From: Verrucomicrobia bacterium Tous-C9LFEB
GTDB lineage: Bacteria; Acidobacteriota; Terriglobia; Terriglobales; Acidobacteriaceae
Reading direction: 5' to 3'
DNA length: 64,000 nucleotides
Assembly (NCBI GenBank): GCA_964658105.1
Contig: CAZZXY010000005.1
Span: 366 to 64,365, forward strand
Part shown: positions 1 to 64,000 of the stretch, piece by piece
How the letters are laid out: each line of letters begins with the position of its first letter
Numbering within the stretch: position 1 is the stretch's first letter
The notes under the pieces: model-generated
What the model saw: only the letters and a program-made list of their open reading frames with translations
The model's database searches: none
Told to the model about the DNA's origin: nothing
Translations under genes and position numbers: made by a program

Positions 1-1
1 C

Positions 2-619
2 GGCATTATCGTCCTTGCATCGCACTACGAGACAAACTACAACCTCCGCGACATCAACTTCGTCGGCGCCAACGACGGTGCCTGCACCTCCGCGTTGCTG
101 ATCGCCATCGGCCAATACCTCCGCGACCACCCGCCAACCGGCTACTCCGTCTGGCTGCTCTTCGATGACGGGGAAGAGTCCGTCTCCGGCGACTGGTCCA
201 ACCAGTCCGACCAGCTCTACGGCACCCGCCATCTTGCCGCCAAGTGGTCCGGCGACGGCACCCTCGCCCGCATCAAGGCCTTCGTCCTCGCCGACATGAT
301 CGGCTGGAAACAGCTCAAGATCGACCGCGAGCGCAATTCCACCCCCTGGCTCCAGGCCGCGCTTGTCGACGCAGCCAAGGAGACCAACCACGCCCGTTAT
401 CTATCCCCCGACGGCATGCCGATCCAGGACGACCACCTCCCGTTCAAGGACCGCGGCGTCCCCGTCCTCGATGTCATCGACTACGAGTACGGCACCCAGG
501 CGGACCCCGAGGCCTACCATCACCACGAAGGCGACACCCTCGACAAGCTCAGCGCAACGAGCCTCGGGGTCTCCGCCGACCTCTTCCTGGCCCTCATCCG
601 CCTCATCAACGCCCACTAG
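2..619 (+). CDS. M28-family zinc peptidase / glutaminyl-cyclase-like protein, 5' end outside window
   Basis: The frame is open from the window edge; the listed ORF 95..619 begins at an internal TTG. FVGANDGACTSALLIAIG and DDHLPFKDRGVPVLDVIDY resemble the metal-ligand segments of M28 aminopeptidases and bacterial glutaminyl cyclases. Confidence 0.75.
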   Translation, partial: GIIVLASHYETNYNLRDINFVGANDGACTSALLIAIGQYLRDHPPTGYSVWLLFDDGEESVSGDWSNQSDQLYGTRHLAAKWSGDGTLARIKAFVLADMIGWKQLKIDRERNSTPWLQAALVDAAKETNHARYLSPDGMPIQDDHLPFKDRGVPVLDVIDYEYGTQADPEAYHHHEGDTLDKLSATSLGVSADLFLALIRLINAH

Positions 620-887
620 CTCTTCACAACAATCCCAGCTTGCCGTCATCCTGAGCGGAGCGCAAAGCGCACAGTCGAAGGACCCTGTATCTCGCTCTCG
701 CGAGGGCCGCAGGCACAAGCCTGCAATTCGGGCCTCCGCCCCCAACCCAAAGAGTCATCAGAACGCGTTTCAAGCACGCTTTTTCACCCATTTCTGCACA
801 CACAGCGTCGATTCCGTGCAGAACCTCACTTCTACGCGTTAAACCGTGTTTCGGAGCATCTTTTTTGAACATCAAATCACCTGCCCG

Positions 888-1829
888 ATGACACCCCTCT
901 CCCATTGGTTCGGCTTCCACATTGCGCTGGTCGTGCTCCTCGCACTGGAGTGGCTGATGGCCAAACGCGTCGGCGACCCGCATCGCCGGGCCGTCTTTGC
1001 GACCATTCTTTGGGTGTCAGCTTCGGTCGTTTTCGCCGGGTTTATCTGGCGCACCCTGCACGCCGTAGCGGCCACACAATATCTCGCCGGTTACGCCATC
1101 GAAGAAGCGCTTTCTGTCGATAACCTCTTTGTTTTCCTGCTTCTCTTCCGCGCGTTCCGGGTTCCGGAAGGGCGCCAGCAGAAGGTGCTGTTCTGGGGCG
1201 TAGCCGGTGCCATCGTGATGCGAGGCGCCTTCATTGCAGCCGGCCTTGAACTGATGCAGCGCTTTGCCTGGATCGAAGAGATCTTCGGTGCCATTCTGCT
1301 CGTGGCGGCCCTTCGCCTGCTCTTTCCTGAGAAGAGAAAGGACGAGGACAAGCCCCCTACGTGGCTCGAATGGCTCACCCGGGTACAGCCCGTCAGCGCC
1401 AGTCAGACCAGCTTCTTCGCCCGCGAAAATGGCAGGCTCATGCCCACCGTCCTTCTGCTGGCCCTCATTGCGGTCGAAGTCACGGACGTGGTGTTTGCGC
1501 TGGACTCCATCCCCGCCGTACTTTCCATTACGCAGACACCCTTTCTGGCCTACACCTCCAACATCATGGCCGTGATGGGACTGCGCTCCCTGTATGTGCT
1601 GCTCGCGGCGATGCTCACGAGCCTGCGGTTTCTGCACTACGGCCTCTCCGCCCTGCTCAGCTTCGCCGCGCTCAAAATGCTGGTGGCGCACTGGGTTGAG
1701 ATCAGCCCCATGAACTCGCTGATCATCATTCTCGGCCTGCTCGGCGCGACGATCGGCATCTCCCTGGCCTTCCCTGCCAAGCCATCGCACCATCCGGGCC
1801 AGGCGCCCGGTCCGGCGCAGCTCGAGTAA
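888..1829 (+). CDS. TerC-family integral membrane protein
   Basis: Multi-TM protein carrying the paired TerC repeats YAIEEALSVDNLFVFLLLF and IAVEVTDVVFALDSIPAVL. The start is ambiguous (GTG 846 or ATG 888). Confidence 0.8.
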   Translation: MTPLSHWFGFHIALVVLLALEWLMAKRVGDPHRRAVFATILWVSASVVFAGFIWRTLHAVAATQYLAGYAIEEALSVDNLFVFLLLFRAFRVPEGRQQKVLFWGVAGAIVMRGAFIAAGLELMQRFAWIEEIFGAILLVAALRLLFPEKRKDEDKPPTWLEWLTRVQPVSASQTSFFARENGRLMPTVLLLALIAVEVTDVVFALDSIPAVLSITQTPFLAYTSNIMAVMGLRSLYVLLAAMLTSLRFLHYGLSALLSFAALKMLVAHWVEISPMNSLIIILGLLGATIGISLAFPAKPSHHPGQAPGPAQLE

Positions 1830-1953
1830 GCGCCCCCGCGGGTGCTCCCGTGCGGGTCAGGACGCAACGAAATCACAGGCATTTGCGAGGCAGCAAAACA
1901 ACTCTTTTTGGTTCCCCGCAGGACCTGCAACTTCCAGCCGGCAGCGTATTCTA

Positions 1954-3339
1954 ATGGATGTTGCCTGGGCGACTGGACCTTTGTCGGGCCGTTACGCTCA
2001 CCACGAGGAATCGACCTTGCCGACGATCGCACCGCCGTCTCCGCTGCTATCCATCCTGCCCTCGACTTCTTCGAAGGATCAGCCCCTGACCGCCACCTGC
2101 GACCCGGCACTCGCGCAGAATCCCTGGGCCTTCGACGCTTTGCCGGTGTATGGGCCTGGAGCCTCCGCTCACGACCTGATCGCGTCGAACGCACCGCGCC
2201 AGGGCGTGCTGCCGTCCGAGTACCGCAATGCCAGCCCCGAAGAGCTCGACCTTCGCATTCGAGCCGCCAAACACGCCTTGGGCGAGCGCGTTGTGATCCT
2301 GGGCCACTTTTATCAGCGCGACGAGATCGTCCAGCACGCCGACTTTCTCGGTGACAGCTTCCAGCTGGCCAACGCGGCAAGAACCCGGCCGGACGCCGAA
2401 GCGATTGTTTTCTGCGGCGTTCATTTCATGGCCGAGACGGCGGACATGCTCTCGCGTCCGGATCAGGCGGTTGTCCTGCCGAACCTTGCTGCTGGCTGCT
2501 CCATGGCGGATATGGCCGATCTCGAGTCCGTGCAAGCGTGCTGGGACGAGCTGACCGACGTGCTCGGCGCCAGCCTGGATCAGCCGGATGCGAGCGGTCG
2601 CCAGCCGGTGATTCCAGTCACGTACATGAATTCGTCGGCCGCGCTGAAGGGCTTCTGCGGCGAGCACGGCGGGATAGTGTGCACCTCGTCCAACGCCAGC
2701 ACGGTGCTCCGCTGGGCATTTGAACGTGGACAGCGTGTGCTGTTTTTCCCCGACCAGCACCTCGGTCGCAATACTGCCAAGGCGATGGGTATCCCGCTCG
2801 AGCAGATGCCGCTCTGGGATCCACGCCGGCCGTTCGGTGGCAGCTCGCCCGAGGCTCTGCAGGACGCGCAGGTGATTCTCTGGCATGGCTTCTGTTCCGT
2901 CCACAAGCGTTTCAGTGTCGACCAGATCACCCAGGCCCGCGCTACCTACCCCGGCGTGCGGGTGGTTGTGCACCCCGAGTGCCCGATGGAGGTCGTGGAC
3001 GCCGCTGATGAGGCGGGCTCGACCGACTACATCAAGAAGGCCGTGGAAGCGGCGGCTCCGGGCACCATCTTTGCCATCGGCACGGAGATCAACCTCGTGC
3101 AGCGCCTGGCTGCTGACCATCCAGACAAGACGATCTTCTGTCTCGACCCGGTGATCTGCCCCTGCTCCACGATGTACCGCATCCATCCCGGCTACCTCGC
3201 GTGGGTGTTGGAGTCGCTTGAGCGCGGCGAGACCCCGAATCGCATCGTCGTTCCGGAGTCTGTTGCCGTTCCCGCCCGGATTGCGCTGGAGCGAATGCTG
3301 AGCGCCAAGCCCGCACCGATCCAGCAGGTTCGCGCATGA
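1954..3339 (+). CDS. nadA: quinolinate synthase NadA
   Basis: VILGHFYQRDEIVQHADFLGDSFQLA and IVFCGVHFMAETADML match long-form (Bacillus-type) NadA. The ~85-aa N-terminal extension is unverified, so the true start may lie downstream (for example in-frame GTG 2206). Confidence 0.9.
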   Translation: MDVAWATGPLSGRYAHHEESTLPTIAPPSPLLSILPSTSSKDQPLTATCDPALAQNPWAFDALPVYGPGASAHDLIASNAPRQGVLPSEYRNASPEELDLRIRAAKHALGERVVILGHFYQRDEIVQHADFLGDSFQLANAARTRPDAEAIVFCGVHFMAETADMLSRPDQAVVLPNLAAGCSMADMADLESVQACWDELTDVLGASLDQPDASGRQPVIPVTYMNSSAALKGFCGEHGGIVCTSSNASTVLRWAFERGQRVLFFPDQHLGRNTAKAMGIPLEQMPLWDPRRPFGGSSPEALQDAQVILWHGFCSVHKRFSVDQITQARATYPGVRVVVHPECPMEVVDAADEAGSTDYIKKAVEAAAPGTIFAIGTEINLVQRLAADHPDKTIFCLDPVICPCSTMYRIHPGYLAWVLESLERGETPNRIVVPESVAVPARIALERMLSAKPAPIQQVRA

Positions 3340-4913
3340 ACGTCGTCGTTGTCGGCAGCGGTATTGCCGGCCTGGTTGCCGCCATTGAACTCTCCCGCGC
3401 GCACCAGGTCACCCTTGTCACCAAGTCGCGGCTGGCCGAAAGCAACACGCGCTATGCCCAGGGTGGTATTGCGGCCGTCACTACCATCGAGGACTCCGTT
3501 GCGGAGCACGTGGAAGATACGCTCCGTGCCGGGGCAGGACTTTGCCGCCGCGAGGCTGTGGAAATTCTCTGCGCCGAGGGGCCGGACCGCGTCCGCGACC
3601 TGATCCGGATCGGTGTCGCGTTTGACCAGGAGAACGGGGTGCTGGCGCAGGGGCGCGAGGCGGCGCACTCGCGTGCCCGCGTTCTGCATGCCGGTGGTGA
3701 TGCCACGGGCCTGGCCATTGAAATGGCCCTGGTGAACGCCATACAGGATGCCAATGTTCGCGTCCTGGAGCACACCTTTGCCGCCGACCTGCGCCTTGCA
3801 GACGAACGTGTGACCGGCCTTGAGGTCATCACGGAGGCCGGGCGCAGCCAGACGATCCCGGCGGATGCCGTGCTGCTGGCTTCGGGCGGGGCAGGCCACC
3901 TCTATCCCTACACCACGAATCCGCAGGTAGCCACGGGCGACGGCGTAGCGCTTGCGCTGCGTGCGGGCGCTCAGCTGGCGGATGTCGAGTTTTACCAGTT
4001 TCATCCGACGGCGCTTTCCGCCGAGGGTGGCTTTCTTATCTCGGAAGCGGTACGTGGGGATGGTGCCGTTCTGCGTGCGCTGGACGGCTCACGCTTCATG
4101 CAGGACATTCACCCCCACGCGGAACTTGCGCCAAGGGATGTAGTTGCGCGTGGGATCGCCGCGCAGATGCGCCTCCAGGGGAACAAGCCCGTGCTGCTCG
4201 ACACGACCCATCTTGGGGGTGCATTTCTGGCTGAGCGCTTCCCTACCATCAACGCCGCCTGCCAGCGCGCCGGACTCGACTGGGCACGCCATCCCATTCC
4301 TGTCGCCCCGGCTGCGCACTACTGGATGGGCGGGATTCGAACGGACGTGTGGGGACGCACAAACCTGCCGGGACTCTTCGCTGTAGGCGAAGTCGCCTGC
4401 ACGGGCGTCCATGGTGCAAACCGACTGGCCTCGAATTCTTTGCTGGAAAGCATCGTGTTTGCCTACCGAGCGGCACAGCTGCTTCTGGACAGCAATGCCT
4501 CCGGGCTCGTGGGGGCAAAGCCCGACCGTACGGACAGCACCGCGTCCGTTACGGCTCTGGAATCGGAAACGGGCTCCGAAGCCCTGACTCTCGATCCAGG
4601 CGACACAGGCCGCACCGAGGCGCTTCCGTCCCGTGCCGCTTTGCAGGGGCTGATGTGGAACGCCGCAGGTATTGTTCGGGACGAGGCGGATCTCTCCCTC
4701 GCGCAGGCCCAGTTGCGTCGTTGGCGCGCGTCGGGCGACTCGGTCCAGGACCGCGAGACAGCCAACCTGTTGCAGTTGGGCGAGGCTGTCGTTACCGCGG
4801 CCCGCACACGCTGCGAGTCGCGTGGTGCGCACTACCGCCTGGATTTCCCGGAGCCACTCGATGCAGAGCGGCACCACCTGGTGCTCACCCGTCCGGTACA
4901 GGTGCCGTGCTAG
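3336..4913 (+). CDS. nadB: L-aspartate oxidase NadB
   Basis: VVVGSGIAGL FAD fold, RYAQGGIAA, and C-terminal ESRGAHYRLDFP. ATGA overlap with the nadA stop. Confidence 0.92.
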   Translation: MNVVVVGSGIAGLVAAIELSRAHQVTLVTKSRLAESNTRYAQGGIAAVTTIEDSVAEHVEDTLRAGAGLCRREAVEILCAEGPDRVRDLIRIGVAFDQENGVLAQGREAAHSRARVLHAGGDATGLAIEMALVNAIQDANVRVLEHTFAADLRLADERVTGLEVITEAGRSQTIPADAVLLASGGAGHLYPYTTNPQVATGDGVALALRAGAQLADVEFYQFHPTALSAEGGFLISEAVRGDGAVLRALDGSRFMQDIHPHAELAPRDVVARGIAAQMRLQGNKPVLLDTTHLGGAFLAERFPTINAACQRAGLDWARHPIPVAPAAHYWMGGIRTDVWGRTNLPGLFAVGEVACTGVHGANRLASNSLLESIVFAYRAAQLLLDSNASGLVGAKPDRTDSTASVTALESETGSEALTLDPGDTGRTEALPSRAALQGLMWNAAGIVRDEADLSLAQAQLRRWRASGDSVQDRETANLLQLGEAVVTAARTRCESRGAHYRLDFPEPLDAERHHLVLTRPVQVPC

Positions 4914-5773
4914 CGCCCCTGCCATTTGCCGCCGTTGAGCGCGTCGTCCGCATGGCCCTGGAAGAGGATGCTCCGTGGGGTGACCTGACCTCGCAAATGC
5001 TAATCCCGGCGGAGGCTCGTGTGAAGGCTTCCCTGGTGGCGCGCGAAGCCGGGATCCTCGCCGGGCAGCAACTGTTTACCGCAGCGATGCAGCTTACCGA
5101 TCCCGACATTGCCGTGCACTTCACGCAGGCCGACGGCGCGTCCTTCGCTGCGGGTGCCGTACTTGCCTCGGCAGAAGGTCCTGCCCGCGCCGTTCTGCAG
5201 GCTGAGCGTGTGGCGTTGAACCTGGTGCAGCGACTGAGCGGGATCGCGACCCTGACAGGGCAGTTCGTTGCCGCCGTGGGTGGGACCAAAGCACGCATCG
5301 TGGATACCCGCAAAACGACACCGGGTCTGCGCCTGTTGGAGCGCTATGCCGTGCGTTGCGGGGGTGGGCACAATCACCGGTACTCGCTTTCCGACGCGAT
5401 GCTGGTGAAGGATAACCACCTGGCGGTGCTTGCCGCGAGCGGGCAGACGGATCTCACGGCGGCCCTGCGGCAAGCGCGTCAAGATCTGCCCCATACTGCC
5501 CATCTGGAGGTCGAGGTGGACCACCCTGAGCAGATCGAGCCTGTGCTGGCGGCAGGCGTGGACACGATTCTGCTGGACAACTTCAGCCTCGATCAGCTGC
5601 GTGCCGCCGTTGGGCAGATTGCGGGACGTGCACTGGTGGAAGCCAGCGGCAATGTCCGCCTGGACACCGTGGCTGCCATCGCGCAGACGGGGGTCGATCT
5701 GATTTCCGCCGGTGCCCTGACGCACAGTGTTCGATCGCTGGACCTGGGGCTCGACATCCTGCCGCAGGGATAA
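4907..5773 (+). CDS. nadC: nicotinate-nucleotide pyrophosphorylase (carboxylating) NadC
   Basis: MLVKDNHLA and ILLDNFS QPRTase motifs. In-frame GTG at 4907 overlaps the nadB stop. The first ~186 codons of the listed ORF 4349..5773 overlap nadB in another frame and are not used. Confidence 0.88.
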   Translation: MLAPLPFAAVERVVRMALEEDAPWGDLTSQMLIPAEARVKASLVAREAGILAGQQLFTAAMQLTDPDIAVHFTQADGASFAAGAVLASAEGPARAVLQAERVALNLVQRLSGIATLTGQFVAAVGGTKARIVDTRKTTPGLRLLERYAVRCGGGHNHRYSLSDAMLVKDNHLAVLAASGQTDLTAALRQARQDLPHTAHLEVEVDHPEQIEPVLAAGVDTILLDNFSLDQLRAAVGQIAGRALVEASGNVRLDTVAAIAQTGVDLISAGALTHSVRSLDLGLDILPQG

Positions 5774-5792
5774 GCTGCAGAGAGGCCCGACG

Positions 5793-6947
5793 ATGATCTA
5801 CCTCGATGCCGCTGCCACGACGCCGGTCCGCCGCGAGGTGCTGGAGGCGATGTGGCCCTACCTGGCCGGCAGTTTTGGCAACCCTTCCAGCCATCACAGT
5901 CTTGGGGATGAGGCCGCACGCGCGCTCAAGGGTGCGCGGGAACGGGTGGCGGCGGTCCTGGGCTGCCGGCCGAACGAAATCATCTTCACCTCGGGTGGCA
6001 CGGAGGCGGACAACCTGGCGGTAAAAGGCATTGCGCTGGCGAATCCTCGCGGGCGTCACGTCGTCACGACGCCCATTGAGCATGAGGCGGTGCTTGCGTG
6101 CTGCGATTACCTGCAGCGGCATCATGGCTTCACGATCACGTACCTGCCTGTTGATCGGGAGGCGCGTGTGCGGCCTGCGGATCTGGAAGCCGTTCTGAAG
6201 CAGCACCCGGCAACAACGCTGGTGTCCGTAATGCTGGCGAACAACGAGGTGGGCACGCTGCAGCCGATCGCGGAGCTTGCGGCCGTGGCGCACGCTGCGG
6301 GCGTGCCGTTCCATACGGACGCCGTGCAAGCGTGTGGATCGCTGCCGATCTCTGTCCCGGAGCTGGGGGCGGATGCGCTTTCGCTCTCCGGCCACAAGCT
6401 GGGAGCGCCCAAGGGTGTTGGCGTGCTGTATCTGCGTTCACGCGTGGCTGCGGAACCTGTGCTGCATGGCGGGGGGCAGGAGCGGAACCGGCGGTCCGGA
6501 ACGGAGAACGTTGCCGGCGCGATCGCGTTTGCGACAGCCCTGGAACTCGCCGCTCGGGAGCTACCGGCACGCGTGCCGCAGCTGACTGCTCTGCGTGACC
6601 GGCTGATTCATGGAGTCCTGGACACGGTGCCGGAGGCGCTGCTCACGGGCCACCCTACGGAGCGCCTGCCCAACAATGCGAGCTTCTGCTTCCCGCGTAC
6701 CTCGGGCGAGGCTGTGCTGTTGCAGCTGGAAGAGCGAGGCATCCTGTGCTCGAGCGGGTCAGCCTGTGCGGCGGGGTCGGACGAGCCGTCGCATGTGCTG
6801 ACGGCGATGGGCTACGGGCGTGAGGTTGCGCAGACGGCGGTGCGTTTCACGCTGACACACGAGACGACGGCCGAGCAGATCGACGAGACGGTGGCCAGCA
6901 CGCGAGAAGCGGTTAGATCGGTCGGCGCCCTGGGACCTCGTCTCTGA
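5793..6947 (+). CDS. cysteine desulfurase (NifS/IscS class)
   Basis: MIYLDAAATTP start, SGHKLGAPKGVGVLY (PLP lysine), RSGTENV, and SSGSACAAG catalytic Cys loop. Sits immediately after nadABC, as NifS does next to the Bacillus nad operon. Confidence 0.9.
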   Translation: MIYLDAAATTPVRREVLEAMWPYLAGSFGNPSSHHSLGDEAARALKGARERVAAVLGCRPNEIIFTSGGTEADNLAVKGIALANPRGRHVVTTPIEHEAVLACCDYLQRHHGFTITYLPVDREARVRPADLEAVLKQHPATTLVSVMLANNEVGTLQPIAELAAVAHAAGVPFHTDAVQACGSLPISVPELGADALSLSGHKLGAPKGVGVLYLRSRVAAEPVLHGGGQERNRRSGTENVAGAIAFATALELAARELPARVPQLTALRDRLIHGVLDTVPEALLTGHPTERLPNNASFCFPRTSGEAVLLQLEERGILCSSGSACAAGSDEPSHVLTAMGYGREVAQTAVRFTLTHETTAEQIDETVASTREAVRSVGALGPRL

Positions 6948-7045
6948 GTTTGAACTTGTCCTGGATCAGCCGGCATCAAAGGCCGTAAACCTGGTTTGGC
7001 TAAGACCAGCCTGCTACACAACTTTGGGCCCAAGGAGCGCCGCGC

Positions 7046-8305
7046 ATGCCGGCCAACGCAGAGCAGCAAGAGCCTACGCAGCAACGGGGAGAGTTTGGCG
7101 CCATCGACGTACACGCGCTGATGGCAGGGGTGACGTTGAGGCACCCGGACGGCCAGGTAACAGTACGCGGTGTGGTGGAGGCCTTACGGCCGTGGGGAGC
7201 AGATCGGGCCAACCCAACGCACATGTACGGCGATCTGCGCGACCTGTTTGAGCGTGCGACGATCTCCTTTCGCTGCCCGCTTGCAGCCGGCCCTACCAGC
7301 CTGCACGAACACGTGGTGCTCACCGGCACGCTGGTTGCGAAGAAGTCAGCCCAGCATCGAGGATACGACCTTGAACTCATCGGCAGCCGGGTCGGTGCGT
7401 GCTCCCCGACGGGACCGTTGCCGCCGGTGCCGGAGGCGCTGAGTCGGAAGCGAAGCAGGGTTTCGCTGGAGGCCCTGATGTCGGAGGGCGACCCCAAGCG
7501 TCTGGTTTTGCTCGGGACGGCACGGGCCCTGCTGGATGCGCAGACGACCCTTAGCCATGTGTCCAGGCATTCTCCCGATGCCATCGCTGTGACGACGGAC
7601 CTTGAGAGTTTAAAGACGGCGATCGCCGAAGCTGCGCCGACCTATGACGCCCTTTGTCTGCTGCGGGGCGGGGGCGACCCGGAGTCCTTTGCGACGTTCA
7701 ATGATGCACGGCTGGTCGCCGCCCTGCTTGAGACTGGAAAGGCCTTTTATACAGCCCTTGGCCACTCGACGGATCTGACCCTTGCCGACAAATATGCGGA
7801 CGGGAGCTATGCGACGCCCTCCGATTTTGGTTCGGTCTATGCCGAAGCTCTGAGGCGGCGGCAGAAGGCGGAGCAATTTCAGCAGGAGCTGAAAGAGGCG
7901 CAACGAAAGAATCGGGAGCTCCGGACGGAGATGGGACGGCGAGTGGAGAGCGCCAGGGTAGAAGGACTAGGAGATCGGTTGGGTACGGTTGCGGTGGCGC
8001 TGGGCGAATTGCAGAAGCTGCCAGGGACGCTGGGTCGGAAGGCAAGTCAGTCGGTTGAGATGGCGGTTCGTCAATCGGTGGAGAAGCGGTTCGGTGCTGC
8101 CACAGGTCGATTTAGCATGCGCTCCTGGTCCGGACTGCTGGTCTCGTTTCTGCTGGGACTCTTCCTGGGTGGGCTGTGTTTTCACCTGGCCAGCCTGCCC
8201 CGTTCGCAGCAGCTGCAGCCTGTGACAGGCAGCAGCGAGCAGCAGGAACCTCCCTTCGCCGTCGCTCCATCGCCGAAGCCGGTTCACAGGAAGAACGCCC
8301 GGTAG
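7046..8305 (+). CDS. exodeoxyribonuclease VII large-subunit (XseA)-like protein with C-terminal transmembrane helix
   Basis: N-terminal OB-like segment (VTVRGVVEALRP...HVVLTGTLV). LLRGGGDPESFATFNDARLV...ALGHSTDLTLADKYAD parallels the XseA catalytic motif (RGGGS-EDL-FN ... GHE-D-T-D). This is followed by a coiled-coil region and a hydrophobic helix, WSGLLVSFLLGLFLGGLCFHL. Confidence 0.55.
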   Translation: MPANAEQQEPTQQRGEFGAIDVHALMAGVTLRHPDGQVTVRGVVEALRPWGADRANPTHMYGDLRDLFERATISFRCPLAAGPTSLHEHVVLTGTLVAKKSAQHRGYDLELIGSRVGACSPTGPLPPVPEALSRKRSRVSLEALMSEGDPKRLVLLGTARALLDAQTTLSHVSRHSPDAIAVTTDLESLKTAIAEAAPTYDALCLLRGGGDPESFATFNDARLVAALLETGKAFYTALGHSTDLTLADKYADGSYATPSDFGSVYAEALRRRQKAEQFQQELKEAQRKNRELRTEMGRRVESARVEGLGDRLGTVAVALGELQKLPGTLGRKASQSVEMAVRQSVEKRFGAATGRFSMRSWSGLLVSFLLGLFLGGLCFHLASLPRSQQLQPVTGSSEQQEPPFAVAPSPKPVHRKNAR

Positions 8306-8346
8306 CTGCGGCCCACAGGACACGGCGGTAGACTAGGGTCTGCCCG

Positions 8347-10377
8347 ATGGCTTACCAAGTTCTCGCTCGCAAGTACCGTCCCTTACGCTTCCTCGACGTT
8401 GTCGGGCAGGACCACGTTACGCGTACCCTGCTGAATGCGCTGGCGCAGGATCGCATCGCGCACGGCTATATCTTCTCGGGCCACCGCGGGATTGGGAAGA
8501 CGACGATCGCCCGGATTTTGGCTTCGGCGCTGAATTGCCAGAGCACCATTGGATCCGAGGTGCGGCCGACGCCGGAGCCTTGTCTTCAGTGCTCTTCGTG
8601 TCTGGAGATCCGGCAAGGCAACGCTGTGGATGTGCTGGAGATCGACGCGGCGACCAACCGTGGCATTGATGAGATTCGCGAACTGCGGGATGCCGCTCGG
8701 TATCGGCCGGCGCGGGACCGTTTCAAGATCATCATCCTGGACGAGGCGCACCAGATCACCGATGCGGCCTTCAATGCCCTGCTGAAGACGCTGGAGGAGC
8801 CGCCCGAGCACATTGTGTTCATGATGGCGACGACGCAGCCGGAGGACATTCCGCAGACGATCCGGTCGCGGTGCCAGCATTTCAGTTTTCACGCCGTAAA
8901 GCTGGACGACATTGTTGGCCAATTGCGGAAGATCTCTGAGGACGAAGGGATCGGTGTCGAAGATGCCACGCTGGGGCTGCTGGCCGAGGCGGGCGATGGG
9001 TCGATGCGTGATGCGCTGAGCATCATGGACCAGGCAATTGCCTCGGCGCCACAGCTGCCGGACGGCCGGCCACATATTGAGCTGGAAGAGGTGCGCGAGC
9101 TGATGGGCGCGGTCTCAAATGTGGTGTTTGAGGACGTGCTGAGCGCGGTGCATGGCAATGACTCGGCGGCGGTGCTGGCCACCGTGGGGCACCTTTTAGA
9201 TCTTGGCAATGGTCCGCAGCAGATTGCACGCCAGTTCACGCGCTTTCTGCGCAACTGCATTGTGGCCAAAATTACGGCGCTCGATCCGGAGGGCGAGGCC
9301 ACCGGTGTTGCTGCGGAGTTGCTGCAGATTTCCACCGAGGAGCGCCGCCGCGCCGCACGGGCCGCCGGGAACTTCTCCGAGGAGGAGCTGTCCCGCTTTC
9401 TGGCGATCATTCTGCGCACCTTTGACGACCTTGGCTACCGGCAGGAGCAGCGCCTGCACCTGGAACTGGGTCTGCTGAAGCTGGTGCATGTGCAGCGGCT
9501 GGTGCCGGTGGAGGAGATCCTCGCGCAGCTGGGTGTGGCGCCGCCCTCCACGCCCGGGAAGCCTCCGGTTGCGGCCGCATCACGACCTGCCCCGCCGGCT
9601 CCGGCGGCCAGAACGGTGGCTCCAAGAGCGACGGCTCCCCTGACCGCTCCACCGCAGCTCAGGACGGCTGCTCCGGTGCCCATGCCCGCCGTGCCACCGC
9701 CTCTGGCAAAACTGGATCAGAGCGTTCCCCCTGCCAGAAGGGACGTTCCTGCGCCGAAACCGCCCGTCCCGGACGTGACGCCGGCGTCGGCGATTGCCGT
9801 CCCGGAGCCTCGTGGCGAGGTGGCCGCAGCAGCCGTGCTCAGCGATTTGGATCGCGCCCCGGCGCCTTCGACCTTCCCCCCCGCTGCGGCAGCTCCCGCG
9901 CCCTTGGCGTCGCCAGCTGCAAACGTATCCCCTGTCCCTGAAACATCCAGCAAGACAGCGGCAGCGCCGCTCTCCGTCCAGGACGCGGGTGCGCTTCAGA
10001 CGGCGGTTGTGCGGGCGCTTCTGAACACCAAGGGACAGACCTCCGCAGCGGAACAGCTCGAGGATGCGATCTGGACACTGAGCGAAGGCACGCTGCAGAT
10101 CCAGACGACGCTTTCCAAGACGATGCTGCCGGTTCTCCTGAATGTCGAAGCTGACCGCGTGATCAAGGCGACGCTGCGCGAGGTGCACGCCGCCCCGCTC
10201 CAGGTAAAGCTGCTGCCTGGGGCCTCGACGAACGGAAACGGCAAAGCGAGCAAGCCGCGTGTCGCTGCGGCGGGCAGTGCGGCGGAACTGGCCGAAAAGC
10301 ATCCCCTGGTGCAGGAGGCCAAGCGCCTCTTCTCCGCCGAGGTCTCGAACGTTATTGATCTACGCGGGAAGGAGTAG
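8347..10377 (+). CDS. dnaX: DNA polymerase III subunit gamma/tau
   Basis: GHRGIGKTT Walker A, IILDEAHQ Walker B, CLQCSSC zinc module, a long Pro/Ala-rich linker and a C-terminal tau-like domain. Confidence 0.95.
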   Translation: MAYQVLARKYRPLRFLDVVGQDHVTRTLLNALAQDRIAHGYIFSGHRGIGKTTIARILASALNCQSTIGSEVRPTPEPCLQCSSCLEIRQGNAVDVLEIDAATNRGIDEIRELRDAARYRPARDRFKIIILDEAHQITDAAFNALLKTLEEPPEHIVFMMATTQPEDIPQTIRSRCQHFSFHAVKLDDIVGQLRKISEDEGIGVEDATLGLLAEAGDGSMRDALSIMDQAIASAPQLPDGRPHIELEEVRELMGAVSNVVFEDVLSAVHGNDSAAVLATVGHLLDLGNGPQQIARQFTRFLRNCIVAKITALDPEGEATGVAAELLQISTEERRRAARAAGNFSEEELSRFLAIILRTFDDLGYRQEQRLHLELGLLKLVHVQRLVPVEEILAQLGVAPPSTPGKPPVAAASRPAPPAPAARTVAPRATAPLTAPPQLRTAAPVPMPAVPPPLAKLDQSVPPARRDVPAPKPPVPDVTPASAIAVPEPRGEVAAAAVLSDLDRAPAPSTFPPAAAAPAPLASPAANVSPVPETSSKTAAAPLSVQDAGALQTAVVRALLNTKGQTSAAEQLEDAIWTLSEGTLQIQTTLSKTMLPVLLNVEADRVIKATLREVHAAPLQVKLLPGASTNGNGKASKPRVAAAGSAAELAEKHPLVQEAKRLFSAEVSNVIDLRGKE

Positions 10378-10425
10378 CCCACGGCAGACATCACCACCAA
10401 GCGTGTTGCGCTTCGACCGAAGGAG

Positions 10426-10605
10426 ATGCCGTTTGTGTGGTTGCTTTTCTTCGTTGCAACGGCACTGTTGCGGTGGAAGGATTGGGCGCATACGCCGGAG
10501 AAGCTCGTTGACATTGCACTTTTAGCGACGGCGCTGACTGCCGTCAGTCTGCCATTCAACTGGTGGCGCTTGCGGCAGGAACGAAAGCGCCAGACTGCAC
10601 CTTAA
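10426..10605 (+). CDS. possible small two-helix membrane protein (59 aa)
   Basis: ATG 10426 to TAA 10603-10605, just under the ORF-track cutoff. It translates to MPFVWLLFFVATALLRWKDWAHTPEKLVDIALLATALTAVSLPFNWWRLRQERKRQTAP. An AGGAG lies directly upstream, but the spacing is almost zero. Confidence 0.3.
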   Translation: MPFVWLLFFVATALLRWKDWAHTPEKLVDIALLATALTAVSLPFNWWRLRQERKRQTAP

Positions 10606-10638
10606 GCCTAACGACCTGTAACACCGAATGGAGCCGTA

Positions 10639-10950
10639 ATGGATTTCAGCAAGATGAACGAGATGCTCTCCCAGGCCAGCGCCATGCGCGAAAGCATGGA
10701 AGAGAAGCTGGCCCAGACGATCGTTGAGGGCTCGTCCGGAGGGGGAGCCGTGGCGGCACGGATGAACGGCCGCAAGGAGCTGCTGAAGCTCACGATCACG
10801 CCAGCAGCCGCGTCCGCCGCGGCCAGCGACCTCACCATGCTTGAGGATCTGATTGTGGCCGCGGTGAATGAGGCCGGTCGCAAGGCGGATCAGGCTGCGG
10901 AGTCCAATGCCGGGGACATGCTGGGTGGCCTGGGGCTGCCCGGTTTCTAG
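10639..10950 (+). CDS. ybaB: YbaB/EbfC-family nucleoid-associated protein
   Basis: 103 aa with MNEMLSQASAMRESMEEKLAQ...VEGSSGGGAVAARMNGRKELLKLTI. Conserved dnaX-ybaB-recR order. Confidence 0.9.
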   Translation: MDFSKMNEMLSQASAMRESMEEKLAQTIVEGSSGGGAVAARMNGRKELLKLTITPAAASAAASDLTMLEDLIVAAVNEAGRKADQAAESNAGDMLGGLGLPGF

Positions 10951-10956
10951 GGTCGT

Positions 10957-11098
10957 AAGTTGTAGGTTCTAAGTTGTAGGTGGACCTGGTGCCACTACCT
11001 GACCTTCAAAATACCGCCCATCCAGAGTCGCATGTTCAGACTTGCAGCCCTTGTGTCGCCCGACTTCACTAGAACCTAGAACTTACAACCTACAACTC
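10957..11098. repeat. AT-rich 25-nt imperfect inverted repeat pair (22/25 complementary) flanking a 92-nt spacer
   Basis: The left arm 10957-10981 (AAGTTGTAGGTTCTAAGTTGTAGGT) is complementary to the right arm 11074-11098 (ACCTAGAACTTACAACCTACAACTC). Each arm contains a tandem AAGTTGTAGG-like direct repeat. It fills the ybaB-recR spacer. Confidence 0.6.
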
Positions 11099-11100
11099 CT

Positions 11101-11712
11101 ATGTCCACTCGCTTTGCGCCGCCGATGGCGCGTTTGATCGAAGAACTTCGTAAGCTGCCTGGCGTTGGCACGAAGACCGCGCAACGCTTTGCGTTTCATA
11201 TTTTGCGCAGCTCCGACCAGGATGCGGCCGCACTGGCGGGCGCGATTCACGCGCTGAAGCAGGCGCTTCGGCTGTGCTCGATCTGCAACAACGTCACCGA
11301 CGTGGACCCATGCGGGTACTGCACTAGCCCGTCCCGCAATCAGCGGACGATCTGTGTTCTGGAAGAGCCCACCAACATTGCCGCGGTGGAGAAAACGCGC
11401 GCCTGGAACGGCGTCTACCATGTGCTGCATGGCACGCTGTCCCCGGTGAACGGGGTCGGCCCCGACCAGCTGCGCCTTGCAAACCTGTGGCCGCGCCTTA
11501 CGCAGGCTGAGGATGGTGGTGAGCTGATTCTCGCTACCAGTCCCACCGTGGAAGGCGAAGCTACCGCGAGGTATGTCGCCGATGAGGCGCACGCGAAACA
11601 TCCGACACTCTCCATCACGCGCATTGCTACGGGTGTCCCTGCGGGTTCGGATATTGAGTATGCCGATGAGATCACCATGACGCGCGCATTGGAGAACCGG
11701 CGATCGCTGTAG
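11101..11712 (+). CDS. recR: recombination protein RecR
   Basis: N-terminal HhH, CSICNNVTDVDPCGYC zinc finger and a Toprim domain. Confidence 0.95.
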   Translation: MSTRFAPPMARLIEELRKLPGVGTKTAQRFAFHILRSSDQDAAALAGAIHALKQALRLCSICNNVTDVDPCGYCTSPSRNQRTICVLEEPTNIAAVEKTRAWNGVYHVLHGTLSPVNGVGPDQLRLANLWPRLTQAEDGGELILATSPTVEGEATARYVADEAHAKHPTLSITRIATGVPAGSDIEYADEITMTRALENRRSL

Positions 11713-11731
11713 CGATCGATGAAGCGTTCCC

Positions 11732-13414
11732 ATGAGAAGACGCATACTCGCAGTCATTGTCCTGTTCAAGATCAATCTGGAAGACTCGGTCAGCTACCAG
11801 AGCCTGATGCGGGCGGCATCGGGGATCGCTCCGGAGGCGCTGGACCTGCATGTGGTGTTGCAGGACAACAGTCCTGACTCTGTGGCGCCAGCAATTCTTT
11901 CCCCGCAGGTTCGATGCTTTGCCGATCGCGGCAACAGTGGTCTTGCGACGGCTTATAACCGCGCGCTACAGATCGCTCACGACGAGCATTACGACTGGCT
12001 GTTGACGCTGGATCAGGATACCCAGCTGCCGCCCGATACATTCGCGCACTTGCTTGAAGCCATCGACGTCGCCGAGGAACAGCCGGAGATCGGCGCGATC
12101 GTTCCCCGGATTCGTGCGGATGGCCGCGTTGTTTCTCCCCACTACTTCGCAGGCAATGCTTGGCCGCGCTTTTTCTCTTCGGGGTTCACCGGGGTTCCGT
12201 CGGAGACAGTGTTCGCCTTCAACTCCGGATCGCTTCTGAGGGTCGCGGCACTACGCCAGATCGACGGCTATGATCCGGAGTTCTGGCTGGATGCAAGCGA
12301 TCTGTCGTTGTATCGCCGGCTGGGCTGGTACGGGAAGCGCGTGTACATCGCAGGCTCCCTGGAGCTTCAGCACAACTTCTCCATGTTGCAGATGCGGGAG
12401 CGCGTTTCACCTGGGCGCTACCGTGCCCTGCTGCTTGCGGAGTCGGCGTTCTGGGACCTGTACATGAGTCTTTGGGCGGGGCTGGAGCGAACTTTTCGCT
12501 TGCTGGTGCGGCTTGGCAAACACCTGGTTCGCCGCGATCCTGCCGAGCTTCGCGAGCTTACGGTGCAGCAGCTTGGGAGACGTGTGTTTCGCTCGCGACG
12601 GTATCGCCTTGCGCTTTGGAGGAGAGAGACGGCGGATCGATTGGGAGTGACACCACAGCGTGACCCGGTTGCGGGCCGCCCCAAGGTTTCCGTGTGCATG
12701 GCCGCGTATAACGGCGAACGTCATATCGAGGCGCAGCTTCGCACCATTCTGCCCCAGCTCGGTCCCGGTGATGAGGTGGTAATCGTGGAGGATGTCTCGC
12801 GGGATAAGACTTTTGAGATCCTGCGCGAGGTACAGGAGCAGGCCGCGAGCGACCCTGCATCGCCGCGGGTTCAGCTAGTTCAGCACAGAGAGAACCGTGG
12901 TGTGATCCGGACTTTTGAGGAGGCCGTACGCAGCGCGACGGGCGACATCCTGTTTCTTGCAGATGACGATGATCTTTGGGCGCCTGACAAGGTGCGGAAG
13001 GTGCTCGAAATCTTCGCCGAGCAACCAGGGACGCGTGTTGTGTGCACAGGACTCGCGATGATCGATGAGGCGGGAGAGCCGTTGCAAGACCAGCAGTACC
13101 TGCGGCATCGACGCTTCACGACAGGCCTGCTACGGAACTTCCTGCACAACCAGTACCAGGGATCGACGATGGCGTTCCGGTCCTCATTGCTGCGCTGCAT
13201 CCTGCCGTTTCCGACAGACCGGCTGTTTCTTCATGATGCCTGGATTGGCGCGCGCAACACGCTCACCGGAGGGGGTACGGCTTACCTCGATGAGCCGCTG
13301 CTGCTCTATCGACGTCACACCGGGAACTACAGCAGGCGCTTCGGTCGGTGGAAGCAGCTGATGCTTCGACTGCAATTTGCCAGTGCACTTCTGCGACGCG
13401 CCTTGTTCAGCTAA
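11732..13414 (+). CDS. two-module family 2 glycosyltransferase
   Basis: The N-terminal GT-A module has LLTLDQDT. The second module begins [19 protein letters not shown] and has LADDDDLW (DxD). Confidence 0.8.
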
Positions 13415-15036
13415 GCGGGCAGCTCAGGTGAAAGGATGCGGAGATCACCACCGGTCATCTCCGCCGGGAGCTCCAGGCCCAGCAGGCCGAGGATGGTTGG
13501 GGAGATGTCGCGCAGGCTTCCGCCTTCGCGCACGCCGAGCTTTCTTCCCTGCTCTGTCACCAGAATGAAGGGGACCGGGTTGGTCGTGTGCGCTGTGTGC
13601 GGTCCGCCTGAGACCGGGTCGATCAGGAGCTCCGCGTTGCCATGATCGGCCGTGATGATCCAACTGGCGCCTGCGGCGCGCACGGCGTTGTAGACGCGTT
13701 CCAGCTGTGCATCGACGGCCTCCACTGCTTTGACCGTGGGCTCGATCTTGCCGGAGTGGCCGACCATGTCGGCATTGGCGAAGTTCACGATGACGACGTC
13801 GAAGGCGCGGTCCCCAAGCGAACGCTCGACGATATCGCCGATGCCCTCTGCCGACATCTCTGGAGCCAGATCATAGGTGGCCACTTTTTTCGACTGGACC
13901 AGCTCACGGTCCTCTCCGGAGAACGGCGTTTCGATGCCGCCATTGAAGAAGTAGGTGACATGTGCGTACTTCTCGGTCTCTGCGATGCGGAGGTTGCGCA
14001 GTTCGTGCCGGGACATCACGTTGGCGAGCAGGTTGTCCATGCTCTCCGGGGGGATGATCACGGGTAGTTTGAACTGCTTGTCGTACTGCGTCATGGTGAC
14101 GTAATGCAGATCCGCGGGGACATCCTCGCGCGGAATCTCCAGCTCGAGTTCGGCGGCCTTGGGGAGGTCGATGCCGGCGTTTTTCGTGAGGCCGCTGCGA
14201 CGCGCGAGAACGCGGGTGATCTGACGCACGCGATCGGCGCGGTAGTTGAAGCAGATGACGGCGTCGCGGTCAGAGATGCGCGCGACCGGCTCGCCCTGCG
14301 CATCGACGCAGACAAAGGGCTCGATGAATTCGTCGGTAATGCCGTTGTTGTAGCTTTCTTTGACGCGGGCTACCGGATCGGCGTAGCTGCCACCTTCGGC
14401 ATGGCCTTTGACCATGGCGTTGAAAGCTTTGCGCTCCCGCTCCCAGCGCATGTCGCGGTCCATGGCGAAGTAGCGGCCGCTGATGCTGGCGAGTTTGCCG
14501 ACACCGTACTCTGCGAATCTTGCCTCGAGCTCTTCGAGGTAGCGCGCACCGGAGGTGGGCAGGGTGTCGCGCCCGTCCATGAAGGCGTGCACGTAAACGC
14601 GGGTGAGACCGCGCATCGAGGCCATCCGCAACAGCGCATGCAGATGGCGTTGATGGGAGTGGACGCCGCCCTCAGACAGCAGTCCGACGAGGTGGAGAGC
14701 ACGGTCGTCGGCCGCGGCATGCTCCATGGCCGCGACGATTGTGGGATCGCCGAAGAACTCGCCCGTGGCAACGGCCGCGTCGATGCGCGTGATGTCCATG
14801 CGCACAATCCGGCCGGCCCCGAGGTTGAGATGACCTACCTCGGAGTTGCCCATTTGCCCATCGGGCAGGCCGACAAAGTGCTCGCTGGCGCGGATGAGCG
14901 TGCTGGGGTACTCGCGAAGGAGTTTGTCATAGGTTGGCTTCCGCGCGAGCGCGATGGCATTGCCATGCGTCTCCGCGCGGAAACCCCAACCGTCCAGAAT
15001 GGTGAGCAGAACCGGGCCGTTCGTCCGCTGCGACAT
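13411..15036 (-). CDS. gpmI: 2,3-bisphosphoglycerate-independent phosphoglycerate mutase
   Basis: [21 protein letters not shown] and TADHGNAE. Convergent 4-nt overlap with the GT2 gene. Confidence 0.95.
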
Positions 15037-15039
15037 CGC

Positions 15040-16491
<1,452 letters not shown>

Positions 16492-16493
16492 TC

Positions 16494-16503
16494 ATTCTAA
16501 CAA
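16494..16503 (-). promoter_or_regulatory. candidate extended -10 promoter element (TGTTAGAAT) upstream of eno
   Basis: The minus strand reads ...CTTTGTTAGAATGAG... about 160 nt upstream of the eno ATG and just after the kinase stop. I found no convincing -35 element. Confidence 0.25.
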
Positions 16504-16510
16504 AGCGGGA

Positions 16511-17980
16511 TCAAGTTCCCGCCGCATGCGCGACAGTTCCGTTCGGCGGTGGCGCCAGCACACCGACGCCGCGCAGCTCGATGTCCTGCCGTGTCAATAC
16601 GGGCAGGAGCAATCGTATGCGTGTTCCCCGTCCCGGTCTGCTGATTACCTCGACCTCGCCGCGGCCGCCGTACAAAACCTGGATGCGCTCGCGCACGTTG
16701 CGCATGCCGATACCGGTGCCGTCGCTGGCCAAGGCGCCCGGTTCCACGGCGCGATCCGGGGCGATGCCAATCCCATCGTCTTCGACCTCGAGCAGGAGCT
16801 GCCCTTCGGAAACCCTGCCGCGCAGGGTCACTGTGCCGCCGTTCAGTCGTGGCTCGAGGCCATGCTTGATGCTGTTTTCTATGAGCGGCTGCAGGAGCAT
16901 GCTGGGGACCTCGAGGTGCAGCGCCTCTTCTGTTATCTCCTTGGCGACCTGCAGCTTTTCCCCAAAACGGATGACCTCGATGTCGAGGTAGTCGTCGGTG
17001 AAGGCGAGCTCTTCCTCGAGCGGAACAAAGGCGTCGCGTTCACGGAGGAGGGTCCGCAGGATGCGACTGAGCTTGACGATCATCTCCCGTGCCAGCTCGG
17101 GTTCAGATCGGATTAGGGAGGTGATCGAGTTCAGTGTGTTGAACAGGAAGTGGGGATTGATCTGGCGCTGCAGCGCATCCAGGCGCGCCTCCAGCAGCAG
17201 CCGGCTCTGCTCTTCCAGCTTGCGCTCAATCCGGATGGCATTCCAGATCTTCAAGGGAATGCCCACCAGCACCGGCGTGCAGGCGCACACGAGGGCCTGC
17301 AACAGCCAGTTGGAAGAACTCAACTCAAAGTAGCGGTGTGGATCGATCTCCGCGAGGAAGCTAGCGATAAGTTGCGTGGCGGTGAGCAAAACCAGCAGGG
17401 AGATCTGACGGTCCAGGTTGGGTCGCCGCAGGGTGCGACGGACCCACCGGTAGACGCTGAGATCGATCAGGGGCGAAAAGGACCAGATGGCCTCCAGGTC
17501 CACAAAGCCACGGAAGGAGCCGAAGAGCAGACCGATGCCGATATTGACCGGAAGTGCGAGCCACTCGTGGTGTCCCAAGGCGGGCAGCGCAAGCACGGCC
17601 CCTCCGAACGCAGCCGGTTGTGGTCCCAGCAGGAGACCCAGCAACGCTGTTGCCTGGAGGGAAAGATCGGCGGCCAGGAAGTTGGGGACGCGCACCCGGA
17701 TCCACACACCGAGAGCGAGTGGAACGCAGATCCAGGCCAGCAGTTGCACCATCTCGGCCCGGCTGCGCCCTTCCATGAGGAGCAGCCTTTTGAAGCGCAC
17801 CGAACGCGCCAGGGAGCTGGCCACGGCCGCCGCCACGCCCAGCTTGACGAGCAGCGAGATCAGCAGCAGCTTGTTGTTTATGCCGTGCACGCCTTTACTG
17901 TACGCGTCCGGGGAAATGCGCTGGATCCCGAATACGAATCCATGGGGTGCGTCCGGGAATCTAAACTGTTGCCATGCCAC
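16511..17980 (-). CDS. LytS/YehU-type sensor histidine kinase
   Basis: N-terminal multi-TM region, QINPHFLFNTLNSITSLI (His_kinase domain) and GIGMRNVRERI...GRGTRI (HATPase_c). GTG start at 17980. Confidence 0.8.
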   Translation of the reverse strand: MAWQQFRFPDAPHGFVFGIQRISPDAYSKGVHGINNKLLLISLLVKLGVAAAVASSLARSVRFKRLLLMEGRSRAEMVQLLAWICVPLALGVWIRVRVPNFLAADLSLQATALLGLLLGPQPAAFGGAVLALPALGHHEWLALPVNIGIGLLFGSFRGFVDLEAIWSFSPLIDLSVYRWVRRTLRRPNLDRQISLLVLLTATQLIASFLAEIDPHRYFELSSSNWLLQALVCACTPVLVGIPLKIWNAIRIERKLEEQSRLLLEARLDALQRQINPHFLFNTLNSITSLIRSEPELAREMIVKLSRILRTLLRERDAFVPLEEELAFTDDYLDIEVIRFGEKLQVAKEITEEALHLEVPSMLLQPLIENSIKHGLEPRLNGGTVTLRGRVSEGQLLLEVEDDGIGIAPDRAVEPGALASDGTGIGMRNVRERIQVLYGGRGEVEVISRPGRGTRIRLLLPVLTRQDIELRGVGVLAPPPNGTVAHAAGT

Positions 17981-18591
17981 TGTTAAGCCTGACCAAGGTC
18001 GCGGATGCCAACTTCCCCACCCGCTGGGGGCAGTTCCGCATTCTTGGCTTCGAAGGAATCCCGCAACCCGGCGACCCTACGCGGAAAGCAGTTGAAGCCG
18101 CGGTTGCCCTGGTGATGGGTGACATCCAGAGCGCGCCGCCCATCGTGCGCATCCATTCGCAGTGCCTGACCGGCGATGTTTTCCACTCGCTGCGTTGCGA
18201 CTGCCACGATCAATTGCATCTTGCCCTGAAGCGCATTGCGGAAGAGGGCGCCGGCATCCTGATCTATGAGCAGCAGGAGGGCCGCGGCATCGGCCTAATG
18301 GCGAAACTGCGCGCGTATGAACTACAGGACCAGGGCCTGGATACGATCGAGGCCAATCATCAATTGGGTTTTCCAACGGACCTGCGCGCCTTTGAACTGC
18401 CCGCCGAGATTTTGAAACAGCTTGGTGTCTCCGCGGTCCGGCTGATTACGAATAATCCGGAAAAGGTCTCGGTGCTGGAGGCAGCGGGGATCCGGGTCGC
18501 TGAACGGGTCGATGCGACGATCCCGTCAGAGCCGACGTTTGAGCGCTACCTGGAGACAAAGCGCGAGAAGCTGGGTCACCTGGTCGGCTGA
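17974..18591 (+). CDS. ribA: GTP cyclohydrolase II
   Basis: RIHSQCLTGDVFHSLRCDCHDQL zinc site and EGRGIGL. Monofunctional length with no RibB domain. Confidence 0.9.
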   Translation: MPLLSLTKVADANFPTRWGQFRILGFEGIPQPGDPTRKAVEAAVALVMGDIQSAPPIVRIHSQCLTGDVFHSLRCDCHDQLHLALKRIAEEGAGILIYEQQEGRGIGLMAKLRAYELQDQGLDTIEANHQLGFPTDLRAFELPAEILKQLGVSAVRLITNNPEKVSVLEAAGIRVAERVDATIPSEPTFERYLETKREKLGHLVG

Positions 18592-18602
18592 GGGGCCTGG
18601 GG

Positions 18603-19121
18603 CTAGATTTTTGCCAGTGCACGCACGATTTTTGCCGTGGTGACTGCCTGTCCCGCATGACGCTGGGTGTGCTCGGCACAGTGCACCAGCAGACCGCCCA
18701 CGGTCGTGGGAAGCTGCTTTCGACCTATTCCCCTCGTCTCCTCGTAGGTGTCGGGACCAAAGCGAGATATACGCGTGATCGCCTGCCTGGTTCCACTGCG
18801 GAATTCGAGCAAGACCTCGGCTGCTGATCCGGAAGTTCGCTCCGTTCCAAGAGCAGCCAACTGGCTTTCGTCCAGCATCCGGCCTTCGGCGTAGGTCAGC
18901 AGGCGGTCCAGCGATCGGGCGATGTGCCGCAGGTGAAAGGCGACTGGCGGCAGCTCACAGGGAGTGGCGAAGATCTCTCCGTCGTTCAAGTCCGCAATCT
19001 TGCGATCCACGTCTTCCAGGGTGAGTTCCAGGGCATGGATGACGGCGCGCCCGAGCGCATCCTTCTCCCGATGCGTTCCACGCATCCACGGTTCGAGATA
19101 TGGATCGGGTACGGCGCTCAT
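18603..19121 (-). CDS. DinB-family protein
   Basis: Four-helix-bundle His triad pattern (HALELTLEDV, HLRHIARSLDRLL, HCAEHTQRHAGQ). The ATG at 19121 (MSAVPDPY) is preferred over the longer listed ORF. Confidence 0.7.
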   Translation of the reverse strand: MSAVPDPYLEPWMRGTHREKDALGRAVIHALELTLEDVDRKIADLNDGEIFATPCELPPVAFHLRHIARSLDRLLTYAEGRMLDESQLAALGTERTSGSAAEVLLEFRSGTRQAITRISRFGPDTYEETRGIGRKQLPTTVGGLLVHCAEHTQRHAGQAVTTAKIVRALAKI

Positions 19122-19137
19122 GCGGTTCTCCCCCAGC

Positions 19138-20049
19138 TTAGAGTGCTTTGCGCGCGCGGAAGGCCCGCACGACTTCGGCGGGATCCTGGTGCGCCCCGTC
19201 GACAAGCAGGTTCATGGCCCGCATCTCGTCCTCGCTGACCTTCCCTGCCAGCCGTTGGGCGGCCCGGCCGATTGCCGGCCAGCGTGCCAGGGCATCTTCG
19301 CGCACCAGCGGCACGGCCTCATACGGTGGAAAGTAGTGCCGGTCGTCCTCAAGCGCGACGAAACCGAGAGCCTGAATGGCTCCATCGGTAGAGTTGCCGG
19401 CGACGATATCCACCTGGCGCGCGCCCAGGGCCCGATAGAGCAGGCCGAGTTCCATGGTGCGTGGCGTACCGGCAAAATGCAGGCTGTAGGTGGAGGCCAA
19501 ACCGGGCAGACCATCGGGGCGTTCGGCGAACTCATAGCCCACACCCAAACGCCATTGCGGAGGCGCTTTGCTAGCCACATCCGAGATCGTCCGCAGGCCC
19601 AGGCGCTGCGCATCGTCGCGGCGCACCACCATGGCAAAGGTGTCCTGGAAGCCGAGTCCCGGCCCTACGCGGACGTGGAAGCGCTCGGCGTAAAGCCTCC
19701 CCAGCGTTGCGTCCACCGCCGCCGGGCTGCGCTGACCGACCGGCGGCAGTGGCTGCTTGAGGATGGCTGTGAGCGCGGTGCCGGTGTACTCGACATAAGC
19801 GTCAATGCGCCCTGAGATCAACGCCTGCTGGCACAGGTAGCTGCCCGCGAGCCAGAAGCGCCGTTCGACCGGGCCGCCGCCCTCGGCTTCGATTTGCTGT
19901 GCCAGCAGCTCGCCGAGGACGACCTGTTCGGTAAAGTTCTTTGCGCCGATGACGACGTGGGAGGATCGGGGCGGCGCACAGGCTGTTGCCATCAGGAGCA
20001 CCATCCCGAGAAGGAGCGCACCGACCCTGTGAGCGCTGAGGGCTATCAA
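19138..20049 (-). CDS. ABC transporter substrate-binding protein, OpuAC/glycine-betaine-binding family (probable lipoprotein)
   Basis: VVIGAKNFTEQVVLGELLAQQIE and the remainder resemble osmoprotectant-binding proteins. A TTG 20049 start gives the signal MIALSAHRVGALLLGMVLLMATAC; ATG 20004 is the alternative. The upstream part of the listed 498-aa ORF overlaps the permease gene and is rejected. Confidence 0.8.
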   Translation of the reverse strand: MIALSAHRVGALLLGMVLLMATACAPPRSSHVVIGAKNFTEQVVLGELLAQQIEAEGGGPVERRFWLAGSYLCQQALISGRIDAYVEYTGTALTAILKQPLPPVGQRSPAAVDATLGRLYAERFHVRVGPGLGFQDTFAMVVRRDDAQRLGLRTISDVASKAPPQWRLGVGYEFAERPDGLPGLASTYSLHFAGTPRTMELGLLYRALGARQVDIVAGNSTDGAIQALGFVALEDDRHYFPPYEAVPLVREDALARWPAIGRAAQRLAGKVSEDEMRAMNLLVDGAHQDPAEVVRAFRARKAL

Positions 20050-20063
20050 GGGGACTCTGCGCC

Positions 20064-20693
20064 TCACCGGCGCACCGCGAAACGCTTCTCCGCCAGCCCG
20101 AGCAGCCCGTCTGCTCCGAGGGCGAGCAACGCCGCGGGGATAGCTCCTGCGAGTACGAGACCGTTGTCTACGCTGGCCACGCCACGGAAGATGAGTTCGC
20201 CGAGGCCGCCGGCGCCGATGGCTGCCGCGATGGTTGCTACACCGACGCACGTGACTGTCGCGGTACGGAGGCCGGCAAGGATCACACTTGCGGCCAACGG
20301 CAGCTCCACCTTGCTGAGCCGCTGCCAACCGGTCATGCCGAGCGCGTTCGCCACATCGATCAACGCCGGATCCACGCTGTTGATACCTGCATAGGTGTTC
20401 CGAAGGATGGGCAACAGTGCGTAGCCGGTGAGGGCCACAATCGCCAGACGTGCCGCGCGATCTCCCAAGAACGGTACCGGCAACAGCAGACCAAAGAGCG
20501 CGAGGCTGGGGATGGTTTGCAGGATGTTGGCGACGCCCAGCACGGGACGAGCCAGGGCCGGCTTGCGCGTCAGCAGGATGCCCACGGGCAGGCCAATGGC
20601 CGCGGCAAAGAGCATTGCACTCAGCGCCAGCCACAGGTGCTCAAAGGTGAGCCTGCCGATCTCCGCCCCGTAGCGATGCAGAAAGGCCCCCAT
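20064..20693 (-). CDS. ABC transporter permease (Opu-type)
   Basis: 209 aa with about 5-6 TM helices and a BPD_transp_1-like loop (ALGMTGWQRLSKVELPLA). Confidence 0.85.
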   Translation of the reverse strand: MGAFLHRYGAEIGRLTFEHLWLALSAMLFAAAIGLPVGILLTRKPALARPVLGVANILQTIPSLALFGLLLPVPFLGDRAARLAIVALTGYALLPILRNTYAGINSVDPALIDVANALGMTGWQRLSKVELPLAASVILAGLRTATVTCVGVATIAAAIGAGGLGELIFRGVASVDNGLVLAGAIPAALLALGADGLLGLAEKRFAVRR

Positions 20694-21434
20694 CTAGGCT
20701 GCCGCCTCGGGCCGCGTGGCGCGCACATACTCCTGCACTGCGGGATCTTCGCTGTGCATCACCTCGTTCGCAGCGACGTTCGCGAGGACCGCGCCCTCCT
20801 GCATCAGGATCACGCGATCCGCCAGGAAAAGAGCCTCCTGGAGGTCATGCGTGACGATCAACGTGGTGACATCGCGAGGTTTGAGCAGTTCCCGCATCAT
20901 GCGCTGCATCTCGGCCCGGGTCAGCGGATCGAGCGCGCCGAATGGCTCGTCCATAAGCAGGACTTTAGGCTCGGAGATCAATGCGCGGGCGACGCCGACG
21001 CGCTGCCGCTGCCCTCCGCTCAGCTGCCACGGGTAGCGCCCGAGCACATCTTCGTTCAGCCCGACGCGGCGAATGGCGTCACCGACTTTTTGAGGCTCGG
21101 GTGATTTGCCAGCGACCTCGAGCGGCATGGTCACATTGCGCTCAATCGTCATGTGCGGGAAAAGACCACTCTCCTGAATGACGTAGCCGATCCCGCGGCG
21201 CAAAGCGCGCACCTCGGCCGTCAGGACGTCCGTTCCGTTCACGAGAACGCGACCGTTGCCTGGTCGCACGAGGCCATTCACGGTGCGCAGGAGAGTGGTT
21301 TTGCCGGACCCGCTACGGCCGAGCAGCGCGGTGGTGCTGCCTGGCTCACAACGGAACGAAACACCGCGCAAGAGCTGACGGCCATCGGCGACCGTGAAGC
21401 TCACATCCGCGAACTCCACGCCACCGATGGCCAT
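20694..21434 (-). CDS. ABC transporter ATP-binding protein (Opu-type, no CBS domains)
   Basis: GRSGSGKTT Walker A, LSGGQRQRVGVARAL signature and LLMDEPFGALD Walker B. Confidence 0.9.
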   Translation of the reverse strand: MAIGGVEFADVSFTVADGRQLLRGVSFRCEPGSTTALLGRSGSGKTTLLRTVNGLVRPGNGRVLVNGTDVLTAEVRALRRGIGYVIQESGLFPHMTIERNVTMPLEVAGKSPEPQKVGDAIRRVGLNEDVLGRYPWQLSGGQRQRVGVARALISEPKVLLMDEPFGALDPLTRAEMQRMMRELLKPRDVTTLIVTHDLQEALFLADRVILMQEGAVLANVAANEVMHSEDPAVQEYVRATRPEAAA

Positions 21435-21454
21435 CGTACCTCTCCGAGCTTCGC

Positions 21455-22390
21455 CTAGCCTTCTACAGCGGCCTCGGGCGAGCTTTCCGCTCCGTGCTGC
21501 GGTCCATCGCTGGCCTCCGCGCCGGGGGGAGGAGCTACGGAGGTGGGGTTGGTCGCCCCTTTCACGCGCACGACGGTGATCTTGTCGAAGCCTTCTTTGA
21601 AGGCGGGCGGACGCAGCCGCTCGGCCATTTTGTGCATGACCTCGTCGGTTACCTGGCGGTCGCGCTTGGAGTTCCGCTCCAGGCAGACACTCAGCGGCAC
21701 GTCAAAGAACACGGCCTGCACCTCGTAGCCGAAGCTCTTGGCCATTTTGATCCACTGGCGGCGTTCGTGCGGGCTGAGATTTGTCGCGTCGACGTAGTTC
21801 CAGGGCATTTTGGCGATCAAGCGGGCTCGCAGCAGGCTGCGAAGTGTGCTGAATACCAGCCCCTGGTAGCGCTGCTCCGTGATGTCGTCGAAGAGGATAT
21901 TGCGCAGCAAGTCGCTGGATAGCGGTGTGACGCCGCGGCGTTTATACCAGGTCGTCTTGCCCGAACCCGGCAGGCCAATGGTCAGGACCACATACCCTCG
22001 CGGAGAACGCACGGGCTGCGGAGCGATCGGCGGGGTGGCCACGGAGTCCGGCTGGGTCTCCATGACGAGCTGCGGCTGAGTGGCCGGCTGGGAATGAGCC
22101 GGCTCGGCAGGCTCCTCCGCGGGATCGGGATCGGGGAAGGCCTCGACCTCACCCGGCTGAAGCCCGTGCAGTTCGGCGGTCAGCTCGGTTTGTGGTTCCT
22201 CAGGTGCCGGGTTCGCCTCGACCCGAGGAGCCGGTGCGGCTCGCTCTGGCTCCGGATAAGTGGGCCGCAGCGGTGCTGGCTGATCCGTAGGCAGTTCCTG
22301 CCCGATCTTGCCGGTCGACTCCGAGTCGTTCGGAGCTTTTCTGGAACGTCGTCTCATGAACCTCTCGCGCAACCATTCGCGCATACTCAC
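21455..22390 (-). CDS. AAA_33 / polynucleotide-kinase-like P-loop protein with Pro/Glu-rich N-terminal region
   Basis: The C-terminal ~170 aa (VLTIGLPGSGKTTWYKRRG...YVDATNLSPHERRQWIKMAKSFGYEVQAVFFD...) look like AAA_33/PNK-type kinases. The first ~130 aa are low-complexity P/E/A-rich. Confidence 0.7.
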   Translation of the reverse strand: MSMREWLRERFMRRRSRKAPNDSESTGKIGQELPTDQPAPLRPTYPEPERAAPAPRVEANPAPEEPQTELTAELHGLQPGEVEAFPDPDPAEEPAEPAHSQPATQPQLVMETQPDSVATPPIAPQPVRSPRGYVVLTIGLPGSGKTTWYKRRGVTPLSSDLLRNILFDDITEQRYQGLVFSTLRSLLRARLIAKMPWNYVDATNLSPHERRQWIKMAKSFGYEVQAVFFDVPLSVCLERNSKRDRQVTDEVMHKMAERLRPPAFKEGFDKITVVRVKGATNPTSVAPPPGAEASDGPQHGAESSPEAAVEG

Positions 22391-22545
22391 GGTTTACCAT
22401 ACGCCAGCGAGTGTCGCAAAAGCGGTGCATTCGCCTAGAGCCCTCGCGTTGCTCTGCCCCGCGCGGCTTTGATAGCCTTGAAGGGACTACGCGGCCCAGG
22501 CTGTGAGCAGCACACCAACAGAACCGGAAAAGAGAGCGCACGCAC

Positions 22546-23550
22546 ATGGCAGTAAAGGTTGGGATCAACGGCTTCGGCCGCATCGGACGCAACGTGTTTC
22601 GTACCGCCCTGGGCAACCCGGAGATCGAGTTTGTCGCCGTCAACGACCTGACCACTCCGGCCACCCTGGCACACCTGCTCCAGTTCGACTCCATTCTCGG
22701 CAACCTGAAAAACGAGATCAGCGCCGGCGACGATTCGATCACCGTGGATGGCAAGACCATCAGGGTCTTCGCCGAGCGCGACCCCGCCAAGCTCGATTGG
22801 GCCAGTGTCGGTGCCGAGATTGTCGTCGAGTCCACAGGTTTCTTTACTGATGCCGAGAAAGCCAAGGCGCACCTCGGCTCCACGGTGAAGAAGGTCATTA
22901 TCTCGGCTCCGGCAAGCAACGAAGACGTCACCCTGGTCCTCGGGGTCAACCAGGACAAGTACGATCCTGCCAAGCACAACATCATCTCCAACGCATCCTG
23001 CACCACCAATGCGCTTGCCCCACTCGTGAAAGTACTGAATGACACCTTCGGCATTCAGTCCGGGATCATGACCACGATCCACAGCTATACCAACGATCAG
23101 GTCGTTCTGGACGCCCCGCACAAGGACCTTCGGCGCGCCCGCGCTGCGGCGCTGAGCATGATTCCCAGCTCGACAGGCGCGGCCAAGGCGCTGAAGCTTG
23201 TAATCCCGGAGATGGACGGCAAGCTCGACGGCTTCTCGATGCGGGTTCCAACCCCGAACGTCTCGGTGGTGGACCTGACCTTCGTTTCCGAGAAGCCGAT
23301 TGACGCCAAAAGTATCAATGCCGCGCTGAAAGCCGCAAGCGAAGGCCCTCTCAAGGGCATTCTCGGCTACACAGAGCAGGAACTCGTCAGCTCGGACTTC
23401 CGCGGTAACCCGCTCAGCTCTATCGTCGATTCCAAACTGACCAAAGCCATTGCCAACACGGGCAAGGTGATCAGCTGGTACGACAACGAGTGGGGATACT
23501 CCAGCCGCGTAAAGGACCTGATCCTGTTCCTGGTTGCCAAAGGACTGTAG
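22546..23550 (+). CDS. gap: type I glyceraldehyde-3-phosphate dehydrogenase
   Basis: INGFGRIGR, SNASCTTNALAP and WYDNEWGYS. Confidence 0.95.
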   Translation: MAVKVGINGFGRIGRNVFRTALGNPEIEFVAVNDLTTPATLAHLLQFDSILGNLKNEISAGDDSITVDGKTIRVFAERDPAKLDWASVGAEIVVESTGFFTDAEKAKAHLGSTVKKVIISAPASNEDVTLVLGVNQDKYDPAKHNIISNASCTTNALAPLVKVLNDTFGIQSGIMTTIHSYTNDQVVLDAPHKDLRRARAAALSMIPSSTGAAKALKLVIPEMDGKLDGFSMRVPTPNVSVVDLTFVSEKPIDAKSINAALKAASEGPLKGILGYTEQELVSSDFRGNPLSSIVDSKLTKAIANTGKVISWYDNEWGYSSRVKDLILFLVAKGL

Positions 23551-23568
23551 GGGGCGAGGCGGTCTGCG

Positions 23569-23877
23569 CTAGCCAGTTCTGCGCAGATCGCTTCTGCTGG
23601 ATGGGCCCATGTCCGCCGCGGCGGCGGGGCGCCTGGACGGCATCTCGACCAGATCCTCGACCTGACGGCGCTCAATGACATATTCCAGGCCCTGGATCCA
23701 GTTCAGGCCCTTTTCGTTCGCGTCGCTCATCAACGATTCAAACAACACACGGTCAGAGGGTTTGCCGAGTGCCAACTGGAACAGCTGGCAGACCCGGTCA
23801 AACTCCACCGTGACGTCCTCGTCAGGCGTTTTGTACTGTTCCCGACCCATGCGTTGCAGCGTAACGCCTCGAACCAT
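23569..23877 (-). CDS. hypothetical protein
   Basis: GC-rich third positions from about MVRGVTLQRMGREQYKTPDEDV... onward suggest real coding. I recognise no family, and the start is uncertain (23877, 23850 or 23970). Confidence 0.4.
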   Translation of the reverse strand: MVRGVTLQRMGREQYKTPDEDVTVEFDRVCQLFQLALGKPSDRVLFESLMSDANEKGLNWIQGLEYVIERRQVEDLVEMPSRRPAAAADMGPSSRSDLRRTG

Positions 23878-24026
23878 GACAGGTAATCCCACTCTAGATG
23901 TAGACAACTCCGAGCCTGTCCGAGTTAGACACGGGTGGGCGGAGAGGTAGTTCCGGGTACGTCCAGACAATCTTGTGGCTGACCAGTTTCCGTTGTCACG
24001 CTAGAGGGCTCTCTGACGACCTCCAC

Positions 24027-24056
24027 CATTGGATGGAGACATGTCTCCATCCAATG
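24027..24056. promoter_or_regulatory. perfect 30-nt palindrome (candidate operator or RNA hairpin)
   Basis: CATTGGATGGAGACATGTCTCCATCCAATG is fully self-complementary. It lies in a 367-bp non-coding gap between divergent genes (23970 and 24338). Confidence 0.5.
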
Positions 24057-24337
24057 CGCGAAGACAGCCGTCATGCCGACCGCCTATTGTTCTCCCGTCC
24101 AGATCTCCTGGTTTCACTTCGCCGCGTAGCGCAATCCGGCTCCCAGCACCGTGTCAAGCGTGGTAAGGAGAGCATTGAGTTTCTGCTTCAGAGCTTGCCT
24201 GTCTTAGGTAGGAGGCCTGAGGATACGGAGAACACTGAACTGTGTTGATTGCATGTGTCCATTACGGCTCGCGAAGAGCTGACAGGGGAGAAGCTTTGCT
24301 TAGTCCGGCAGGAGTTGGAGCCCACGAGGGAAAGGCA

Positions 24338-25087
24338 ATGTCATGGGCCCGCCCAGTGCTGTTGATCCTCGTCTTGCTCGCGGTATGGCAGGTGCTGATC
24401 GCGCGGCACCCCGGTGGCCTGCTACCGGGGCCATGGGGTGTTGGGGCCGGGATCGGCGAGCTCCTGCAACACGGTTTGCTGTTCAAGTACGTGGTGGCAT
24501 CGTTGTTTCGCGTCACCTGGGGGTACGGACTGGCAGTGCTGCTGGCGGTGCCGCTTGGCATGGTCATTGGCTGGTACAGCCGCGCGGAGATGGCCCTCAA
24601 CCCGCTCATCCAGATCCTTCGGCCGATCTCTCCCCTGGCGTGGATACCCATCGCTATCCTGTGGTTTGGCGTGGGAGATCTTTCGGCGATCTTCCTCATT
24701 TTTCTCGGAAGCTTTTTCCCTTTGCTGCTGACCTCGATGAACGCCGTGCGCAACGTTCCCTCCATCTACGTGAATGCAGGTCGTAACTTCGGGCTGCGAC
24801 CTGCGGCACTCTTTTATCGCGTGCTTTACCCGGCGACCCTGCCCCAGATCATTGTCGGTCTGCGGATCACGTTGGGCGTTGCCTGGCTGGTGGTTGTCGC
24901 GGCGGAGATGATTGCGGTCAATTCAGGACTTGGCTTTCTGATTGTGGATGCGCGGAACGCCGGCAACCGGTATGACCTTGTCGTCGCCGGTATGGTGCTG
25001 ATCGGCATTATCGGCCTTCTGCTGGACCAGGGCATTCGTTCCCTGGAGCGGCTCGGCTCTACTCGTTGGAGTTACCTGGAGAAGTAG
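24338..25087 (+). CDS. ABC transporter permease, NitT/TauT (nitrate/sulfonate/bicarbonate) family
   Basis: MSWARPVLLILVLLAVWQ start at ATG 24338. PLIQILRPISPLAWIPIAILWFG is typical of SsuC/TauC-like permeases. Confidence 0.85.
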   Translation: MSWARPVLLILVLLAVWQVLIARHPGGLLPGPWGVGAGIGELLQHGLLFKYVVASLFRVTWGYGLAVLLAVPLGMVIGWYSRAEMALNPLIQILRPISPLAWIPIAILWFGVGDLSAIFLIFLGSFFPLLLTSMNAVRNVPSIYVNAGRNFGLRPAALFYRVLYPATLPQIIVGLRITLGVAWLVVVAAEMIAVNSGLGFLIVDARNAGNRYDLVVAGMVLIGIIGLLLDQGIRSLERLGSTRWSYLEK

Positions 25088-25094
25088 GACTCAG

Positions 25095-25874
25095 ATGAAC
25101 CCCAGTACACAAGACGTCGCGAAACGTACGGCACTTCACGCCGCGGGTATCGGCATGGCTTTTGAACGTGATGGTGCGTTGCGCGATGTGTTGCAGGACA
25201 TCAACCTCGACGTAGCGGAGGCTGAATTTGTCTGTCTACTAGGGCCTTCGGGTTGCGGGAAGTCTACCCTTCTGAACATCATGGCAGGCTTTCTCCAACC
25301 AACGCAGGGCCGGGTGGAGATCGGAGGCGAAGTCGTCCGCGGCCCCGATCGCAGGCGTATCTTTGTTTTTCAGGAGCGCGGCGTGTTTCCCTGGCTCACC
25401 GTGGAGGGCAACATCGCCTTCGGAATCGGGGACCTGCCCCGCGAAGAACAGCAGCGACGTGTGCGTCACTATGTCGAGCTGGTCGGCCTCAAAGGCTTCG
25501 AGAGGTCGTATCCTTCCGAGCTTTCCGGGGGCATGAAGCAGCGCCTGGAAGTAGCGCGTGCACTCGCAGTAGACCCCGACATGCTGATGCTGGACGAGCC
25601 CTTCGGAGCGCTTGATTCCATCACGCGGCTCACGATGCGAAAAGAGCTGCTGCGGGTCTGGGAGGCCGAGCGCAAAACGATTCTGTTTGTCACGCACGAC
25701 ATTGAAGAAGCCGTGCAACTGGCCGATCGGGTGGTTGTCTTGAGTGCGCGCCCGGGGACCATTCAGACGATTGTGAGCATCGACATCCCACACCCGCGTG
25801 ACATCAGTTCGCCACGCTACCTGGCGCTACGTGACGGGATCTTTCGGCAGATTGGGATTGCGCAACAGATATGA
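25095..25874 (+). CDS. ABC transporter ATP-binding protein, NitT/TauT family
   Basis: GPSGCGKST, LSGGMKQRLEVARAL and LMLDEPFGALD. Confidence 0.9.
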   Translation: MNPSTQDVAKRTALHAAGIGMAFERDGALRDVLQDINLDVAEAEFVCLLGPSGCGKSTLLNIMAGFLQPTQGRVEIGGEVVRGPDRRRIFVFQERGVFPWLTVEGNIAFGIGDLPREEQQRRVRHYVELVGLKGFERSYPSELSGGMKQRLEVARALAVDPDMLMLDEPFGALDSITRLTMRKELLRVWEAERKTILFVTHDIEEAVQLADRVVVLSARPGTIQTIVSIDIPHPRDISSPRYLALRDGIFRQIGIAQQI

Positions 25875-26653
25875 CGCCCACCCAAACACCCGCACGTTGG
25901 GAACGGATCTTCTGGCCGATGCTCGCCATGGTGGCCGTGCTTGTTTTGTGGGACGTCTGCGTGCGCTGGAGTCATACCAAGGTCTTTCCTTCCCCGTTTG
26001 AGGTGGAGCGCGGTATTGCCGAGTTGATTCACAAGCACGTTTTGTGGAACGACATCCTGGATTCCCTGCGTCGTGTTCTGATCGGGTTTGGTGCGGCTGC
26101 ACTTCTGGGCATTCCGCTCGGACTGTTCCTCGGATGGCATCCCCTGGTCAACCAGACAGTTAACCCCCTGCTTCAAATTCTCCGCCCCATCAGCCCGCTC
26201 GCCTGGATCCCGGTTGCGATTCTGCTTCTTGGTGTCGGGGATCACGCCGCGATCTTTCTTATCTTCCTTGGCGCGCTTTTCCCCATACTTGTGGCGTGCA
26301 TCGACGGGGTGGGAAGTGTGCCGCAGGTGTTCCGCAGAGCCGGCCGCAACTTCGGCTTGTCCAACGCACAGTTGCTTCGTCGTGTGGTCTTCCCTTCAGC
26401 TCTGCCCAGGATCCTTGTCGGTCTGCGCCTTGCGCTTGGGATCGCGTGGCTTGTTGTCGTAGCGGCCGAGATGGTGGCCGTTGATTCCGGCCTCGGTTAC
26501 CTGGTCATCGATTCACGCAATTCGGGCAAGCGCTATGACCTTGTCATTGCGGCGATGCTGCTGATCGGCGTGATTGGTCTTGTTCTGGATCTACTCTTTC
26601 CTTCTCTGGAGAGCATGCGATCTGTTCGCTGGGGTTTTCGCCATGACGTTTAA
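25871..26653 (+). CDS. second ABC transporter permease, NitT/TauT family
   Basis: Paralog of 24338..25087 (PLLQILRPISPLAWIPVAILLLG). 4-nt overlap with the ATPase gene. Confidence 0.85.
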   Translation: MTPTQTPARWERIFWPMLAMVAVLVLWDVCVRWSHTKVFPSPFEVERGIAELIHKHVLWNDILDSLRRVLIGFGAAALLGIPLGLFLGWHPLVNQTVNPLLQILRPISPLAWIPVAILLLGVGDHAAIFLIFLGALFPILVACIDGVGSVPQVFRRAGRNFGLSNAQLLRRVVFPSALPRILVGLRLALGIAWLVVVAAEMVAVDSGLGYLVIDSRNSGKRYDLVIAAMLLIGVIGLVLDLLFPSLESMRSVRWGFRHDV

Positions 26654-27701
26654 AAGCAAAGTGATCCTTTTCGCCTCCCTGTGGCTGGTCACCATAACGG
26701 CCCTGCATGGAGTCCTTAACGTGAACTGGGCGGCGGTTCTAAATCAGTACAAGCCCTTGAATCAGCGCAAGATCACCGTCGCGTATATTCCCTCGACGTG
26801 CCAACTTACCTGCCCGGTGACGGATTACATCTCCAAAGTTTCCGACAAGGGTGAGATCTTTCTCCCACGCATGTTTCAGGGCTTTCCGGAGATCAAGGAG
26901 GCTTTGATCTCGAACAAGGTGCAGGCTGCCTTTATCGTGGCGCCGCTCGCCATTGCACTTCGCTCACAGGGCGTACCGATCAAAGTTGTTTACCTTGGCC
27001 ACCGCTACGGCAGCGCCATGGTCGTGCAAAAGAATGGTCCAGTGAAGACCGTTGCCGACCTGCGAGGGCGCACGGTGGCCATTCCAAGCCGCTTTTCTGA
27101 TGAGCGCCTCATCCTGTTCCGCGCCATGAAGGTGTGGGGTATGAAGCCCGGCGACATCAAGATGGTGGAGATGGCGCCCCCTGATGTCGCGGGAGCCCTG
27201 GCCGCAAAGGCGATCGACGGGTATGTCATGGGCGAGCCGTTCCCTTCTCAGGCCGAGATTGGCGGATTCGGCCGTGTGCTGTTTCAGGCGCGGGAGTACT
27301 GGCCAGATTACATGTCCTGCATCCTGGTAGTACGGCAGGATCTTATCGACAAACGGCCGGATGTGGTTCAGACCCTTGTAGATGGCATCGCGCGCTCCGG
27401 TCTCTGGCTCGACCGAAGTAAGCCTCATCGGGAGGACGCTGCAGATTTCGTAGGACGCTTCTATTACAACCAGAAGCCATCGCTTCTACGCTGGGCGCTT
27501 ACGAAGCCTATGGACCGCGTGGTGTACAGCCCGCTGGCTCCGCGCAAGGGTGATTTCGACCTGGTGCGCGATCTCATGATTGAGACCGGTGTACTCAAGA
27601 ACTCGATCGAGTTTAGCGAATACACAGATACGCGCTTCAGTGATGGGGCCCATGACCAGAAGGCGTGGAAGTACGAACCTGGCCTTGCAACAGCCAAGTG
27701 A
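26643..27701 (+). CDS. ABC transporter substrate-binding protein (NMT1/THI5-like, SsuA/TauA type), N-terminally membrane-anchored
   Basis: ATG 26643 (MTFKSKVILFASLWLVTITALHG) overlaps the permease end by 11 nt. LRGRTVAIPSRFS and DGYVMGEPFPSQAE are typical of this SBP class. Confidence 0.8.
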   Translation: MTFKSKVILFASLWLVTITALHGVLNVNWAAVLNQYKPLNQRKITVAYIPSTCQLTCPVTDYISKVSDKGEIFLPRMFQGFPEIKEALISNKVQAAFIVAPLAIALRSQGVPIKVVYLGHRYGSAMVVQKNGPVKTVADLRGRTVAIPSRFSDERLILFRAMKVWGMKPGDIKMVEMAPPDVAGALAAKAIDGYVMGEPFPSQAEIGGFGRVLFQAREYWPDYMSCILVVRQDLIDKRPDVVQTLVDGIARSGLWLDRSKPHREDAADFVGRFYYNQKPSLLRWALTKPMDRVVYSPLAPRKGDFDLVRDLMIETGVLKNSIEFSEYTDTRFSDGAHDQKAWKYEPGLATAK

Positions 27702-27718
27702 ATTTCATAGGAGCAACG

Positions 27719-28033
27719 ATGATCCGAAGACGATTTCTAGGCTTGATGACCCTGACAGGAGTGAGCAGTGTCGCCGCGCTTTCTGCGAAGAGCTTCGCCG
27801 AGAAGACAACCGTGATTTACAAAGTCCAGGGGTTTACCTGCATCACGTGTGCTACGGGACTTGAGACCCTGCTGCAGCGCGAGAAAGGTGTTCTCACCGT
27901 CAGGGCGAGCTACCCAGAGAGCCTGGCAACAGTGACCTACGACGCCAGGTCCATCTCGCAGGCGGAGATCCTGAAAGCCATCGAGAGCATGGGTTTCACA
28001 GCGACGATCGATCCTGTCGCCATGCCCAAGTGA
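27719..28033 (+). CDS. MerP-like heavy-metal-associated (HMA) domain protein with twin-arginine-type signal
   Basis: AGGAG sits 6 nt upstream of ATG 27719. MIRRRFLGLMTLTGVSSVAALSAKSFA signal, then VQGFTCITCATGLE (the CxxC of an HMA fold). Confidence 0.75.
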   Translation: MIRRRFLGLMTLTGVSSVAALSAKSFAEKTTVIYKVQGFTCITCATGLETLLQREKGVLTVRASYPESLATVTYDARSISQAEILKAIESMGFTATIDPVAMPK

Positions 28034-28081
28034 CCGCCTCTAGGTACTGCACGCTGTAGCGCAACAGAAAGGTGACTGCTC

Positions 28082-28459
28082 TTGAAGGTTGGATATATCT
28101 TCGCCACAAACCTCGCCAGCACAACCAAGCTGGCAACGATGATTCTGCCGCAATTGGAACAGGGCACTCACGGCGCAGAGATCGCCGGCATGTTTTTCTT
28201 CGACGATAATCTGTTCTGCCTTCGCGCAGGCGATCCGATCGGCGAGCGGCTTGCCAAAGTTGCTAAGAGCAACGGCATATTGCTGATGGTGTGTGATCAA
28301 TGCGCTGTGCGACGCAACCTTGCGGACGGCACCTTCGAGCAGTGCGGCAGCGGACAGGTGAAGCCGAAAGGTTTGGTGGAAGGCGTCCAGGCAGGCTGCT
28401 TCCCTCAACTGTATGGTGCACTTGCCGGTAGCCCACCGGACTATGTCATCACCCTGTAA
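28082..28459 (+). CDS. DsrE/DsrF-like (sulfur-relay fold) family protein
   Basis: 125 aa with the pattern GMFFFDDNLFCL...GILLMVCDQCAVRRNL...DYVITL, which resembles DsrE/TusD-family proteins. TTG start with AAAGGTGA upstream. Confidence 0.5.
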   Translation: MKVGYIFATNLASTTKLATMILPQLEQGTHGAEIAGMFFFDDNLFCLRAGDPIGERLAKVAKSNGILLMVCDQCAVRRNLADGTFEQCGSGQVKPKGLVEGVQAGCFPQLYGALAGSPPDYVITL

Positions 28460-28513
28460 GCAGCGCCTGCTTTACGACGTCCAGTGTCCCTACAGGTGGA
28501 CTTGTCGGGAGTT

Positions 28514-28550
28514 AAAGGGTGGCATCGCAAGCGAAGCGATGCCATCCCTG
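28514..28550. terminator. GC-rich hairpin between convergent genes (candidate bidirectional terminator)
   Basis: GGCATCGC (28521-28528) pairs perfectly with GCGATGCC (28536-28543), and flanking GGG/CCC extends the stem. A moderately T-rich tail follows on the plus strand. Confidence 0.5.
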
Positions 28551-28555
28551 TGACC

Positions 28556-28750
28556 TTACTTCTTTACGGCAGAAAGAATTTCTTTCTGGTTGCCGAGAAT
28601 GTCCTTCTGATTGGACAGGATTTCCTTTTGATTACTGACGATCTGGTCGAGCGTTTCCTGGTTCTTCTTGATCGTTTCCTGGTTCTCGAGAATTGTCTTC
28701 TGATTCTCAAGGATGGTTTTCTGATTGCTTAGAATGTCGTTATCAGCCAT
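28556..28750 (-). CDS. 64-aa heptad-repeat miniprotein (predicted coiled coil)
   Basis: MADNDILS NQKTILE NQKTILE NQETIKK NQETLDQIVS NQKEILS NQKDILG NQKEILS AVKK. AGGAGA sits 7 nt upstream of the ATG and a hairpin lies downstream. About 40% GC by eye in a ~60% GC window. Confidence 0.65.
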   Translation of the reverse strand: MADNDILSNQKTILENQKTILENQETIKKNQETLDQIVSNQKEILSNQKDILGNQKEILSAVKK

Positions 28751-28877
28751 GTACGTTCTCCTGCTTAGGTTGCGAGATAGATACGAGGAACGTCATCCTG
28801 TCCCCGCGTCTCTGCCTTGAGATAGGCAGGTAAGGAGATTCCGTTTTCTCTGGACGAGTTTTCTGGTATCGCAACAT

Positions 28878-30299
28878 TTAAGAGTTAGGTGGGATCCGGT
28901 AGCCGAAGGCGCGATCGAGCACGTTCGCAATGGTGAGCACGAGTTCATCTTCATAGGGTCGTCCAACAATCTGCACGCCGATCGGGAGTCCTTCAGGCGA
29001 CTGGCCGACAGGCACCACCGCGGCCGGCAACGCGAGCAGGTTGAACCATTGGGTATAGCGCATGGCGTCCCAATAGCCTACTTGCTGACCCTCGATCGTC
29101 CAGAAGCGTTCGCCGTGCCGAAACGCCGGCACTGAACAGACGGGCGTCAGCAGGACAGGCGCGTTCTGCATCTCGTCCACAAATTTTGCTCGTAACTGGT
29201 CAGTGTCGGCCCACGCCTGCAGCAGAGAATTGGCTGTGAGTGAGGACTGAGTTGCAGCCTCACACAGGAACTCGTTGAACACAGGACTGAGTTCGTTACG
29301 CCTGCCTTCTATGGTGCTTTCATAGAACATCGCACCACATTCGAGGAAGAAGACGCGCCACAACTCTCGCGCTGCCTCCAGTCCCCTGGGACGGTGTGGC
29401 TTGAGACGAAAACCCTGCCGCTCAAGCTCCAGTGCTGCCTCCTGCACAGCAGCGCGGGTTTCCGGAGTGACGGGCATGAGGCCATCATCTTCGAACCAGC
29501 CGATGTCCACGCTCTTCGCTTCATCCAGCGACACAGCCCGGTACGGCACCGGCGCGCTGCCGGCCTGGTGCCGGGGTGCGTCGCACAGCAGCCGAAAGAA
29601 CAAGTCGACATCGGCTATGGTGCGTGCCATGGGCCCTACTGCACCCAGGCTGCTGAAGGGCCCGACACACGGAGGCATATGACCCCTTGCCGACACGCGC
29701 CCGGGCGTCGGTTTGAGCGCGCAGATGCCTGTGAAATGCGCAGGCTCACGCACCGAGCCACCGCTGTCACTGCCAAGGCCGCCGGCGGAAAGACCTGCCG
29801 CGATGGCCGCCGACTCACCACCGCTGGATCCCCCCGGGCTCCGGCTCAGATCCCACGGGTTACAAGTCCGGCCATGGAGGAGGTTGTCCGTCTCGTACGC
29901 CATCAGAAACTCCGGGCAGTTTGTGGTTCCAAGGATGACAGCACCTGCCCCACGGAGAGCCGCAACGGCGTCCGCGTCTTCTGTTGCTACCAAGCCTCGA
30001 CGAAGGGTGCTGCCGATCTCGCATCGGTGACCCTCGACTTCGATCGACGACTTGATTGAGATCGGCAATCCACCCAGGGGCCCCGCTGCCCCGCTGTGCA
30101 CCTGCGCCCGTACGCGCTCAGGGTCGAAGTCGACGAACGCATTCAGCACGGGGTTCAGCTGCTCGATTCGACGAATGTGCTCCTCTGCCAGTTCGTGAGC
30201 GGAAAGCGTGCCCTCGCGCAGCATGGCCAGCTGATCCACCGCAGGTAGAAGTGTGACGTTCATCAGTTCATCGTAGGGGATCAACTCGCCGTCACGCAT
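28878..30299 (-). CDS. amidase (amidase-signature family)
   Basis: GGSSGGESAAIAAGLSAGGLGSDSGGSVREPA signature. The start is ATG 30299 or ATG 30263; the longer listed ORF would run into the divergent gene. Confidence 0.9.
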   Translation of the reverse strand: MRDGELIPYDELMNVTLLPAVDQLAMLREGTLSAHELAEEHIRRIEQLNPVLNAFVDFDPERVRAQVHSGAAGPLGGLPISIKSSIEVEGHRCEIGSTLRRGLVATEDADAVAALRGAGAVILGTTNCPEFLMAYETDNLLHGRTCNPWDLSRSPGGSSGGESAAIAAGLSAGGLGSDSGGSVREPAHFTGICALKPTPGRVSARGHMPPCVGPFSSLGAVGPMARTIADVDLFFRLLCDAPRHQAGSAPVPYRAVSLDEAKSVDIGWFEDDGLMPVTPETRAAVQEAALELERQGFRLKPHRPRGLEAARELWRVFFLECGAMFYESTIEGRRNELSPVFNEFLCEAATQSSLTANSLLQAWADTDQLRAKFVDEMQNAPVLLTPVCSVPAFRHGERFWTIEGQQVGYWDAMRYTQWFNLLALPAAVVPVGQSPEGLPIGVQIVGRPYEDELVLTIANVLDRAFGYRIPPNS

Positions 30300-30345
30300 T
30301 TGGTGGCATGAAACGCGGTGATGCGGTTCTCCTACAATAGGTCCT

Positions 30346-31470
30346 GTGGAAGAAGCACCTGAAGATAGCGGCAGCGTTGCCCGGATGTGGGACGGCTTTC
30401 TCTCGGACACGGTCCAACCGCTGGCCGACCCGGAGCTTCAACGCTTTGCCAACAAGCGCATCCTCATCACAGGTGCTGGCGGCTTTCTTGGGTCAGCCCT
30501 GGCGCGGCAATTGTGTCGGCTGCCCGTCGGACGCCTGGTACTGCTGGATGTTGCCGAATATGGTTTGTACAGGCTCGAAGAGGATCTTCAGACAAGTCAA
30601 CAGAGGGCGAAGAGCACCCTTGTGGTTGGAAGCGTTCAAGACGAGGCTCTCCTTAGTGAGCTGTTTGCCGAGCATGCTCCAGAGATCATCTTTCATGCCG
30701 CAGCCCTGAAGCATGTGCCGCTGATGGAGAGCAACGCACTCGCCGCAGCGGAGACAAACGTAATCGGGACACAAGTGCTCCTCAAAGAAGCGGCAAAGCG
30801 CCAAGTGGAGAGCCTGGTCTTTCTCTCAACCGATAAAGCCGTGGACCCGATCAGCATCATGGGCGCGACGAAGCGCATTGCGGAACAGATGGCCTTGTCC
30901 ACACGCCGGCAGGGGAGAAATATCAACGTTGTCCGGCTACCCAATGTATTAGGTTCGACCGGAAGCGTGGCCCCACGCTTTGCCCGCCAGATCAGCCGAG
31001 GAGGCCCTGTCACCGTCACGCACCCTGAGGCAACGAGGTACTTCCTGTCGAAGACCAGTGCCGTGCGGCACCTGCTTCGATCTGCAACGAACAGAACGCA
31101 AACAGGTCTTACAGTTCCCGCAGTTGGCGCTCCCTTTCGGGTCGAGGATCTCGCGAGGATCATGATGGATCGGGCGGGTGATGGAAAGCACGATCTCAGG
31201 ATCGTGCACACGGGATTGCGGATCGCGGACAAGCTGCATGAGCAGCTCGTGTCACCCGCTGAATCGGTTGAGGTGGTACCTGGAAATCCTGCCACTCTTG
31301 AAATCTCTAGCCACTTTGATCCACAGAAGCTGGACGAAGCGCTCGCTGAGATCCGATGGGCTGTCGATACGCGCGACCGCTATCGACTGATGCTGGCGAT
31401 ACAGCACGCGGTACCCGAGTACCTCCAGTCGCGAGACAAGCTCAGCCACGCATCCGGGGAAGGCGCATGA
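30346..31470 (+). CDS. CapD/PglF/PseB-type NDP-sugar 4,6-dehydratase (Polysacc_synt_2)
   Basis: ILITGAGGFLGSAL Rossmann motif, FHAAALKHVPLME, STDKAV, and GATKRIAE in place of YxxxK, which is typical of this family. Start is GTG 30346 or ATG 30385. Confidence 0.8.
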   Translation: MEEAPEDSGSVARMWDGFLSDTVQPLADPELQRFANKRILITGAGGFLGSALARQLCRLPVGRLVLLDVAEYGLYRLEEDLQTSQQRAKSTLVVGSVQDEALLSELFAEHAPEIIFHAAALKHVPLMESNALAAAETNVIGTQVLLKEAAKRQVESLVFLSTDKAVDPISIMGATKRIAEQMALSTRRQGRNINVVRLPNVLGSTGSVAPRFARQISRGGPVTVTHPEATRYFLSKTSAVRHLLRSATNRTQTGLTVPAVGAPFRVEDLARIMMDRAGDGKHDLRIVHTGLRIADKLHEQLVSPAESVEVVPGNPATLEISSHFDPQKLDEALAEIRWAVDTRDRYRLMLAIQHAVPEYLQSRDKLSHASGEGA

Positions 31471-32618
31471 AAACGATTGCGGTGGTGACTACATCGCGTG
31501 CGGACTACAGCCACCTCTACTGGCCGTTAAAGGTGCTGAACGCCCATCCCGATGTGGACTTGAAGATCATCGCCATGGCGTCGCATCTGTCGCCGGAGTT
31601 TGGCAATACCGTCCGCGAGATCGAGGCAGATGGCTTGCCGATTGCGGCCAGGTTGGAGTGCCTGCTTAGCTCAGATACCGATGTAGGCATGGCCAAGAGC
31701 ATAGGGATTGGTATGCTTTCCCTCGCCGACACGCTTGCCGTCATGCGGCCGGATCTGCTGCTGCTCATCGCCGATCGGTATGAGATGCTGGCCCCCGCTG
31801 CGGTCGCGCTCGCACTGCGGATTCCCATCGCGCACATTGAGGGCGGCGAACTTAGCGAAGGCGCCATTGACGATGCCGTGCGAAACGCGCTCACGAAGAT
31901 GAGTCATGTGCATTTCACCTCCACGGTGGCTGCTCGTGATCGCGTCATCAGCATGGGTGAGGAGCCTTGGCGGGTGCATCGTGCCGGTGCGCCCTCACTT
32001 GATCATCTACGCAAGAGCGACCTGCCATCGAAGATTTCCCTTGAGGCTGCTCTGGAGCTCGACCTTGGCAAACCGACGATCGTGGTGGCCTACCATCCGG
32101 TCACCCTGCTTTCGGACACAACTTCCGAAGCGGACGCACTGTTTACGGCGTTGGGTCGCCTGCAAGAACAGGTCGTGTTCTGTTATCCGAACGCCGATGC
32201 GGGAAGTCGCGAGCTCGTCCAGCGCACACGACGATTTCTCGCCGAACGCGGAGAGGGGCGGATCTTCATCAATCTGCCCGCGGTGCGGTATTGGGCTCTG
32301 CTACGGGAGGCAAAGGCCTTCGTTGGTAACTCCAGCAGCGGCATCATGGAAACCGCGTCGTTCGCCTTGCCCACCGTCAACATAGGGCTGCGTCAAAAGG
32401 GCCGCGAACGTCCAGGGAACGTCATCGATGCACCAGCAGATGCGGAGGCTATCTACGAAGCGATTCAGCAGGCCGGCAATGCCACGTTTGCGCGCTCTCT
32501 TGACGGCATGGTGAACCCTTATGGCGAGGGAACGGCCTCGGAACGAATTGCGCAGGTCTTGACCAGCCTGCCCGATCGTGAGCGTTTGCTGATGAAGCGA
32601 GCGAACGTTGAGGACTGA
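31467..32618 (+). CDS. UDP-N-acetylglucosamine 2-epimerase (hydrolysing), NeuC/LegG-like
   Basis: MKTIAVVTTSRADYSHLYWPL, IADRYEMLAPAAVALALRIPIAHIEGGE and NALTKMSHVHF. ATGA overlap with the dehydratase stop. Confidence 0.85.
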   Translation: MKTIAVVTTSRADYSHLYWPLKVLNAHPDVDLKIIAMASHLSPEFGNTVREIEADGLPIAARLECLLSSDTDVGMAKSIGIGMLSLADTLAVMRPDLLLLIADRYEMLAPAAVALALRIPIAHIEGGELSEGAIDDAVRNALTKMSHVHFTSTVAARDRVISMGEEPWRVHRAGAPSLDHLRKSDLPSKISLEAALELDLGKPTIVVAYHPVTLLSDTTSEADALFTALGRLQEQVVFCYPNADAGSRELVQRTRRFLAERGEGRIFINLPAVRYWALLREAKAFVGNSSSGIMETASFALPTVNIGLRQKGRERPGNVIDAPADAEAIYEAIQQAGNATFARSLDGMVNPYGEGTASERIAQVLTSLPDRERLLMKRANVED

Positions 32619-32619
32619 C

Positions 32620-33714
32620 ATGTTTGTCTCCCTGTCAGAACCCGACATCACGGAGTTGGAGATCGATGCCGTCGTGTCGGTACTCCGCAGCACACGCCTG
32701 AGCCTCGGTCCGAGGATGGAGGAGTTCGAGCAGCGCGTCGCTGCTGCTGTTGCCGTCCCGCATGCGATCGCAGTGAGCTCCGGCACAGCTGGGCTGCACC
32801 TTTGCGTGCGCGCTTTGGGCATCGTTGCCGGCGATGAGGTCATCGTTCCCTCCTTCACCTTTATCGCGGCCGCAAACGTACTTCGCTACCAAGGGGCCCT
32901 GCCGGTCTTTGTCGACATCGAGGCAAACACACTGAATGTGGATCCGGCTCGCATCGAGGCGGCAATTACCCCACGCACTCGGGCCATCATGGCGGTGCAC
33001 ACCTTCGGTCTGGCCGCGAATATGGAGGCAATTATGGACATAGCCAGGCGGCGTGGCTTGTATGTGATCGAAGACGCGTGCGAGGCGCTTGGTGCCACGT
33101 ACGCGGGACGGCCGGTTGGCAGCCTTGGCCACGTCGCGGTCTTCGCGTTCTATCCCAATAAGCAAATCACGACGGGCGAGGGCGGCATGGTGGTCACACG
33201 GGACCCGGTCCTTGCAGACGCAATCCGCGCGATGCGTAATCAGGGCCGTTGTCCATCGGATGCATGGCACCAGCACAGTGTGCTTGGCTTTAACTATCGA
33301 CTCTCCGAGATCAACTGTGCGCTGGGCTGCGCGCAGATGCAGCGGCTTGACGAGATCCTGTTGAAGCGAGCCGCGGTGGCTCAGACCTACGATCGTCTTC
33401 TGGGCGTGGTGGAAGGCGTAACACTGCCTCCACGGCCCCTGTTGGTGCAGGACATGAGTTGGTTCGTCTACGTCATCCGATTAGCGACCGAACGTGATCG
33501 TGTAGCAGAAGTGCTGCAGGCTCAGGGTATCCAGTGCGGGCGTTATTTTGCTCCAATCCATCAACAAGGCGCCTATGCGGACTGGTGCCTGCTGCATCCC
33601 TTGCCCGTGACGGAGGCCGAAAGCCGTCGAACACTGGCACTTCCTTTCTTCAGCAATCTCTCCGAAGGACAAGTTGCCTATGTGGTTGCGCGTCTGCGTG
33701 ACAGCCTGGCGTAG
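32620..33714 (+). CDS. DegT/DnrJ/EryC1/StrS-family PLP-dependent sugar aminotransferase
   Basis: SGTAGLHL, FAFYPNKQITTGEGGMV (PLP lysine region) and FNYRLSEINCALG. Confidence 0.85.
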   Translation: MFVSLSEPDITELEIDAVVSVLRSTRLSLGPRMEEFEQRVAAAVAVPHAIAVSSGTAGLHLCVRALGIVAGDEVIVPSFTFIAAANVLRYQGALPVFVDIEANTLNVDPARIEAAITPRTRAIMAVHTFGLAANMEAIMDIARRRGLYVIEDACEALGATYAGRPVGSLGHVAVFAFYPNKQITTGEGGMVVTRDPVLADAIRAMRNQGRCPSDAWHQHSVLGFNYRLSEINCALGCAQMQRLDEILLKRAAVAQTYDRLLGVVEGVTLPPRPLLVQDMSWFVYVIRLATERDRVAEVLQAQGIQCGRYFAPIHQQGAYADWCLLHPLPVTEAESRRTLALPFFSNLSEGQVAYVVARLRDSLA

Positions 33715-33915
33715 CCGAGGTGATCTCCTCCATTCGCTTTCAGTCACTCAACCGCAGAACAGCCCCTTTTCTCCGTGGTCCCTTTCCGTCGTTGCCACGC
33801 ACAGGACTAGGCAGCCCTGGGCGTGGCTTGCTAAGCTCACCAAAGCCCATCTCTGCAAACGGAAACGGGCAGAATCTCGCCGTCGCTTTTCGTGGTTCGC
33901 GAGTTGAAGGTTCCC

Positions 33916-36900
33916 ATGTTTTGGCGTAACCGCAGCATGACAGGTATGGGGGCGAACCCAGGTGCACTTTGCATTGCGGACCCGCCCGCCACGGGGAAGG
34001 TCAGCCGTAAGCTGACGCAGGTAGCAGGATTCGGTATCGGGCTCCTGCTGGTGATCTCACTTGCTGGGTGCCGTGCGAAAACCGCCTTGCCCGAACCCGG
34101 ATCTCACGGGTATGAGAAGTTCGTCTCCTCCTTCTATGTCGGACTGGCTGGCCTCCAGGTAGGGGATGATGCTCGCGCGGAGACCAGCCTTGCGGAAAGC
34201 ACGCGGCTGGCCTCGGATGAGCCTGCAGCCTGGGTGAACTGGGGCATCCTGGCATTGCGACAACGGAACTACAGCGCCGCGGCAGAGCGGCTGGGGCACG
34301 CGCACACACTTGCGCCGAACAACGGCCAGATTGCCTATCTTCTCGGGCTGCTGGAGAGCGAACGCGGGAACTCTGCGGCTGCCATCACCCACTGGCAGCA
34401 GGCTGTTGCCCTGGACAGCCGGAATTTGCGTGCGCTTTATCAGCTTGCGTCCGAAATCGAGCGTCAGGGCGATGCGGACAGCGACGCGCGCTTTGAAAAG
34501 CTGATGCAGCAAATCCTTGCGGTTGATCCGAAAAACCTTGCCGCGGAACTTGAACTGAGCCGGGTTGCTGCTAAACGAGGCGACATCCCAACACTTCAGG
34601 CTGCGGTAATGGCCATTGCCAGTCAAAGCAAACCCTGGCCGCCCGAAGTAGCCGAGCAGCTTGCGCAACTACAAAGTGCAGCGAACGGCCAGCAGCCAAG
34701 GTCCGCCGCAACGCGATCCATCTTTCTACGCAATGTCCTGATGCGGGTGCCAACCTTTCGTGATGATCTCGCCGACCTGAAGCCTGCACCCGGTGAAGGC
34801 GCTCAGCCGATGTCGCACTTTCTTCGTGTCACCAATCCGTCGTCACGGCCTGCCCCTGCGGACGCTGCCATGAGTTTCGACGTGCAGCCCAGTGGTACCT
34901 CTGAGTCCTGGAGCTGGGCCGGTGCCTTGCTGCTTAACGGGGACGATGCTCCGGTGCTGGCCCAGGCTGACACGGGTCATTTGCACCTGGCCAACGGCGC
35001 TACTCTTCCCTTCCCCGGGGGCAAGAGCTCACAGCCCCTGCAACCAGAGAGCGTCCTGTCCATCGACGTCAACTATGACTTCAAGACGGACCTGGTGTTG
35101 GCCGGTGCCGGGGGCTTCCGCCTGTATCGCCAGGACGATCCCACCCACTTTACTGACGCTTCCGCGACGACGAAGCTGCCCCTCGCAGTACTGGACGGCT
35201 CCTACACGGGTGCGTGGGCACTGGATGTTGAAGCCGATGGCGACCTGGACATTCTGCTCGGGACGGTCGCAGGCGCACCCACACTCCTTCGGAATAACGG
35301 CGATGGCACGTTCGATGTCGAACATCCGTTCGGTACGGTCTCAGGTGTGCAACAACTCACCTGGGTGGACCTTAATGGGGACGGCAATCCAGATGCAGCC
35401 ATCCTTGATGGCGGGGGCCACCTGCACATCTTCCTGAACCGCCGGTCCGGCAACTTCGAGCAAGCAGACATTTCCCCCAGCCTGGGCCAGGTGAAGGCGA
35501 TTGCTGCTGCCGATGTCAGTGACAGTGACACGCTCGCCCTGCTGGTGGTGAAGAGTGATGGGAGCATTGTTCGACTGCTTACGCCCGACGAAGGCCGGCA
35601 CTGGACGTCCATTGACGTTGCAAAGGTTCCGGAGGCTGCCCACGCACTCGCTGGCGCTGTGCGCCTGTATGCAGCGGACCTGGATAACAACGGTGCCGTG
35701 GACCTGATCCTTTCACCAGTCAGCGGCAATGCCTTTAAACCCGTCATCTGGTTACAGAGCGTTTCCAACAACTTCAGCCTCTTCTCGGGTGGACCCACCT
35801 CGCTGCGGGTCTTTGCGCTTTCTGATCTAAAGCAGGATGGCCATCTCGCACTGGTGGGGCTTACGAACGAGGGTAGGGCGACGGTCGCGTCGAGTCGTGG
35901 CACCAGGGACTATCATTGGCAGACAATTCGGCCTCGGGCCAAACTGGCAACAGGCGACCAGCGTGTCAACTCCTTTGGCGTCGGTGGCGAGATCGAGATT
36001 CGCTCGAGCTTGCTGGTCCAGAAGCAACCCATCACCGGGCCCGCGCTGCATTTTGGCCTGGGCGACGGAAAACAGACCGATGTTGCGCGCATTCTTTGGC
36101 CAAACGGTTCCGTACGTGCCGAGTTCAACCTGAAGAGCGATAAGCAGATTGTGACAGAGCAGCGCTTGAAAGGCTCCTGCCCTTTTCTGTTTGCCTGGAA
36201 CGGCCATCGGATGCAGTTCGTGAAGGATTCTGTGCCGTGGGGATCGGCGATCGGCCTGCGTATCAACGCGCTCGGCACGGCGAAGATCGCGGCCACCGAG
36301 GAGTGGTACAAAATCGGTGGCGATCAACTGCAGCCGAAAGACGGCTTCTATGACCTGCGCATCACTGGTGAGCTCTGGGAGAGCTATTACTACGATTCAA
36401 TGGCGCTGATGACGGTTGACCACCCCCGGGGCACGGAGGTCTTCGCGGACGAACGCTACGATGTACCCGCGGTCAAACTGGCAGTGACGTCCGTGGCCGA
36501 ACCACAGCCGGTGGTGCGCGCCGTGGATGACGATGGACATGACGTGACGCGTATCGTCCGTGCGCTGGACGGAACGTATCTCGACAACTTCGGCCGTGGT
36601 CAGTACCAGGGAGTCACGCGCGATCACTTCGTCGAGGTCACGCTACCGGAGAACGCCCCGACGCAAGGGCCGCTGTGGCTGATTGCAAAGGGCTGGCTGC
36701 ACCCTTCCGATTCGTCCATCAACGTCGCCCTCGGCCAGGGCTCGGCGGAAAAACCGCAATGGCTAAGTCTCGAGATCCTCGGTAAGACCGGCAAATGGCG
36801 TGTGGCCAAGTCGAATCTAGGCTTTCCTGCTGGGCGCAACAAGATCTGCCTTATCGACCTAGCAGGTGTCTTTCAGCCAGGCGACGCTCATCGTCTTCGT

Positions 36901-37479
36901 CTACGTACCAATCTGGAGGTTTTTTGGGACCAGATCCAGTGGGCGCAAGGGCTTCCTGCTGCGCCGATGCATGTGCAGCGTGTGGAGCCTGCCGTTGCCG
37001 ACCTTCATTACCGTGGATTCTCTGTGATCAAACAGGCAAACGCCTCCTCACCGGAGATTCCCCAGTACGACCAGGTTGAAGGAACCTCGCAACGTTGGCG
37101 GGATCTGGAAGGGTTCTACACACGCTTTGGCGACGTGCGTGAGTTACTCGCAGGCATCGACGATCGTTACGTCATCATGAATGCCGGCGACGAAATGACA
37201 CTACGCTTCACCGCTCCTGCTCCACCTCCGCCGGGCTGGGTGCGTGACTTCATCATCGCCGGCGATGGCTGGATCAAGGACGGCGATTACAACTCCACCT
37301 ATTCGCAAACGGTACTGCCCTACCCGTACCATGCTCGTCGCGAGTACAACACAGCGCCGGGGGCGCTCGAAGATGACTTGGCCTATCGCCATCACGCGGG
37401 GGATTGGCAGACCTACCACACGCGTTACGTGACGGCGAAGGGCTTCGTCGACGCACTCAGGAGCGGTGCAGGACAATGA
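33916..37479 (+). CDS. giant TPR + FG-GAP/VCBS + ASPIC/UnbV lipoprotein with unassigned ~430-aa C-terminal module (paralog A1)
   Basis: Lipobox LLLVISLAGC, N-terminal TPR-like repeats, FG-GAP/VCBS repeats (DVNYDFKTDLVL, DVEADGDLDIL, DLNGDGNPD, DLDNNGAVD), an ASPIC/UnbV segment (NSFGVGGEIEIRS...HFGLGD...ARILWPNGS), then CPFLFAWNG... to the C-terminus. The start is uncertain (33892-33946). Confidence 0.8.
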   Translation: MFWRNRSMTGMGANPGALCIADPPATGKVSRKLTQVAGFGIGLLLVISLAGCRAKTALPEPGSHGYEKFVSSFYVGLAGLQVGDDARAETSLAESTRLASDEPAAWVNWGILALRQRNYSAAAERLGHAHTLAPNNGQIAYLLGLLESERGNSAAAITHWQQAVALDSRNLRALYQLASEIERQGDADSDARFEKLMQQILAVDPKNLAAELELSRVAAKRGDIPTLQAAVMAIASQSKPWPPEVAEQLAQLQSAANGQQPRSAATRSIFLRNVLMRVPTFRDDLADLKPAPGEGAQPMSHFLRVTNPSSRPAPADAAMSFDVQPSGTSESWSWAGALLLNGDDAPVLAQADTGHLHLANGATLPFPGGKSSQPLQPESVLSIDVNYDFKTDLVLAGAGGFRLYRQDDPTHFTDASATTKLPLAVLDGSYTGAWALDVEADGDLDILLGTVAGAPTLLRNNGDGTFDVEHPFGTVSGVQQLTWVDLNGDGNPDAAILDGGGHLHIFLNRRSGNFEQADISPSLGQVKAIAAADVSDSDTLALLVVKSDGSIVRLLTPDEGRHWTSIDVAKVPEAAHALAGAVRLYAADLDNNGAVDLILSPVSGNAFKPVIWLQSVSNNFSLFSGGPTSLRVFALSDLKQDGHLALVGLTNEGRATVASSRGTRDYHWQTIRPRAKLATGDQRVNSFGVGGEIEIRSSLLVQKQPITGPALHFGLGDGKQTDVARILWPNGSVRAEFNLKSDKQIVTEQRLKGSCPFLFAWNGHRMQFVKDSVPWGSAIGLRINALGTAKIAATEEWYKIGGDQLQPKDGFYDLRITGELWESYYYDSMALMTVDHPRGTEVFADERYDVPAVKLAVTSVAEPQPVVRAVDDDGHDVTRIVRALDGTYLDNFGRGQYQGVTRDHFVEVTLPENAPTQGPLWLIAKGWLHPSDSSINVALGQGSAEKPQWLSLEILGKTGKWRVAKSNLGFPAGRNKICLIDLAGVFQPGDAHRLRLRTNLEVFWDQIQWAQGLPAAPMHVQRVEPAVADLHYRGFSVIKQANASSPEIPQYDQVEGTSQRWRDLEGFYTRFGDVRELLAGIDDRYVIMNAGDEMTLRFTAPAPPPPGWVRDFIIAGDGWIKDGDYNSTYSQTVLPYPYHARREYNTAPGALEDDLAYRHHAGDWQTYHTRYVTAKGFVDALRSGAGQ

Positions 37480-39275
37480 ACCGGGCCACAATCGTTCGAT
37501 CGGTCGTAAGCACTTTGTTCTTAGGATTGCTCGCCACACCCCTCCTTGTGCGGCGAGCCTCGATGAAGAAGCAGCGGGCCGCTTCAGCGACGCTGGACGA
37601 GAAAACAGCGATCGCGAGACACGGGTTCTACCTGCAGGAGAGCTCCCGCGCTGCAGGTATCGACTTCGTTCATCAGGCACCCACGCTCGATCCGAAGTTG
37701 AACCACATCATGCCAGAGGTGGCCTCCATGGGCGCGTCGGTTTCCATTGTTGACTTCGATCGCGATGGCTGGCCTGACATTTATGCGACGAACAGCGCGT
37801 ATGGTGCGCAGAACCACCTGTACCGCAACATGCACGACGGCACCTTTCGCGATGTAGCGGGCCGGATGGGACTCGGCGACGTAAATCGGCCTGGCACCGG
37901 CGTCTCCATGGGCGCAGTCTGGGGAGATTATGACAATGACGGCTACGAGGATCTGTTCTTAGTGAAGTGGGGCAAGCCCGAGCTCTACCACAATGACGGC
38001 GGGAAAGGCTTTACCAGGGTGACCGACGCAGCGACCCTGCCGCCCTGGATCAACGCCAATACCGCACTCTGGTTCGATTACGACGGCGATGGTCTTCTGG
38101 ACCTGTTTGTCGGCGGCTATTACGCCGAAGACGTCGACCTCTGGCACTTGAAGACGACCAAGATGATGCCGGAGAGCTTTGAATATGCCAAGAATGGCGG
38201 GCGCAAATACCTATTCCACAATCTCGGCAACGGGCACTTTGAAGAAGTGAGCGCCAAACTGGGCATCGACAGCCGGCGCTGGGCGCTCGCCTCGGCTGCC
38301 GCCGATCTTCGCGGGACAGGGCACCCTGATCTTTTCATCGCGAACGACTACGGCGTCTCAGAACTGTTCGTAAATGACGGCAAGCGCTTCCAGGAGGAAG
38401 GCCAAAAGAGCGGCGTGGGGTTCGCCCCCAAGAGCGGCATGAACGTTGCCGTGGGCGACATCTTCAATCAAGGCAAATACTCGGTGTACGTCTCCAACAT
38501 CTCCGAAGAAGGTGTCCTGATCCAGGGAAACAATCTTTGGGTGCCAAAGGAGAACACAGGCACTGGCACTGTCGTCTATGAAAACATGGCCCGCGACCTG
38601 GGGGTTGAGCTGGGCGGCTGGAGCTTCGGCGCGCAATTCGGTGATCTGAACAACGACGGCAATCTGGATCTCTATTTGACCAACGGCTATGTGTCACTCG
38701 ACCGCAATAGGAGTTACTGGTACGACTTCGCCAAGGTCGCCGGGGGCAACGCCGCCATCATTTCCGACGCCGATCACTGGCCCGCTGTGGATGGCCGCAG
38801 CCACTCCGGGTACCAGCAAAAGCGCGTGTGGCTGAACGATGGCGCTGGCAAATTCGTAGATGTGGCTGCGGCGGTAGGCGTGAGCGACACGTACGACGGA
38901 CGTTCCGTCGTCATGGCAAACCTCTTCAACGATGGAGCCCTGGACGTCGTCGTAGCGAACCAGCGGGGGCCGCTGCTGCTGTACCGCAATAGGGTCGACC
39001 CAAGGAATCAGTGGATTGAGTTCGCGCTGGAAGGCACGAAGAGCAACCGCAGTGCCATTGGTGCGCAGATCACGGTCCGCTGGAACGGCCAGCAACAGAT
39101 CCAACAGGTCTCCGGCGGAAACGGATTCGCCGCACAGAACGACCGGCGTCCTCATTTCGGTTTAGGTCCGTCTCCACATTTGGATGGAGTTCAAATCCGG
39201 TGGCCGTCTGGTAGGATTCAGACGCTGTCGGACCCGAAGATCGGGCAGTTGAACAGCATCAAGGAGCCGGAGTGA
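37476..39275 (+). CDS. CRTAC1-family protein (FG-GAP/VCBS repeats + ASPIC/UnbV), N-terminal membrane anchor
   Basis: ATGA overlap with the upstream stop. IVDFDRDGWPDIY, WGDYDNDGYEDLF, WFDYDGDGLLDLF, FGDLNNDGNLDLY, then NRSAIGAQITVRWNG...FGLGPSPHLDGVQIRWPSG. Confidence 0.85.
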   Translation: MNRATIVRSVVSTLFLGLLATPLLVRRASMKKQRAASATLDEKTAIARHGFYLQESSRAAGIDFVHQAPTLDPKLNHIMPEVASMGASVSIVDFDRDGWPDIYATNSAYGAQNHLYRNMHDGTFRDVAGRMGLGDVNRPGTGVSMGAVWGDYDNDGYEDLFLVKWGKPELYHNDGGKGFTRVTDAATLPPWINANTALWFDYDGDGLLDLFVGGYYAEDVDLWHLKTTKMMPESFEYAKNGGRKYLFHNLGNGHFEEVSAKLGIDSRRWALASAAADLRGTGHPDLFIANDYGVSELFVNDGKRFQEEGQKSGVGFAPKSGMNVAVGDIFNQGKYSVYVSNISEEGVLIQGNNLWVPKENTGTGTVVYENMARDLGVELGGWSFGAQFGDLNNDGNLDLYLTNGYVSLDRNRSYWYDFAKVAGGNAAIISDADHWPAVDGRSHSGYQQKRVWLNDGAGKFVDVAAAVGVSDTYDGRSVVMANLFNDGALDVVVANQRGPLLLYRNRVDPRNQWIEFALEGTKSNRSAIGAQITVRWNGQQQIQQVSGGNGFAAQNDRRPHFGLGPSPHLDGVQIRWPSGRIQTLSDPKIGQLNSIKEPE

Positions 39276-40150
39276 GCGTCCAGACCATCGCGGTGCCCTC
39301 GTTGACCAAGACGGTGACCACGACATCGTGGCGTAAGTGGCTTTCCATGGAGAATCGCTTTCTCCCTCCTGCGTTCATCACGCTCATCCTGCTTGTTGGC
39401 CACTTCTCCTTCGGCATTCTGGAAAGCTGGACGCGAACGCTGCTAGCAATTACCACAAGCATTGGTGTCGAACTGATTCTGGGCAAGCTTGTCGTCGGCA
39501 AATGGCCGAACGTCGCGAGTGCTTACATCAGTGGCATCAGCGTTGGCATCCTGTTGCGCTCGCCCGCTTTCTGGCCGTACGTCGTATGCGCCGCGCTGGC
39601 GATTACTTCGAAGTATGTGGTGCGTTACAGAAACAGGCACCTCTGGAATCCCTCGAACTTCGCTATCTGCGTCGTGATCTTTCTGGCTGCAGATACGGTT
39701 GCCACTCTCAGTATCCAGTGGGGCAACAACATCTGGGCAATGCTGGTCATCTGGGCTCTCGGATCCACGATTATCTGGCGTCTGCGGCGCTTTCACATCT
39801 GCGCCACATATGTGCTGTCGTTTGTACTTTTTGCGGCGTTACGCTCACGGATCGTCGGCGATCCATTCCTTTCAGAGCTTTCACCCATCACCGGCCCCGA
39901 GTACCAGTTGTTTATCTTCTTTATGATCACCGACCCAAAGACCACAGTGCGTTCCAAAGTGGGCCAGTGCGGCGTCGCGTTCGCCGTTGCTTCGGTGGAG
40001 ATGGTGCTGCGATTGAACAGCAGCATCTACGCTCCCCTGTACGCTCTCTTTCTCGTGGGGCCACCTGCTCTACTGCTCTCGACCTGGTGGAACGGAAGGC
40101 GAGAGAAACGCATGCAACAGCAGCCAGCCTCCGGCATGGTGCTCGCGTAG
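39272..40150 (+). CDS. polytopic membrane protein with RnfD/NqrB-like motifs
   Basis: GTGA overlap with the upstream stop, with AAGGAG 5 nt upstream. About 8 TM helices. HLWNPSNFAICV and FFMITDPKTT resemble the H-x-F-NPA and F-M-x-TDP motifs of the NQR2/RnfD/RnfE superfamily. No S/T-G-A-T FMN-attachment motif is seen. Confidence 0.55.
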   Translation: MSVQTIAVPSLTKTVTTTSWRKWLSMENRFLPPAFITLILLVGHFSFGILESWTRTLLAITTSIGVELILGKLVVGKWPNVASAYISGISVGILLRSPAFWPYVVCAALAITSKYVVRYRNRHLWNPSNFAICVVIFLAADTVATLSIQWGNNIWAMLVIWALGSTIIWRLRRFHICATYVLSFVLFAALRSRIVGDPFLSELSPITGPEYQLFIFFMITDPKTTVRSKVGQCGVAFAVASVEMVLRLNSSIYAPLYALFLVGPPALLLSTWWNGRREKRMQQQPASGMVLA

Positions 40151-40182
40151 CCAGCAAGGCCGCTGGCGTTCCAAAACAAACC

Positions 40183-42033
40183 TTGTTTCAGGATCTCCCA
40201 TTGTTCTCAGTTCGGTCCGCCCCTGTTTGCCTCTTCTCATTGAGCGTTGCGTTAACGCTGTGGGGCTGCCACAAAGCTCTGCAACCCGCTGAGACTTCAG
40301 AAACACACCCAAGCCGCCCAGCTTCCTCGAGTCCGGTTGCCCAGCAATCGACGATGCCGGATCCGGCTGTGCAGCCATTGGCTGTTCCCGTTCGCCCGTC
40401 CGGTCCCGTCACCTTTGCAGATGCAACCGCCGCTGCTGGCATTCACTTTCGGCACAACAACGGAGCCTTCGGCACCAAGTATCTTCCTGAGACCATGGGC
40501 AGCGGCGTCTGTGCCCTGGATTATGACGGGGATGGACTGCAGGACATCTTCTTTGTGAACTCCGCCGACTGGCCAACTCATAAGAAGATACGAACCACCG
40601 GAGCGCTTTATCACAACAACGGAGATGGAACGTTCACAGACGTGACGCGTAGCTCCGGGCTCAGCGTCGAGATCTACGCAATGGGTTGCGCCGTCGGTGA
40701 TTTCGACAACGATGGCCGCGACGACCTCTACATCACGGCGTTGGACGGAAATCACCTGTTTCACAACCTGGGCGGCGGCAAGTTCACGGATGTCACCGCG
40801 CGTGCAGGTGTGAAAGATGCAGGCTTCTCGACAGGATCGGTCTGGTTCGACTTCGACAATGACGGTAAGCTGGACCTCTTCGTGTCGCACTATGTTGACT
40901 GGTCCGTCGCCACAGATCAGACCTGCTCTCTTACCGGCAAGGGCAAGTCCTACTGCACACCAGAGGCCTACAAGGGCCAGAGCGCAACGCTCTTTCATAA
41001 CAAGGGCAACGGTGTCTTCGAAGACGTAACGAAGAAGGCCGGCCTCTATGATCCGACCAGCAAGTCCCTGGGCGTAGCGCTACTTGATTTCGATGATGAT
41101 GGCTGGCTTGACCTCTTTGTCGCCAATGACACGCAGCCCAACAAGCTGTACCGGAACAACCATAACGGCACCTTTACGGAGAGCGCCTTCGCTTCGGGTG
41201 TAGCCTTCAGCGACGCCGGCAAAGCGCGTGCCGGGATGGGTGCGGATTCAGCCGATTATGACGGGTCAGGCAAGCTGGGCTTGCTTGTTGGAAACTTCAC
41301 CAATGAGAGCCTGGCGTTGTATCACAACGAGGGCGGCGGTCTGTTCGCGGACGCCACACCCGCCTCTGGGATCGGACCCTCCTCCGCGAAGTCCCTAACG
41401 TTCGGGACGTTTTTCTTCGACTACGATCTCGACGGACGGCCCGACATCTTTGCTCTCAACGGGCACGTCGCGGACGACATCAGCGACGTGCAGCCCACAC
41501 TGAAATACGCAGAGCCTCCTCTGCTCTTCCACAATCGTGGCAGCGGTAAGTTCGACGATACGTCAGAGAAGGTGGGCTCCGCATTTCGCCAGCCCGTCGT
41601 TGGTCGAGGGGCCGTTTTCCTGGACTTTGATAACGACGGCGACCTTGATCTCGTGTTTAACATCTCGAATGGTCCCGCTCGGCTGTTGCGGAATGATGGC
41701 GGAAACGCAAACGATATGCTCCGGGTGAGGCTCATCGGCACGCGGTCTAATCGCGATGGCATCGGGGCCCGAGTTACAGCAAGGGTCGGCAGCCATCACC
41801 AGATGCAGATGGTCAAGAGTGGCTCAAGCTACCTCTCGCAAAGCGAGTTCCCCCTCACCTTTGGACTTGGTAAGCCATCGCCTGAGAAGATCGTCTCACT
41901 GGACATCGCCTGGCCAAGCGGTCGCAAAGAGAGCGTAATGAACACACCTGCGAATCAATTCATCACCGTGCAGGAAGGCAAAGGCGTCATCGCATCCAGG
42001 CCGCTGGTACTGACAGCCTCACCTAGGAAGTAA
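40183..42033 (+). CDS. CRTAC1-family lipoprotein (FG-GAP/VCBS + ASPIC/UnbV)
   Basis: A TTG start at 40183 or 40201 gives the signal ...MFSVRSAPVCLFSLSVALTLWGC. ALDYDGDGLQDIF, VGDFDNDGRDDLY, WFDFDNDGKLDLF, LLDFDDDGWLDLF, then NRDGIGARVTARVG...FGLGKPSPEKIVSLDIAWPSG. The first ~280 codons of the listed ORF 39337..42033 overlap the membrane gene in another frame. Confidence 0.85.
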   Translation: MFQDLPLFSVRSAPVCLFSLSVALTLWGCHKALQPAETSETHPSRPASSSPVAQQSTMPDPAVQPLAVPVRPSGPVTFADATAAAGIHFRHNNGAFGTKYLPETMGSGVCALDYDGDGLQDIFFVNSADWPTHKKIRTTGALYHNNGDGTFTDVTRSSGLSVEIYAMGCAVGDFDNDGRDDLYITALDGNHLFHNLGGGKFTDVTARAGVKDAGFSTGSVWFDFDNDGKLDLFVSHYVDWSVATDQTCSLTGKGKSYCTPEAYKGQSATLFHNKGNGVFEDVTKKAGLYDPTSKSLGVALLDFDDDGWLDLFVANDTQPNKLYRNNHNGTFTESAFASGVAFSDAGKARAGMGADSADYDGSGKLGLLVGNFTNESLALYHNEGGGLFADATPASGIGPSSAKSLTFGTFFFDYDLDGRPDIFALNGHVADDISDVQPTLKYAEPPLLFHNRGSGKFDDTSEKVGSAFRQPVVGRGAVFLDFDNDGDLDLVFNISNGPARLLRNDGGNANDMLRVRLIGTRSNRDGIGARVTARVGSHHQMQMVKSGSSYLSQSEFPLTFGLGKPSPEKIVSLDIAWPSGRKESVMNTPANQFITVQEGKGVIASRPLVLTASPRK

Positions 42034-43599
42034 TCAGACGGAGGTAGCAGCAAAACCCGTGCGCTGCAGCAGACTCTCTATCGCTTCAGTGCTCGCGCCT
42101 ACCTTGTGTGCGCCTGCAAACAAGTCGGCAGCCTGTACTGGATAGCAATGATCACTTGGCTGCTTACACAATCCAGCAACGTCGAACCGTTCGATCAGTG
42201 CGAGGATTTCCGTTTGAAGGCAGAGCTTCTCTGCGGGGCTCAATGACTGCCGGGCACGCGCGGTGATACGACGGAACTCAGGTCCGAAGACCTCATCGTT
42301 GTGCAGCAGAAAAGACTTCGCAAGTTGGGGAGTGCCTAGTCGCCGCACCGTTTCGGCGTAGCTTGCGGCTGTGAAGTACAACAAGGAGAGCGTGCGGAAC
42401 ATGGGGAAATCCGCCATGTTCGCGTACAGTGCGCCGATGAGCCGCGACGTTGCCAATAACTCGGCGTCAGTCTCATCAGCATAGCGCGCAAGGCTCGTCG
42501 TGAACGCTGGGGTGTTCCAGTCACGCTCCAGCATCTCTCCCACGCGAGATATGCCGAGTAGCGTTAACGGGAACCCTGTGGAGAGCAGTGGATCGACAAA
42601 GCCAGCGGCCGAGGGCAACAGAGTCCAGCCCTCACCGGCAATCTTTGCACTGCGAAACGGGAGCTTCGGCGAGAAGGAGAATGGTCTCGTTGCTTGCGCG
42701 TTGGCGAACTGCTGCTTCACTTCGGGTAAGACGTCCAGCACTCTCTTCCAGGCGTCCTCTTTTTCCGCGAAACGAAAGCGCTTCGCAACCGCGGGCGATC
42801 CCGCGACTCCCGCGCTGGTCCATCCATTATTGAAGTGCAGCACCCACATCCATCCACCCTCAAAGACGTGGTGCAGTGCCGCAGCGTCTGGAGGATATGG
42901 TGGAGTGCCTGCTGCATAGTGCTGAGTTCCCCCGAAGTTCTCCACCCCCGTGAAGTGGCTGAACAACGCGGAGGTCTCGGGATAATCCGGCAGGGGCGCC
43001 TCTTGCAGAGACAGCACGCGATGCAGCAAGCCCCGTGGTCCAGTGGCGTCAATGATGAAATCGGCAAGAAAGTGCAAATGCGCGTCGCCCTGCCGACAGT
43101 TCACATGCCACACCGAATCCTCGCGGTCCATCTGGTGAACATCACAGCCGTCGAGGTAATCCACGCCCAGGGCGCATGCCTGCTTCAGCAGCAATTGGTC
43201 GAAATCAGCCCGAAACCAATGCGTGTCTGCGATCGCGTCATTCGGACTCGCAGCCACCAGCAAGTGACGGTCGGTTGCAGTTGCATTCTTGGGGCTGCTG
43301 GAGGAGACATCATGATGGAAAAAGGTAAAGCCGCGCTTCAGTCCACAGCCGACCTCCGGGTAGGTGTGCTGCCATGTGCCCCACTTGGTCAGTGGCTTCA
43401 GCATGGGGAGGTCGTACCTGTCAGCCAGGGTCTCTAAAAGCAGGTTGCTCAGCGGAGTCGAGGATTCTCCAATGACAACGCGCGGGTGTCTGCCCTTTTC
43501 CAGCATGACCACAGAGAGCCCGAGCCGTCGGGCGATCATAGCCATGAGGGATCCAGCGAAGCCGGAACCTGCAATCGCGATGTCATAACGCTGCTTCAG
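42034..43599 (-). CDS. flavin-dependent halogenase-like FAD oxidoreductase
   Basis: YDIAIAGSGFAGS (GxGxxG), VVIGESSTP, GLKRGFTFF, GGWMWVLHF (a variant of WxWxIP) and GFVDPLLSTGF. The Rossmann strand lies upstream of the first ATG (43545), so I extend to the CTG at 43599-43597 that overlaps the upstream TGA. Confidence 0.8.
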   Translation of the reverse strand: MKQRYDIAIAGSGFAGSLMAMIARRLGLSVVMLEKGRHPRVVIGESSTPLSNLLLETLADRYDLPMLKPLTKWGTWQHTYPEVGCGLKRGFTFFHHDVSSSSPKNATATDRHLLVAASPNDAIADTHWFRADFDQLLLKQACALGVDYLDGCDVHQMDREDSVWHVNCRQGDAHLHFLADFIIDATGPRGLLHRVLSLQEAPLPDYPETSALFSHFTGVENFGGTQHYAAGTPPYPPDAAALHHVFEGGWMWVLHFNNGWTSAGVAGSPAVAKRFRFAEKEDAWKRVLDVLPEVKQQFANAQATRPFSFSPKLPFRSAKIAGEGWTLLPSAAGFVDPLLSTGFPLTLLGISRVGEMLERDWNTPAFTTSLARYADETDAELLATSRLIGALYANMADFPMFRTLSLLYFTAASYAETVRRLGTPQLAKSFLLHNDEVFGPEFRRITARARQSLSPAEKLCLQTEILALIERFDVAGLCKQPSDHCYPVQAADLFAGAHKVGASTEAIESLLQRTGFAATSV

Positions 43600-44570
43600 T
43601 CAGCACCTCCGCAGGCGTCGCATATCACCCGCTTCTCTACTAGTTGGGAAAGATTCATTCGTCGCAGTCGATCCTTGCGCGTGCCTCCGCAGTCTGTGCA
43701 GCACAGCAAGCGGTCGAGGTCCCAAAGATCGAGAACCACGCGACCGGCATGACGGTTCACGCCATAGTCCAGAGCATCCTCCACCACAGAAAGAGTCGGT
43801 GGTGCAAACTCACCTGCTTCCCCAAGCTGCTCCATTGCACCGTTACTAGCGCGTGTGGGTATCAGGGCAACCACGGTAGCGCCGCAGTTCTGTGCGAAGT
43901 CCATCGACTGGCATGCCCAAAACAACGACTCTTCAGCTTTCATGAAAGGAGGTTGCACAAGAACGAACGAACGCAGTGCAATACCGCTGATCTGTAGTCG
44001 CGAAGCCGCTGCAGCATATTGCTCCAGCGTCATACGCTTGTTTAGTCTTTCGAGCACGGCAGCATGCGCCGTTTCGAGTCCCATCGCGACTTCTAGTTGG
44101 CCTTCGACCATGTCCTGAAAGCGGAGGCAGTCTTCACTCACCAGTGCCGGATGACATTCCACGATGACTCGTTCAAAGGGCTGCAACAGGTCCGCAATGG
44201 CGGCGTAATCCTGCTGCGGGATCGCACCTGTATCAAAGAAGCTGCCGCTGTTGTAAAGCTTGATCTGACGCGCGGGGGGGAGGCGGCTTAGGGCGTATTC
44301 AATCTGCCGCGGAATGTCACCGGCGGCTACCGGCGACGCGAGCGTGTGACGCCACAGATCGCACATGACGCATCGCCAGGGGCACTCCCGATTGGTTAGG
44401 AAGAGGGTCGCAACATTGCCTACGGTGCCATCAGCAAACCGCTCCGGCTCCACGAGAAACGCGTAGGGCTCGTCGGTATTCAGTGGCACGCGTCCGCCAC
44501 GACGCGCCAGGATCCAGCGGTCGCGCTCGGCTGCGGTTTGCGGGTACACAGAAAGCGTGGTGCCCATCAC
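43596..44570 (-). CDS. radical SAM protein (TIGR01210/RaSEA-like by eye) with C-terminal Cys-rich tail
   Basis: FLTNRECPWRCVMCDLW contains CX3CX2C (44361-44384). Also LYNSGSFFD and a C-terminal CCTDCGG...CDACGG. The start (GTG 44570 or ATG 44567) overlaps the upstream stop. Confidence 0.8.
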   Translation of the reverse strand: MMGTTLSVYPQTAAERDRWILARRGGRVPLNTDEPYAFLVEPERFADGTVGNVATLFLTNRECPWRCVMCDLWRHTLASPVAAGDIPRQIEYALSRLPPARQIKLYNSGSFFDTGAIPQQDYAAIADLLQPFERVIVECHPALVSEDCLRFQDMVEGQLEVAMGLETAHAAVLERLNKRMTLEQYAAAASRLQISGIALRSFVLVQPPFMKAEESLFWACQSMDFAQNCGATVVALIPTRASNGAMEQLGEAGEFAPPTLSVVEDALDYGVNRHAGRVVLDLWDLDRLLCCTDCGGTRKDRLRRMNLSQLVEKRVICDACGGAD

Positions 44571-45886
44571 TGGTACATGGCAAGGAACTGTCGGCGGTAG
44601 TCCGCCTCTGCAAAAGGAAGGCGATGCCGCAGATCCGTTTGCGGCAACGCCCCATGCTGAAAGCGACGTTTATCAAAGACCGGCATTGCAAACCCGGTGA
44701 CCGCCTGTATGCCGCGGCGGACGACCTCGCCCTTCAGTGCGTACAGCCGCGGCACATCGTAGTCAGTTAGCTTGATGAACGGGATGTCTTCTGCGACCGC
44801 GATGACCTGCGGCCGGGTGAATGGGCTGAAACCACGAAATCCGAGCCTGGTTGCTGGCGCATAGGTGCGCGTGTAGGAGCGGCTCAGTCCCCCGCTGTAG
44901 GTCTGCGAGTGCTTGATCTTTCCCACGCCCCAGCCTTCCTGGTACAGCATGGAGTTGTTGACTACGCTGCGTATCGTGAGCTCCGGGTTTTCCTCGATGG
45001 GGTAGTCCTTGAGGTTCTCGTCGCCACCATCTCCGTCGAGGAGGTACTTCCAATCCGGATAGCGCGCGCGAATGCCCTTGCACAAGGCAAGCGCCATGCT
45101 GGCAGACTCCACGTCCAGAGACTTGTAGTCCTCAATCACCCGAATGGTTTCGCCCGGGTCGATTGTGGCAGGACTCACCTCAATCGGTTCAAGAAAGAGA
45201 CCCAAGCCCACGGCGTCCAGGAACGCGCGTGCCTGTTGCACATCAGGGCCACTGCCGAGGTCCAGCACAAAGGCCTTCAGCCGCCCAAGATGCATGCCGC
45301 GCTGCTTCATCGCGTGGTAGGTCGTCAGAAAGACGGCGCCGCTGTCGACTCCGCCGGAAAAACACACCCCCAGCGGCTCATTGGCAGGTACATGTTCCAG
45401 CCAAAGACCGATCTCCTCGGCAAGAGCTGCTATGTACCGCTGGCCGATGATGTCGAGATCAGGCGGCAAAGTCCCCATCGTAGGCGTAAAGAAGCGCGTG
45501 TACACCGGATCAGGATCAGGGCAGCCTACCAGCTGGATCTCAGTCACATGATGGGCGGGCACCATACGCGTGTAGCTCGGGTGAAACTGACTTTCCAGAC
45601 CTTCAGACCGCAGGTGCTCAAGGATGGCATCGATGCGGGAGGCAACGATCAATACTGGACCTTCCTTTCGCTTGGCGAGGAAGTAGCGCATCGGACGGTC
45701 CAGCGACCGTGCCATGCGTACCACTTTGCCCTCGCGTGCAATCAGCGCGAACGACCCCTGCAGCCGAAGAATGGCTTCGGCTGGCTGCGTCCGCAGCACC
45801 GCCCGCGCATCCTCGGCGGACAAGCTATAGAGATCGTTTCCTTCCGGGTCCAAGAGATCCACGACGCGTTCAATGTACTGATCCAA
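44567..45886 (-). CDS. asparagine-synthetase-B-family PP-loop ATP-dependent amidoligase lacking a glutaminase nucleophile
   Basis: GVCFSGGVDSGAVFL (SGGVDS at 45341-45358) plus a remnant N-terminal domain (LQGSFALIAREGKVVRMARSLDRPMRYFL). The start is uncertain: TTG 45886 is preferred because third-position GC drops upstream of it. Alternatives are TTG 45907, ATG 46042 and the ORF limit 46117. Confidence 0.8.
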   Translation of the reverse strand: MDQYIERVVDLLDPEGNDLYSLSAEDARAVLRTQPAEAILRLQGSFALIAREGKVVRMARSLDRPMRYFLAKRKEGPVLIVASRIDAILEHLRSEGLESQFHPSYTRMVPAHHVTEIQLVGCPDPDPVYTRFFTPTMGTLPPDLDIIGQRYIAALAEEIGLWLEHVPANEPLGVCFSGGVDSGAVFLTTYHAMKQRGMHLGRLKAFVLDLGSGPDVQQARAFLDAVGLGLFLEPIEVSPATIDPGETIRVIEDYKSLDVESASMALALCKGIRARYPDWKYLLDGDGGDENLKDYPIEENPELTIRSVVNNSMLYQEGWGVGKIKHSQTYSGGLSRSYTRTYAPATRLGFRGFSPFTRPQVIAVAEDIPFIKLTDYDVPRLYALKGEVVRRGIQAVTGFAMPVFDKRRFQHGALPQTDLRHRLPFAEADYRRQFLAMYQ

Positions 45887-46060
45887 GGCAACCTCTTTGC
45901 AATGCAATTGCGAACATTCTATCGCTTGCGCAACGCCCTGCGCTCCTGCAGCTGGTTGGCTTTCAGCACATCCGAATTTGCGGGATGCCTCTTGCCAGGA
46001 CGGAACGCTCGCTGCACAACTGCATCTCTGCTCACGTATCATCACTTGCCAGTGGTGTCC

Positions 46061-49000
46061 ATGAACGTTACGCGTTGGCAAGCCCGCTTCTCTTCCATTT
46101 CCGCCTGTTTCGGCCACCGATACCGACCACCCTGCCGAGCGATTCTGCTACTGAGTTTGTCATCGTTGCTGCCCGGGATTTCGACTCGCGCCCAAGCGGC
46201 GACGGGGCCGGGGTCGGCACAGAGCGCAGCTCGCTCCAACAACGTTGGGGTGGCATACATGAACCAGCAGTTCATGGAAAAGGCGCTGCATAAGTTCGAG
46301 GAAGCCAGACAGGCAGATGCGGCGGCTGTGATTCCACTCGTGAACGAAGGGGTGGCTTACCTCTATCTGCGCAAGCTGCCGGAAGCCGAAGAGACTCTGA
46401 AAAAGGCGACGTCGCTCGATCCCAAGAGCGTCCGTGCGTGGTACAGCCTTGGGGTGGCCGCTTTCACCGGAGGAGCTCAGGACGAAGCACTCAGTGACTT
46501 CCAGCACGCTTCCGCGATCGATGCCCAGGATGCCGATACTCACTACTTCATTGCGACGATCTATTCCAGCCAGAAAAGATTCGACGAGGCCGTTCCAGAG
46601 TTCAACACGGCACTGAGCCTGAATCCACTGCATGCGTCGGCGCAGTTCGGTCTTGCGCGTGTGTTGCAACGTCAGGGCAAGGTTGAGGACGCCCGGGTGC
46701 ATATCAAGCGTTTTCAAGACATCACCGATAAAAAGATCGGGATGCTGATGAGCGCCTCGTATGGAGAACAGGGGCGCTATGCGACCGTGCAGGACATGCT
46801 CGGGACGCCTTCCAACGCCGCACCCATGATTCCTGTGACCTTTGTCGCAGAGAATGGCCCAATCGCCACGGAAACGCAGGTGGGCACGGGCAAGAGCGCC
46901 TCCGGCGGCGTCTGCGTGCTGGACATACAAGGGGACGGCAGCAAGAACGTCGTCGCGACGACGACCGGCGAAGGCTTACGCGCCTACAGCATCAGCAAAG
47001 GGGGAGTCCCGGAGGTTCTACCGGCTACCGCAACCGGCCTGATCGCGAAAGGTGATGGCGTCTCCTGTGCAGTGGGGGATTTCGACAACGATGGACTTCC
47101 GGATCTAGCGCTCGCGCTGACCGATCGTGTCCTTCTGTTCCGCAACCTCGGCCATGGTAAGTTTGCCGATGTCACGGACAAGGTCGGCCTCAGGTCGCTG
47201 AATAAGCCCGCAGGTATCACCTTCGTTGACTTCGATCACGATGGAGATCTCGATCTCTTCGTGACAGGTTCGCCTACAGCGGCAGGGGCCAGCGTACTTT
47301 GGCGCAATAATGGCAACTCCACTTTCACCGAGTGGACCACGGCACCAGGTCTTGCGGGAACGGGCAACACCATCGGGGCCGTGCTGTCCGATGTCAACAA
47401 CGATCGAGCGGTGGATCTCTTTGTGAGTGGCGACGGTACCGCCCCGCAGCTCTACCTGAATCAACGCGAGGGCGCCTTCAAACAGATCGCGTTGTACGCC
47501 AATGCGGCGCTTGCGACCAGTCGTGGTCTCGCCGTAGCCGACTTCAATAAAGATGGCCTCATGGACGTTGCCGTGACGCACACCGGCGCTCCGGGCCTAA
47601 GCCTGTGGCGGAATGTGGACGGCAGTCGCTTTGAACGGGTAACAATCAATCTGCCGGGCGTCATCTCCGCTTGGGGTTTGACCCCGATCGATTTTGACAA
47701 CGATGGCTGGATCGATCTGGCAGCTCTCGTCGAGACCTCCACGGGTACGCAGTTGCGGATGTTGCGGAATGAAGGCGGCATGGGTTTTCAGGACGTCAGC
47801 GAGGCCCTGGGCCTGCGCAAGCTGAACCTCTCGGGAGCGCGCTCCGTCGTTGCCGCTGACGTCAATCTGGACAATGCAGCGGATCTGGTGATTGGACGCG
47901 TCGATGCGCCACCCCTGGTGCTACGCAACGTGGGTGGCAATCGCAACCATTCTCTCCGAATCAGTCTCGCTGGCCTTGCCGATAACAAGAGTGCTATCGG
48001 CACCAAGGTTGAGGTCTTCTCCGACGGGAACTGGCAAAAGTTCGAGGTGCCCGGCGCGTCCGGGTACATGGGCCAGGGCGCCACGGAGCTGATCGCCGGG
48101 CTGGGCTCCAGCGAACATGCCGACGTGGTCCGCCTGCTGTGGCCTACGGGCGTCCCTCAGGATGAACTGGACATCGCAGCGAACAAGCCGCTCGCGCTTA
48201 CGGAGCTTGATCGCCGCGGCAGCTCCTGTCCTGTCCTCTTTGCCTGGGATGGGGCGAAATACACCTTTGTCTCGGATGTTATTGGCGCGGGCGTGGTCGG
48301 GCACTGGATGTCCCCTACCTCACGCAACCAGCCTGACTCCGACGAGTGGACCAAGATTGATGGCAACATGCTGCACGCCCGTAAAGGGCAACTTAGTGTG
48401 CGGTTCGGTGAACCCATGGAAGAGATCAACTACATCGATCACCTTCGCCTCGTCGCGGTCGACCACCCCGCGAACACGGACGTTTACCCCGACGAGAAGT
48501 TTCTCACTGAACCGCCGTTTGCTTCCGGCAAAACCATGGTTGCCTCCTCAGCAACGCATCTGCCTCTGGGCGCGTGGGGCGATCATGGTCAAGACGCGCT
48601 CGCAGTCCTGTCCAAGCGAGACCACCACTACCTCCAGGATTTCAAGAATCTAAGTTACGCTGGCTTTGCCAACGATCACACCCTGACGCTTGACCTTGGG
48701 TCCTGGTCACCCCAGAACCCGATCCGCCTCTTTTTGCATGGCTATGTCGAATATTTCAGTGCTAGTTCCATGTATGCCGCGTGGCAGGCGGGCATCCAGC
48801 CACAGCCGCCCAGTGTGGAAGCTCAGATGCCGGACGGCAACTGGAAGCTCATCATCGCCGACATGGGCTTCCCTGCGGGACTGCCGCGAACGATCGTCGT
48901 TGACCTTACCGGCAAGCTGCCCGTGGGAGCGCGTCGCCTCCGCCTCAAGACGAATCTACAGATCTACTGGGATCAGGTGCTGGTGGATAATGGCCCGGAT

Positions 49001-49543
49001 GCAGGGGCAACCGCGCACACTACGGAGTTGCCGCTGACCTCGGCGCACCTCGCCTTCCGTGGCTATCCGAAGCAGGTTGATTTGGAAACGCCCGGTGATC
49101 TTACCTACGACTACCAGAGCATCAGCATGACCGGCCCGTTTGGCTGGCAGCGCGGCAGCTACACCCGTTATGGTGATGTCACTCCGCTTCTCACGCAGCG
49201 CGACAATCACTACGTTATCTTCGGTAGCGGAGAAGATATCGATGCGGAGTTCAGTGATGCGTCCCTGCCATCGTTGAAGCAAGGCTGGAAGCGCGACTAT
49301 TTCTTCTATGCTGACGGCTTCGTCAAGGACATGGACTTCTACGAGGCCCTTCCTTTCACGGTAGCGGAGATGCCCTTTCACGAGATGTCGAGCTATCCCT
49401 ATACCTCGCGCGAACGTTTCCCTGACGGAGCTGATTCGCTCGCGTACCGCCTCGAGTGGAACGACCGTATGGAGACCGGCGAGCGCACGCAGCGCTTTCA
49501 GTTCGACTACAGGCACAAGATTTCAGAGCCGATTCAGAAGTGA
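46061..49543 (+). CDS. giant TPR + FG-GAP/VCBS + ASPIC/UnbV protein with the same unassigned C-terminal module (paralog A2)
   Basis: ATG 46061 gives the signal ...RAILLLSLSSLLPGISTRAQA. TPR repeats, VGDFDNDGLPDLA, FVDFDHDGDLDLF, VADFNKDGLMDVA, PIDFDNDGWIDLA, then NKSAIGTKVEVFSDG...RLLWPTG, then CPVLFAWDG... The upstream 1150 nt of the listed ORF 44909..49543 are antisense to the AsnB-like gene and are rejected. Confidence 0.8.
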   Translation: MNVTRWQARFSSISACFGHRYRPPCRAILLLSLSSLLPGISTRAQAATGPGSAQSAARSNNVGVAYMNQQFMEKALHKFEEARQADAAAVIPLVNEGVAYLYLRKLPEAEETLKKATSLDPKSVRAWYSLGVAAFTGGAQDEALSDFQHASAIDAQDADTHYFIATIYSSQKRFDEAVPEFNTALSLNPLHASAQFGLARVLQRQGKVEDARVHIKRFQDITDKKIGMLMSASYGEQGRYATVQDMLGTPSNAAPMIPVTFVAENGPIATETQVGTGKSASGGVCVLDIQGDGSKNVVATTTGEGLRAYSISKGGVPEVLPATATGLIAKGDGVSCAVGDFDNDGLPDLALALTDRVLLFRNLGHGKFADVTDKVGLRSLNKPAGITFVDFDHDGDLDLFVTGSPTAAGASVLWRNNGNSTFTEWTTAPGLAGTGNTIGAVLSDVNNDRAVDLFVSGDGTAPQLYLNQREGAFKQIALYANAALATSRGLAVADFNKDGLMDVAVTHTGAPGLSLWRNVDGSRFERVTINLPGVISAWGLTPIDFDNDGWIDLAALVETSTGTQLRMLRNEGGMGFQDVSEALGLRKLNLSGARSVVAADVNLDNAADLVIGRVDAPPLVLRNVGGNRNHSLRISLAGLADNKSAIGTKVEVFSDGNWQKFEVPGASGYMGQGATELIAGLGSSEHADVVRLLWPTGVPQDELDIAANKPLALTELDRRGSSCPVLFAWDGAKYTFVSDVIGAGVVGHWMSPTSRNQPDSDEWTKIDGNMLHARKGQLSVRFGEPMEEINYIDHLRLVAVDHPANTDVYPDEKFLTEPPFASGKTMVASSATHLPLGAWGDHGQDALAVLSKRDHHYLQDFKNLSYAGFANDHTLTLDLGSWSPQNPIRLFLHGYVEYFSASSMYAAWQAGIQPQPPSVEAQMPDGNWKLIIADMGFPAGLPRTIVVDLTGKLPVGARRLRLKTNLQIYWDQVLVDNGPDAGATAHTTELPLTSAHLAFRGYPKQVDLETPGDLTYDYQSISMTGPFGWQRGSYTRYGDVTPLLTQRDNHYVIFGSGEDIDAEFSDASLPSLKQGWKRDYFFYADGFVKDMDFYEALPFTVAEMPFHEMSSYPYTSRERFPDGADSLAYRLEWNDRMETGERTQRFQFDYRHKISEPIQK

Positions 49544-49549
49544 TTTGCC

Positions 49550-51460
49550 GTGACGCTCTACAAGGAGCTACAACAATCTCGTCGAGAACATCAGTCTAAG
49601 CTCCAGTCCATGGCAAGGAACGCTTGTGATGCCCATTCGTCGTATCGCCATTTGTCTCCTTGGTATCGGCCTGTCACTACAGGCGCAACAGCCGGATGCC
49701 GCTCCGGTAACCCTGACGCCACACCGGCTGCACGCGCACTCCTCAAACAAATCGACGCGGTCTCCGGCGCAGCTACCTTAAGCGGGGAGCACAATTACCC
49801 GAATACTGTTTCCCGCTACAGTGATCGTGTCTATGAGCTGACGGGGCATTACCCGGCCATCTTTGGGCAGGACTTCGGATTTTCCGCGGGCGAGGACAAG
49901 GACTCCACGCTGAGCCGCTCTTCGATGATCCAGGAGGTGATCCGGCAATACCGGTCCGGCGCCGTGATCGCGCTCTGCTGGCACGCCGTCCGCCCTACGG
50001 AGGATGAGCCGGTCACCTTCCACGACAGTGTGCAGGGCAAGCTGACCGATTGGGAGTTTCAGCAGGTGATCACGCCCGGCACCGAGCTCCATGCGCGCTG
50101 GGAGCGTCAGGCAGATCGCATCGCCGGCTACCTTCGCGAGTTGCAGGACGCAGGTGTGCCGGTTCTCTTCCGCCCGTATCACGAGATGAACGGCAACTGG
50201 TTCTGGTGGGGCGGGCGGCCTGGACCGAGCGGTACAGCGGCTATTTACCGCATGATCTTCGATCGGTATGTACACGTCCATCACCTCAACAATCTCATCT
50301 GGGTGTGGAATGTAAACGCTCCATCAGCAAACGCTGGCCCCGTGGACCAGTACTGGCCCGGGCCGGCCTACGCCGATGTGGTGGCCATTGATATCTACGG
50401 AGGATTCGAACAAAGCTACTACGACAGCATGCTGGCACTCGCGGGCACTCACAAACCTGTTGCGCTTGCCGAGGTAGGGACTATGCCGACCCTCGAGGTA
50501 CTGGCCAAACAGCCGCGCTGGGCGTACATGATGATGTGGAGCGGCTCGGCCGAGGATTCTAATTCGCCTGCGCAGTTGAAGGCGGTTCTCAGCGCGCCCA
50601 ACGTCATAGATCGTGGCGATCCGCGTCTGTCACCGCCGCTCCCCTTTTCAACCATTCAGTTGAATCCACAGGACGTGACGGCAACGCCTGCAACACGCGC
50701 GATGCTGGCACGATTCCCTACACCCGCCACCATGGGTGCGACGCAAACTACGAAGGCCAGTCAAAAAGCAACGGGTCCTCCGATTGCAGAGTTAGCTGTT
50801 AGCGATCCGAACGCCCCAGAGGTCGCCGATCGCGTGCGTAGCATAAGCAAAGCCGGCCAACTACCGTTACTGCGCTGGACACCGACCTCCCCCACGGGAA
50901 AAGGCGACGTGCCCCTGGACGACTTCGAGTGGGCCGAGCTGCGCCATTTCGGGACTTCTCTGAATCGGCAGTGGCGAGACGAGATCGAGCCGTTTGCCCG
51001 TCTGCTGGAGCGTCTGCAGAAAGAGGGTACGCCGGTCTTGCTGAGTGCCCTGCCCGAACCGAACAGCGATACGTACTGGTGGGGCGCTCACCCCGGCCCT
51101 GAAGGCTCCCAGGCGTTGCTGCGGGAGATCCACGCGAGTTTTGCGGCACGTCACCTGAACAACATCGTGTGGGTCTGGGAGCCTGTGATGGGTGCTCCAG
51201 GGCGGGACTCCGTCCGGCGCAGCGCTCCCATGGAAGACTTCTACCCTGGGCCGCTCAGCGCGGATTTAATCCTGGTTGACCAGTCAAACCCTGGCCAGGA
51301 CCCGGGCTGGGCCTGGCACATTCTTCGCCAGTTCAGCGGTCCCAAACCCCTGGGCGTCCGCACCCCGTCGACAGACGCCGCGGCCACGGGGAGGTTTGAT
51401 TTCGTAGTACCCCTGACCCCAGCCGCACCAGTCGCGAACAGCGCCCCCTTCACCCGTTGA
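49550..51460 (+). CDS. glycoside hydrolase family 26 (beta-mannanase-like), tandem domains; N-terminus possibly disrupted by a frameshift
   Basis: FRPYHEMNGNWFWWGG is the GH26 catalytic-acid motif. A second, diverged copy (LSALPEPNSDTYWWGA, NNIVWVWEP) follows. As listed there is no signal peptide, but a good one is encoded out of frame from ATG 49629. Confidence 0.75.
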   Translation: MTLYKELQQSRREHQSKLQSMARNACDAHSSYRHLSPWYRPVTTGATAGCRSGNPDATPAARALLKQIDAVSGAATLSGEHNYPNTVSRYSDRVYELTGHYPAIFGQDFGFSAGEDKDSTLSRSSMIQEVIRQYRSGAVIALCWHAVRPTEDEPVTFHDSVQGKLTDWEFQQVITPGTELHARWERQADRIAGYLRELQDAGVPVLFRPYHEMNGNWFWWGGRPGPSGTAAIYRMIFDRYVHVHHLNNLIWVWNVNAPSANAGPVDQYWPGPAYADVVAIDIYGGFEQSYYDSMLALAGTHKPVALAEVGTMPTLEVLAKQPRWAYMMMWSGSAEDSNSPAQLKAVLSAPNVIDRGDPRLSPPLPFSTIQLNPQDVTATPATRAMLARFPTPATMGATQTTKASQKATGPPIAELAVSDPNAPEVADRVRSISKAGQLPLLRWTPTSPTGKGDVPLDDFEWAELRHFGTSLNRQWRDEIEPFARLLERLQKEGTPVLLSALPEPNSDTYWWGAHPGPEGSQALLREIHASFAARHLNNIVWVWEPVMGAPGRDSVRRSAPMEDFYPGPLSADLILVDQSNPGQDPGWAWHILRQFSGPKPLGVRTPSTDAAATGRFDFVVPLTPAAPVANSAPFTR

Positions 51461-51483
51461 TGCTCACCGGAGACTCGTTCGTG

Positions 51484-53067
51484 ATGCCGCAGTTCAGCTG
51501 TCTGGCGTTTGCTTTTTTGCTGGTTTGTCCTCCTGCCGCCTTGACCCAGGTCCACTACGACCCAAATCCTGCAGCGATCGTCGAGCTGACTACGGGCAAG
51601 CTGCAGGGCGCGGAACCAGCGGCAGGGGTGCGCGCTTACCTGGGCATTCCTTACGCCAAAGCACCGGTTGGCCCGCTACGCTGGCGTCCTCCACAGCCAT
51701 TCGGCAAGCTGAGCGTCGATCCCGCGACGCCTCGGCCGGCAACGGCCCATGGTGCCCCATGCGCGCAGCAGAAGTTTGGCTGGAATAACGGCTCAGCCGA
51801 GCACGGTACGGAGGACTGCCTGTTTTTGAACGTGTGGTCGCCGGCTGCGGGCGCTCGGCACCCCGTGATGGTCTACGTCCACGGAGGTTCCAACACAGCG
51901 GGCAGTGCAGCCGAAGAGCTCTCGAACGGACTGCAGTTGGTCCCCCGCGGTGTGGTCCTGGTCACCCTGGACTACCGGCTCGGTATCTTCGGCTTCCTTC
52001 GCACGCCGGCCCTTGATGCGGAAACAGCCTCGGGCGCTTCGGGCAACTATGGTCTTCTGGATCAGATCGCCGCGCTGCATTGGGTGCACGACAACATCGC
52101 GGCCTTTGGTGGCGATCCGGCTAATGTGACCCTTTTCGGCCAGTCGGCCGGTGCTGTGGATACTGGGCTGCTCATGGCCTCACCGCTGGCTCGTGGGCTG
52201 TTCCAGCGTGCACTGGAAGAGAGCGGGCAGGTGCTGGGACTCATGCCAACCGCGACGCGGCAACAGTCAGAGGACGCCTGGGCGCCAGTGGCCAAAGCGC
52301 TCGGCTCTGATCTCAGGACTATGCGGCAAGCATCTACAGCGGAAGTACTCGTCGCTGAACGCGACGCTCCCAAGCCGCCACCGGAGAACTTCTGGGGATA
52401 TCGGGGTGCATCGGTGGATGGCTATGTACTGCCTGCACCGCCTGCCCGGATCTTCGCCGAGGGCCATGAGGCGCCAGTGCCCCTGGTGATCGGTTCCAAC
52501 GTGCAGGAGATCGTGCCGCGTGGGCAGTCCACTGCAGAGGCGAATCACCTCATCGAATATGCCGTGGGACCGCAACGGGCACCAGCCCTAGAGGCGATCT
52601 ATGCGCAGCCACCTGCCAATCCGCTGGAGGGTGACATGGGTGCGCGCTTCCAAACGGATCGTGACTTCCGCTGCCCCGTCCGTCAGGTTGCGACCTGGCA
52701 TGCGAGTCACGGTTTTCCGACCTTTGTCTACCAGTTCGATCGTTCAGCCGGGTCGGCGAAAGCGGCACAGCACTCATCGGAGCTGCGCTTCGTCTTCGGC
52801 TTTCCGAATGCTGCTTCAAACCCCACCCATGTCGTCCTGGCGGATGACAGCACCGTGGCAACTGAGCTCCAGACACTCTGGACCACCTTCGCCCGCACCG
52901 GCACTCCAACACCAGCGGTAGGTTTACCGGATTGGCCGCAGTTCGACCCAGTGCAAGGCAATTACCTTCACTTCGCCTCTGATTCCACGCAGCCAGTTGT
53001 CGCTGGGGAACTCGGCGGTGCATCATGTTCGCTGTTGCGCGGCGATCTTCTACCTGGGTCACACTAG
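51484..53067 (+). CDS. type-B carboxylesterase/lipase family protein (secreted)
   Basis: EDCLFLNVWSP, FGQSAGA nucleophile elbow and signal MPQFSCLAFAFLLVCPPAALTQ. Alternative starts are 51457 and 51460. Confidence 0.9.
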   Translation: MPQFSCLAFAFLLVCPPAALTQVHYDPNPAAIVELTTGKLQGAEPAAGVRAYLGIPYAKAPVGPLRWRPPQPFGKLSVDPATPRPATAHGAPCAQQKFGWNNGSAEHGTEDCLFLNVWSPAAGARHPVMVYVHGGSNTAGSAAEELSNGLQLVPRGVVLVTLDYRLGIFGFLRTPALDAETASGASGNYGLLDQIAALHWVHDNIAAFGGDPANVTLFGQSAGAVDTGLLMASPLARGLFQRALEESGQVLGLMPTATRQQSEDAWAPVAKALGSDLRTMRQASTAEVLVAERDAPKPPPENFWGYRGASVDGYVLPAPPARIFAEGHEAPVPLVIGSNVQEIVPRGQSTAEANHLIEYAVGPQRAPALEAIYAQPPANPLEGDMGARFQTDRDFRCPVRQVATWHASHGFPTFVYQFDRSAGSAKAAQHSSELRFVFGFPNAASNPTHVVLADDSTVATELQTLWTTFARTGTPTPAVGLPDWPQFDPVQGNYLHFASDSTQPVVAGELGGASCSLLRGDLLPGSH

Positions 53068-53110
53068 TCGGCTAGAACACAACGCCTGTCTAACTGGAGC
53101 TGCTGCATAC

Positions 53111-54490
53111 ATGCTCGTGCCTCGTCGCCGTTTCCTTTTCGCAGGCTCTTGCAGCCTCTTGCTGACGAGCCGTGTTCCACGCACCCTGGCCCAGCAATCC
53201 GCGGCAACTGCCATTCTCGGCACAAACCTGCCGCCCACCGCTGCCAACTATCGCCTCTTTGCCGCGGCTGTGGAGTCCATGCTGCATCACGACGTGCTGG
53301 ATCCCTGGTATCCGCGCACAGTCGACGAGCAACACGGTGGCTTCTATGCCGACTTTGATCGTCAATGGAATCGCTTGCCCAGCCGCGGGAAGTTCTCCGT
53401 GTTTCAGGGTCGTATGACTTGGACGGCGGCTACCGTCGCTGAGCGCCGGCCTGCGTTGAAGGCACAATACCTTCCCTACGTTCGCCATGGTGTGGCCTAC
53501 CTGCACGACACACTGTGGGACCGCCAGTACGGCGGCTTCCATTGGGGCCTGGGCGACGACGGGCACCCCGCGCCGCAGTTCGGTGATGGAAAACACATGT
53601 ACGGCATCGGCTTCTGTGTCTATGCCTTGGCAGCAGCCTACAAGGTCGATCCGAACCCGGCCACCCTCGCCTTTGCGCAGCGGGCGTTCGCCTGGATTGA
53701 GGAGCACGCGCATGATGACGCGCATGGCGGCTACTATGAGTGGCTCACCCGAGATGGCCTGCCGATGCTGGTGCCGCGCTACACCGCCACGCTCGAGTTC
53801 CGTTACGGTGCGGACTCGCCAGTGGGCTACAAATCCATGAACACCCACATCCACATGCTCGAAGCCTATACCGAACTTTACGGCGTGTGGAAAGACGAAC
53901 GCCTACGCGTACGTGTGGACGAATTGCTGAGAATCGTTCGCGACAAGATTACCGTGCAGCCCGGTGCGATGAACCTGTACTTCACGCCCGAATGGCAGGC
54001 TCTTCCCGATCACGACAGCTATGGCCATGATGTCGAAACGACCTACCTGCTCCAGGAAGCCGCCCACGCACTTGGTCAGACTACGGATCCCGCGACGCGG
54101 GCGGTCGGCCGCATGCTTGTTGACCACGCTCTCGCGTACGGGTGGGACAACGACAAAGGCGGTCTTTTTCACTCGGGTGCCGCGTTCAGCAGGCCGGATG
54201 ACCTGCTGAAGGAATGGTGGGTGCAGATGGAGAGTCTCAACGCACTGCTTCTCATGCACGAGCTCTACGGAGCGCAGAGTGACCGTTACTGGAGGGCGTT
54301 TCAACAGCAGTGGAGCTACATCCGCACGTACCAGGTAGATTCGCAATTTGGTGGCGAGTATAACCTCGTCAAGCCTGACGGGCAGCCGGTATCATCCGAT
54401 AAGGGGAGTATGTGGAAAGGCGCCTACCATGATGGGCGTGCCCTGATGAATGTGAGCGACCAACTGAGTGCGATGGCTGACGGGAGGTAG
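53111..54490 (+). CDS. AGE-family epimerase/isomerase (N-acylglucosamine / cellobiose-mannobiose 2-epimerase fold) with TAT-like signal
   Basis: MLVPRRRFLFAGSCSLLL signal from ATG 53111. GGFYADFD, GKHMYGIGFCVYALAAAY, HGGYYEWL, MNTHIHMLEAYTELY and WWVQMESLNALL. Confidence 0.85.
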   Translation: MLVPRRRFLFAGSCSLLLTSRVPRTLAQQSAATAILGTNLPPTAANYRLFAAAVESMLHHDVLDPWYPRTVDEQHGGFYADFDRQWNRLPSRGKFSVFQGRMTWTAATVAERRPALKAQYLPYVRHGVAYLHDTLWDRQYGGFHWGLGDDGHPAPQFGDGKHMYGIGFCVYALAAAYKVDPNPATLAFAQRAFAWIEEHAHDDAHGGYYEWLTRDGLPMLVPRYTATLEFRYGADSPVGYKSMNTHIHMLEAYTELYGVWKDERLRVRVDELLRIVRDKITVQPGAMNLYFTPEWQALPDHDSYGHDVETTYLLQEAAHALGQTTDPATRAVGRMLVDHALAYGWDNDKGGLFHSGAAFSRPDDLLKEWWVQMESLNALLLMHELYGAQSDRYWRAFQQQWSYIRTYQVDSQFGGEYNLVKPDGQPVSSDKGSMWKGAYHDGRALMNVSDQLSAMADGR

Positions 54491-54534
54491 AGCCGGAGGC
54501 AGCCGCTGATGCAGCGAAGCGGCCTTACCGGCAA

Positions 54535-54563
54535 CGCGAGGGCCCTCGGGAGGGCTCCTCGCG
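54535..54563. terminator. GC-rich hairpin between convergent genes
   Basis: CGCGAGG (54535-54541) pairs with CCTCGCG (54557-54563), and an inner GCCC/GGGC stem is present. There is no clear U-tract on either strand. Confidence 0.35.
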
Positions 54564-54577
54564 CACAAGAATGAGAC

Positions 54578-55663
54578 CTACTTGATTGAACCGTTCAGTC
54601 CGGCCGGAAAGAAGCCACCACTGCCGGTTCCGCCAGCGTAGACGATGGTCAGAACCTGAGCTGGGGTCAATGCCGGAGAAAGCGAGCCGTTCGTGGTACC
54701 CGAAAACGGAGCTGCGCTCGTCGTGGTGATCCCGGTTGTGGCGTCAGTCGAGTTCGTTACATAGCTGGTTGAGGCGTTCACGACGCTCGCGGCACTCCGG
54801 ACCGTAGCGCCGTTCAAGACTACGAGCTGCCCACCTACACCTACGTCATCCCCTCGCAGGTTCGCCGGAGATCCGGACTTGTCCAGGTTGGCTCGGACGC
54901 CGGAGATACCCGTCGTCACCAGACTCGCGGTTCCGGCCGGTCCCAGGGTGGTAGCCACCTGGTCCAGGGCGTAGATCTGCGTACGAATCAGGCCGTAGTG
55001 GTAAGCCTCTGTTGCCTGGATCCCTGCCGCCGCGTTCAAGTTAGCTGGAATGGTCAACAACGGAGCTGCGCCACTGTAGGCCGCAACGCCAGTTTCGAAG
55101 ATGTAGGCCCCGAGGAGAAAGTTGATCTCGCTTGCAAACGGGTCGAAGGTAGTCTGCGTGATCCCCGGCGTGGCAATCTTATTGGTCTTGAAGAACGCCA
55201 GGACCGTGGTCCAGAGGGTGTTGAAGCTGGTGTATAAATCGATCGCAGGTTGTGCAACAGCCAGACTTCCCAACGCCGTGCGAAGGAAGTTGATGTGCTT
55301 CTGCTCATCACTTGCGATCTCTGCAGCATAGGAAGCCAGAAGAGTATCGGTGAAGGACACTTTGCAAGCAGCCGAGCCGCCCGCTTTGGTGGTGACGGTA
55401 CCTGCAGTACCTGTACCACTCGTCCCGATACTCGCGTCTGCCAACGTCTGCCCGAAAGCGGCAAGCGAGTAGTAATTGCCTTCCAGATACTCAAGGTTCA
55501 GGGCAAAGTTCAGGTAGTCTGTGTCGCTTAGGGCTGGAGCCGTTTGCGCCTGCGTCACCGAGGTCAACGCCAATCCGGCAAGCGCGGCGCCGCCCAGGGT
55601 CAACATCCGGCGACGGCTGTTCGCAATGACTTCATCAAGCTGCTGTGTTTCAAGGGTAGCCAT
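54578..55663 (-). CDS. TAT-exported ferritin-like (Ferritin_2) domain protein
   Basis: SRRRMLTLGGAALAGLAL twin-arginine signal. DTDYLNFALNLEYLEGNYY and EQKHINFLR are typical of Ferritin_2 / desiccation-related PCC13-62-like proteins. Confidence 0.8.
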   Translation of the reverse strand: MATLETQQLDEVIANSRRRMLTLGGAALAGLALTSVTQAQTAPALSDTDYLNFALNLEYLEGNYYSLAAFGQTLADASIGTSGTGTAGTVTTKAGGSAACKVSFTDTLLASYAAEIASDEQKHINFLRTALGSLAVAQPAIDLYTSFNTLWTTVLAFFKTNKIATPGITQTTFDPFASEINFLLGAYIFETGVAAYSGAAPLLTIPANLNAAAGIQATEAYHYGLIRTQIYALDQVATTLGPAGTASLVTTGISGVRANLDKSGSPANLRGDDVGVGGQLVVLNGATVRSAASVVNASTSYVTNSTDATTGITTTSAAPFSGTTNGSLSPALTPAQVLTIVYAGGTGSGGFFPAGLNGSIK

Positions 55664-55677
55664 CTATATCTCCGTAT

Positions 55678-56595
55678 TTACGCGGTCGTCGCGCTGATGT
55701 TGCCGTTCAAGCCGCTGGGGAAGAACGTACCGCTCTTCACGCCTGCGCCACCGGGTGTTCCGTACACGATGTGAAGCACCTCGTCGGGGGTCCGTGCGAA
55801 GCCCTGCGCCGTGATAGGGTCAGCAGCAACAATCGTGCTCGCACTCAAAGCGGTTTCCTTGCCGCCGCCAAGGGACGAACGCACCGTGGACACCTGATTG
55901 GCGATCGTGACAAGCGCTGGTCCCGCAGCCACGATCTGGGAACGTATCGAGGCTGCGTGATAAGCCTCCACCGCGTGAATACGCACGCCAACGGCCAGAT
56001 TGGCTTTACTCGTCAGTGCGCCTGCCGCCCCGTGGTATGCCGTTACACCAACGTCCTCGAAGATGAAGGCGCCGATCAAATAATTGTCATAGCTCGAGAA
56101 GGGATCGAAGCTGCTACCCAGACCGGCCGCAGTTGCGAGGGCATTGAAGCTGGCAGTGAGATCGATCTTCGGCGCTGAAACTGCAGCGCTGCCAAGTGCA
56201 TTACGAAGAAGGCGAACGTGGTCCAGTTCGTTCTGAGCCACCTCGTAAATGTAGGCGCTCTGCACAGGCGTCAATTTTGGGATCGCCGATCCACCCGTTG
56301 TATTGCTGGTCAGATTGCCGGTGTCCCCCACGCCCAAACCTGTCCCTGTTGCAGCCCGCAGGTAAAACTCCGCCTCCAGGTACTCCAGGTTCAACGCGAA
56401 GTTCAGGTAATCAGCGTCGGTCAGACCGCCGGCGGGCGGTGTCGTGGTCGTCGTTGTGGGGGTCTGAGGCAGAGGCAGTGTATCTCCACCGCTGCAACCC
56501 ACCGCAAGTGAACCAACAATAGCTCCGCCCGTCCCAGCTACAAAACTGCGCCGGGATAAGGAGCGATCAAAAAAATGACTCAGTTTCCGTTCCAA
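55678..56595 (-). CDS. TAT-exported ferritin-like (Ferritin_2) domain protein, paralog
   Basis: SRRSFVAGTGGAIVG signal, DADYLNFALNLEYLEAEFYLRA and ELDHVRLLR. Lies 14 nt upstream of its paralog. Confidence 0.8.
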   Translation of the reverse strand: MERKLSHFFDRSLSRRSFVAGTGGAIVGSLAVGCSGGDTLPLPQTPTTTTTTPPAGGLTDADYLNFALNLEYLEAEFYLRAATGTGLGVGDTGNLTSNTTGGSAIPKLTPVQSAYIYEVAQNELDHVRLLRNALGSAAVSAPKIDLTASFNALATAAGLGSSFDPFSSYDNYLIGAFIFEDVGVTAYHGAAGALTSKANLAVGVRIHAVEAYHAASIRSQIVAAGPALVTIANQVSTVRSSLGGGKETALSASTIVAADPITAQGFARTPDEVLHIVYGTPGGAGVKSGTFFPSGLNGNISATTA

Positions 56596-56713
56596 TTGGC
56601 ACTCTCCCTAAAATGAATCGACATCGAACATGTGCTCCAGAAGGCACCCTCTTAACGACTGGTTGCAATTGCACCTGTATTTCAAACCAGGCTCTGCCAT
56701 GTTGTTCAAACGC

Positions 56714-58429
56714 TCAGTCTGCTGCTTCCGTCACCTTCAATACCTGATCCCCCGCGACGTTATGCAGGGTCTGCACCTTCCCGGACGGCCAACGAATCTC
56801 AACAAGATCGGCCCGCGCGTCTGATCCGAGCCCGAAGTGCACAGGACCATCGCTCGACGAAGCGTACCCTACGCTCGTCGTCATGTGGTTGTACTGTGTA
56901 CCGCCCATGGCAACAACTTTCAGGCGAGCTCCGATCCCATCCCTGTTGCTCTTCGTTCCGCGTAGCTGAATGTCCAGCCAGTGGCCGCTCCTCGGGCTGC
57001 GATTCATCCAGATCTCGGCATCGCGGTCGAGGGCGGTGGCCACAATGTCCACCCGTCCATCTCCGTCCAAATCCCCGAAAGCGCACCCACGATGACGCCC
57101 ACCACGTGCGGCATCAAAGCCGGCAGTTTCCGTATAAGGCTTCCATTTTCCAGTGTTTCCTGGATTCCGAAACACGGTGTTGAACTGATCGATGTCGGCG
57201 CCAGGGATGGGCATCGTTTCGACGTGTCCTCGTGTAACGAACAGGTCCTTCCAACCATCATTGTCCAGATCGTAAAGGGCTGCGCAATAGCCTGCCATCT
57301 TCATGCTTGCCTCGCGCATTCCGCTCGACGAGGTGACCTCATGAAAATCCCCCTTTCCCGTGTTTTCGAGCATGGGGAAGGTCTGGTTGTTCAACGCCAC
57401 ATAGGCGATGTCCGGCAGACCGTCATTGTTGAAGTCACGGAAGTCCAACCCCATACCAGAAATGAAGTTGCCGTCTTCCGGCAAGGCCACACCCGACTCA
57501 AAAGCAATTTCTTCGAACTTACTGCCCGTGTTGTGAAACAGACTGTTGTAGCTCGCATCATTTGTAACGAACAGATCGGGTTTACCATCCCCGTCGTAGT
57601 CAGCAACCCCTACGCCCATGCCTTTTCCAGGATGTTGCCGAATGCCCCACTCTGCGGAGACGTCCTGAAAAGTGCCGTTTCCTTTGTTGAGGAACAACTG
57701 ATTTGGTTGTGGCTTGTAGAACTTGGGGTGACAGTAATCTCCTACACCACGGAAAGCGCATAGTGGCTTATCGGTATAACTCCACCGCATGTAGTTCACC
57801 ACGAACAGGTCCAGCAACCCGTCGTTATTGACGTCCACCCAGGCGGCAGTGATACTCCAAAGCGGGCCAAATTCCGGGTCGTTGGATCGGTCAAGACCTG
57901 CTGCAGCCGTGACATCAGTGAAGGTCCCATTCCCGTTGTTGTGATACAGCGTGTTCTTGTACACTCCGGCGACAAAGAGGTCGGGGTGACCGTCATTGTC
58001 GAAATCACCCACGGCGACGCCCATGTCGTACCCGCTACCGGTCAGCCCCGCTTGGGACGTCACATCTGTGTAGTGATTATTGCCGTCGTTGCGGAAGAGA
58101 CGATTGGAGTACTTCGCACCGTCTTTCTTCAACGTTGCGATATCTGCTCCGTTAGTGAAGAAGATATCAGGACGTCCGTCGCCGTTATAGTCAAAGACAG
58201 CGGTACCCCCTCCCATCGCTTCCGGAGCATTCTTTCCCACCGTCTCATCATCCTCGAAGTGAAAAGGTATCTTCTGCAGATCAAAGTGCAGCGGCGATGA
58301 GGCGTTAGGTTGTGGAGACTGCGCCACGACGGACCTCGCAAACAAGACAGCGAACAACAGACTGCCCCAGACTAGCGGGGGACAAAGTGGGAAGCGGGGC
58401 CGTGAAAGCATAATTTCCGGGTGGAGCAA
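56714..58429 (-). CDS. CRTAC1-family protein (FG-GAP/VCBS + ASPIC/UnbV), secreted
   Basis: Signal ...LLFAVLFARSVVAQ. VFDYNGDGRPDIF, VGDFDNDGHPDLF, VADYDGDGKPDLF, FRDFNNDGLPDIA, then NRDGIGARLKVVAMG...FGLGSDARADLVEIRWPSG. Confidence 0.85.
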   Translation of the reverse strand: MLHPEIMLSRPRFPLCPPLVWGSLLFAVLFARSVVAQSPQPNASSPLHFDLQKIPFHFEDDETVGKNAPEAMGGGTAVFDYNGDGRPDIFFTNGADIATLKKDGAKYSNRLFRNDGNNHYTDVTSQAGLTGSGYDMGVAVGDFDNDGHPDLFVAGVYKNTLYHNNGNGTFTDVTAAAGLDRSNDPEFGPLWSITAAWVDVNNDGLLDLFVVNYMRWSYTDKPLCAFRGVGDYCHPKFYKPQPNQLFLNKGNGTFQDVSAEWGIRQHPGKGMGVGVADYDGDGKPDLFVTNDASYNSLFHNTGSKFEEIAFESGVALPEDGNFISGMGLDFRDFNNDGLPDIAYVALNNQTFPMLENTGKGDFHEVTSSSGMREASMKMAGYCAALYDLDNDGWKDLFVTRGHVETMPIPGADIDQFNTVFRNPGNTGKWKPYTETAGFDAARGGRHRGCAFGDLDGDGRVDIVATALDRDAEIWMNRSPRSGHWLDIQLRGTKSNRDGIGARLKVVAMGGTQYNHMTTSVGYASSSDGPVHFGLGSDARADLVEIRWPSGKVQTLHNVAGDQVLKVTEAAD

Positions 58430-58474
58430 CGGAAGGACGGCACAGCCGCCCTTCCGTTACAGGCAGTACGTTCG

Positions 58475-61400
58475 CTAGAAGTAGAACTTGGCAGCCAGGG
58501 TCACGAAGCGTGATCCCGTTTTAAAGGCTGGAGTTCCGGTCGTTTGCGTGTTGGTGTTGGAGGTCGCCAGAGACGTGACCGTCAATGGCGTGTGTGTGCC
58601 GTCTGGGTTCACTGTGAAGCAGCTGGCGCACGTAGCGTTGCTGGTTTGTGTGAGCGTCAGCTGCGAATCCAATTGGTTCGCTAGACCAAACTGACGCAAG
58701 GGGTGATTTAACCAGTTATCCGCATTTGCACGAATCTCAATCCGACGAACCTCTGTCAGCTTGAAGCTCTTGTAAATGCCCAGGTTGCTGTTCCAGTAGT
58801 TCGGTGCGCGCATGTACGGCATAATGCTTGGTCCCTGCTGACCATATGCCGGGGTTGTGAAGCAGCTCGGATTGAAGCGCTGCCCCTTCTTCAGGTTTTT
58901 CGTCGGATCGCAGGTTACGGCTGGGACCAGCACGTTATAGGCGTTGGTACCGAACCAGCTGGAGGCATTCACCCCGGTGGCGCGGAGCCCGTTGGGTAGG
59001 GCAATGCTTTCGTCGGGCAGATCAGGATGATTGACCGTCGGCGTCGTCAAACCGTTCCAGGTTGCGTTCAGGTTGCCACCCAGTGTTGGCTGCAGCGGAG
59101 CACCCATCTGGAAAGCGGTGTAGCTCGAAGTCTGCCATCCGTTCACCGCTCCGGCCAGCAACCGGTTTGTGAAGCCCGAGCCATGAATGGCGTTGGGCAA
59201 GCGGTAATTCACCGTGAAGTTGATGATGTGGGTGTGGTCATACTCAAGCGGGCCATAGTTGTTCTGGATCACGAACGGATCAACACCCGTGCCGTTGCCT
59301 GAGCCGTTATTTGTGCCGCCGTCCCGAATGCCGAGCACCTTGCTGAAGGTGTAGTTCGCGACGTAAGTGACGGTACCGGTTTGTTTCTGGAAGTTGAACT
59401 GGAACGAGTTGTAGTTTGAGTAAGGCGAATGCGTGAGCAGGTAAACGTTCTGGTACGCGACAAGCGGACGGAAGTTGTTGGCCTGGAACGTCGGCACGTA
59501 GGAAGTTGGATCCTGAGCGCAGTAGATCGAGGGGTCGTTGCCGCAACCTGGGGCAGAGGGCGAAACGTACCGTCCAGTGGTTGGATCTTTCTGGAAGAAG
59601 CCTCCAGGAGCCACGTTATTCAGATTTCCCAGATTGCTGTTTCCGCCGTCCAGGTACTCGTTCACACTGCGATTGCCAACCCAGGAGACTTCCACAACCG
59701 AACGCCACTTGAATGCCTGCGAGATCGTGGCGTTCCAGTCACTGGTATAGGGAACACGGTTATCGCCCTTTTCCATCGCGTAGATTGAGGAGCCGTTTTG
59801 CGCGACGCTCGACGGCGGGGTGAAGGAGGTTACGTTGTTGTAACCCTTGAAGGCATTTGGTGTCCCGTAAGAAAAGGAGCCTTGGGGTCCGTTGCCGGCG
59901 TTCCCGACCTCGGTACTTGCCTGGTAGTAGTAGGTTGCGTAACCGCCGCGGACAACCGTTTTGCCGGTGCCAAAGACGTCATACGCGAACCCGAGGCGCG
60001 GAGCATAGAAGAAGAGCCTTGAAGGGAAACCGGACATCGGAATGCTTGAGTCGATGGCATTCCACGCCAGACCAGTGTTGTTCGGTGCGCTCTTGCTGTT
60101 GACGTAGGTGTTGGGGTTCCACACCTGGAAGCCTTCTGGGATTCCATACCAGTTGCCGATGTGGTCGAAACGCAAGCCGTAGTTGAGGGTTAGCTTCTTC
60201 GAAGCCTTCCAAGAGTCCTGAGCATACAGAGACCACTGGTGCCAGCGAAGGTCCTGCGGAACCTGCACATTCTGCTGGGAGTAGCTGGAGATAATCCCGA
60301 GTTCGAGATCCGCCACGTAGTTGTTCGTGGAAAGATTGCTGCCGCCGTAGTTGTAGGTTCCATTGTCCGGAACGTTGCTGTTCTGGTAGTTGTGCTGGTT
60401 ATCCCAGTAAAAGCCAGCCTTCAGGGTGTGCGTTCCAACCAGCTTCGTGACGTTGTCGTAGAACGAAGGAACTTCCTTCACGCCGCCGAACGATCCCGTT
60501 GAGAACGGATATTGCGAGATGTTAGCCAGAGTTCCGCCCCAGGGACCTTCGAAATTCGGGATCTGGTCGGTCGTGTGGCCAAACAGGCCCTGCGCCTTGA
60601 ATCCAACGTCGTTCCGGTTTACCGCGGAGGGGTTGGCCAGTTTGTACGGATTTACAAAGTGTGACCAGCCAAAAACCGCTTCGTTGGTCGTCGTCGGGTT
60701 GAACACGTGCGTGTAGTTGGCGAGAACGACCTGCGTGGTCGTCTGCGATGCAGAAGTGGAGGGGTACGGCAGCGTCCAGCCTGGCGACCACCAAACAGAG
60801 ATGGGCGAGAGATCGGATTCTTTCTGATAGGTGTAGGAACCGGTGATCTTGTCGTTGTCGCTTAGAGCGTAATCCAGCTTGCCCGTAGCTTCCCAACGGT
60901 TCTGTGGGGAGGTGTTTGTGTACTGATAGTTCGTGTAGCCGTTCCCTGGAGTCGGGGTCTGGTTGGGAGTCGGATACAGGCTCAGGACAGACGGCGCCAG
61001 CGGATCAAATGCGGCCGTTGGTACTGCGGTCGAACTGCCACCCGTAGGAACGTTCTGCTGCAGCTGGTTGTAGAAGCCACCCCAGGTGTTCCGGAGCGTC
61101 GTAAGTGTCGCCGGATCGATACCCGGGTTGCTGAAGTCACCGGCGCGCTGTGCCGTGTTCGGGACGTTGAAGTTGAGAATGGCGCCGGCGGGCTGCTGCT
61201 TCATGTACTCATAGCCGCCCCAGAAAAACAGCTTGTCCTTGTTCTGGTTAAACTTGGTGAAGGGCAAACGCACCGGGCCGCCAACGTTTCCACCCATGTA
61301 GTAGTAGCTCTGAGCGGCGTTCGTCCCACCCTGGCTCTTGGTGAAGGCGTCAACCGAATTCAGAGCGGCATTGTGGGTGTAAAGGTAAGCCTCGCCATGG

Positions 61401-62179
61401 AAATCCTTGGTGCCACTGCGGCTGAAGGCCTCAAAGATCACCGGTCCCTTGGCGAACTCCGCACCGTAGCTCGACATCAGGATCTTAATATTGCCGATCA
61501 TGTCCGGGTTGATGTTTGCGATCTGGGTGCCCATGTTGCCCGGGTCTACAAGGTTGGACCCGTCCAGCATGTAGGCGATGGTGCCGTTCGGCTGTGTACC
61601 GTTCGCCGAGAGGCTGCCTACGGGACCGTTGTTCGATCCAACGATACGATCGTTGAAGCCGCCCCCAGTGGGAGCAGCAAGCGCCATACCCGGCGCAATT
61701 CGCAGCAACTCACCAGCGTCACGGCCCGAGAACGGAAAATCGTTGATCATCTGCTGATTCAGTGAGGTGCTCACCTCGGCCGTGTCAAGTGGAACCGACA
61801 CGTCGCCACCAGCAACCACGTCCACGCTCTGGGCGCTGCCGCCGACCTGCAGCTTGATATTTGTGACGTCTCGGTTGTCACCGAGTCCCATCACGATGCC
61901 CCGGGCTTCCCAGCTGGAGAAACCGGTTGCCGTCACGTCCAGCGTATAGTTCGCGGGCTGAACGCTGGTAATCGCGAAGTGGCCGGACTTGTCCGTAACT
62001 GAGGTTCGAACGTCGCCACTACCCTCGTTTTTCAGGGTGATTTTGGCGCTTGGCACAGCGGCTCCGGACTGGTCATAGGCAGTGCCGCTGATTGTGCCGG
62101 TAAGCTGCTGTGCATCAGCAGCCAGTCCGCTCAGCGCCAGAAGCGCGACCGAACCGAATAGTTTGAAGCGCTTCATCAT
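58475..62179 (-). CDS. TonB-dependent receptor with N-terminal carboxypeptidase-regulatory-like domain
   Basis: Signal MMKRFKLFGSVALLALSGLAADAQ, a CarboxypepD_reg-like segment (GTISGTAYDQSGAAVPSAKITL...ANYTLDVTATGF), a very long beta-barrel region and the terminal ...TLAAKFYF. Confidence 0.9.
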   Translation of the reverse strand: MMKRFKLFGSVALLALSGLAADAQQLTGTISGTAYDQSGAAVPSAKITLKNEGSGDVRTSVTDKSGHFAITSVQPANYTLDVTATGFSSWEARGIVMGLGDNRDVTNIKLQVGGSAQSVDVVAGGDVSVPLDTAEVSTSLNQQMINDFPFSGRDAGELLRIAPGMALAAPTGGGFNDRIVGSNNGPVGSLSANGTQPNGTIAYMLDGSNLVDPGNMGTQIANINPDMIGNIKILMSSYGAEFAKGPVIFEAFSRSGTKDFHGEAYLYTHNAALNSVDAFTKSQGGTNAAQSYYYMGGNVGGPVRLPFTKFNQNKDKLFFWGGYEYMKQQPAGAILNFNVPNTAQRAGDFSNPGIDPATLTTLRNTWGGFYNQLQQNVPTGGSSTAVPTAAFDPLAPSVLSLYPTPNQTPTPGNGYTNYQYTNTSPQNRWEATGKLDYALSDNDKITGSYTYQKESDLSPISVWWSPGWTLPYPSTSASQTTTQVVLANYTHVFNPTTTNEAVFGWSHFVNPYKLANPSAVNRNDVGFKAQGLFGHTTDQIPNFEGPWGGTLANISQYPFSTGSFGGVKEVPSFYDNVTKLVGTHTLKAGFYWDNQHNYQNSNVPDNGTYNYGGSNLSTNNYVADLELGIISSYSQQNVQVPQDLRWHQWSLYAQDSWKASKKLTLNYGLRFDHIGNWYGIPEGFQVWNPNTYVNSKSAPNNTGLAWNAIDSSIPMSGFPSRLFFYAPRLGFAYDVFGTGKTVVRGGYATYYYQASTEVGNAGNGPQGSFSYGTPNAFKGYNNVTSFTPPSSVAQNGSSIYAMEKGDNRVPYTSDWNATISQAFKWRSVVEVSWVGNRSVNEYLDGGNSNLGNLNNVAPGGFFQKDPTTGRYVSPSAPGCGNDPSIYCAQDPTSYVPTFQANNFRPLVAYQNVYLLTHSPYSNYNSFQFNFQKQTGTVTYVANYTFSKVLGIRDGGTNNGSGNGTGVDPFVIQNNYGPLEYDHTHIINFTVNYRLPNAIHGSGFTNRLLAGAVNGWQTSSYTAFQMGAPLQPTLGGNLNATWNGLTTPTVNHPDLPDESIALPNGLRATGVNASSWFGTNAYNVLVPAVTCDPTKNLKKGQRFNPSCFTTPAYGQQGPSIMPYMRAPNYWNSNLGIYKSFKLTEVRRIEIRANADNWLNHPLRQFGLANQLDSQLTLTQTSNATCASCFTVNPDGTHTPLTVTSLATSNTNTQTTGTPAFKTGSRFVTLAAKFYF

Positions 62180-62564
62180 CAAAGCGCCAGAGTCCGCGAC
62201 GCGTCGCTGAACCTTCAAAAACATACACATCCTCCCGAAGTCCTACAGTGTGTCCAAATCGCGAGTAACGATATCGATAACACGCGAACCCGCTCTGCGC
62301 TGCACACGATCTCTATTTATGGAGCGAGCTATGGATAAGGTCTGCTACATACGGTTGTCAAGAGGATTCTTCCGCGGGCTGGGAAATGAGTCCTTGCCTG
62401 CCACTTACGTGGTAAGACCGCGTCCTTTGGTCTGCTCGGTTTGACAGTCGCCCGAACACTTTGGGATAGTTGAGCAGCCTGCGGACACGCAAACTGAATC
62501 TCGAAAGCTTCTGGCACGGTCAGCAAACAGCCGTCCGCCTTGCTTGCCAGCCAGGTTCCGAGTC

Positions 62565-63704
62565 ATGAGATTTACCCTGGGAGCCTTTGTGCTGTGCCGT
62601 CACAAAACCAAGTTGCTGCATTTCGTTATCGCAGCGGCTCTGGTGTTGCCAGCCTGTTCGCAGTCCTCCGCGGCTCCAGACTCCTTGATTCGTGACCGCG
62701 CCGCCCTGGCCGCTCAGCAGGGGGACATTGCACAGGCCACGAACCTCTACAAGCAGGGACTAGCCGCCGATCCGCGCTGGGCGGAAGGGTGGTGGTCTCT
62801 CGGCAATCTGCAGTACAAGCAGAATCTTTATGCAGAAGCGAGGGATTCTCTCAGCCAGTACATCGCCCTGGCACCCAAGGCAGTCGCTGCCCTCGCGCTT
62901 CGCGGCCTTTGCGAGTACGAACTGGATGCCCTTCCGGCCTCCCTGGCTGACATCGAGCAGGCCCTCTCACTCGGAGCCGCAAATCAGCCCCGCAATGCTC
63001 AGATCCTGCTCTATCACCAGGCCCTGCTGCTTACACGCCTCGGTCGCTTTGAAGAGGCCATCGCCAAATACACGCCCTTTGTGCAACAAGGCGTGACAGA
63101 CGAGGATCTGGCGATTGGTCTTGGCCTGGCAGGTCTCCGCATAGCGGAGCAGCCATCGACCATACCGCAGACAGATCTGCGCCTCGCCGCTTTAAGCGGC
63201 CACGCCGCATCCCAGATCCTCTCCGGGGATGCCGCGGGTGGCAGAAAGGCCTTCGCTGGCCTTTACGCTGCCTATCCAGGGCGGCCCAACCTGCACTTTT
63301 TCTGCGGCTACCTGCTTCTTACGGCCGACCCCGACGCGGGCATGGAAGAGCTTCGCCAAGAGCTTCTCGTGGCGCCTTCCAGTCAACCAGCACACACCAT
63401 GCTGGCCTGGACTTTGGAGTTCCAGGGCGACTTCTCGGAGGCCCTGCCGGTTGCCAGGGAGGCCGTGCGCGAGAACCCCTCCCTGTCCACCAATCAGCTG
63501 GTGCTTGGACGGGCGCTCCTTGAGACCGACAACGCCAAGGGCGCCCTGGATCCGTTGCAACAGGTACTGACCAGTGAACCGGGGAACCTGGAAGCACACA
63601 TCAGCCTGGCCAAGGCTTACTCCCTCCTGGGACAGCGGGACGAGGCACGGGAGCAACGACTGCTGAGTCTGAAGCTCGCCGACGGAGGAGTTCATGCGCC
63701 CTAG
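62565..63704 (+). CDS. tetratricopeptide-repeat protein (exported, possible lipoprotein)
   Basis: Signal MRFTLGAFVL...VIAAALVLPACS followed by repeated TPR-like A/L/Y-rich helices throughout. Confidence 0.75.
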   Translation: MRFTLGAFVLCRHKTKLLHFVIAAALVLPACSQSSAAPDSLIRDRAALAAQQGDIAQATNLYKQGLAADPRWAEGWWSLGNLQYKQNLYAEARDSLSQYIALAPKAVAALALRGLCEYELDALPASLADIEQALSLGAANQPRNAQILLYHQALLLTRLGRFEEAIAKYTPFVQQGVTDEDLAIGLGLAGLRIAEQPSTIPQTDLRLAALSGHAASQILSGDAAGGRKAFAGLYAAYPGRPNLHFFCGYLLLTADPDAGMEELRQELLVAPSSQPAHTMLAWTLEFQGDFSEALPVAREAVRENPSLSTNQLVLGRALLETDNAKGALDPLQQVLTSEPGNLEAHISLAKAYSLLGQRDEAREQRLLSLKLADGGVHAP

Positions 63705-64000
63705 CTCCTGGAGCGTGCTCCTCCTCTTTCTGTTCTGCTTGAACGCCAGCGGACAGCATACCTTTGACAGCGCAACCTGCGTAAAGTGTCACTCTGCCCA
63801 GGCTCTCCCGCAACCTGCCACGCTGATGGGGAGAGCCATGCAGGTGCATGGCAGCAACCCGACCCTGGAAGGGCACCCCAGCCTGGTCTTCACCAGCGGT
63901 CGTTTTACCTACTCGGTCACGACGCGCAGCGGTTCTACACAGTACAGCGTCAGTGACGGCACCGACACAATCACGCTCCCCGTTTCCTGGACCATGGGAG
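63695..64000 (+). CDS. c-type cytochrome (CXXCH) with signal peptide, 3' end outside window
   Basis: ATG 63695 overlaps the TPR gene by 10 nt. MRPSSWSVLLLFLFCLNASGQ signal, then CVKCH at 63778-63792. The frame stays open to the window end, and the gene is absent from the ORF track because it has no stop. Confidence 0.5.

Follow-up and report, generated by a model that had tools for sequence, protein, structure and literature searches.

What does a bacterial protein do that consists of little more than heptads with asparagine in their predicted core? The question is raised by a small gene on the reverse strand of the window, by which we mean the whole stretch of 64,000 nucleotides analysed here, taken from an Acidobacteriaceae genome (GCA_964658105.1). 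Asn at position d of a coiled-coil heptad is already known from the stalks of trimeric autotransporters (TAAs) and from model peptides, and as a curiosity of coiled-coil structure such layers have been studied well: they hold ions within the core, dictate a trimeric state and lower stability. A stand-alone protein made only of such layers had struck a preliminary description of this DNA as unusual, and no described family consisting solely of them was found in Pfam, NCBIfam and PDB searches. The reading that we favour, to which we assign a rough probability of 0.4, is a coiled coil with a polar core, probably a trimer, which coordinates ions and acts as an optional accessory to a conserved island of three operons.

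The gene, its signals and its repeat

The translation of the gene (Table 1), MADNDILSNQKTILENQKTILENQETIKKNQETLDQIVSNQKEILSNQKDILGNQKEILSAVKK, was parsed into the eight heptads ILSNQKT, ILENQKT, ILENQET, IKKNQET, IVSNQKE, ILSNQKD, ILGNQKE and ILSAVKK, with the three residues LDQ inserted between the fourth and the fifth. Ile occupies position a in all eight, and Asn-Gln occupies d-e in seven; the last heptad, ILSAVKK, has Ala at d. The eight heptads and the single three-residue insertion of the preliminary description were thus recovered, and its Asn at every d was corrected to seven of eight. A signal peptide is missing from the protein, as are Cys, Pro and all aromatic residues, and the initiator is its sole Met. 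The repeat pattern is far beyond chance, and the NQ spacing and the single decad created by the insertion recur in hundreds of homologs.

Table 1 Features of the window that bear on the miniprotein gene and the neighbouring island
Feature	Coordinates	Strand	Details and evidence
NitT/TauT-type ABC importer	24338..27701	+	permease, ATPase, permease, NMT1-type binding protein with Cys motifs
TAT-signal HMA (MerP-like) protein and DsrE/SaoD-family protein	27665..28459	+	Pfam, NCBIfam
Stem-loop	28516..28549	-	13-bp stem, begins 7 nt past the stop codon
Miniprotein coding sequence	28556..28750	-	64 aa, stop included; ORF, homologs, dN/dS, AF2
LDQ insertion codons, residues 34-36	28643..28651	-	turns a heptad into the conserved decad NQETLDQIVS
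Shine-Dalgarno AGGAGA	28757..28762	-	6 nt before the ATG
TPR/FG-GAP, ASPIC, RnfD-like, ASPIC operon (second island block)	33892..42033	+	tblastn mapping
Flavoprotein (halogenase/QhpG-like), radical SAM, AsnB-like ligase triad (third island block)	42034..46117	-	

The ribosome-binding site, the downstream hairpin, a 21-nt DNA periodicity and a GC content about 20% below the surroundings had all been pointed out before and could be located. The stem-loop has a centroid energy of -23.5 kcal/mol (z = -3.4 relative to shuffled sequence). It is without a proper U-tract, the consensus terminator scan made no call for it, and it is probably either a terminator or a stabiliser of the mRNA 3' end. The periodicity is real but degenerate, with 2.7 copies at 75% according to TRF and 21-nt-spaced copies at 64-81% in a repeat search. 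The repeat units share 56% of their DNA positions, with 36% identity at third codon positions and 66% at first and second positions. Because the third positions diverge while the residues are kept, the repeat is upheld at the protein level, and a recent tandem duplication was rejected as its origin. Close relatives differ in heptad number (64, 71, 78, 85 aa), and therefore units are gained and lost.

The GC content of the gene is 41.5% against 60.6% for the window, which had been ascribed to either foreign origin or compositional constraint. Its GC3 is 61.5%, compared with 66-67% in the flanking genes, and the same protein written with the codon usage of its neighbours would reach 44% GC. Since GC3 resembles that of the neighbours, the low GC follows from the amino-acid composition and not from foreign origin, so that only the second half of that suggestion stands. 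A foreign or phage origin is also contradicted by the relatives found among 2.9 million viral contigs, of which there are only two, and by a PADLOC defence-system search, which gave no match to the miniprotein. The family phrog_24169 (function not known) matched partially, with E = 7.5e-9, over residues 28-51 only, a 24-residue stretch.

A conserved family under purifying selection

A word-indexed search found 38 relatives of the miniprotein. With an exhaustive HMMER search the number rose to 480 clusters (50% identity), of which 64 scored below 1e-10; at least 420 species are represented. Among 13 orthologs that share the architecture of the window protein (7-7-7-10-7-7), pN was 0.19 and pS 0.71 per site, with synonymous sites saturated, and dN/dS was about 0.14 where it was computable. 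The gene is under purifying selection. The M-[AS]-[DE] start, the stop and the single decad are conserved across the family, and a GGAG-type ribosome-binding site lies at the same distance ahead of nearly all homologous genes. The DNA 3' of the stop is more structured at homologous loci than in control windows (median MFE -27.7 vs -21.2), and U-tracts are mostly missing from these stem-loops.

The 21-nt repeat could in principle have produced an open reading frame by chance, or the antisense frame (28484..28732), which in the window runs without a stop through most of the gene, could be the real one. Of 84 homologs, however, no more than 33 keep that frame open, and stops break it in the other 51, whereas the sense start, ribosome-binding site and stop are kept everywhere, and residues are conserved although synonymous sites are saturated. 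The antisense frame was rejected on this account. That there is no protein gene here is hardly credible, and we regard the gene and its family as practically certain to be real, in agreement with the free-standing NQ-heptad miniprotein first proposed.

A profile was built from 1104 heptads of 216 proteins, in which Asn-Gln marks each repeat unit; with the units so defined, Asn at d and Gln at e are invariant in the alignment. Position a is Ile in 95% of heptads, b is Leu in 59% and otherwise Lys, Val or Ile, c is variable, f is Lys in 47% and g is Thr in 41%. The decad follows the profile N-Q-x-x-L(97%)-D(61%)-x-I(80%)-L(71%)-x, and exactly one decad is present in 172 of the 216 proteins. The family is practically devoid of Cys, Met, Trp, Tyr, Phe and Pro, and a C-terminal KK is conserved. 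Three of these traits go beyond what the preliminary description had noticed: Gln at e varies no more than Asn at d, Leu at b is conserved, and the LDQ-type insertion is a feature of the family.

Most database entries for the family are 90-110 aa long because gene callers extended the N-terminus. After trimming to the conserved M-[AS]-[DE] start, lengths fall mostly between 47 and 85 aa with peaks at 57, 63-64, 70-71 and 78, that is, in steps of seven, and the full range runs from 47 to more than 130 aa, with heptad number varying freely. Longer relatives of 100-200 aa (P0052, P0039 and L065), which come mostly from contigs and from one planctomycete genome (Aquisphaera, L065), were detected as homologs and use the same NQxxILx and NQxKLDxIxx units. 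Unlike the window protein with its one decad, they carry a decad every 24 residues, in a 7-7-10 pattern. One relative, P0036, carries a signal peptide.

The best 80 of the at least 420 species-level genome matches are mostly Acidobacteriota (Acidobacteriaceae/Terriglobales, Bryobacterales, Pyrinomonadaceae, Vicinamibacteraceae and Blastocatellia), with a few Armatimonadota and one Aquisphaera. The spread is patchy: the gene is present in 3 of 25 genomes of the genus of the window and in 6 of 401 genomes of a sample of the phylum. In public sources the family is labelled only 'hypothetical protein'. Pfam gave no match to the window protein above E = 0.08, NCBIfam has no matching model, and a literature search for the NQ-heptad sequence motif found nothing. 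Judged by these homologs, it is a large, strongly conserved and unannotated family of soil bacteria.

Predicted fold and core packing

The AF2 monomer model, made with a 33-sequence alignment, is one unbroken helix over residues 2-63 (pLDDT 96.5). A helical hairpin at the LDQ insertion was considered and rejected, as the model keeps a single helix there. The reality of the gene and its fold are both well supported. A long amphipathic helix of 62 residues that lacks the E/K-rich composition of single alpha-helices would have to oligomerise, and the model makes an obligate helical homo-oligomer highly probable.

Two heptads are described as halide-binding in trimeric coiled coils, [I/V]xxNxxx along with Qxx[I/V]xxx (passages of PMC12933892). 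The window protein fits the first in seven of its eight heptads, and the AF2 monomer prediction is continuously helical over the repeat. Shifted by four residues, the repeat reads Q-K-x-I-L-x-N and fits the second as well, so that both known halide-site heptads are satisfied at once. The likeness to the Asn-at-d layers of trimeric stalks, already suggested by the preliminary description, is borne out to this extent. In TAAs such layers hold chloride or other anions on the trimer axis (PMC2396876 and passages of PMC12933892), with eight chlorides at Asn at d in UspA1 (PMC2396876). By analogy, a trimer with axial ions is a tentative reading to which we give somewhat less than even chances.

The conservation of Gln at e and of Leu at b makes other packings possible. 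The conserved arc d-a-e(-b), Asn-Ile-Gln(-Leu), is centred on Ile and could also suit x-da packing, in which an Ile x-layer would alternate with a six-amide Asn/Gln ring. A barrel of four or five helices around an Ile/Gln lumen may suit the arc equally, and a register with Gln at a and Ile at d may fit the conserved Gln at e and Leu at b of the present register equally well.

Asn at d was reportedly tied to trimers by Hartmann in 2009 and Fletcher in 2017, each such layer being said to lower stability and to make it halide-dependent. In model trimers, according to passages of PMC12933892, each extra Asn-at-d layer is destabilising and stability turns halide-dependent, and GCN4 variants with at least two such layers are unfolded in solution. 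Because those variants fail to fold, a seven-layer stack might be largely unfolded or need a partner. Stammers, the rare, high-strain decads that arise when a three-residue insertion is absorbed by a short 3-10 segment, are the most strained discontinuity that a continuous coiled coil tolerates, and they are also found in TAA fibres (PMC4786415). In the present family the decad is strictly conserved and the last heptad hydrophobic, which suggests that these two elements are the nuclei of assembly.

Comparison with known coiled coils

Serial [I/V]xxNxxx heptads are shared with the stalks of TAAs such as Moraxella UspA1 and Salmonella SadA and with GCN4 model peptides. About 45% of d positions are polar in TAAs (PMC13580157), whereas in the miniprotein seven of eight are Asn and the motif fills nearly every heptad of a free-standing protein of 64 residues, which also conserves Gln at e and Leu at b. 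The miniprotein was rejected as a TAA itself: it has no signal peptide, head, neck, YadA-type anchor or hydrophobic N-terminus, and no sequence homology to any TAA was detected in Pfam or in PDB sequence and profile searches. The chloride heptads with Gln at a and Ile at d (passages of PMC12933892), which the repeat matches when read with the four-residue shift, are isolated layers in otherwise hydrophobic cores, in contrast to an array that makes up the whole protein.

Polar cores that run over consecutive heptads are likewise found in designed coiled coils (Hartmann, Hernandez Alvarez, Martinez-Goikoetxea, Lupas 2026, PMC13580157), and the designed trimers 6NX2 and 6NYK, with IVENNAQ heptads, have polar core positions over several heptads as the miniprotein does. 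PDB sequence and profile searches returned no significant match (E = 0.008 to 0.3), and the top entries were helical bundles of this designed type. Unlike the artificial designs, the present family is natural and widespread and has Ile at every a. Braun's lipoprotein (Lpp) and the N-terminal domain of YbgF/CpoB are of similar size, all-helical and homotrimeric; CpoB gave weak, non-significant matches, and Lpp differs by its hydrophobic core and its lipobox signal peptide, neither of which the miniprotein has. Among the proteins found, the family is the densest natural stack of coiled-coil layers with ion-binding-type Asn in the core. A natural, free-standing family of only such layers, with Gln at e, Leu at b and one stammer, is undescribed in the sources searched.

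The miniprotein gene and a three-operon island

In order to survey the neighbourhoods of the homologs, open reading frames were called in 85 loci and the neighbours were clustered. An island component lies within 5 kb at 40 of the 85 loci and none at the other 45; this recurrent link to the island of an ABC importer is a further point beyond the preliminary description. Part of the importer operon is present at 33 loci, with the cluster of its binding protein (SBP) within 5 kb at 20. Across loci the operon consists of permease-ATPase-permease, the NMT1-type protein, a TAT-HMA protein and DUF169 and/or DsrE/SaoD-family proteins. The TPR/FG-GAP-ASPIC-RnfD-like operon (cluster c2) adjoins the miniprotein gene at 15 loci, and the ligase-radical SAM-flavoprotein triad lies within 5 kb at 12. 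All three blocks occur in the window, the importer block covering 24338-28459 (Table 1), and when the window proteins were mapped onto regions of six other genomes the three blocks travelled together across families. That about half of the loci lie inside a conserved island, and that the miniprotein gene is often the first gene before the importer, are new here.

Among the 401 genomes of the phylum sample, six carry the miniprotein, 22 the binding protein and 36 the radical SAM protein. The miniprotein co-occurs with the binding protein in five genomes and with the radical SAM protein in four, and the latter two co-occur in twelve; the corresponding Fisher p values are 1.8e-6, 7e-4 and 1.5e-8, statistics that ignore kinship. 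Islands without the miniprotein are the majority (17 of the 22 binding-protein genomes and 32 of the 36 radical SAM genomes), and no substitute NQ-rich small ORF was found in them. Two genomes (G022, G251) carry the miniprotein without the binding protein. The link is thus not obligatory in either direction, and we hold the chances of a functional tie of the miniprotein to the island to be evenly balanced.

The protein might instead be a generic small coiled coil that is independent of the island (one that forms filaments, for instance, or serves in stress, hydration or scaffolding), and might lie beside it because the two share a niche or their regulation, or because insertion into the long intergenic junctions is tolerated. 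The 45 loci without an island gene, the patchy distribution, the widely varying neighbours and the hydrophilic, Cys-free composition all agree with this, as does the signal peptide of P0036, which implies a function not bound to a cytoplasmic partner. On the other hand, such a protein is not expected to be strongly enriched beside one set of operons in several classes and phyla and in differing orientations, and a scaffold role leaves the invariant Asn-Gln of every heptad unexplained. We therefore consider a generic role unlikely, though it deserves to be kept in view.

Orientation varies between loci. In the window the importer is convergent with the miniprotein gene, the operon ending 97 nt from the miniprotein stop, and the two are likewise convergent in L014, L018, L025 and two metagenome contigs. 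At about 17 loci, which span Terriglobia, Blastocatellia and Armatimonadota, the miniprotein gene comes first, directly upstream of the importer and on the same strand. The gene also sits at island junctions, before the importer in G177 and after it in G218, and the hairpin is found 3' of the gene even where the importer comes next.

A gene so often placed directly upstream of the importer might encode a trans-acting regulatory subunit, with the Asn/Gln face as a protein interface to the importer ATPase or permease or to another island protein, much as other small proteins modulate transporters. An optional accessory of this sort could use the conserved Leu stripe at b, which would be solvent-exposed in a trimer, for docking. 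It would be unusual, however, for a defined docking partner to vary so freely in heptad number; a separate unit closed by its own hairpin suggests expression above that of the transporter, and some carriers have no binding protein to go with it. Such a subunit is, in our judgement, distinctly unlikely.

The same co-directional loci, which run from the small ORF through the hairpin and about 100 nt to the importer, recall a cis-acting leader peptide, whose 7-9 Asn-Gln codon pairs would be a plausible sensor of amide amino acids, reading tRNA charging and controlling read-through into the importer operon. Against this, the gene is convergent with the importer or unlinked in the window and several other loci and still keeps its hairpin; with 64-130 codons it is far above the length of known leaders; and conservation at the protein level extends to Ile, Leu, the decad and the C-terminal KK. 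Neither an alternative antiterminator structure nor an Rfam element was found, and Rfam gave no riboswitch or known RNA element near the miniprotein gene. Given the convergent arrangement, the variable orientation and the protein-level selection, a transcription-attenuation leader was rejected as very improbable.

No shared operator emerged either. A CCTAAGGTTAG...CTGTAGACG-like motif stands ahead of both the miniprotein gene and the importer in one Acidobacteriaceae lineage only, and a family-wide operator upstream of the gene was rejected for this reason. A 30-nt palindrome before the importer of the window has no copy near the miniprotein gene. A second recurrent neighbour, a TauE/SafE-family anion transporter, was found at 8 loci in a Terriglobus-like lineage.

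Some RiPP precursors are known to repeat their core motifs, and the third block of the island invites the idea that the miniprotein is a RiPP-like or protein-derived-cofactor-like substrate or scaffold of the AsnB-like ligase, the radical SAM protein and the QhpG/LodB-like flavoprotein. The best NCBIfam matches of the flavoprotein are the protein-modifying enzymes QhpG, GoxB and LodB, the triad is near the gene at the 12 loci already mentioned, the radical SAM protein is present in four of six carriers against 36 of 401 genomes overall, and in G258 the miniprotein gene directly follows the ligase-radical SAM-flavoprotein triad on the same strand. Adjacency to the enzymes is nevertheless far from obligate, as most triad genomes have neither the miniprotein nor a substitute; there is no division into a leader and a hypervariable core, conservation and purifying selection being uniform along a peptide that is confidently predicted to be helical over its whole length; Cys, Trp and Tyr, the usual targets, are missing; and the ABC system of the island is an importer, not an exporter. 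This makes a modified peptide improbable.

The proteins encoded with the importer bear on what it may carry. Pfam identified HMA (2.7e-10) and DsrE (5.9e-5) domains in the two proteins at its end, and the DsrE-like protein belongs to the SaoD/DsrE family NF040913 (3.3e-58, above the cut-off), which is a non-SAO sister model. The operon scored below the cut-offs of the SAO test, with 162-175 bits against 295 for SaoP, 246 against 360 for SaoA and 53 against 300 for SaoX. At the level of sequence, it resembles the selenocysteine-assisted organometallic (SAO) system of Haft and is not a member of it. Some orthologs of the island binding protein and radical SAM protein appear to contain selenocysteine, and the Cys/Sec, HMA and DsrE features suggest a thiophilic importer substrate, for which Asn/Gln rings are no obvious ligand.

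A possible mode of action

We envisage the miniprotein as a cytoplasmic single-helix protein of about 9 nm that would not be stable alone and whose copies would come together, parallel to each other, as a homo-oligomeric coiled coil, with three chains as the likeliest number. Down its axis, Ile layers at a would alternate with Asn layers at d, flanked by Gln at e, which would give seven stacked carboxamide rings of the kind that coordinates halides or small anions in the stalks of trimeric autotransporters and in viral fusion proteins. The stammer, NQxxLDxILx, and the C-terminal ILxAVKK would supply the only purely hydrophobic layers and would probably nucleate assembly. As each Asn-at-d layer destabilises a trimer and makes its stability ion-dependent, folding and oligomerisation may be coupled to ion occupancy, and the protein could work as an ion-dependent switch or buffer. 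Transcribed as a small unit with its own termination, it would work in trans, as an optional helper to the Cys/Sec-dependent importer, the TPR/FG-GAP-ASPIC-RnfD-like operon and the ligase-radical SAM-flavoprotein operon.

A more specific and quite unlikely version is an 'ion ladder', in which the stacked Asn/Gln rings (at least seven) would reversibly sequester a small soft anion from the importer island, its folding or oligomerisation being switched by the bound anion. Candidates would be a halide, hydrosulfide or hydroselenide, or a small oxyanion, either imported or generated by the island. If true, this would be a new ion buffer, chaperone or sensor made of a coiled coil alone.

Significance

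A family with an Asn(-Gln) layer in each heptad of a stand-alone protein of 50-80 residues is an extreme test case, because model peptides with more than one Asn layer fail to fold in solution. Either the protein folds only with bound ions or partners and would be a natural switch of conditional folding, or it would show how the stability that is lost can be made up for by Gln at e, Leu at b and a conserved stammer. Its 64 residues and lack of Cys make expression or synthesis easy, so that a direct test of the question is within reach. For the soil Acidobacteriota, the miniprotein is a fourth recurrent component of a conserved and uncharacterised island of three operons.

One conserved island of three blocks

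The NitT/TauT-type ABC importer block, the TPR/FG-GAP-ASPIC-RnfD-like operon and the ligase-radical SAM-flavoprotein triad form a single conserved island. The three blocks were found co-located within 4–31 kb in at least seven genomes from several families. The radical SAM gene was present in 12 of the 22 genomes that encode the NMT1-type binding protein of the importer, compared to 36 of 401 genomes overall (p = 1.5e-8, Fisher test, genomes counted as independent).

Features of the island and of the miniprotein neighbourhood. Positions are in the window unless a locus, contig or accession is named; L numbers are loci or contigs with miniprotein or island genes, G numbers are genomes.
Feature	Position	Strand	Other occurrences
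Perfect 30-nt palindrome	24027-24056
Importer block	24338-28459		L100, L101, L105-L108
NMT1-type binding protein	26574-27701	+	orthologs in G408, G256, G080, G110, G147
TPR/FG-GAP-ASPIC-RnfD-like operon	33892-42033		L100, L101, L105-L108
Ligase-radical SAM-flavoprotein triad	42034-46117		L100, L101, L105-L108
Radical SAM enzyme	43596-44570	-	orthologs in genus g144: G236, G436, G371, G246, G336
Bipartite motif	~110 nt upstream and 100-215 nt downstream of the miniprotein gene		L032, L036, L045, L048, L061, L063
SrpI-like encapsulin-family gene	L096/L097, 11639-12577	+
Weak tblastn match	NZ_CP010104.1, 34742-34897	-

Candidate regulatory motifs

In one Acidobacteriaceae lineage, the miniprotein gene (encoding the 64-aa NQ-heptad coiled-coil protein) and the importer operon are each preceded by a similar bipartite motif, CC(T/C)AAGGTT(A/G) followed after about 20 nt by CTGTAGACG or CAGTGCAAGACG, which suggests a shared promoter or operator. 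The motif was not found in the window. The importer of the window is preceded by a perfect palindrome (CATTGGATGGAGACA followed directly by TGTCTCCATCCAATG). CCATC...GATGG inverted repeats that resemble it occupy the equivalent position ahead of the importer at loci L042, L048, L061 and L063, where the miniprotein gene lies on their other side. The palindrome is therefore a candidate for a conserved operator that controls the importer.

Other neighbours and unusual relatives of the miniprotein

Two metagenome contigs carry an SrpI-like encapsulin-family gene (PF19307) divergent to the importer operon. Miniprotein variants of 78–85 aa from a Terriglobus-like lineage, in which the heptad with its 3-residue insertion reads NQETQDGILS, are always encoded convergently with a TauE/SafE-family anion transporter gene. 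This family replaces the ABC importer as the neighbour at L024, L027, L028, L029, L040, L064 and L010 (genome G022).

Among the relatives, the metagenomic protein P0094 (386 aa) combines a thioredoxin-fold domain resembling iodothyronine deiodinase (PF00837, E = 8e-26) with an NQ coiled coil of the 7-7-10 pattern, in which the decad (a heptad with a 3-residue insertion) recurs every 24 residues. Both lie in one frame and one gene call, and the protein may be a true fusion or the product of adjacent genes read through. Another relative, P0102, has a PP-binding domain after the coil. On a Francisella plasmid, tblastn gave one match, a weak one at 44% identity (E = 3e-5), in a region without annotation.

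In-frame TGA codons in two island genes

Five radical SAM orthologs of the triad, all from genus g144, contain one in-frame TGA apiece; these may encode a selenocysteine radical SAM enzyme, or the codon may be a lineage-specific feature. Exactly one in-frame TGA was also found in each of five of the 22 orthologs of the binding protein (64–70% identity), and all five of these genomes include SelD, itself encoded with a TGA. Given the single TGA codons and the TGA-bearing SelD in the same genomes, the importer's binding protein is a candidate for an ABC substrate-binding protein that contains selenocysteine. The window's own version has Cys (TCQLTCPVTDY). The sole described parallel to a selenocysteine-containing binding protein of this kind is SaoB/SaoX of Haft's SAO system (bioRxiv 10.1101/2022.07.06.499078).

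Follow-up and report, generated by a model that had tools for sequence, protein, structure and literature searches.

A conserved, translationally coupled operon of an AsnB-like ligase, a RaSEA-type radical SAM enzyme and a halogenase-family flavoprotein in Verrucomicrobia bacterium Tous-C9LFEB

The 64,000 nt stretch of Verrucomicrobia bacterium Tous-C9LFEB that was analysed (the window) carries three minus-strand ORFs between positions 42034 and 45886. They encode an AsnB-like, glutaminase-less PP-loop ligase (44567..45886; 439 aa, TTG start), a RaSEA-type radical SAM (rSAM) enzyme (43596..44570; 323/324 aa) and a flavin-dependent halogenase-family protein (42034..43599; 521 aa from CTG 43599). 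The AsnB-like stop codon (TGA) is at 44569-44567, and the rSAM gene may start either at GTG 44570 (GTGA overlap) or at ATG 44567 (TGATG). The rSAM gene ends with TGA at 43598-43596. In the flavoprotein frame the first ATG, GTG or TTG is ATG 43545, which lies 3′ of the Rossmann motif DIAIAGSGFAGS and would exclude it. Only a start at CTG 43599-43597, overlapping the rSAM stop as CTGA and with a GGAGG 7 nt upstream, retains the motif. Re-reading of the sequence confirmed that both junctions overlap (44567-44570 and 43596-43599), as in the original prediction, and the motifs it quoted (SGGVDS, CPWRCVMC, LYNSGSFFD, GSGFAGS, IGES, CGLKRGF, GGWMWVLHF and FVDPLLSTG) are all present. Together the three genes make up a single, translationally coupled operon.

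The AsnB-like gene does not reach about 46042, as first thought, but starts at TTG 45886, which has an SD sequence (AAGAGG) at 45897-45892. Homologues start at the equivalent codon, and in 54 of 68 loci a canonical start is found there. A 174 bp intergenic region (45887..46060), presumed to hold the promoter, separates this gene from a divergent TPR/FG-GAP/UnbV gene. Its only recurrent motif is a −10-like element (consensus GCGTAAACTG in homologues, ATAGAAT here), and an Rfam search of the region gave no match. A long plus-strand ORF (44909-49543) also crosses the region, but the part 5′ of ATG 46061 is an artefact.

A survey of other genomes showed that the three families do co-localise. The order AsnB-like, rSAM, flavoprotein was the same in 78-79 of 80 species loci, mainly of Acidobacteriota with some Verrucomicrobiota, and was also found on contigs labelled Planctomycetota (Planctomycetaceae, Pirellulales) and Armatimonadota. 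On the Planctomycetaceae contig, so named from the NCBI label of the protein it carries, the order is kept at 55/36/38% identity. The commonest junction is a 4-nt overlap, at both junctions (72 loci), and this is what the commonest spacings amount to: 20 nt from the AsnB-like stop to rSAM Tyr9, and 8 nt from the rSAM stop to flavoprotein Tyr5 in 52 of 72 loci. Linkage of the triad is far beyond chance, and the intact operon occurs in hundreds of bacterial species from soil, belonging to several phyla. Two Verrucomicrobiota loci (L031 and L065) lack the adjacent AsnB-like gene and two Planctomycetota-like loci (L091 and L092) lack the flavoenzyme gene, so the three steps need not always go together.

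The AsnB-like protein scores 40.7 bits with Pfam Asn_synthase (cutoff 21), but only 40 bits with TIGR01536 (curated cutoff 267), which is below equivalog level and a cutoff likewise missed by far in 11 of 11 diverse relatives. Its N-terminus (MDQYIE; MDHY or MQSY in homologues) is without Cys2, the nucleophile of the glutamine-hydrolysing asparagine synthetase B. The PP-loop SGG-D-S is invariant in homologues, and Arg62 and Arg69 are conserved in the N-domain. An AF2 model (pLDDT 89) gave best Foldseek matches to beta-lactam synthetase, ASNS, AsnB, CarA and TsnB9 (TM ~0.62; E ~1e-12 for 1mc1, 8sue, 1ct9 and 1q19), with TtuA and LarE as weak structural matches. By its PP-loop and its predicted two-domain beta-lactam-synthetase/AsnB fold the protein belongs to the AsnB superfamily, in agreement with the initial reading of an asparagine-synthetase-family PP-loop enzyme lacking a Met-Cys start. 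It has this fold and the PP-loop in common with beta-lactam synthetase, carbapenam synthetase and TsnB9, as well as an N-domain that is non-catalytic or repurposed. Those enzymes form amide bonds from an adenylated carboxylate, but they are only 15–18% identical to it, and no clavam, carbapenem or trichostatin context surrounds the gene. An identity of 17% is too low for the catalytic Tyr-Glu dyad and Lys loop of the beta-lactam and carbapenam synthetases to be mapped onto the protein. The family is isolated, with 756 cluster representatives at E<=1e-3 among 1.8 billion.

Lasso cyclases are AsnB-like enzymes able to make isopeptide bonds, members of all three superfamilies are found in RiPP pathways, and 2 of 11 distant ligase relatives weakly match a macrolactam-cyclase model. 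A RiPP or lasso-like natural-product cluster with an overlooked precursor gene is nonetheless very improbable. The window protein itself matched no lasso or macrolactam model in the HMM search; a scan of 80 loci, reaching 650 nt upstream and 520 nt downstream, revealed no conserved small ORF or precursor peptide; and no RRE, protease or transporter/exporter was found in the triad neighbourhoods, nor any plasmid copies of the triad. The precursor peptide and B protein (RRE/protease) that accompany a lasso cyclase are thus not adjacent, as the original prediction had noted for precursor peptide, RRE, protease and transporter. Nor does the conservation of the ligase, at 61–88% identity over the 78 of 80 loci that carry it and 55–71% on the contigs labelled Planctomycetota and Armatimonadota, resemble that of RiPP tailoring enzymes. 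No fourth gene conserved across lineages was found in the compared loci, and no riboswitch or defence-system match was found for the triad. HMM libraries, in which curated equivalog scores were far under the cutoffs, and the literature placed the triad in no characterised pathway, and no publication on the unit was found. Since no described pathway matched, the product is unknown. The idea of an undescribed tailoring or biosynthetic system is supported; the tailoring or biosynthetic role itself is an inference, and protein maturation is not excluded.

The rSAM enzyme carries the cluster motif C63-x3-C67-x2-C70, the three cysteines of which are invariant in homologues. It matches TIGR01210 (RaSEA) at 108 bits (E 5.5e-31; curated cutoff 212.15), as do 21 of 21 homologues, and the next family follows only at E>1e-5, the marginal match being the tRNA enzyme MnmL. 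The placement nearest TIGR01210/RaSEA, first made by eye, is supported, as HMM searches gave no other meaningful family match; a PDB sequence search found no relative. The TIGR01210 match stops at residue 274, so the C-terminal cysteines (C291/C294 and C317/C320), which likely form a Cys4 site, are a tail specific to this rSAM family. Given this extra tail and a score of about half the RaSEA cutoff, the enzyme could catalyse a different chemistry.

In archaeosine synthase, RaSEA is active only when complexed with the transferase ArcS, which attaches lysine rather than using NH4+, Asn or Gln; the lysine adduct is subsequently converted by RaSEA (PMC11298593). A glutaminase-less ligase translationally coupled to a RaSEA-like enzyme would, by analogy, fit the same logic. 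As in the euryarchaeal ArcS-RaSEA, the rSAM, which matches no family meaningfully other than RaSEA, is coupled to a partner that transfers nitrogen without drawing on glutamine or ammonia, and the tight coupling of the two genes suggests a protein complex. The systems differ in the partner (an AsnB-type PP-loop ligase here, whereas ArcS is PUA/TGT-like; no ArcS-type gene adjoins the rSAM gene in the loci examined, the neighbour being the AsnB-like ligase), in the bacterial hosts, in the sub-cutoff rSAM with its Cys4 tail, in the added halogenase-type flavoenzyme and in that no link to 7-deazaguanine genes was found.

PP-loop ATPases include many tRNA-modifying enzymes, and the weak TtuA and LarE matches, the marginal MnmL match and the strong conservation of the AsnB-like protein would all suit a PP-loop enzyme that, with the RaSEA-like rSAM and with the flavoenzyme third, modifies either a base in tRNA or rRNA or else a 7-deazapurine nucleoside. 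Such nucleic-acid modification is improbable, however, as the triad proteins are all acidic (median pI ~6), domain searches detected no RNA-binding domain (PUA, THUMP or other) in any of the three, no tRNA, queuosine or 7-deazaguanine genes were found linked to the triad, and we know of no halogenase-family flavoenzyme that acts on RNA. The substrate of RaSEA is indeed tRNA-bound preQ0-lysine, but ArcS takes even the free nucleoside, and RaSEA-type chemistry is therefore local to the adduct rather than to the tRNA (PMC11298593).

The flavoprotein scores 57.9 bits with Pfam Trp_halogenase (gathering cutoff 21) and has GxGxxG at residues 11-16 (GSGFAGS), Lys88 (CGLKRGF), GWMWVL[RH]F and FxDPLLSTG. 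A phmmer search of the PDB returned PltM (1e-42, 150 bits) and CtcP (4e-42), then ChlB4, PltA and CmlS, and each of the closest relatives with a solved structure is a true halogenase acting on free phenols or pyrroles. Lys88 aligns with residue 107 of the PltM chain, which we take to be K87 after subtracting a presumed 20-residue N-terminal tag; the catalytic lysine of flavin-dependent halogenases is K87 in PltM and K79 in PrnA. No substitution of Lys88 occurs in 69 Acidobacteriota-type sequences or in 7 diverse ones, two of which come from the Planctomycetota-labelled contigs. The equivalent of WxWxIP is GWMWVLHF here (consensus GWMWVLRF; GWMYVLRF in L082), the Trp pair being mostly kept and Ile-Pro lost. 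GxGxxG, the catalytic Lys and FxDPxxSxG are common to PltM, CtcP and the triad protein, but the latter is only ~30% identical, has the degenerate WxWxIP and belongs to a chromosomal operon found across several phyla rather than to a strain-specific antibiotic cluster. On sequence grounds the protein is a member of the flavin-dependent halogenase family, as originally called; halide-dependent halogenation itself is inferred.

Its top NCBIfam match is QhpG (NF049967; 84 bits, cutoff 240), and GoxB and LodB are also among the matches, while no qhp genes lie nearby. The degenerate WxWxIP and a protein-modifying hydroxylase as top NCBIfam match speak against a halogenation step. It is possible, if doubtful, that the flavoenzyme serves the same pathway as a hydroxylase rather than a halogenase, a reading that the loss of Pro from WxWxIP, the change of the second Trp to Tyr in L082 and the QhpG match would favour, and that has to contend with a Lys88 invariant in all homologues examined and with close solved relatives that are all proven halogenases. 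The ORFs of the window that were screened include no flavin reductase gene, which also counts for a hydroxylase and against halogenation, although flavin reductases are often encoded elsewhere.

On the plus strand, a probable partner module (33892..42033; from Pfam, start codons approximate) converges on the triad and comprises a TPR/FG-GAP/UnbV gene (33892-37479), an FG-GAP/UnbV CRTAC1-like gene (about 37404-39275), an RnfD-like membrane protein gene (39272-40150) and a further FG-GAP/UnbV gene (about 40237-42033); CRTAC1 (PDB 9etn) is matched at 1.7e-16. On the other side lies the divergent TPR/FG-GAP/UnbV paralogue (46061..49543, plus strand, Pfam; 1160 aa with a signal peptide), to whose product the divergent neighbour is 63–74% identical in about 14 loci. 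An RnfD-like homologue occurs near the triad in 53 of 93 loci (flank up to 7–8 kb), in four arrangements through which CRTAC1-like FG-GAP genes stay linked to the unit, and in L056, L091 and L092 the RnfD-like gene is upstream of the unit on the same strand. Because the linkage survives and three loci have the FG-GAP and RnfD-like genes on the strand of the unit, the flanking loci are probably functional partners; the triad is wedged between TPR/FG-GAP loci as described before, but these are probably not bystanders. The link to FG-GAP/RnfD-like genes could equally indicate a protein substrate.

QhpG is an FDH-fold flavoprotein that, with the rSAM QhpD, builds the tryptophylquinone cofactor of a periplasmic enzyme (PMC7876137). 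The triad might likewise modify an exported protein in the cytoplasm before secretion, most plausibly one of the CRTAC1-like FG-GAP/UnbV proteins encoded nearby, with the rSAM enzyme forming a cross-link, the flavoprotein hydroxylating or halogenating an aromatic residue and the AsnB-like enzyme making an isopeptide or amide, to give a protein-derived cofactor or cross-link. Quinohemoprotein amine dehydrogenase (QHNDH), the enzyme that QhpD and QhpG mature, contains a beta-propeller subunit in its structure, a fold expected also of the FG-GAP proteins that flank the triad. Such maturation is unlikely but retains some support, in that QhpG, GoxB and LodB are among the flavoprotein matches, isopeptide formation has its AsnB-like precedent in lasso cyclases, and the FG-GAP/UnbV and RnfD-like linkage persists through four rearrangements, operon-like same-strand layouts included. 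It is weakened by the absence of a small substrate (gamma) subunit, protease and ABC exporter, in place of which there is an AsnB-like ligase, by an rSAM that is not of SPASM type, and by a flavoprotein that is below the QhpG cutoff and far nearer to free-substrate halogenases (the QhpG entry 7CTQ is absent from its PDB matches at E<=1). Moreover, no FG-GAP gene was found within 7–8 kb at the Planctomycetaceae-, Pirellulales- and Armatimonadota-labelled loci and several Blastocatellia loci, and 17 of 26 RnfD-like-anchored loci have no triad.

From the gene structure, family membership, catalytic motifs, conservation and linkage observed, a cytoplasmic pathway is tentatively proposed, in which the ligase and RaSEA-like pair and the flavoenzyme act on one scaffold; its substrate, step order, complex formation and product are all inferred. 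The operon would be self-contained, with a substrate already present in every carrier cell. The AsnB-like enzyme, unable to hydrolyse glutamine, would adenylate a carboxylate (or carbonyl) and join the activated group to an amine, most likely an amino-acid side-chain amine such as that of lysine. The RaSEA-type enzyme, probably complexed with the ligase, would then process the amino-acid adduct by H-abstraction, either cleaving a C-N bond and leaving the nitrogen behind, as RaSEA does on preQ0-lysine, or rearranging the adduct. Finally, the conserved lysine of the PltM/CtcP-like flavoenzyme would serve to halogenate an electron-rich ring of the shared scaffold, hydroxylation of that ring being the less likely alternative. 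What results may be a small metabolite or cofactor that bears an amide and is possibly halogenated, and in many lineages it would probably serve an envelope module made up of CRTAC1-like beta-propeller proteins and an RnfD-like membrane protein. In the pyrrolysine pathway (PylBCD), a stand-alone rSAM, an ATP-dependent amide ligase and an oxidoreductase likewise make a small molecule from a common amino acid, but all families differ (PylC is ATP-grasp, PylD NAD-dependent) and the analogy is of logic only.

A more specific and distinctly speculative form of this pathway is that the ligase and RaSEA-like enzyme constitute a bacterial 'radical amidotransferase', in which the rSAM functionally replaces the lost glutaminase domain by stripping an amino-acid nitrogen donor of its carbon skeleton, and that with a housekeeping-type halogenase they make a chlorinated cofactor or ligand for the CRTAC1-like/RnfD-like envelope system. 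If true, the ArcS-RaSEA trick would extend beyond archaeal tRNA, and halogenation would be part of the core physiology of dominant soil phyla rather than of strain-specific secondary metabolism.

The three genes are encoded on the minus strand and overlap at both junctions, bearing out the original prediction of coupled genes with overlapping stops and starts. The AsnB-like ligase gene runs from a TTG at 45886, behind an AAGAGG Shine-Dalgarno sequence, to a TGA at 44569–44567 and encodes 439 aa; this start replaces the one near 46042 that had been proposed. The radical SAM (rSAM) gene has two possible starts, GTG 44570 or ATG 44567, overlapping the ligase gene by 4 nt or 1 nt, and ends in a TGA at 43598–43596. 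The halogenase-like flavoprotein gene (42034–43599) appears to use a non-canonical CTG start codon (43599–43597). Its frame contains no ATG, GTG or TTG ahead of ATG 43545, and the FAD-binding motif DIAIAGSGFAGS sits upstream of that ATG; the CTG is the putative start because no other retains the motif. It overlaps the rSAM stop (CTGA), with a GGAGG 7 nt upstream. Two other species (L038 and L080) have a CTG with a preceding GGAGG at the same position, and in most homologues the matching codon is TTG, ATG or GTG. A 1544-aa plus-strand ORF opposite the ligase gene (44909–49543) was rejected as a high-GC artefact; the real divergent neighbour, which has a signal peptide, starts at ATG 46061, 174 bp from the ligase gene start. 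A scan for sigma-70 promoters and terminators gave nothing above background level, and a −10-like element was the only motif recovered by an upstream k-mer search. Rfam gave no match in the whole window at gathering thresholds, or in the 5′ region at E ≤ 1, and thus no riboswitch clue.

When one genome per species was scanned, at least 575 loci proved to hold a relative of the rSAM enzyme. The original prediction had proposed a survey of co-occurrence, and the three families do occur together: in the best 80 of these loci, an AsnB-like gene (61–88% identity) lies directly upstream in 78, and a flavoprotein gene directly downstream in 79. The exceptions are one contig end and two Verrucomicrobiota loci (L031, L065) with no adjacent ligase gene. 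In these two, the rSAM protein has an N-terminal extension and its gene adjoins the flavoprotein gene, with no AsnB-like gene within 7 kb. The best 80 loci are mostly labelled Acidobacteriaceae and related Terriglobia, the other labels being Blastocatellia, Bryobacteraceae, Solibacteraceae and Verrucomicrobiota; a few MAGs are probably mis-binned. The trio is also found at 55, 36 and 38% identity on a contig whose AsnB-like protein is labelled Planctomycetaceae by NCBI, on contigs labelled Pirellulales and Armatimonadota, and at two loci of unknown taxon (L089, L093). Cultured carriers are Granulicella sp. L46, Silvibacterium bohemicum S15, Acidobacterium sp. S8 and Acidobacteriaceae KBS 96. 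The most frequent spacing in homologues is a 4-nt overlap at both junctions. The distribution counts are lower bounds, and MAG taxon labels are limited by binning quality. Strong purifying selection acts on the operon in several hundred or more species of Acidobacteriota, Planctomycetota and Verrucomicrobiota.

The AsnB-like protein matches Pfam Asn_synthase at 40.7 bits and, as its best curated NCBIfam model, TIGR01536 at 40 bits (cutoff 267). The PP-loop is invariant and the N-terminal cysteine is absent, as first described. An AlphaFold model built from a diversified alignment including distant relatives (pLDDT 89, pTM 0.91) has as its Foldseek neighbours beta-lactam synthetase, the human and E. 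coli asparagine synthetases, carbapenam synthetase and TsnB9 (TM ~0.62, identity 15–18%). Given these fold matches and the missing cysteine, the protein is a complete AsnB-type enzyme of two domains whose N-domain, though not a glutaminase, retains invariant R62, R69, F103 and Y107. The family is sharply isolated, with 756 cluster representatives, mostly fragments, among 1.8 billion at E ≤ 1e-3. Sequence searches of the PDB with the ligase or the rSAM enzyme gave no useful match, no ligase copy was found in the plasmid collection, and a metagenome scan for the P0347 type, the AsnB-like group that diverges most, found nothing. Two apparent AsnB–rSAM fusions (P0108 and P0268) were rejected as frameshift artefacts. 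The P0315 group includes a distant AsnB-like relative at 33% identity (6632–8014 of locus L081), which stands alone on an archaeal-looking contig beside an AsnC-type HTH gene, with no rSAM or flavoprotein partner; its sister sequence is labelled Nanoarchaeota. It was uninformative as a clue to function.

The rSAM protein matches Pfam Radical_SAM weakly. Its best curated NCBIfam model is TIGR01210 (RaSEA, the radical SAM partner of ArcS in archaeosine synthesis) at 108 bits (cutoff 212). This model was matched by all 21 of 21 rSAM homologues, with the next families at E > 1e-5. As judged by sequence models, RaSEA is the only meaningful family, agreeing with the type originally named as nearest. 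The cluster cysteines are C63, C67 and C70, and a conserved C-terminal set of four (C291, C294, C317 and C320) lies outside the RaSEA match. A 30% identical relative on plasmid pFRL3 of Streptomyces sp. FR1 (locus L090, 8791–9906) heads a cluster of P450, serine hydroxymethyltransferase, GT9, carbamoyltransferase and heptose-activating genes. This is a different, likewise uncharacterised context for the clade; it is an unrelated sugar-type cluster and gave no clue to function.

RaSEA is active only in complex with ArcS, which puts lysine on preQ0, rather than ammonia, Asn or Gln, and RaSEA turns the lysine adduct into an amidine (PMC11298593). By analogy, the most economical reading of the ligase–rSAM pair is that it follows the same logic, because the ligase has lost its glutaminase nucleophile and is coupled in translation to an enzyme resembling RaSEA. 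The ligase would couple a carboxylate to an amino-acid amine in an ATP-dependent step, and the rSAM enzyme would work on the adduct by radical chemistry. The rSAM enzyme looks like the first bacterial one of RaSEA type that has a defined partner. Action of the triad on tRNA or a nucleoside is improbable; all three proteins have an acidic pI and lack RNA-binding domains, which favours a small-molecule product.

The flavoprotein matches Pfam Trp_halogenase at 57.9 bits, and the NCBIfam models QhpG and CmlS at 84 and 70 bits (cutoffs 240 and 900). Its closest PDB sequences are the phenolic halogenases PltM (1e-42) and CtcP (4e-42); ChlB4, Bmp-type enzymes, PltA and CmlS come next. In PltM, the residue opposite Lys88 (CGLKRGF) is the one that we take to be catalytic Lys87, counted back from the tagged chain numbering. 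Lys88 does not vary across 69 aligned sequences (the window protein and locus homologues) or across 7 diverse ones, two of them from Planctomycetota-labelled contigs. WxWxIP is degraded to W-x-W-x-L-R/H, and the assignment to the flavin-dependent halogenase family with an altered motif is upheld. The protein looks like a functional halogenase, halogenation itself being inferred. Because of the invariant halogenase lysine and the PltM/CtcP-like sequence, the flavoenzyme is proposed to halogenate (or hydroxylate) an electron-rich ring on the same scaffold. No flavin reductase was found among the window ORFs screened. At locus L027, a 345-aa ORF (8312–9349; N-terminus MTPKVFVRDQEGKPCLPTHPARARKLL) lies between the rSAM and flavoprotein genes and may resemble an RRXRR/HNH endonuclease.

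The triad is flanked by genes for CRTAC1-like FG-GAP/UnbV proteins and an RnfD-like membrane protein of 292 aa. Several paralogous CRTAC1-like TPR/FG-GAP/UnbV_ASPIC genes occupy 33892–42033, 46061–49543 and 56714–58429 of the window, and the highly conserved RnfD-like protein (FFMITDPKTT motif) is encoded among them in a recurrent four-gene cluster. The TPR/FG-GAP loci had been regarded as bystanders; instead, their linkage to the triad survives rearrangement, in four layouts: the four-gene cluster convergent on the triad, as in the window; the convergent cluster minus its last FG-GAP gene; a divergent form (L050, L070); and a same-strand, operon-like form (L056, L091, L092). In L056, which comes from a Blastocatellia MAG, ~55 nt separate the end of the TPR/FG-GAP gene from the ligase gene, and on the Planctomycetota-like contigs L091 and L092 the order is TPR/FG-GAP, FG-GAP, RnfD-like, ligase and rSAM, with the flavoprotein gene absent. 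Of 93 loci, 92 with at least part of the unit, 53 have an RnfD-like homologue in the retrieved flank (up to 7–8 kb). Persistence of the linkage through four layouts speaks for a functional tie. The link is not obligatory: several lineages lack FG-GAP/RnfD-like genes within 7–8 kb of the unit, and when loci were instead collected by their RnfD-like gene, 9 of 26 informative metagenome loci had the triad and the other 17 did not. Maturation of an exported CRTAC1-like protein by the triad is the main rival to a small-molecule product; supported by this linkage and the QhpD/QhpG precedent (PMC7876137), it is nonetheless considered rather unlikely.

Elsewhere in the window (28878–33714 and 54578–56595) are an amidase, a nucleotide-sugar set (PseB-like dehydratase, UDP-GlcNAc 2-epimerase and DegT aminotransferase) and a ferritin-like domain protein pair, none of them linked to the triad in other genomes. 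At L091, which lacks the halogenase-like gene, an exported EF-hand ORF (9479–10744) lies downstream of the ligase–rSAM pair. It has an in-frame stop right after GSFT, and the frame runs on into a T4_deiodinase-like domain; deiodinase-type active sites have selenocysteine at that position. The ORF may encode a selenoprotein of a dehalogenase-type family, codon identity and SECIS element being unchecked.

No other gene is conserved next to the unit across lineages, and PADLOC defence models gave no match. A scan for conserved small ORFs around the unit found only shadow ORFs of neighbour genes, consistent with the earlier observation that no precursor peptide is adjacent; this absence again favours a small-molecule product, and a RiPP system is very hard to credit. 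A full-text literature search for the three-gene combination found no paper describing such a unit; the one preprint on halogenases and Acidobacteriota concerns sponge clusters of halogenase plus AMP-ligase. Each enzyme is assigned by its sequence to a known superfamily, yet none reaches a curated family threshold, and in the literature and model searches no characterised pathway joins the three; placement in such a pathway, which would have overturned the original prediction, did not occur. The unit recalls a RaSEA-type partner system, AsnB-type ligation and flavin-dependent halogenase chemistry, but is a member of none of those families. Formation of a small-molecule product from common metabolites via ligase, rSAM enzyme and flavoenzyme is put forward tentatively, its mechanism being inferred.

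Acidobacteriota, Planctomycetota and Verrucomicrobiota are common in soils and poorly understood. The triad is widespread in these dominant soil phyla and may carry out halogenation outside classical secondary metabolism. Solving it could yield a new metabolite or cofactor, show a new nitrogen-delivery route in amide synthesis, point to a biological source of soil organohalogens, and open a first way into the function of bacterial CRTAC1-like FG-GAP proteins, which are very numerous.
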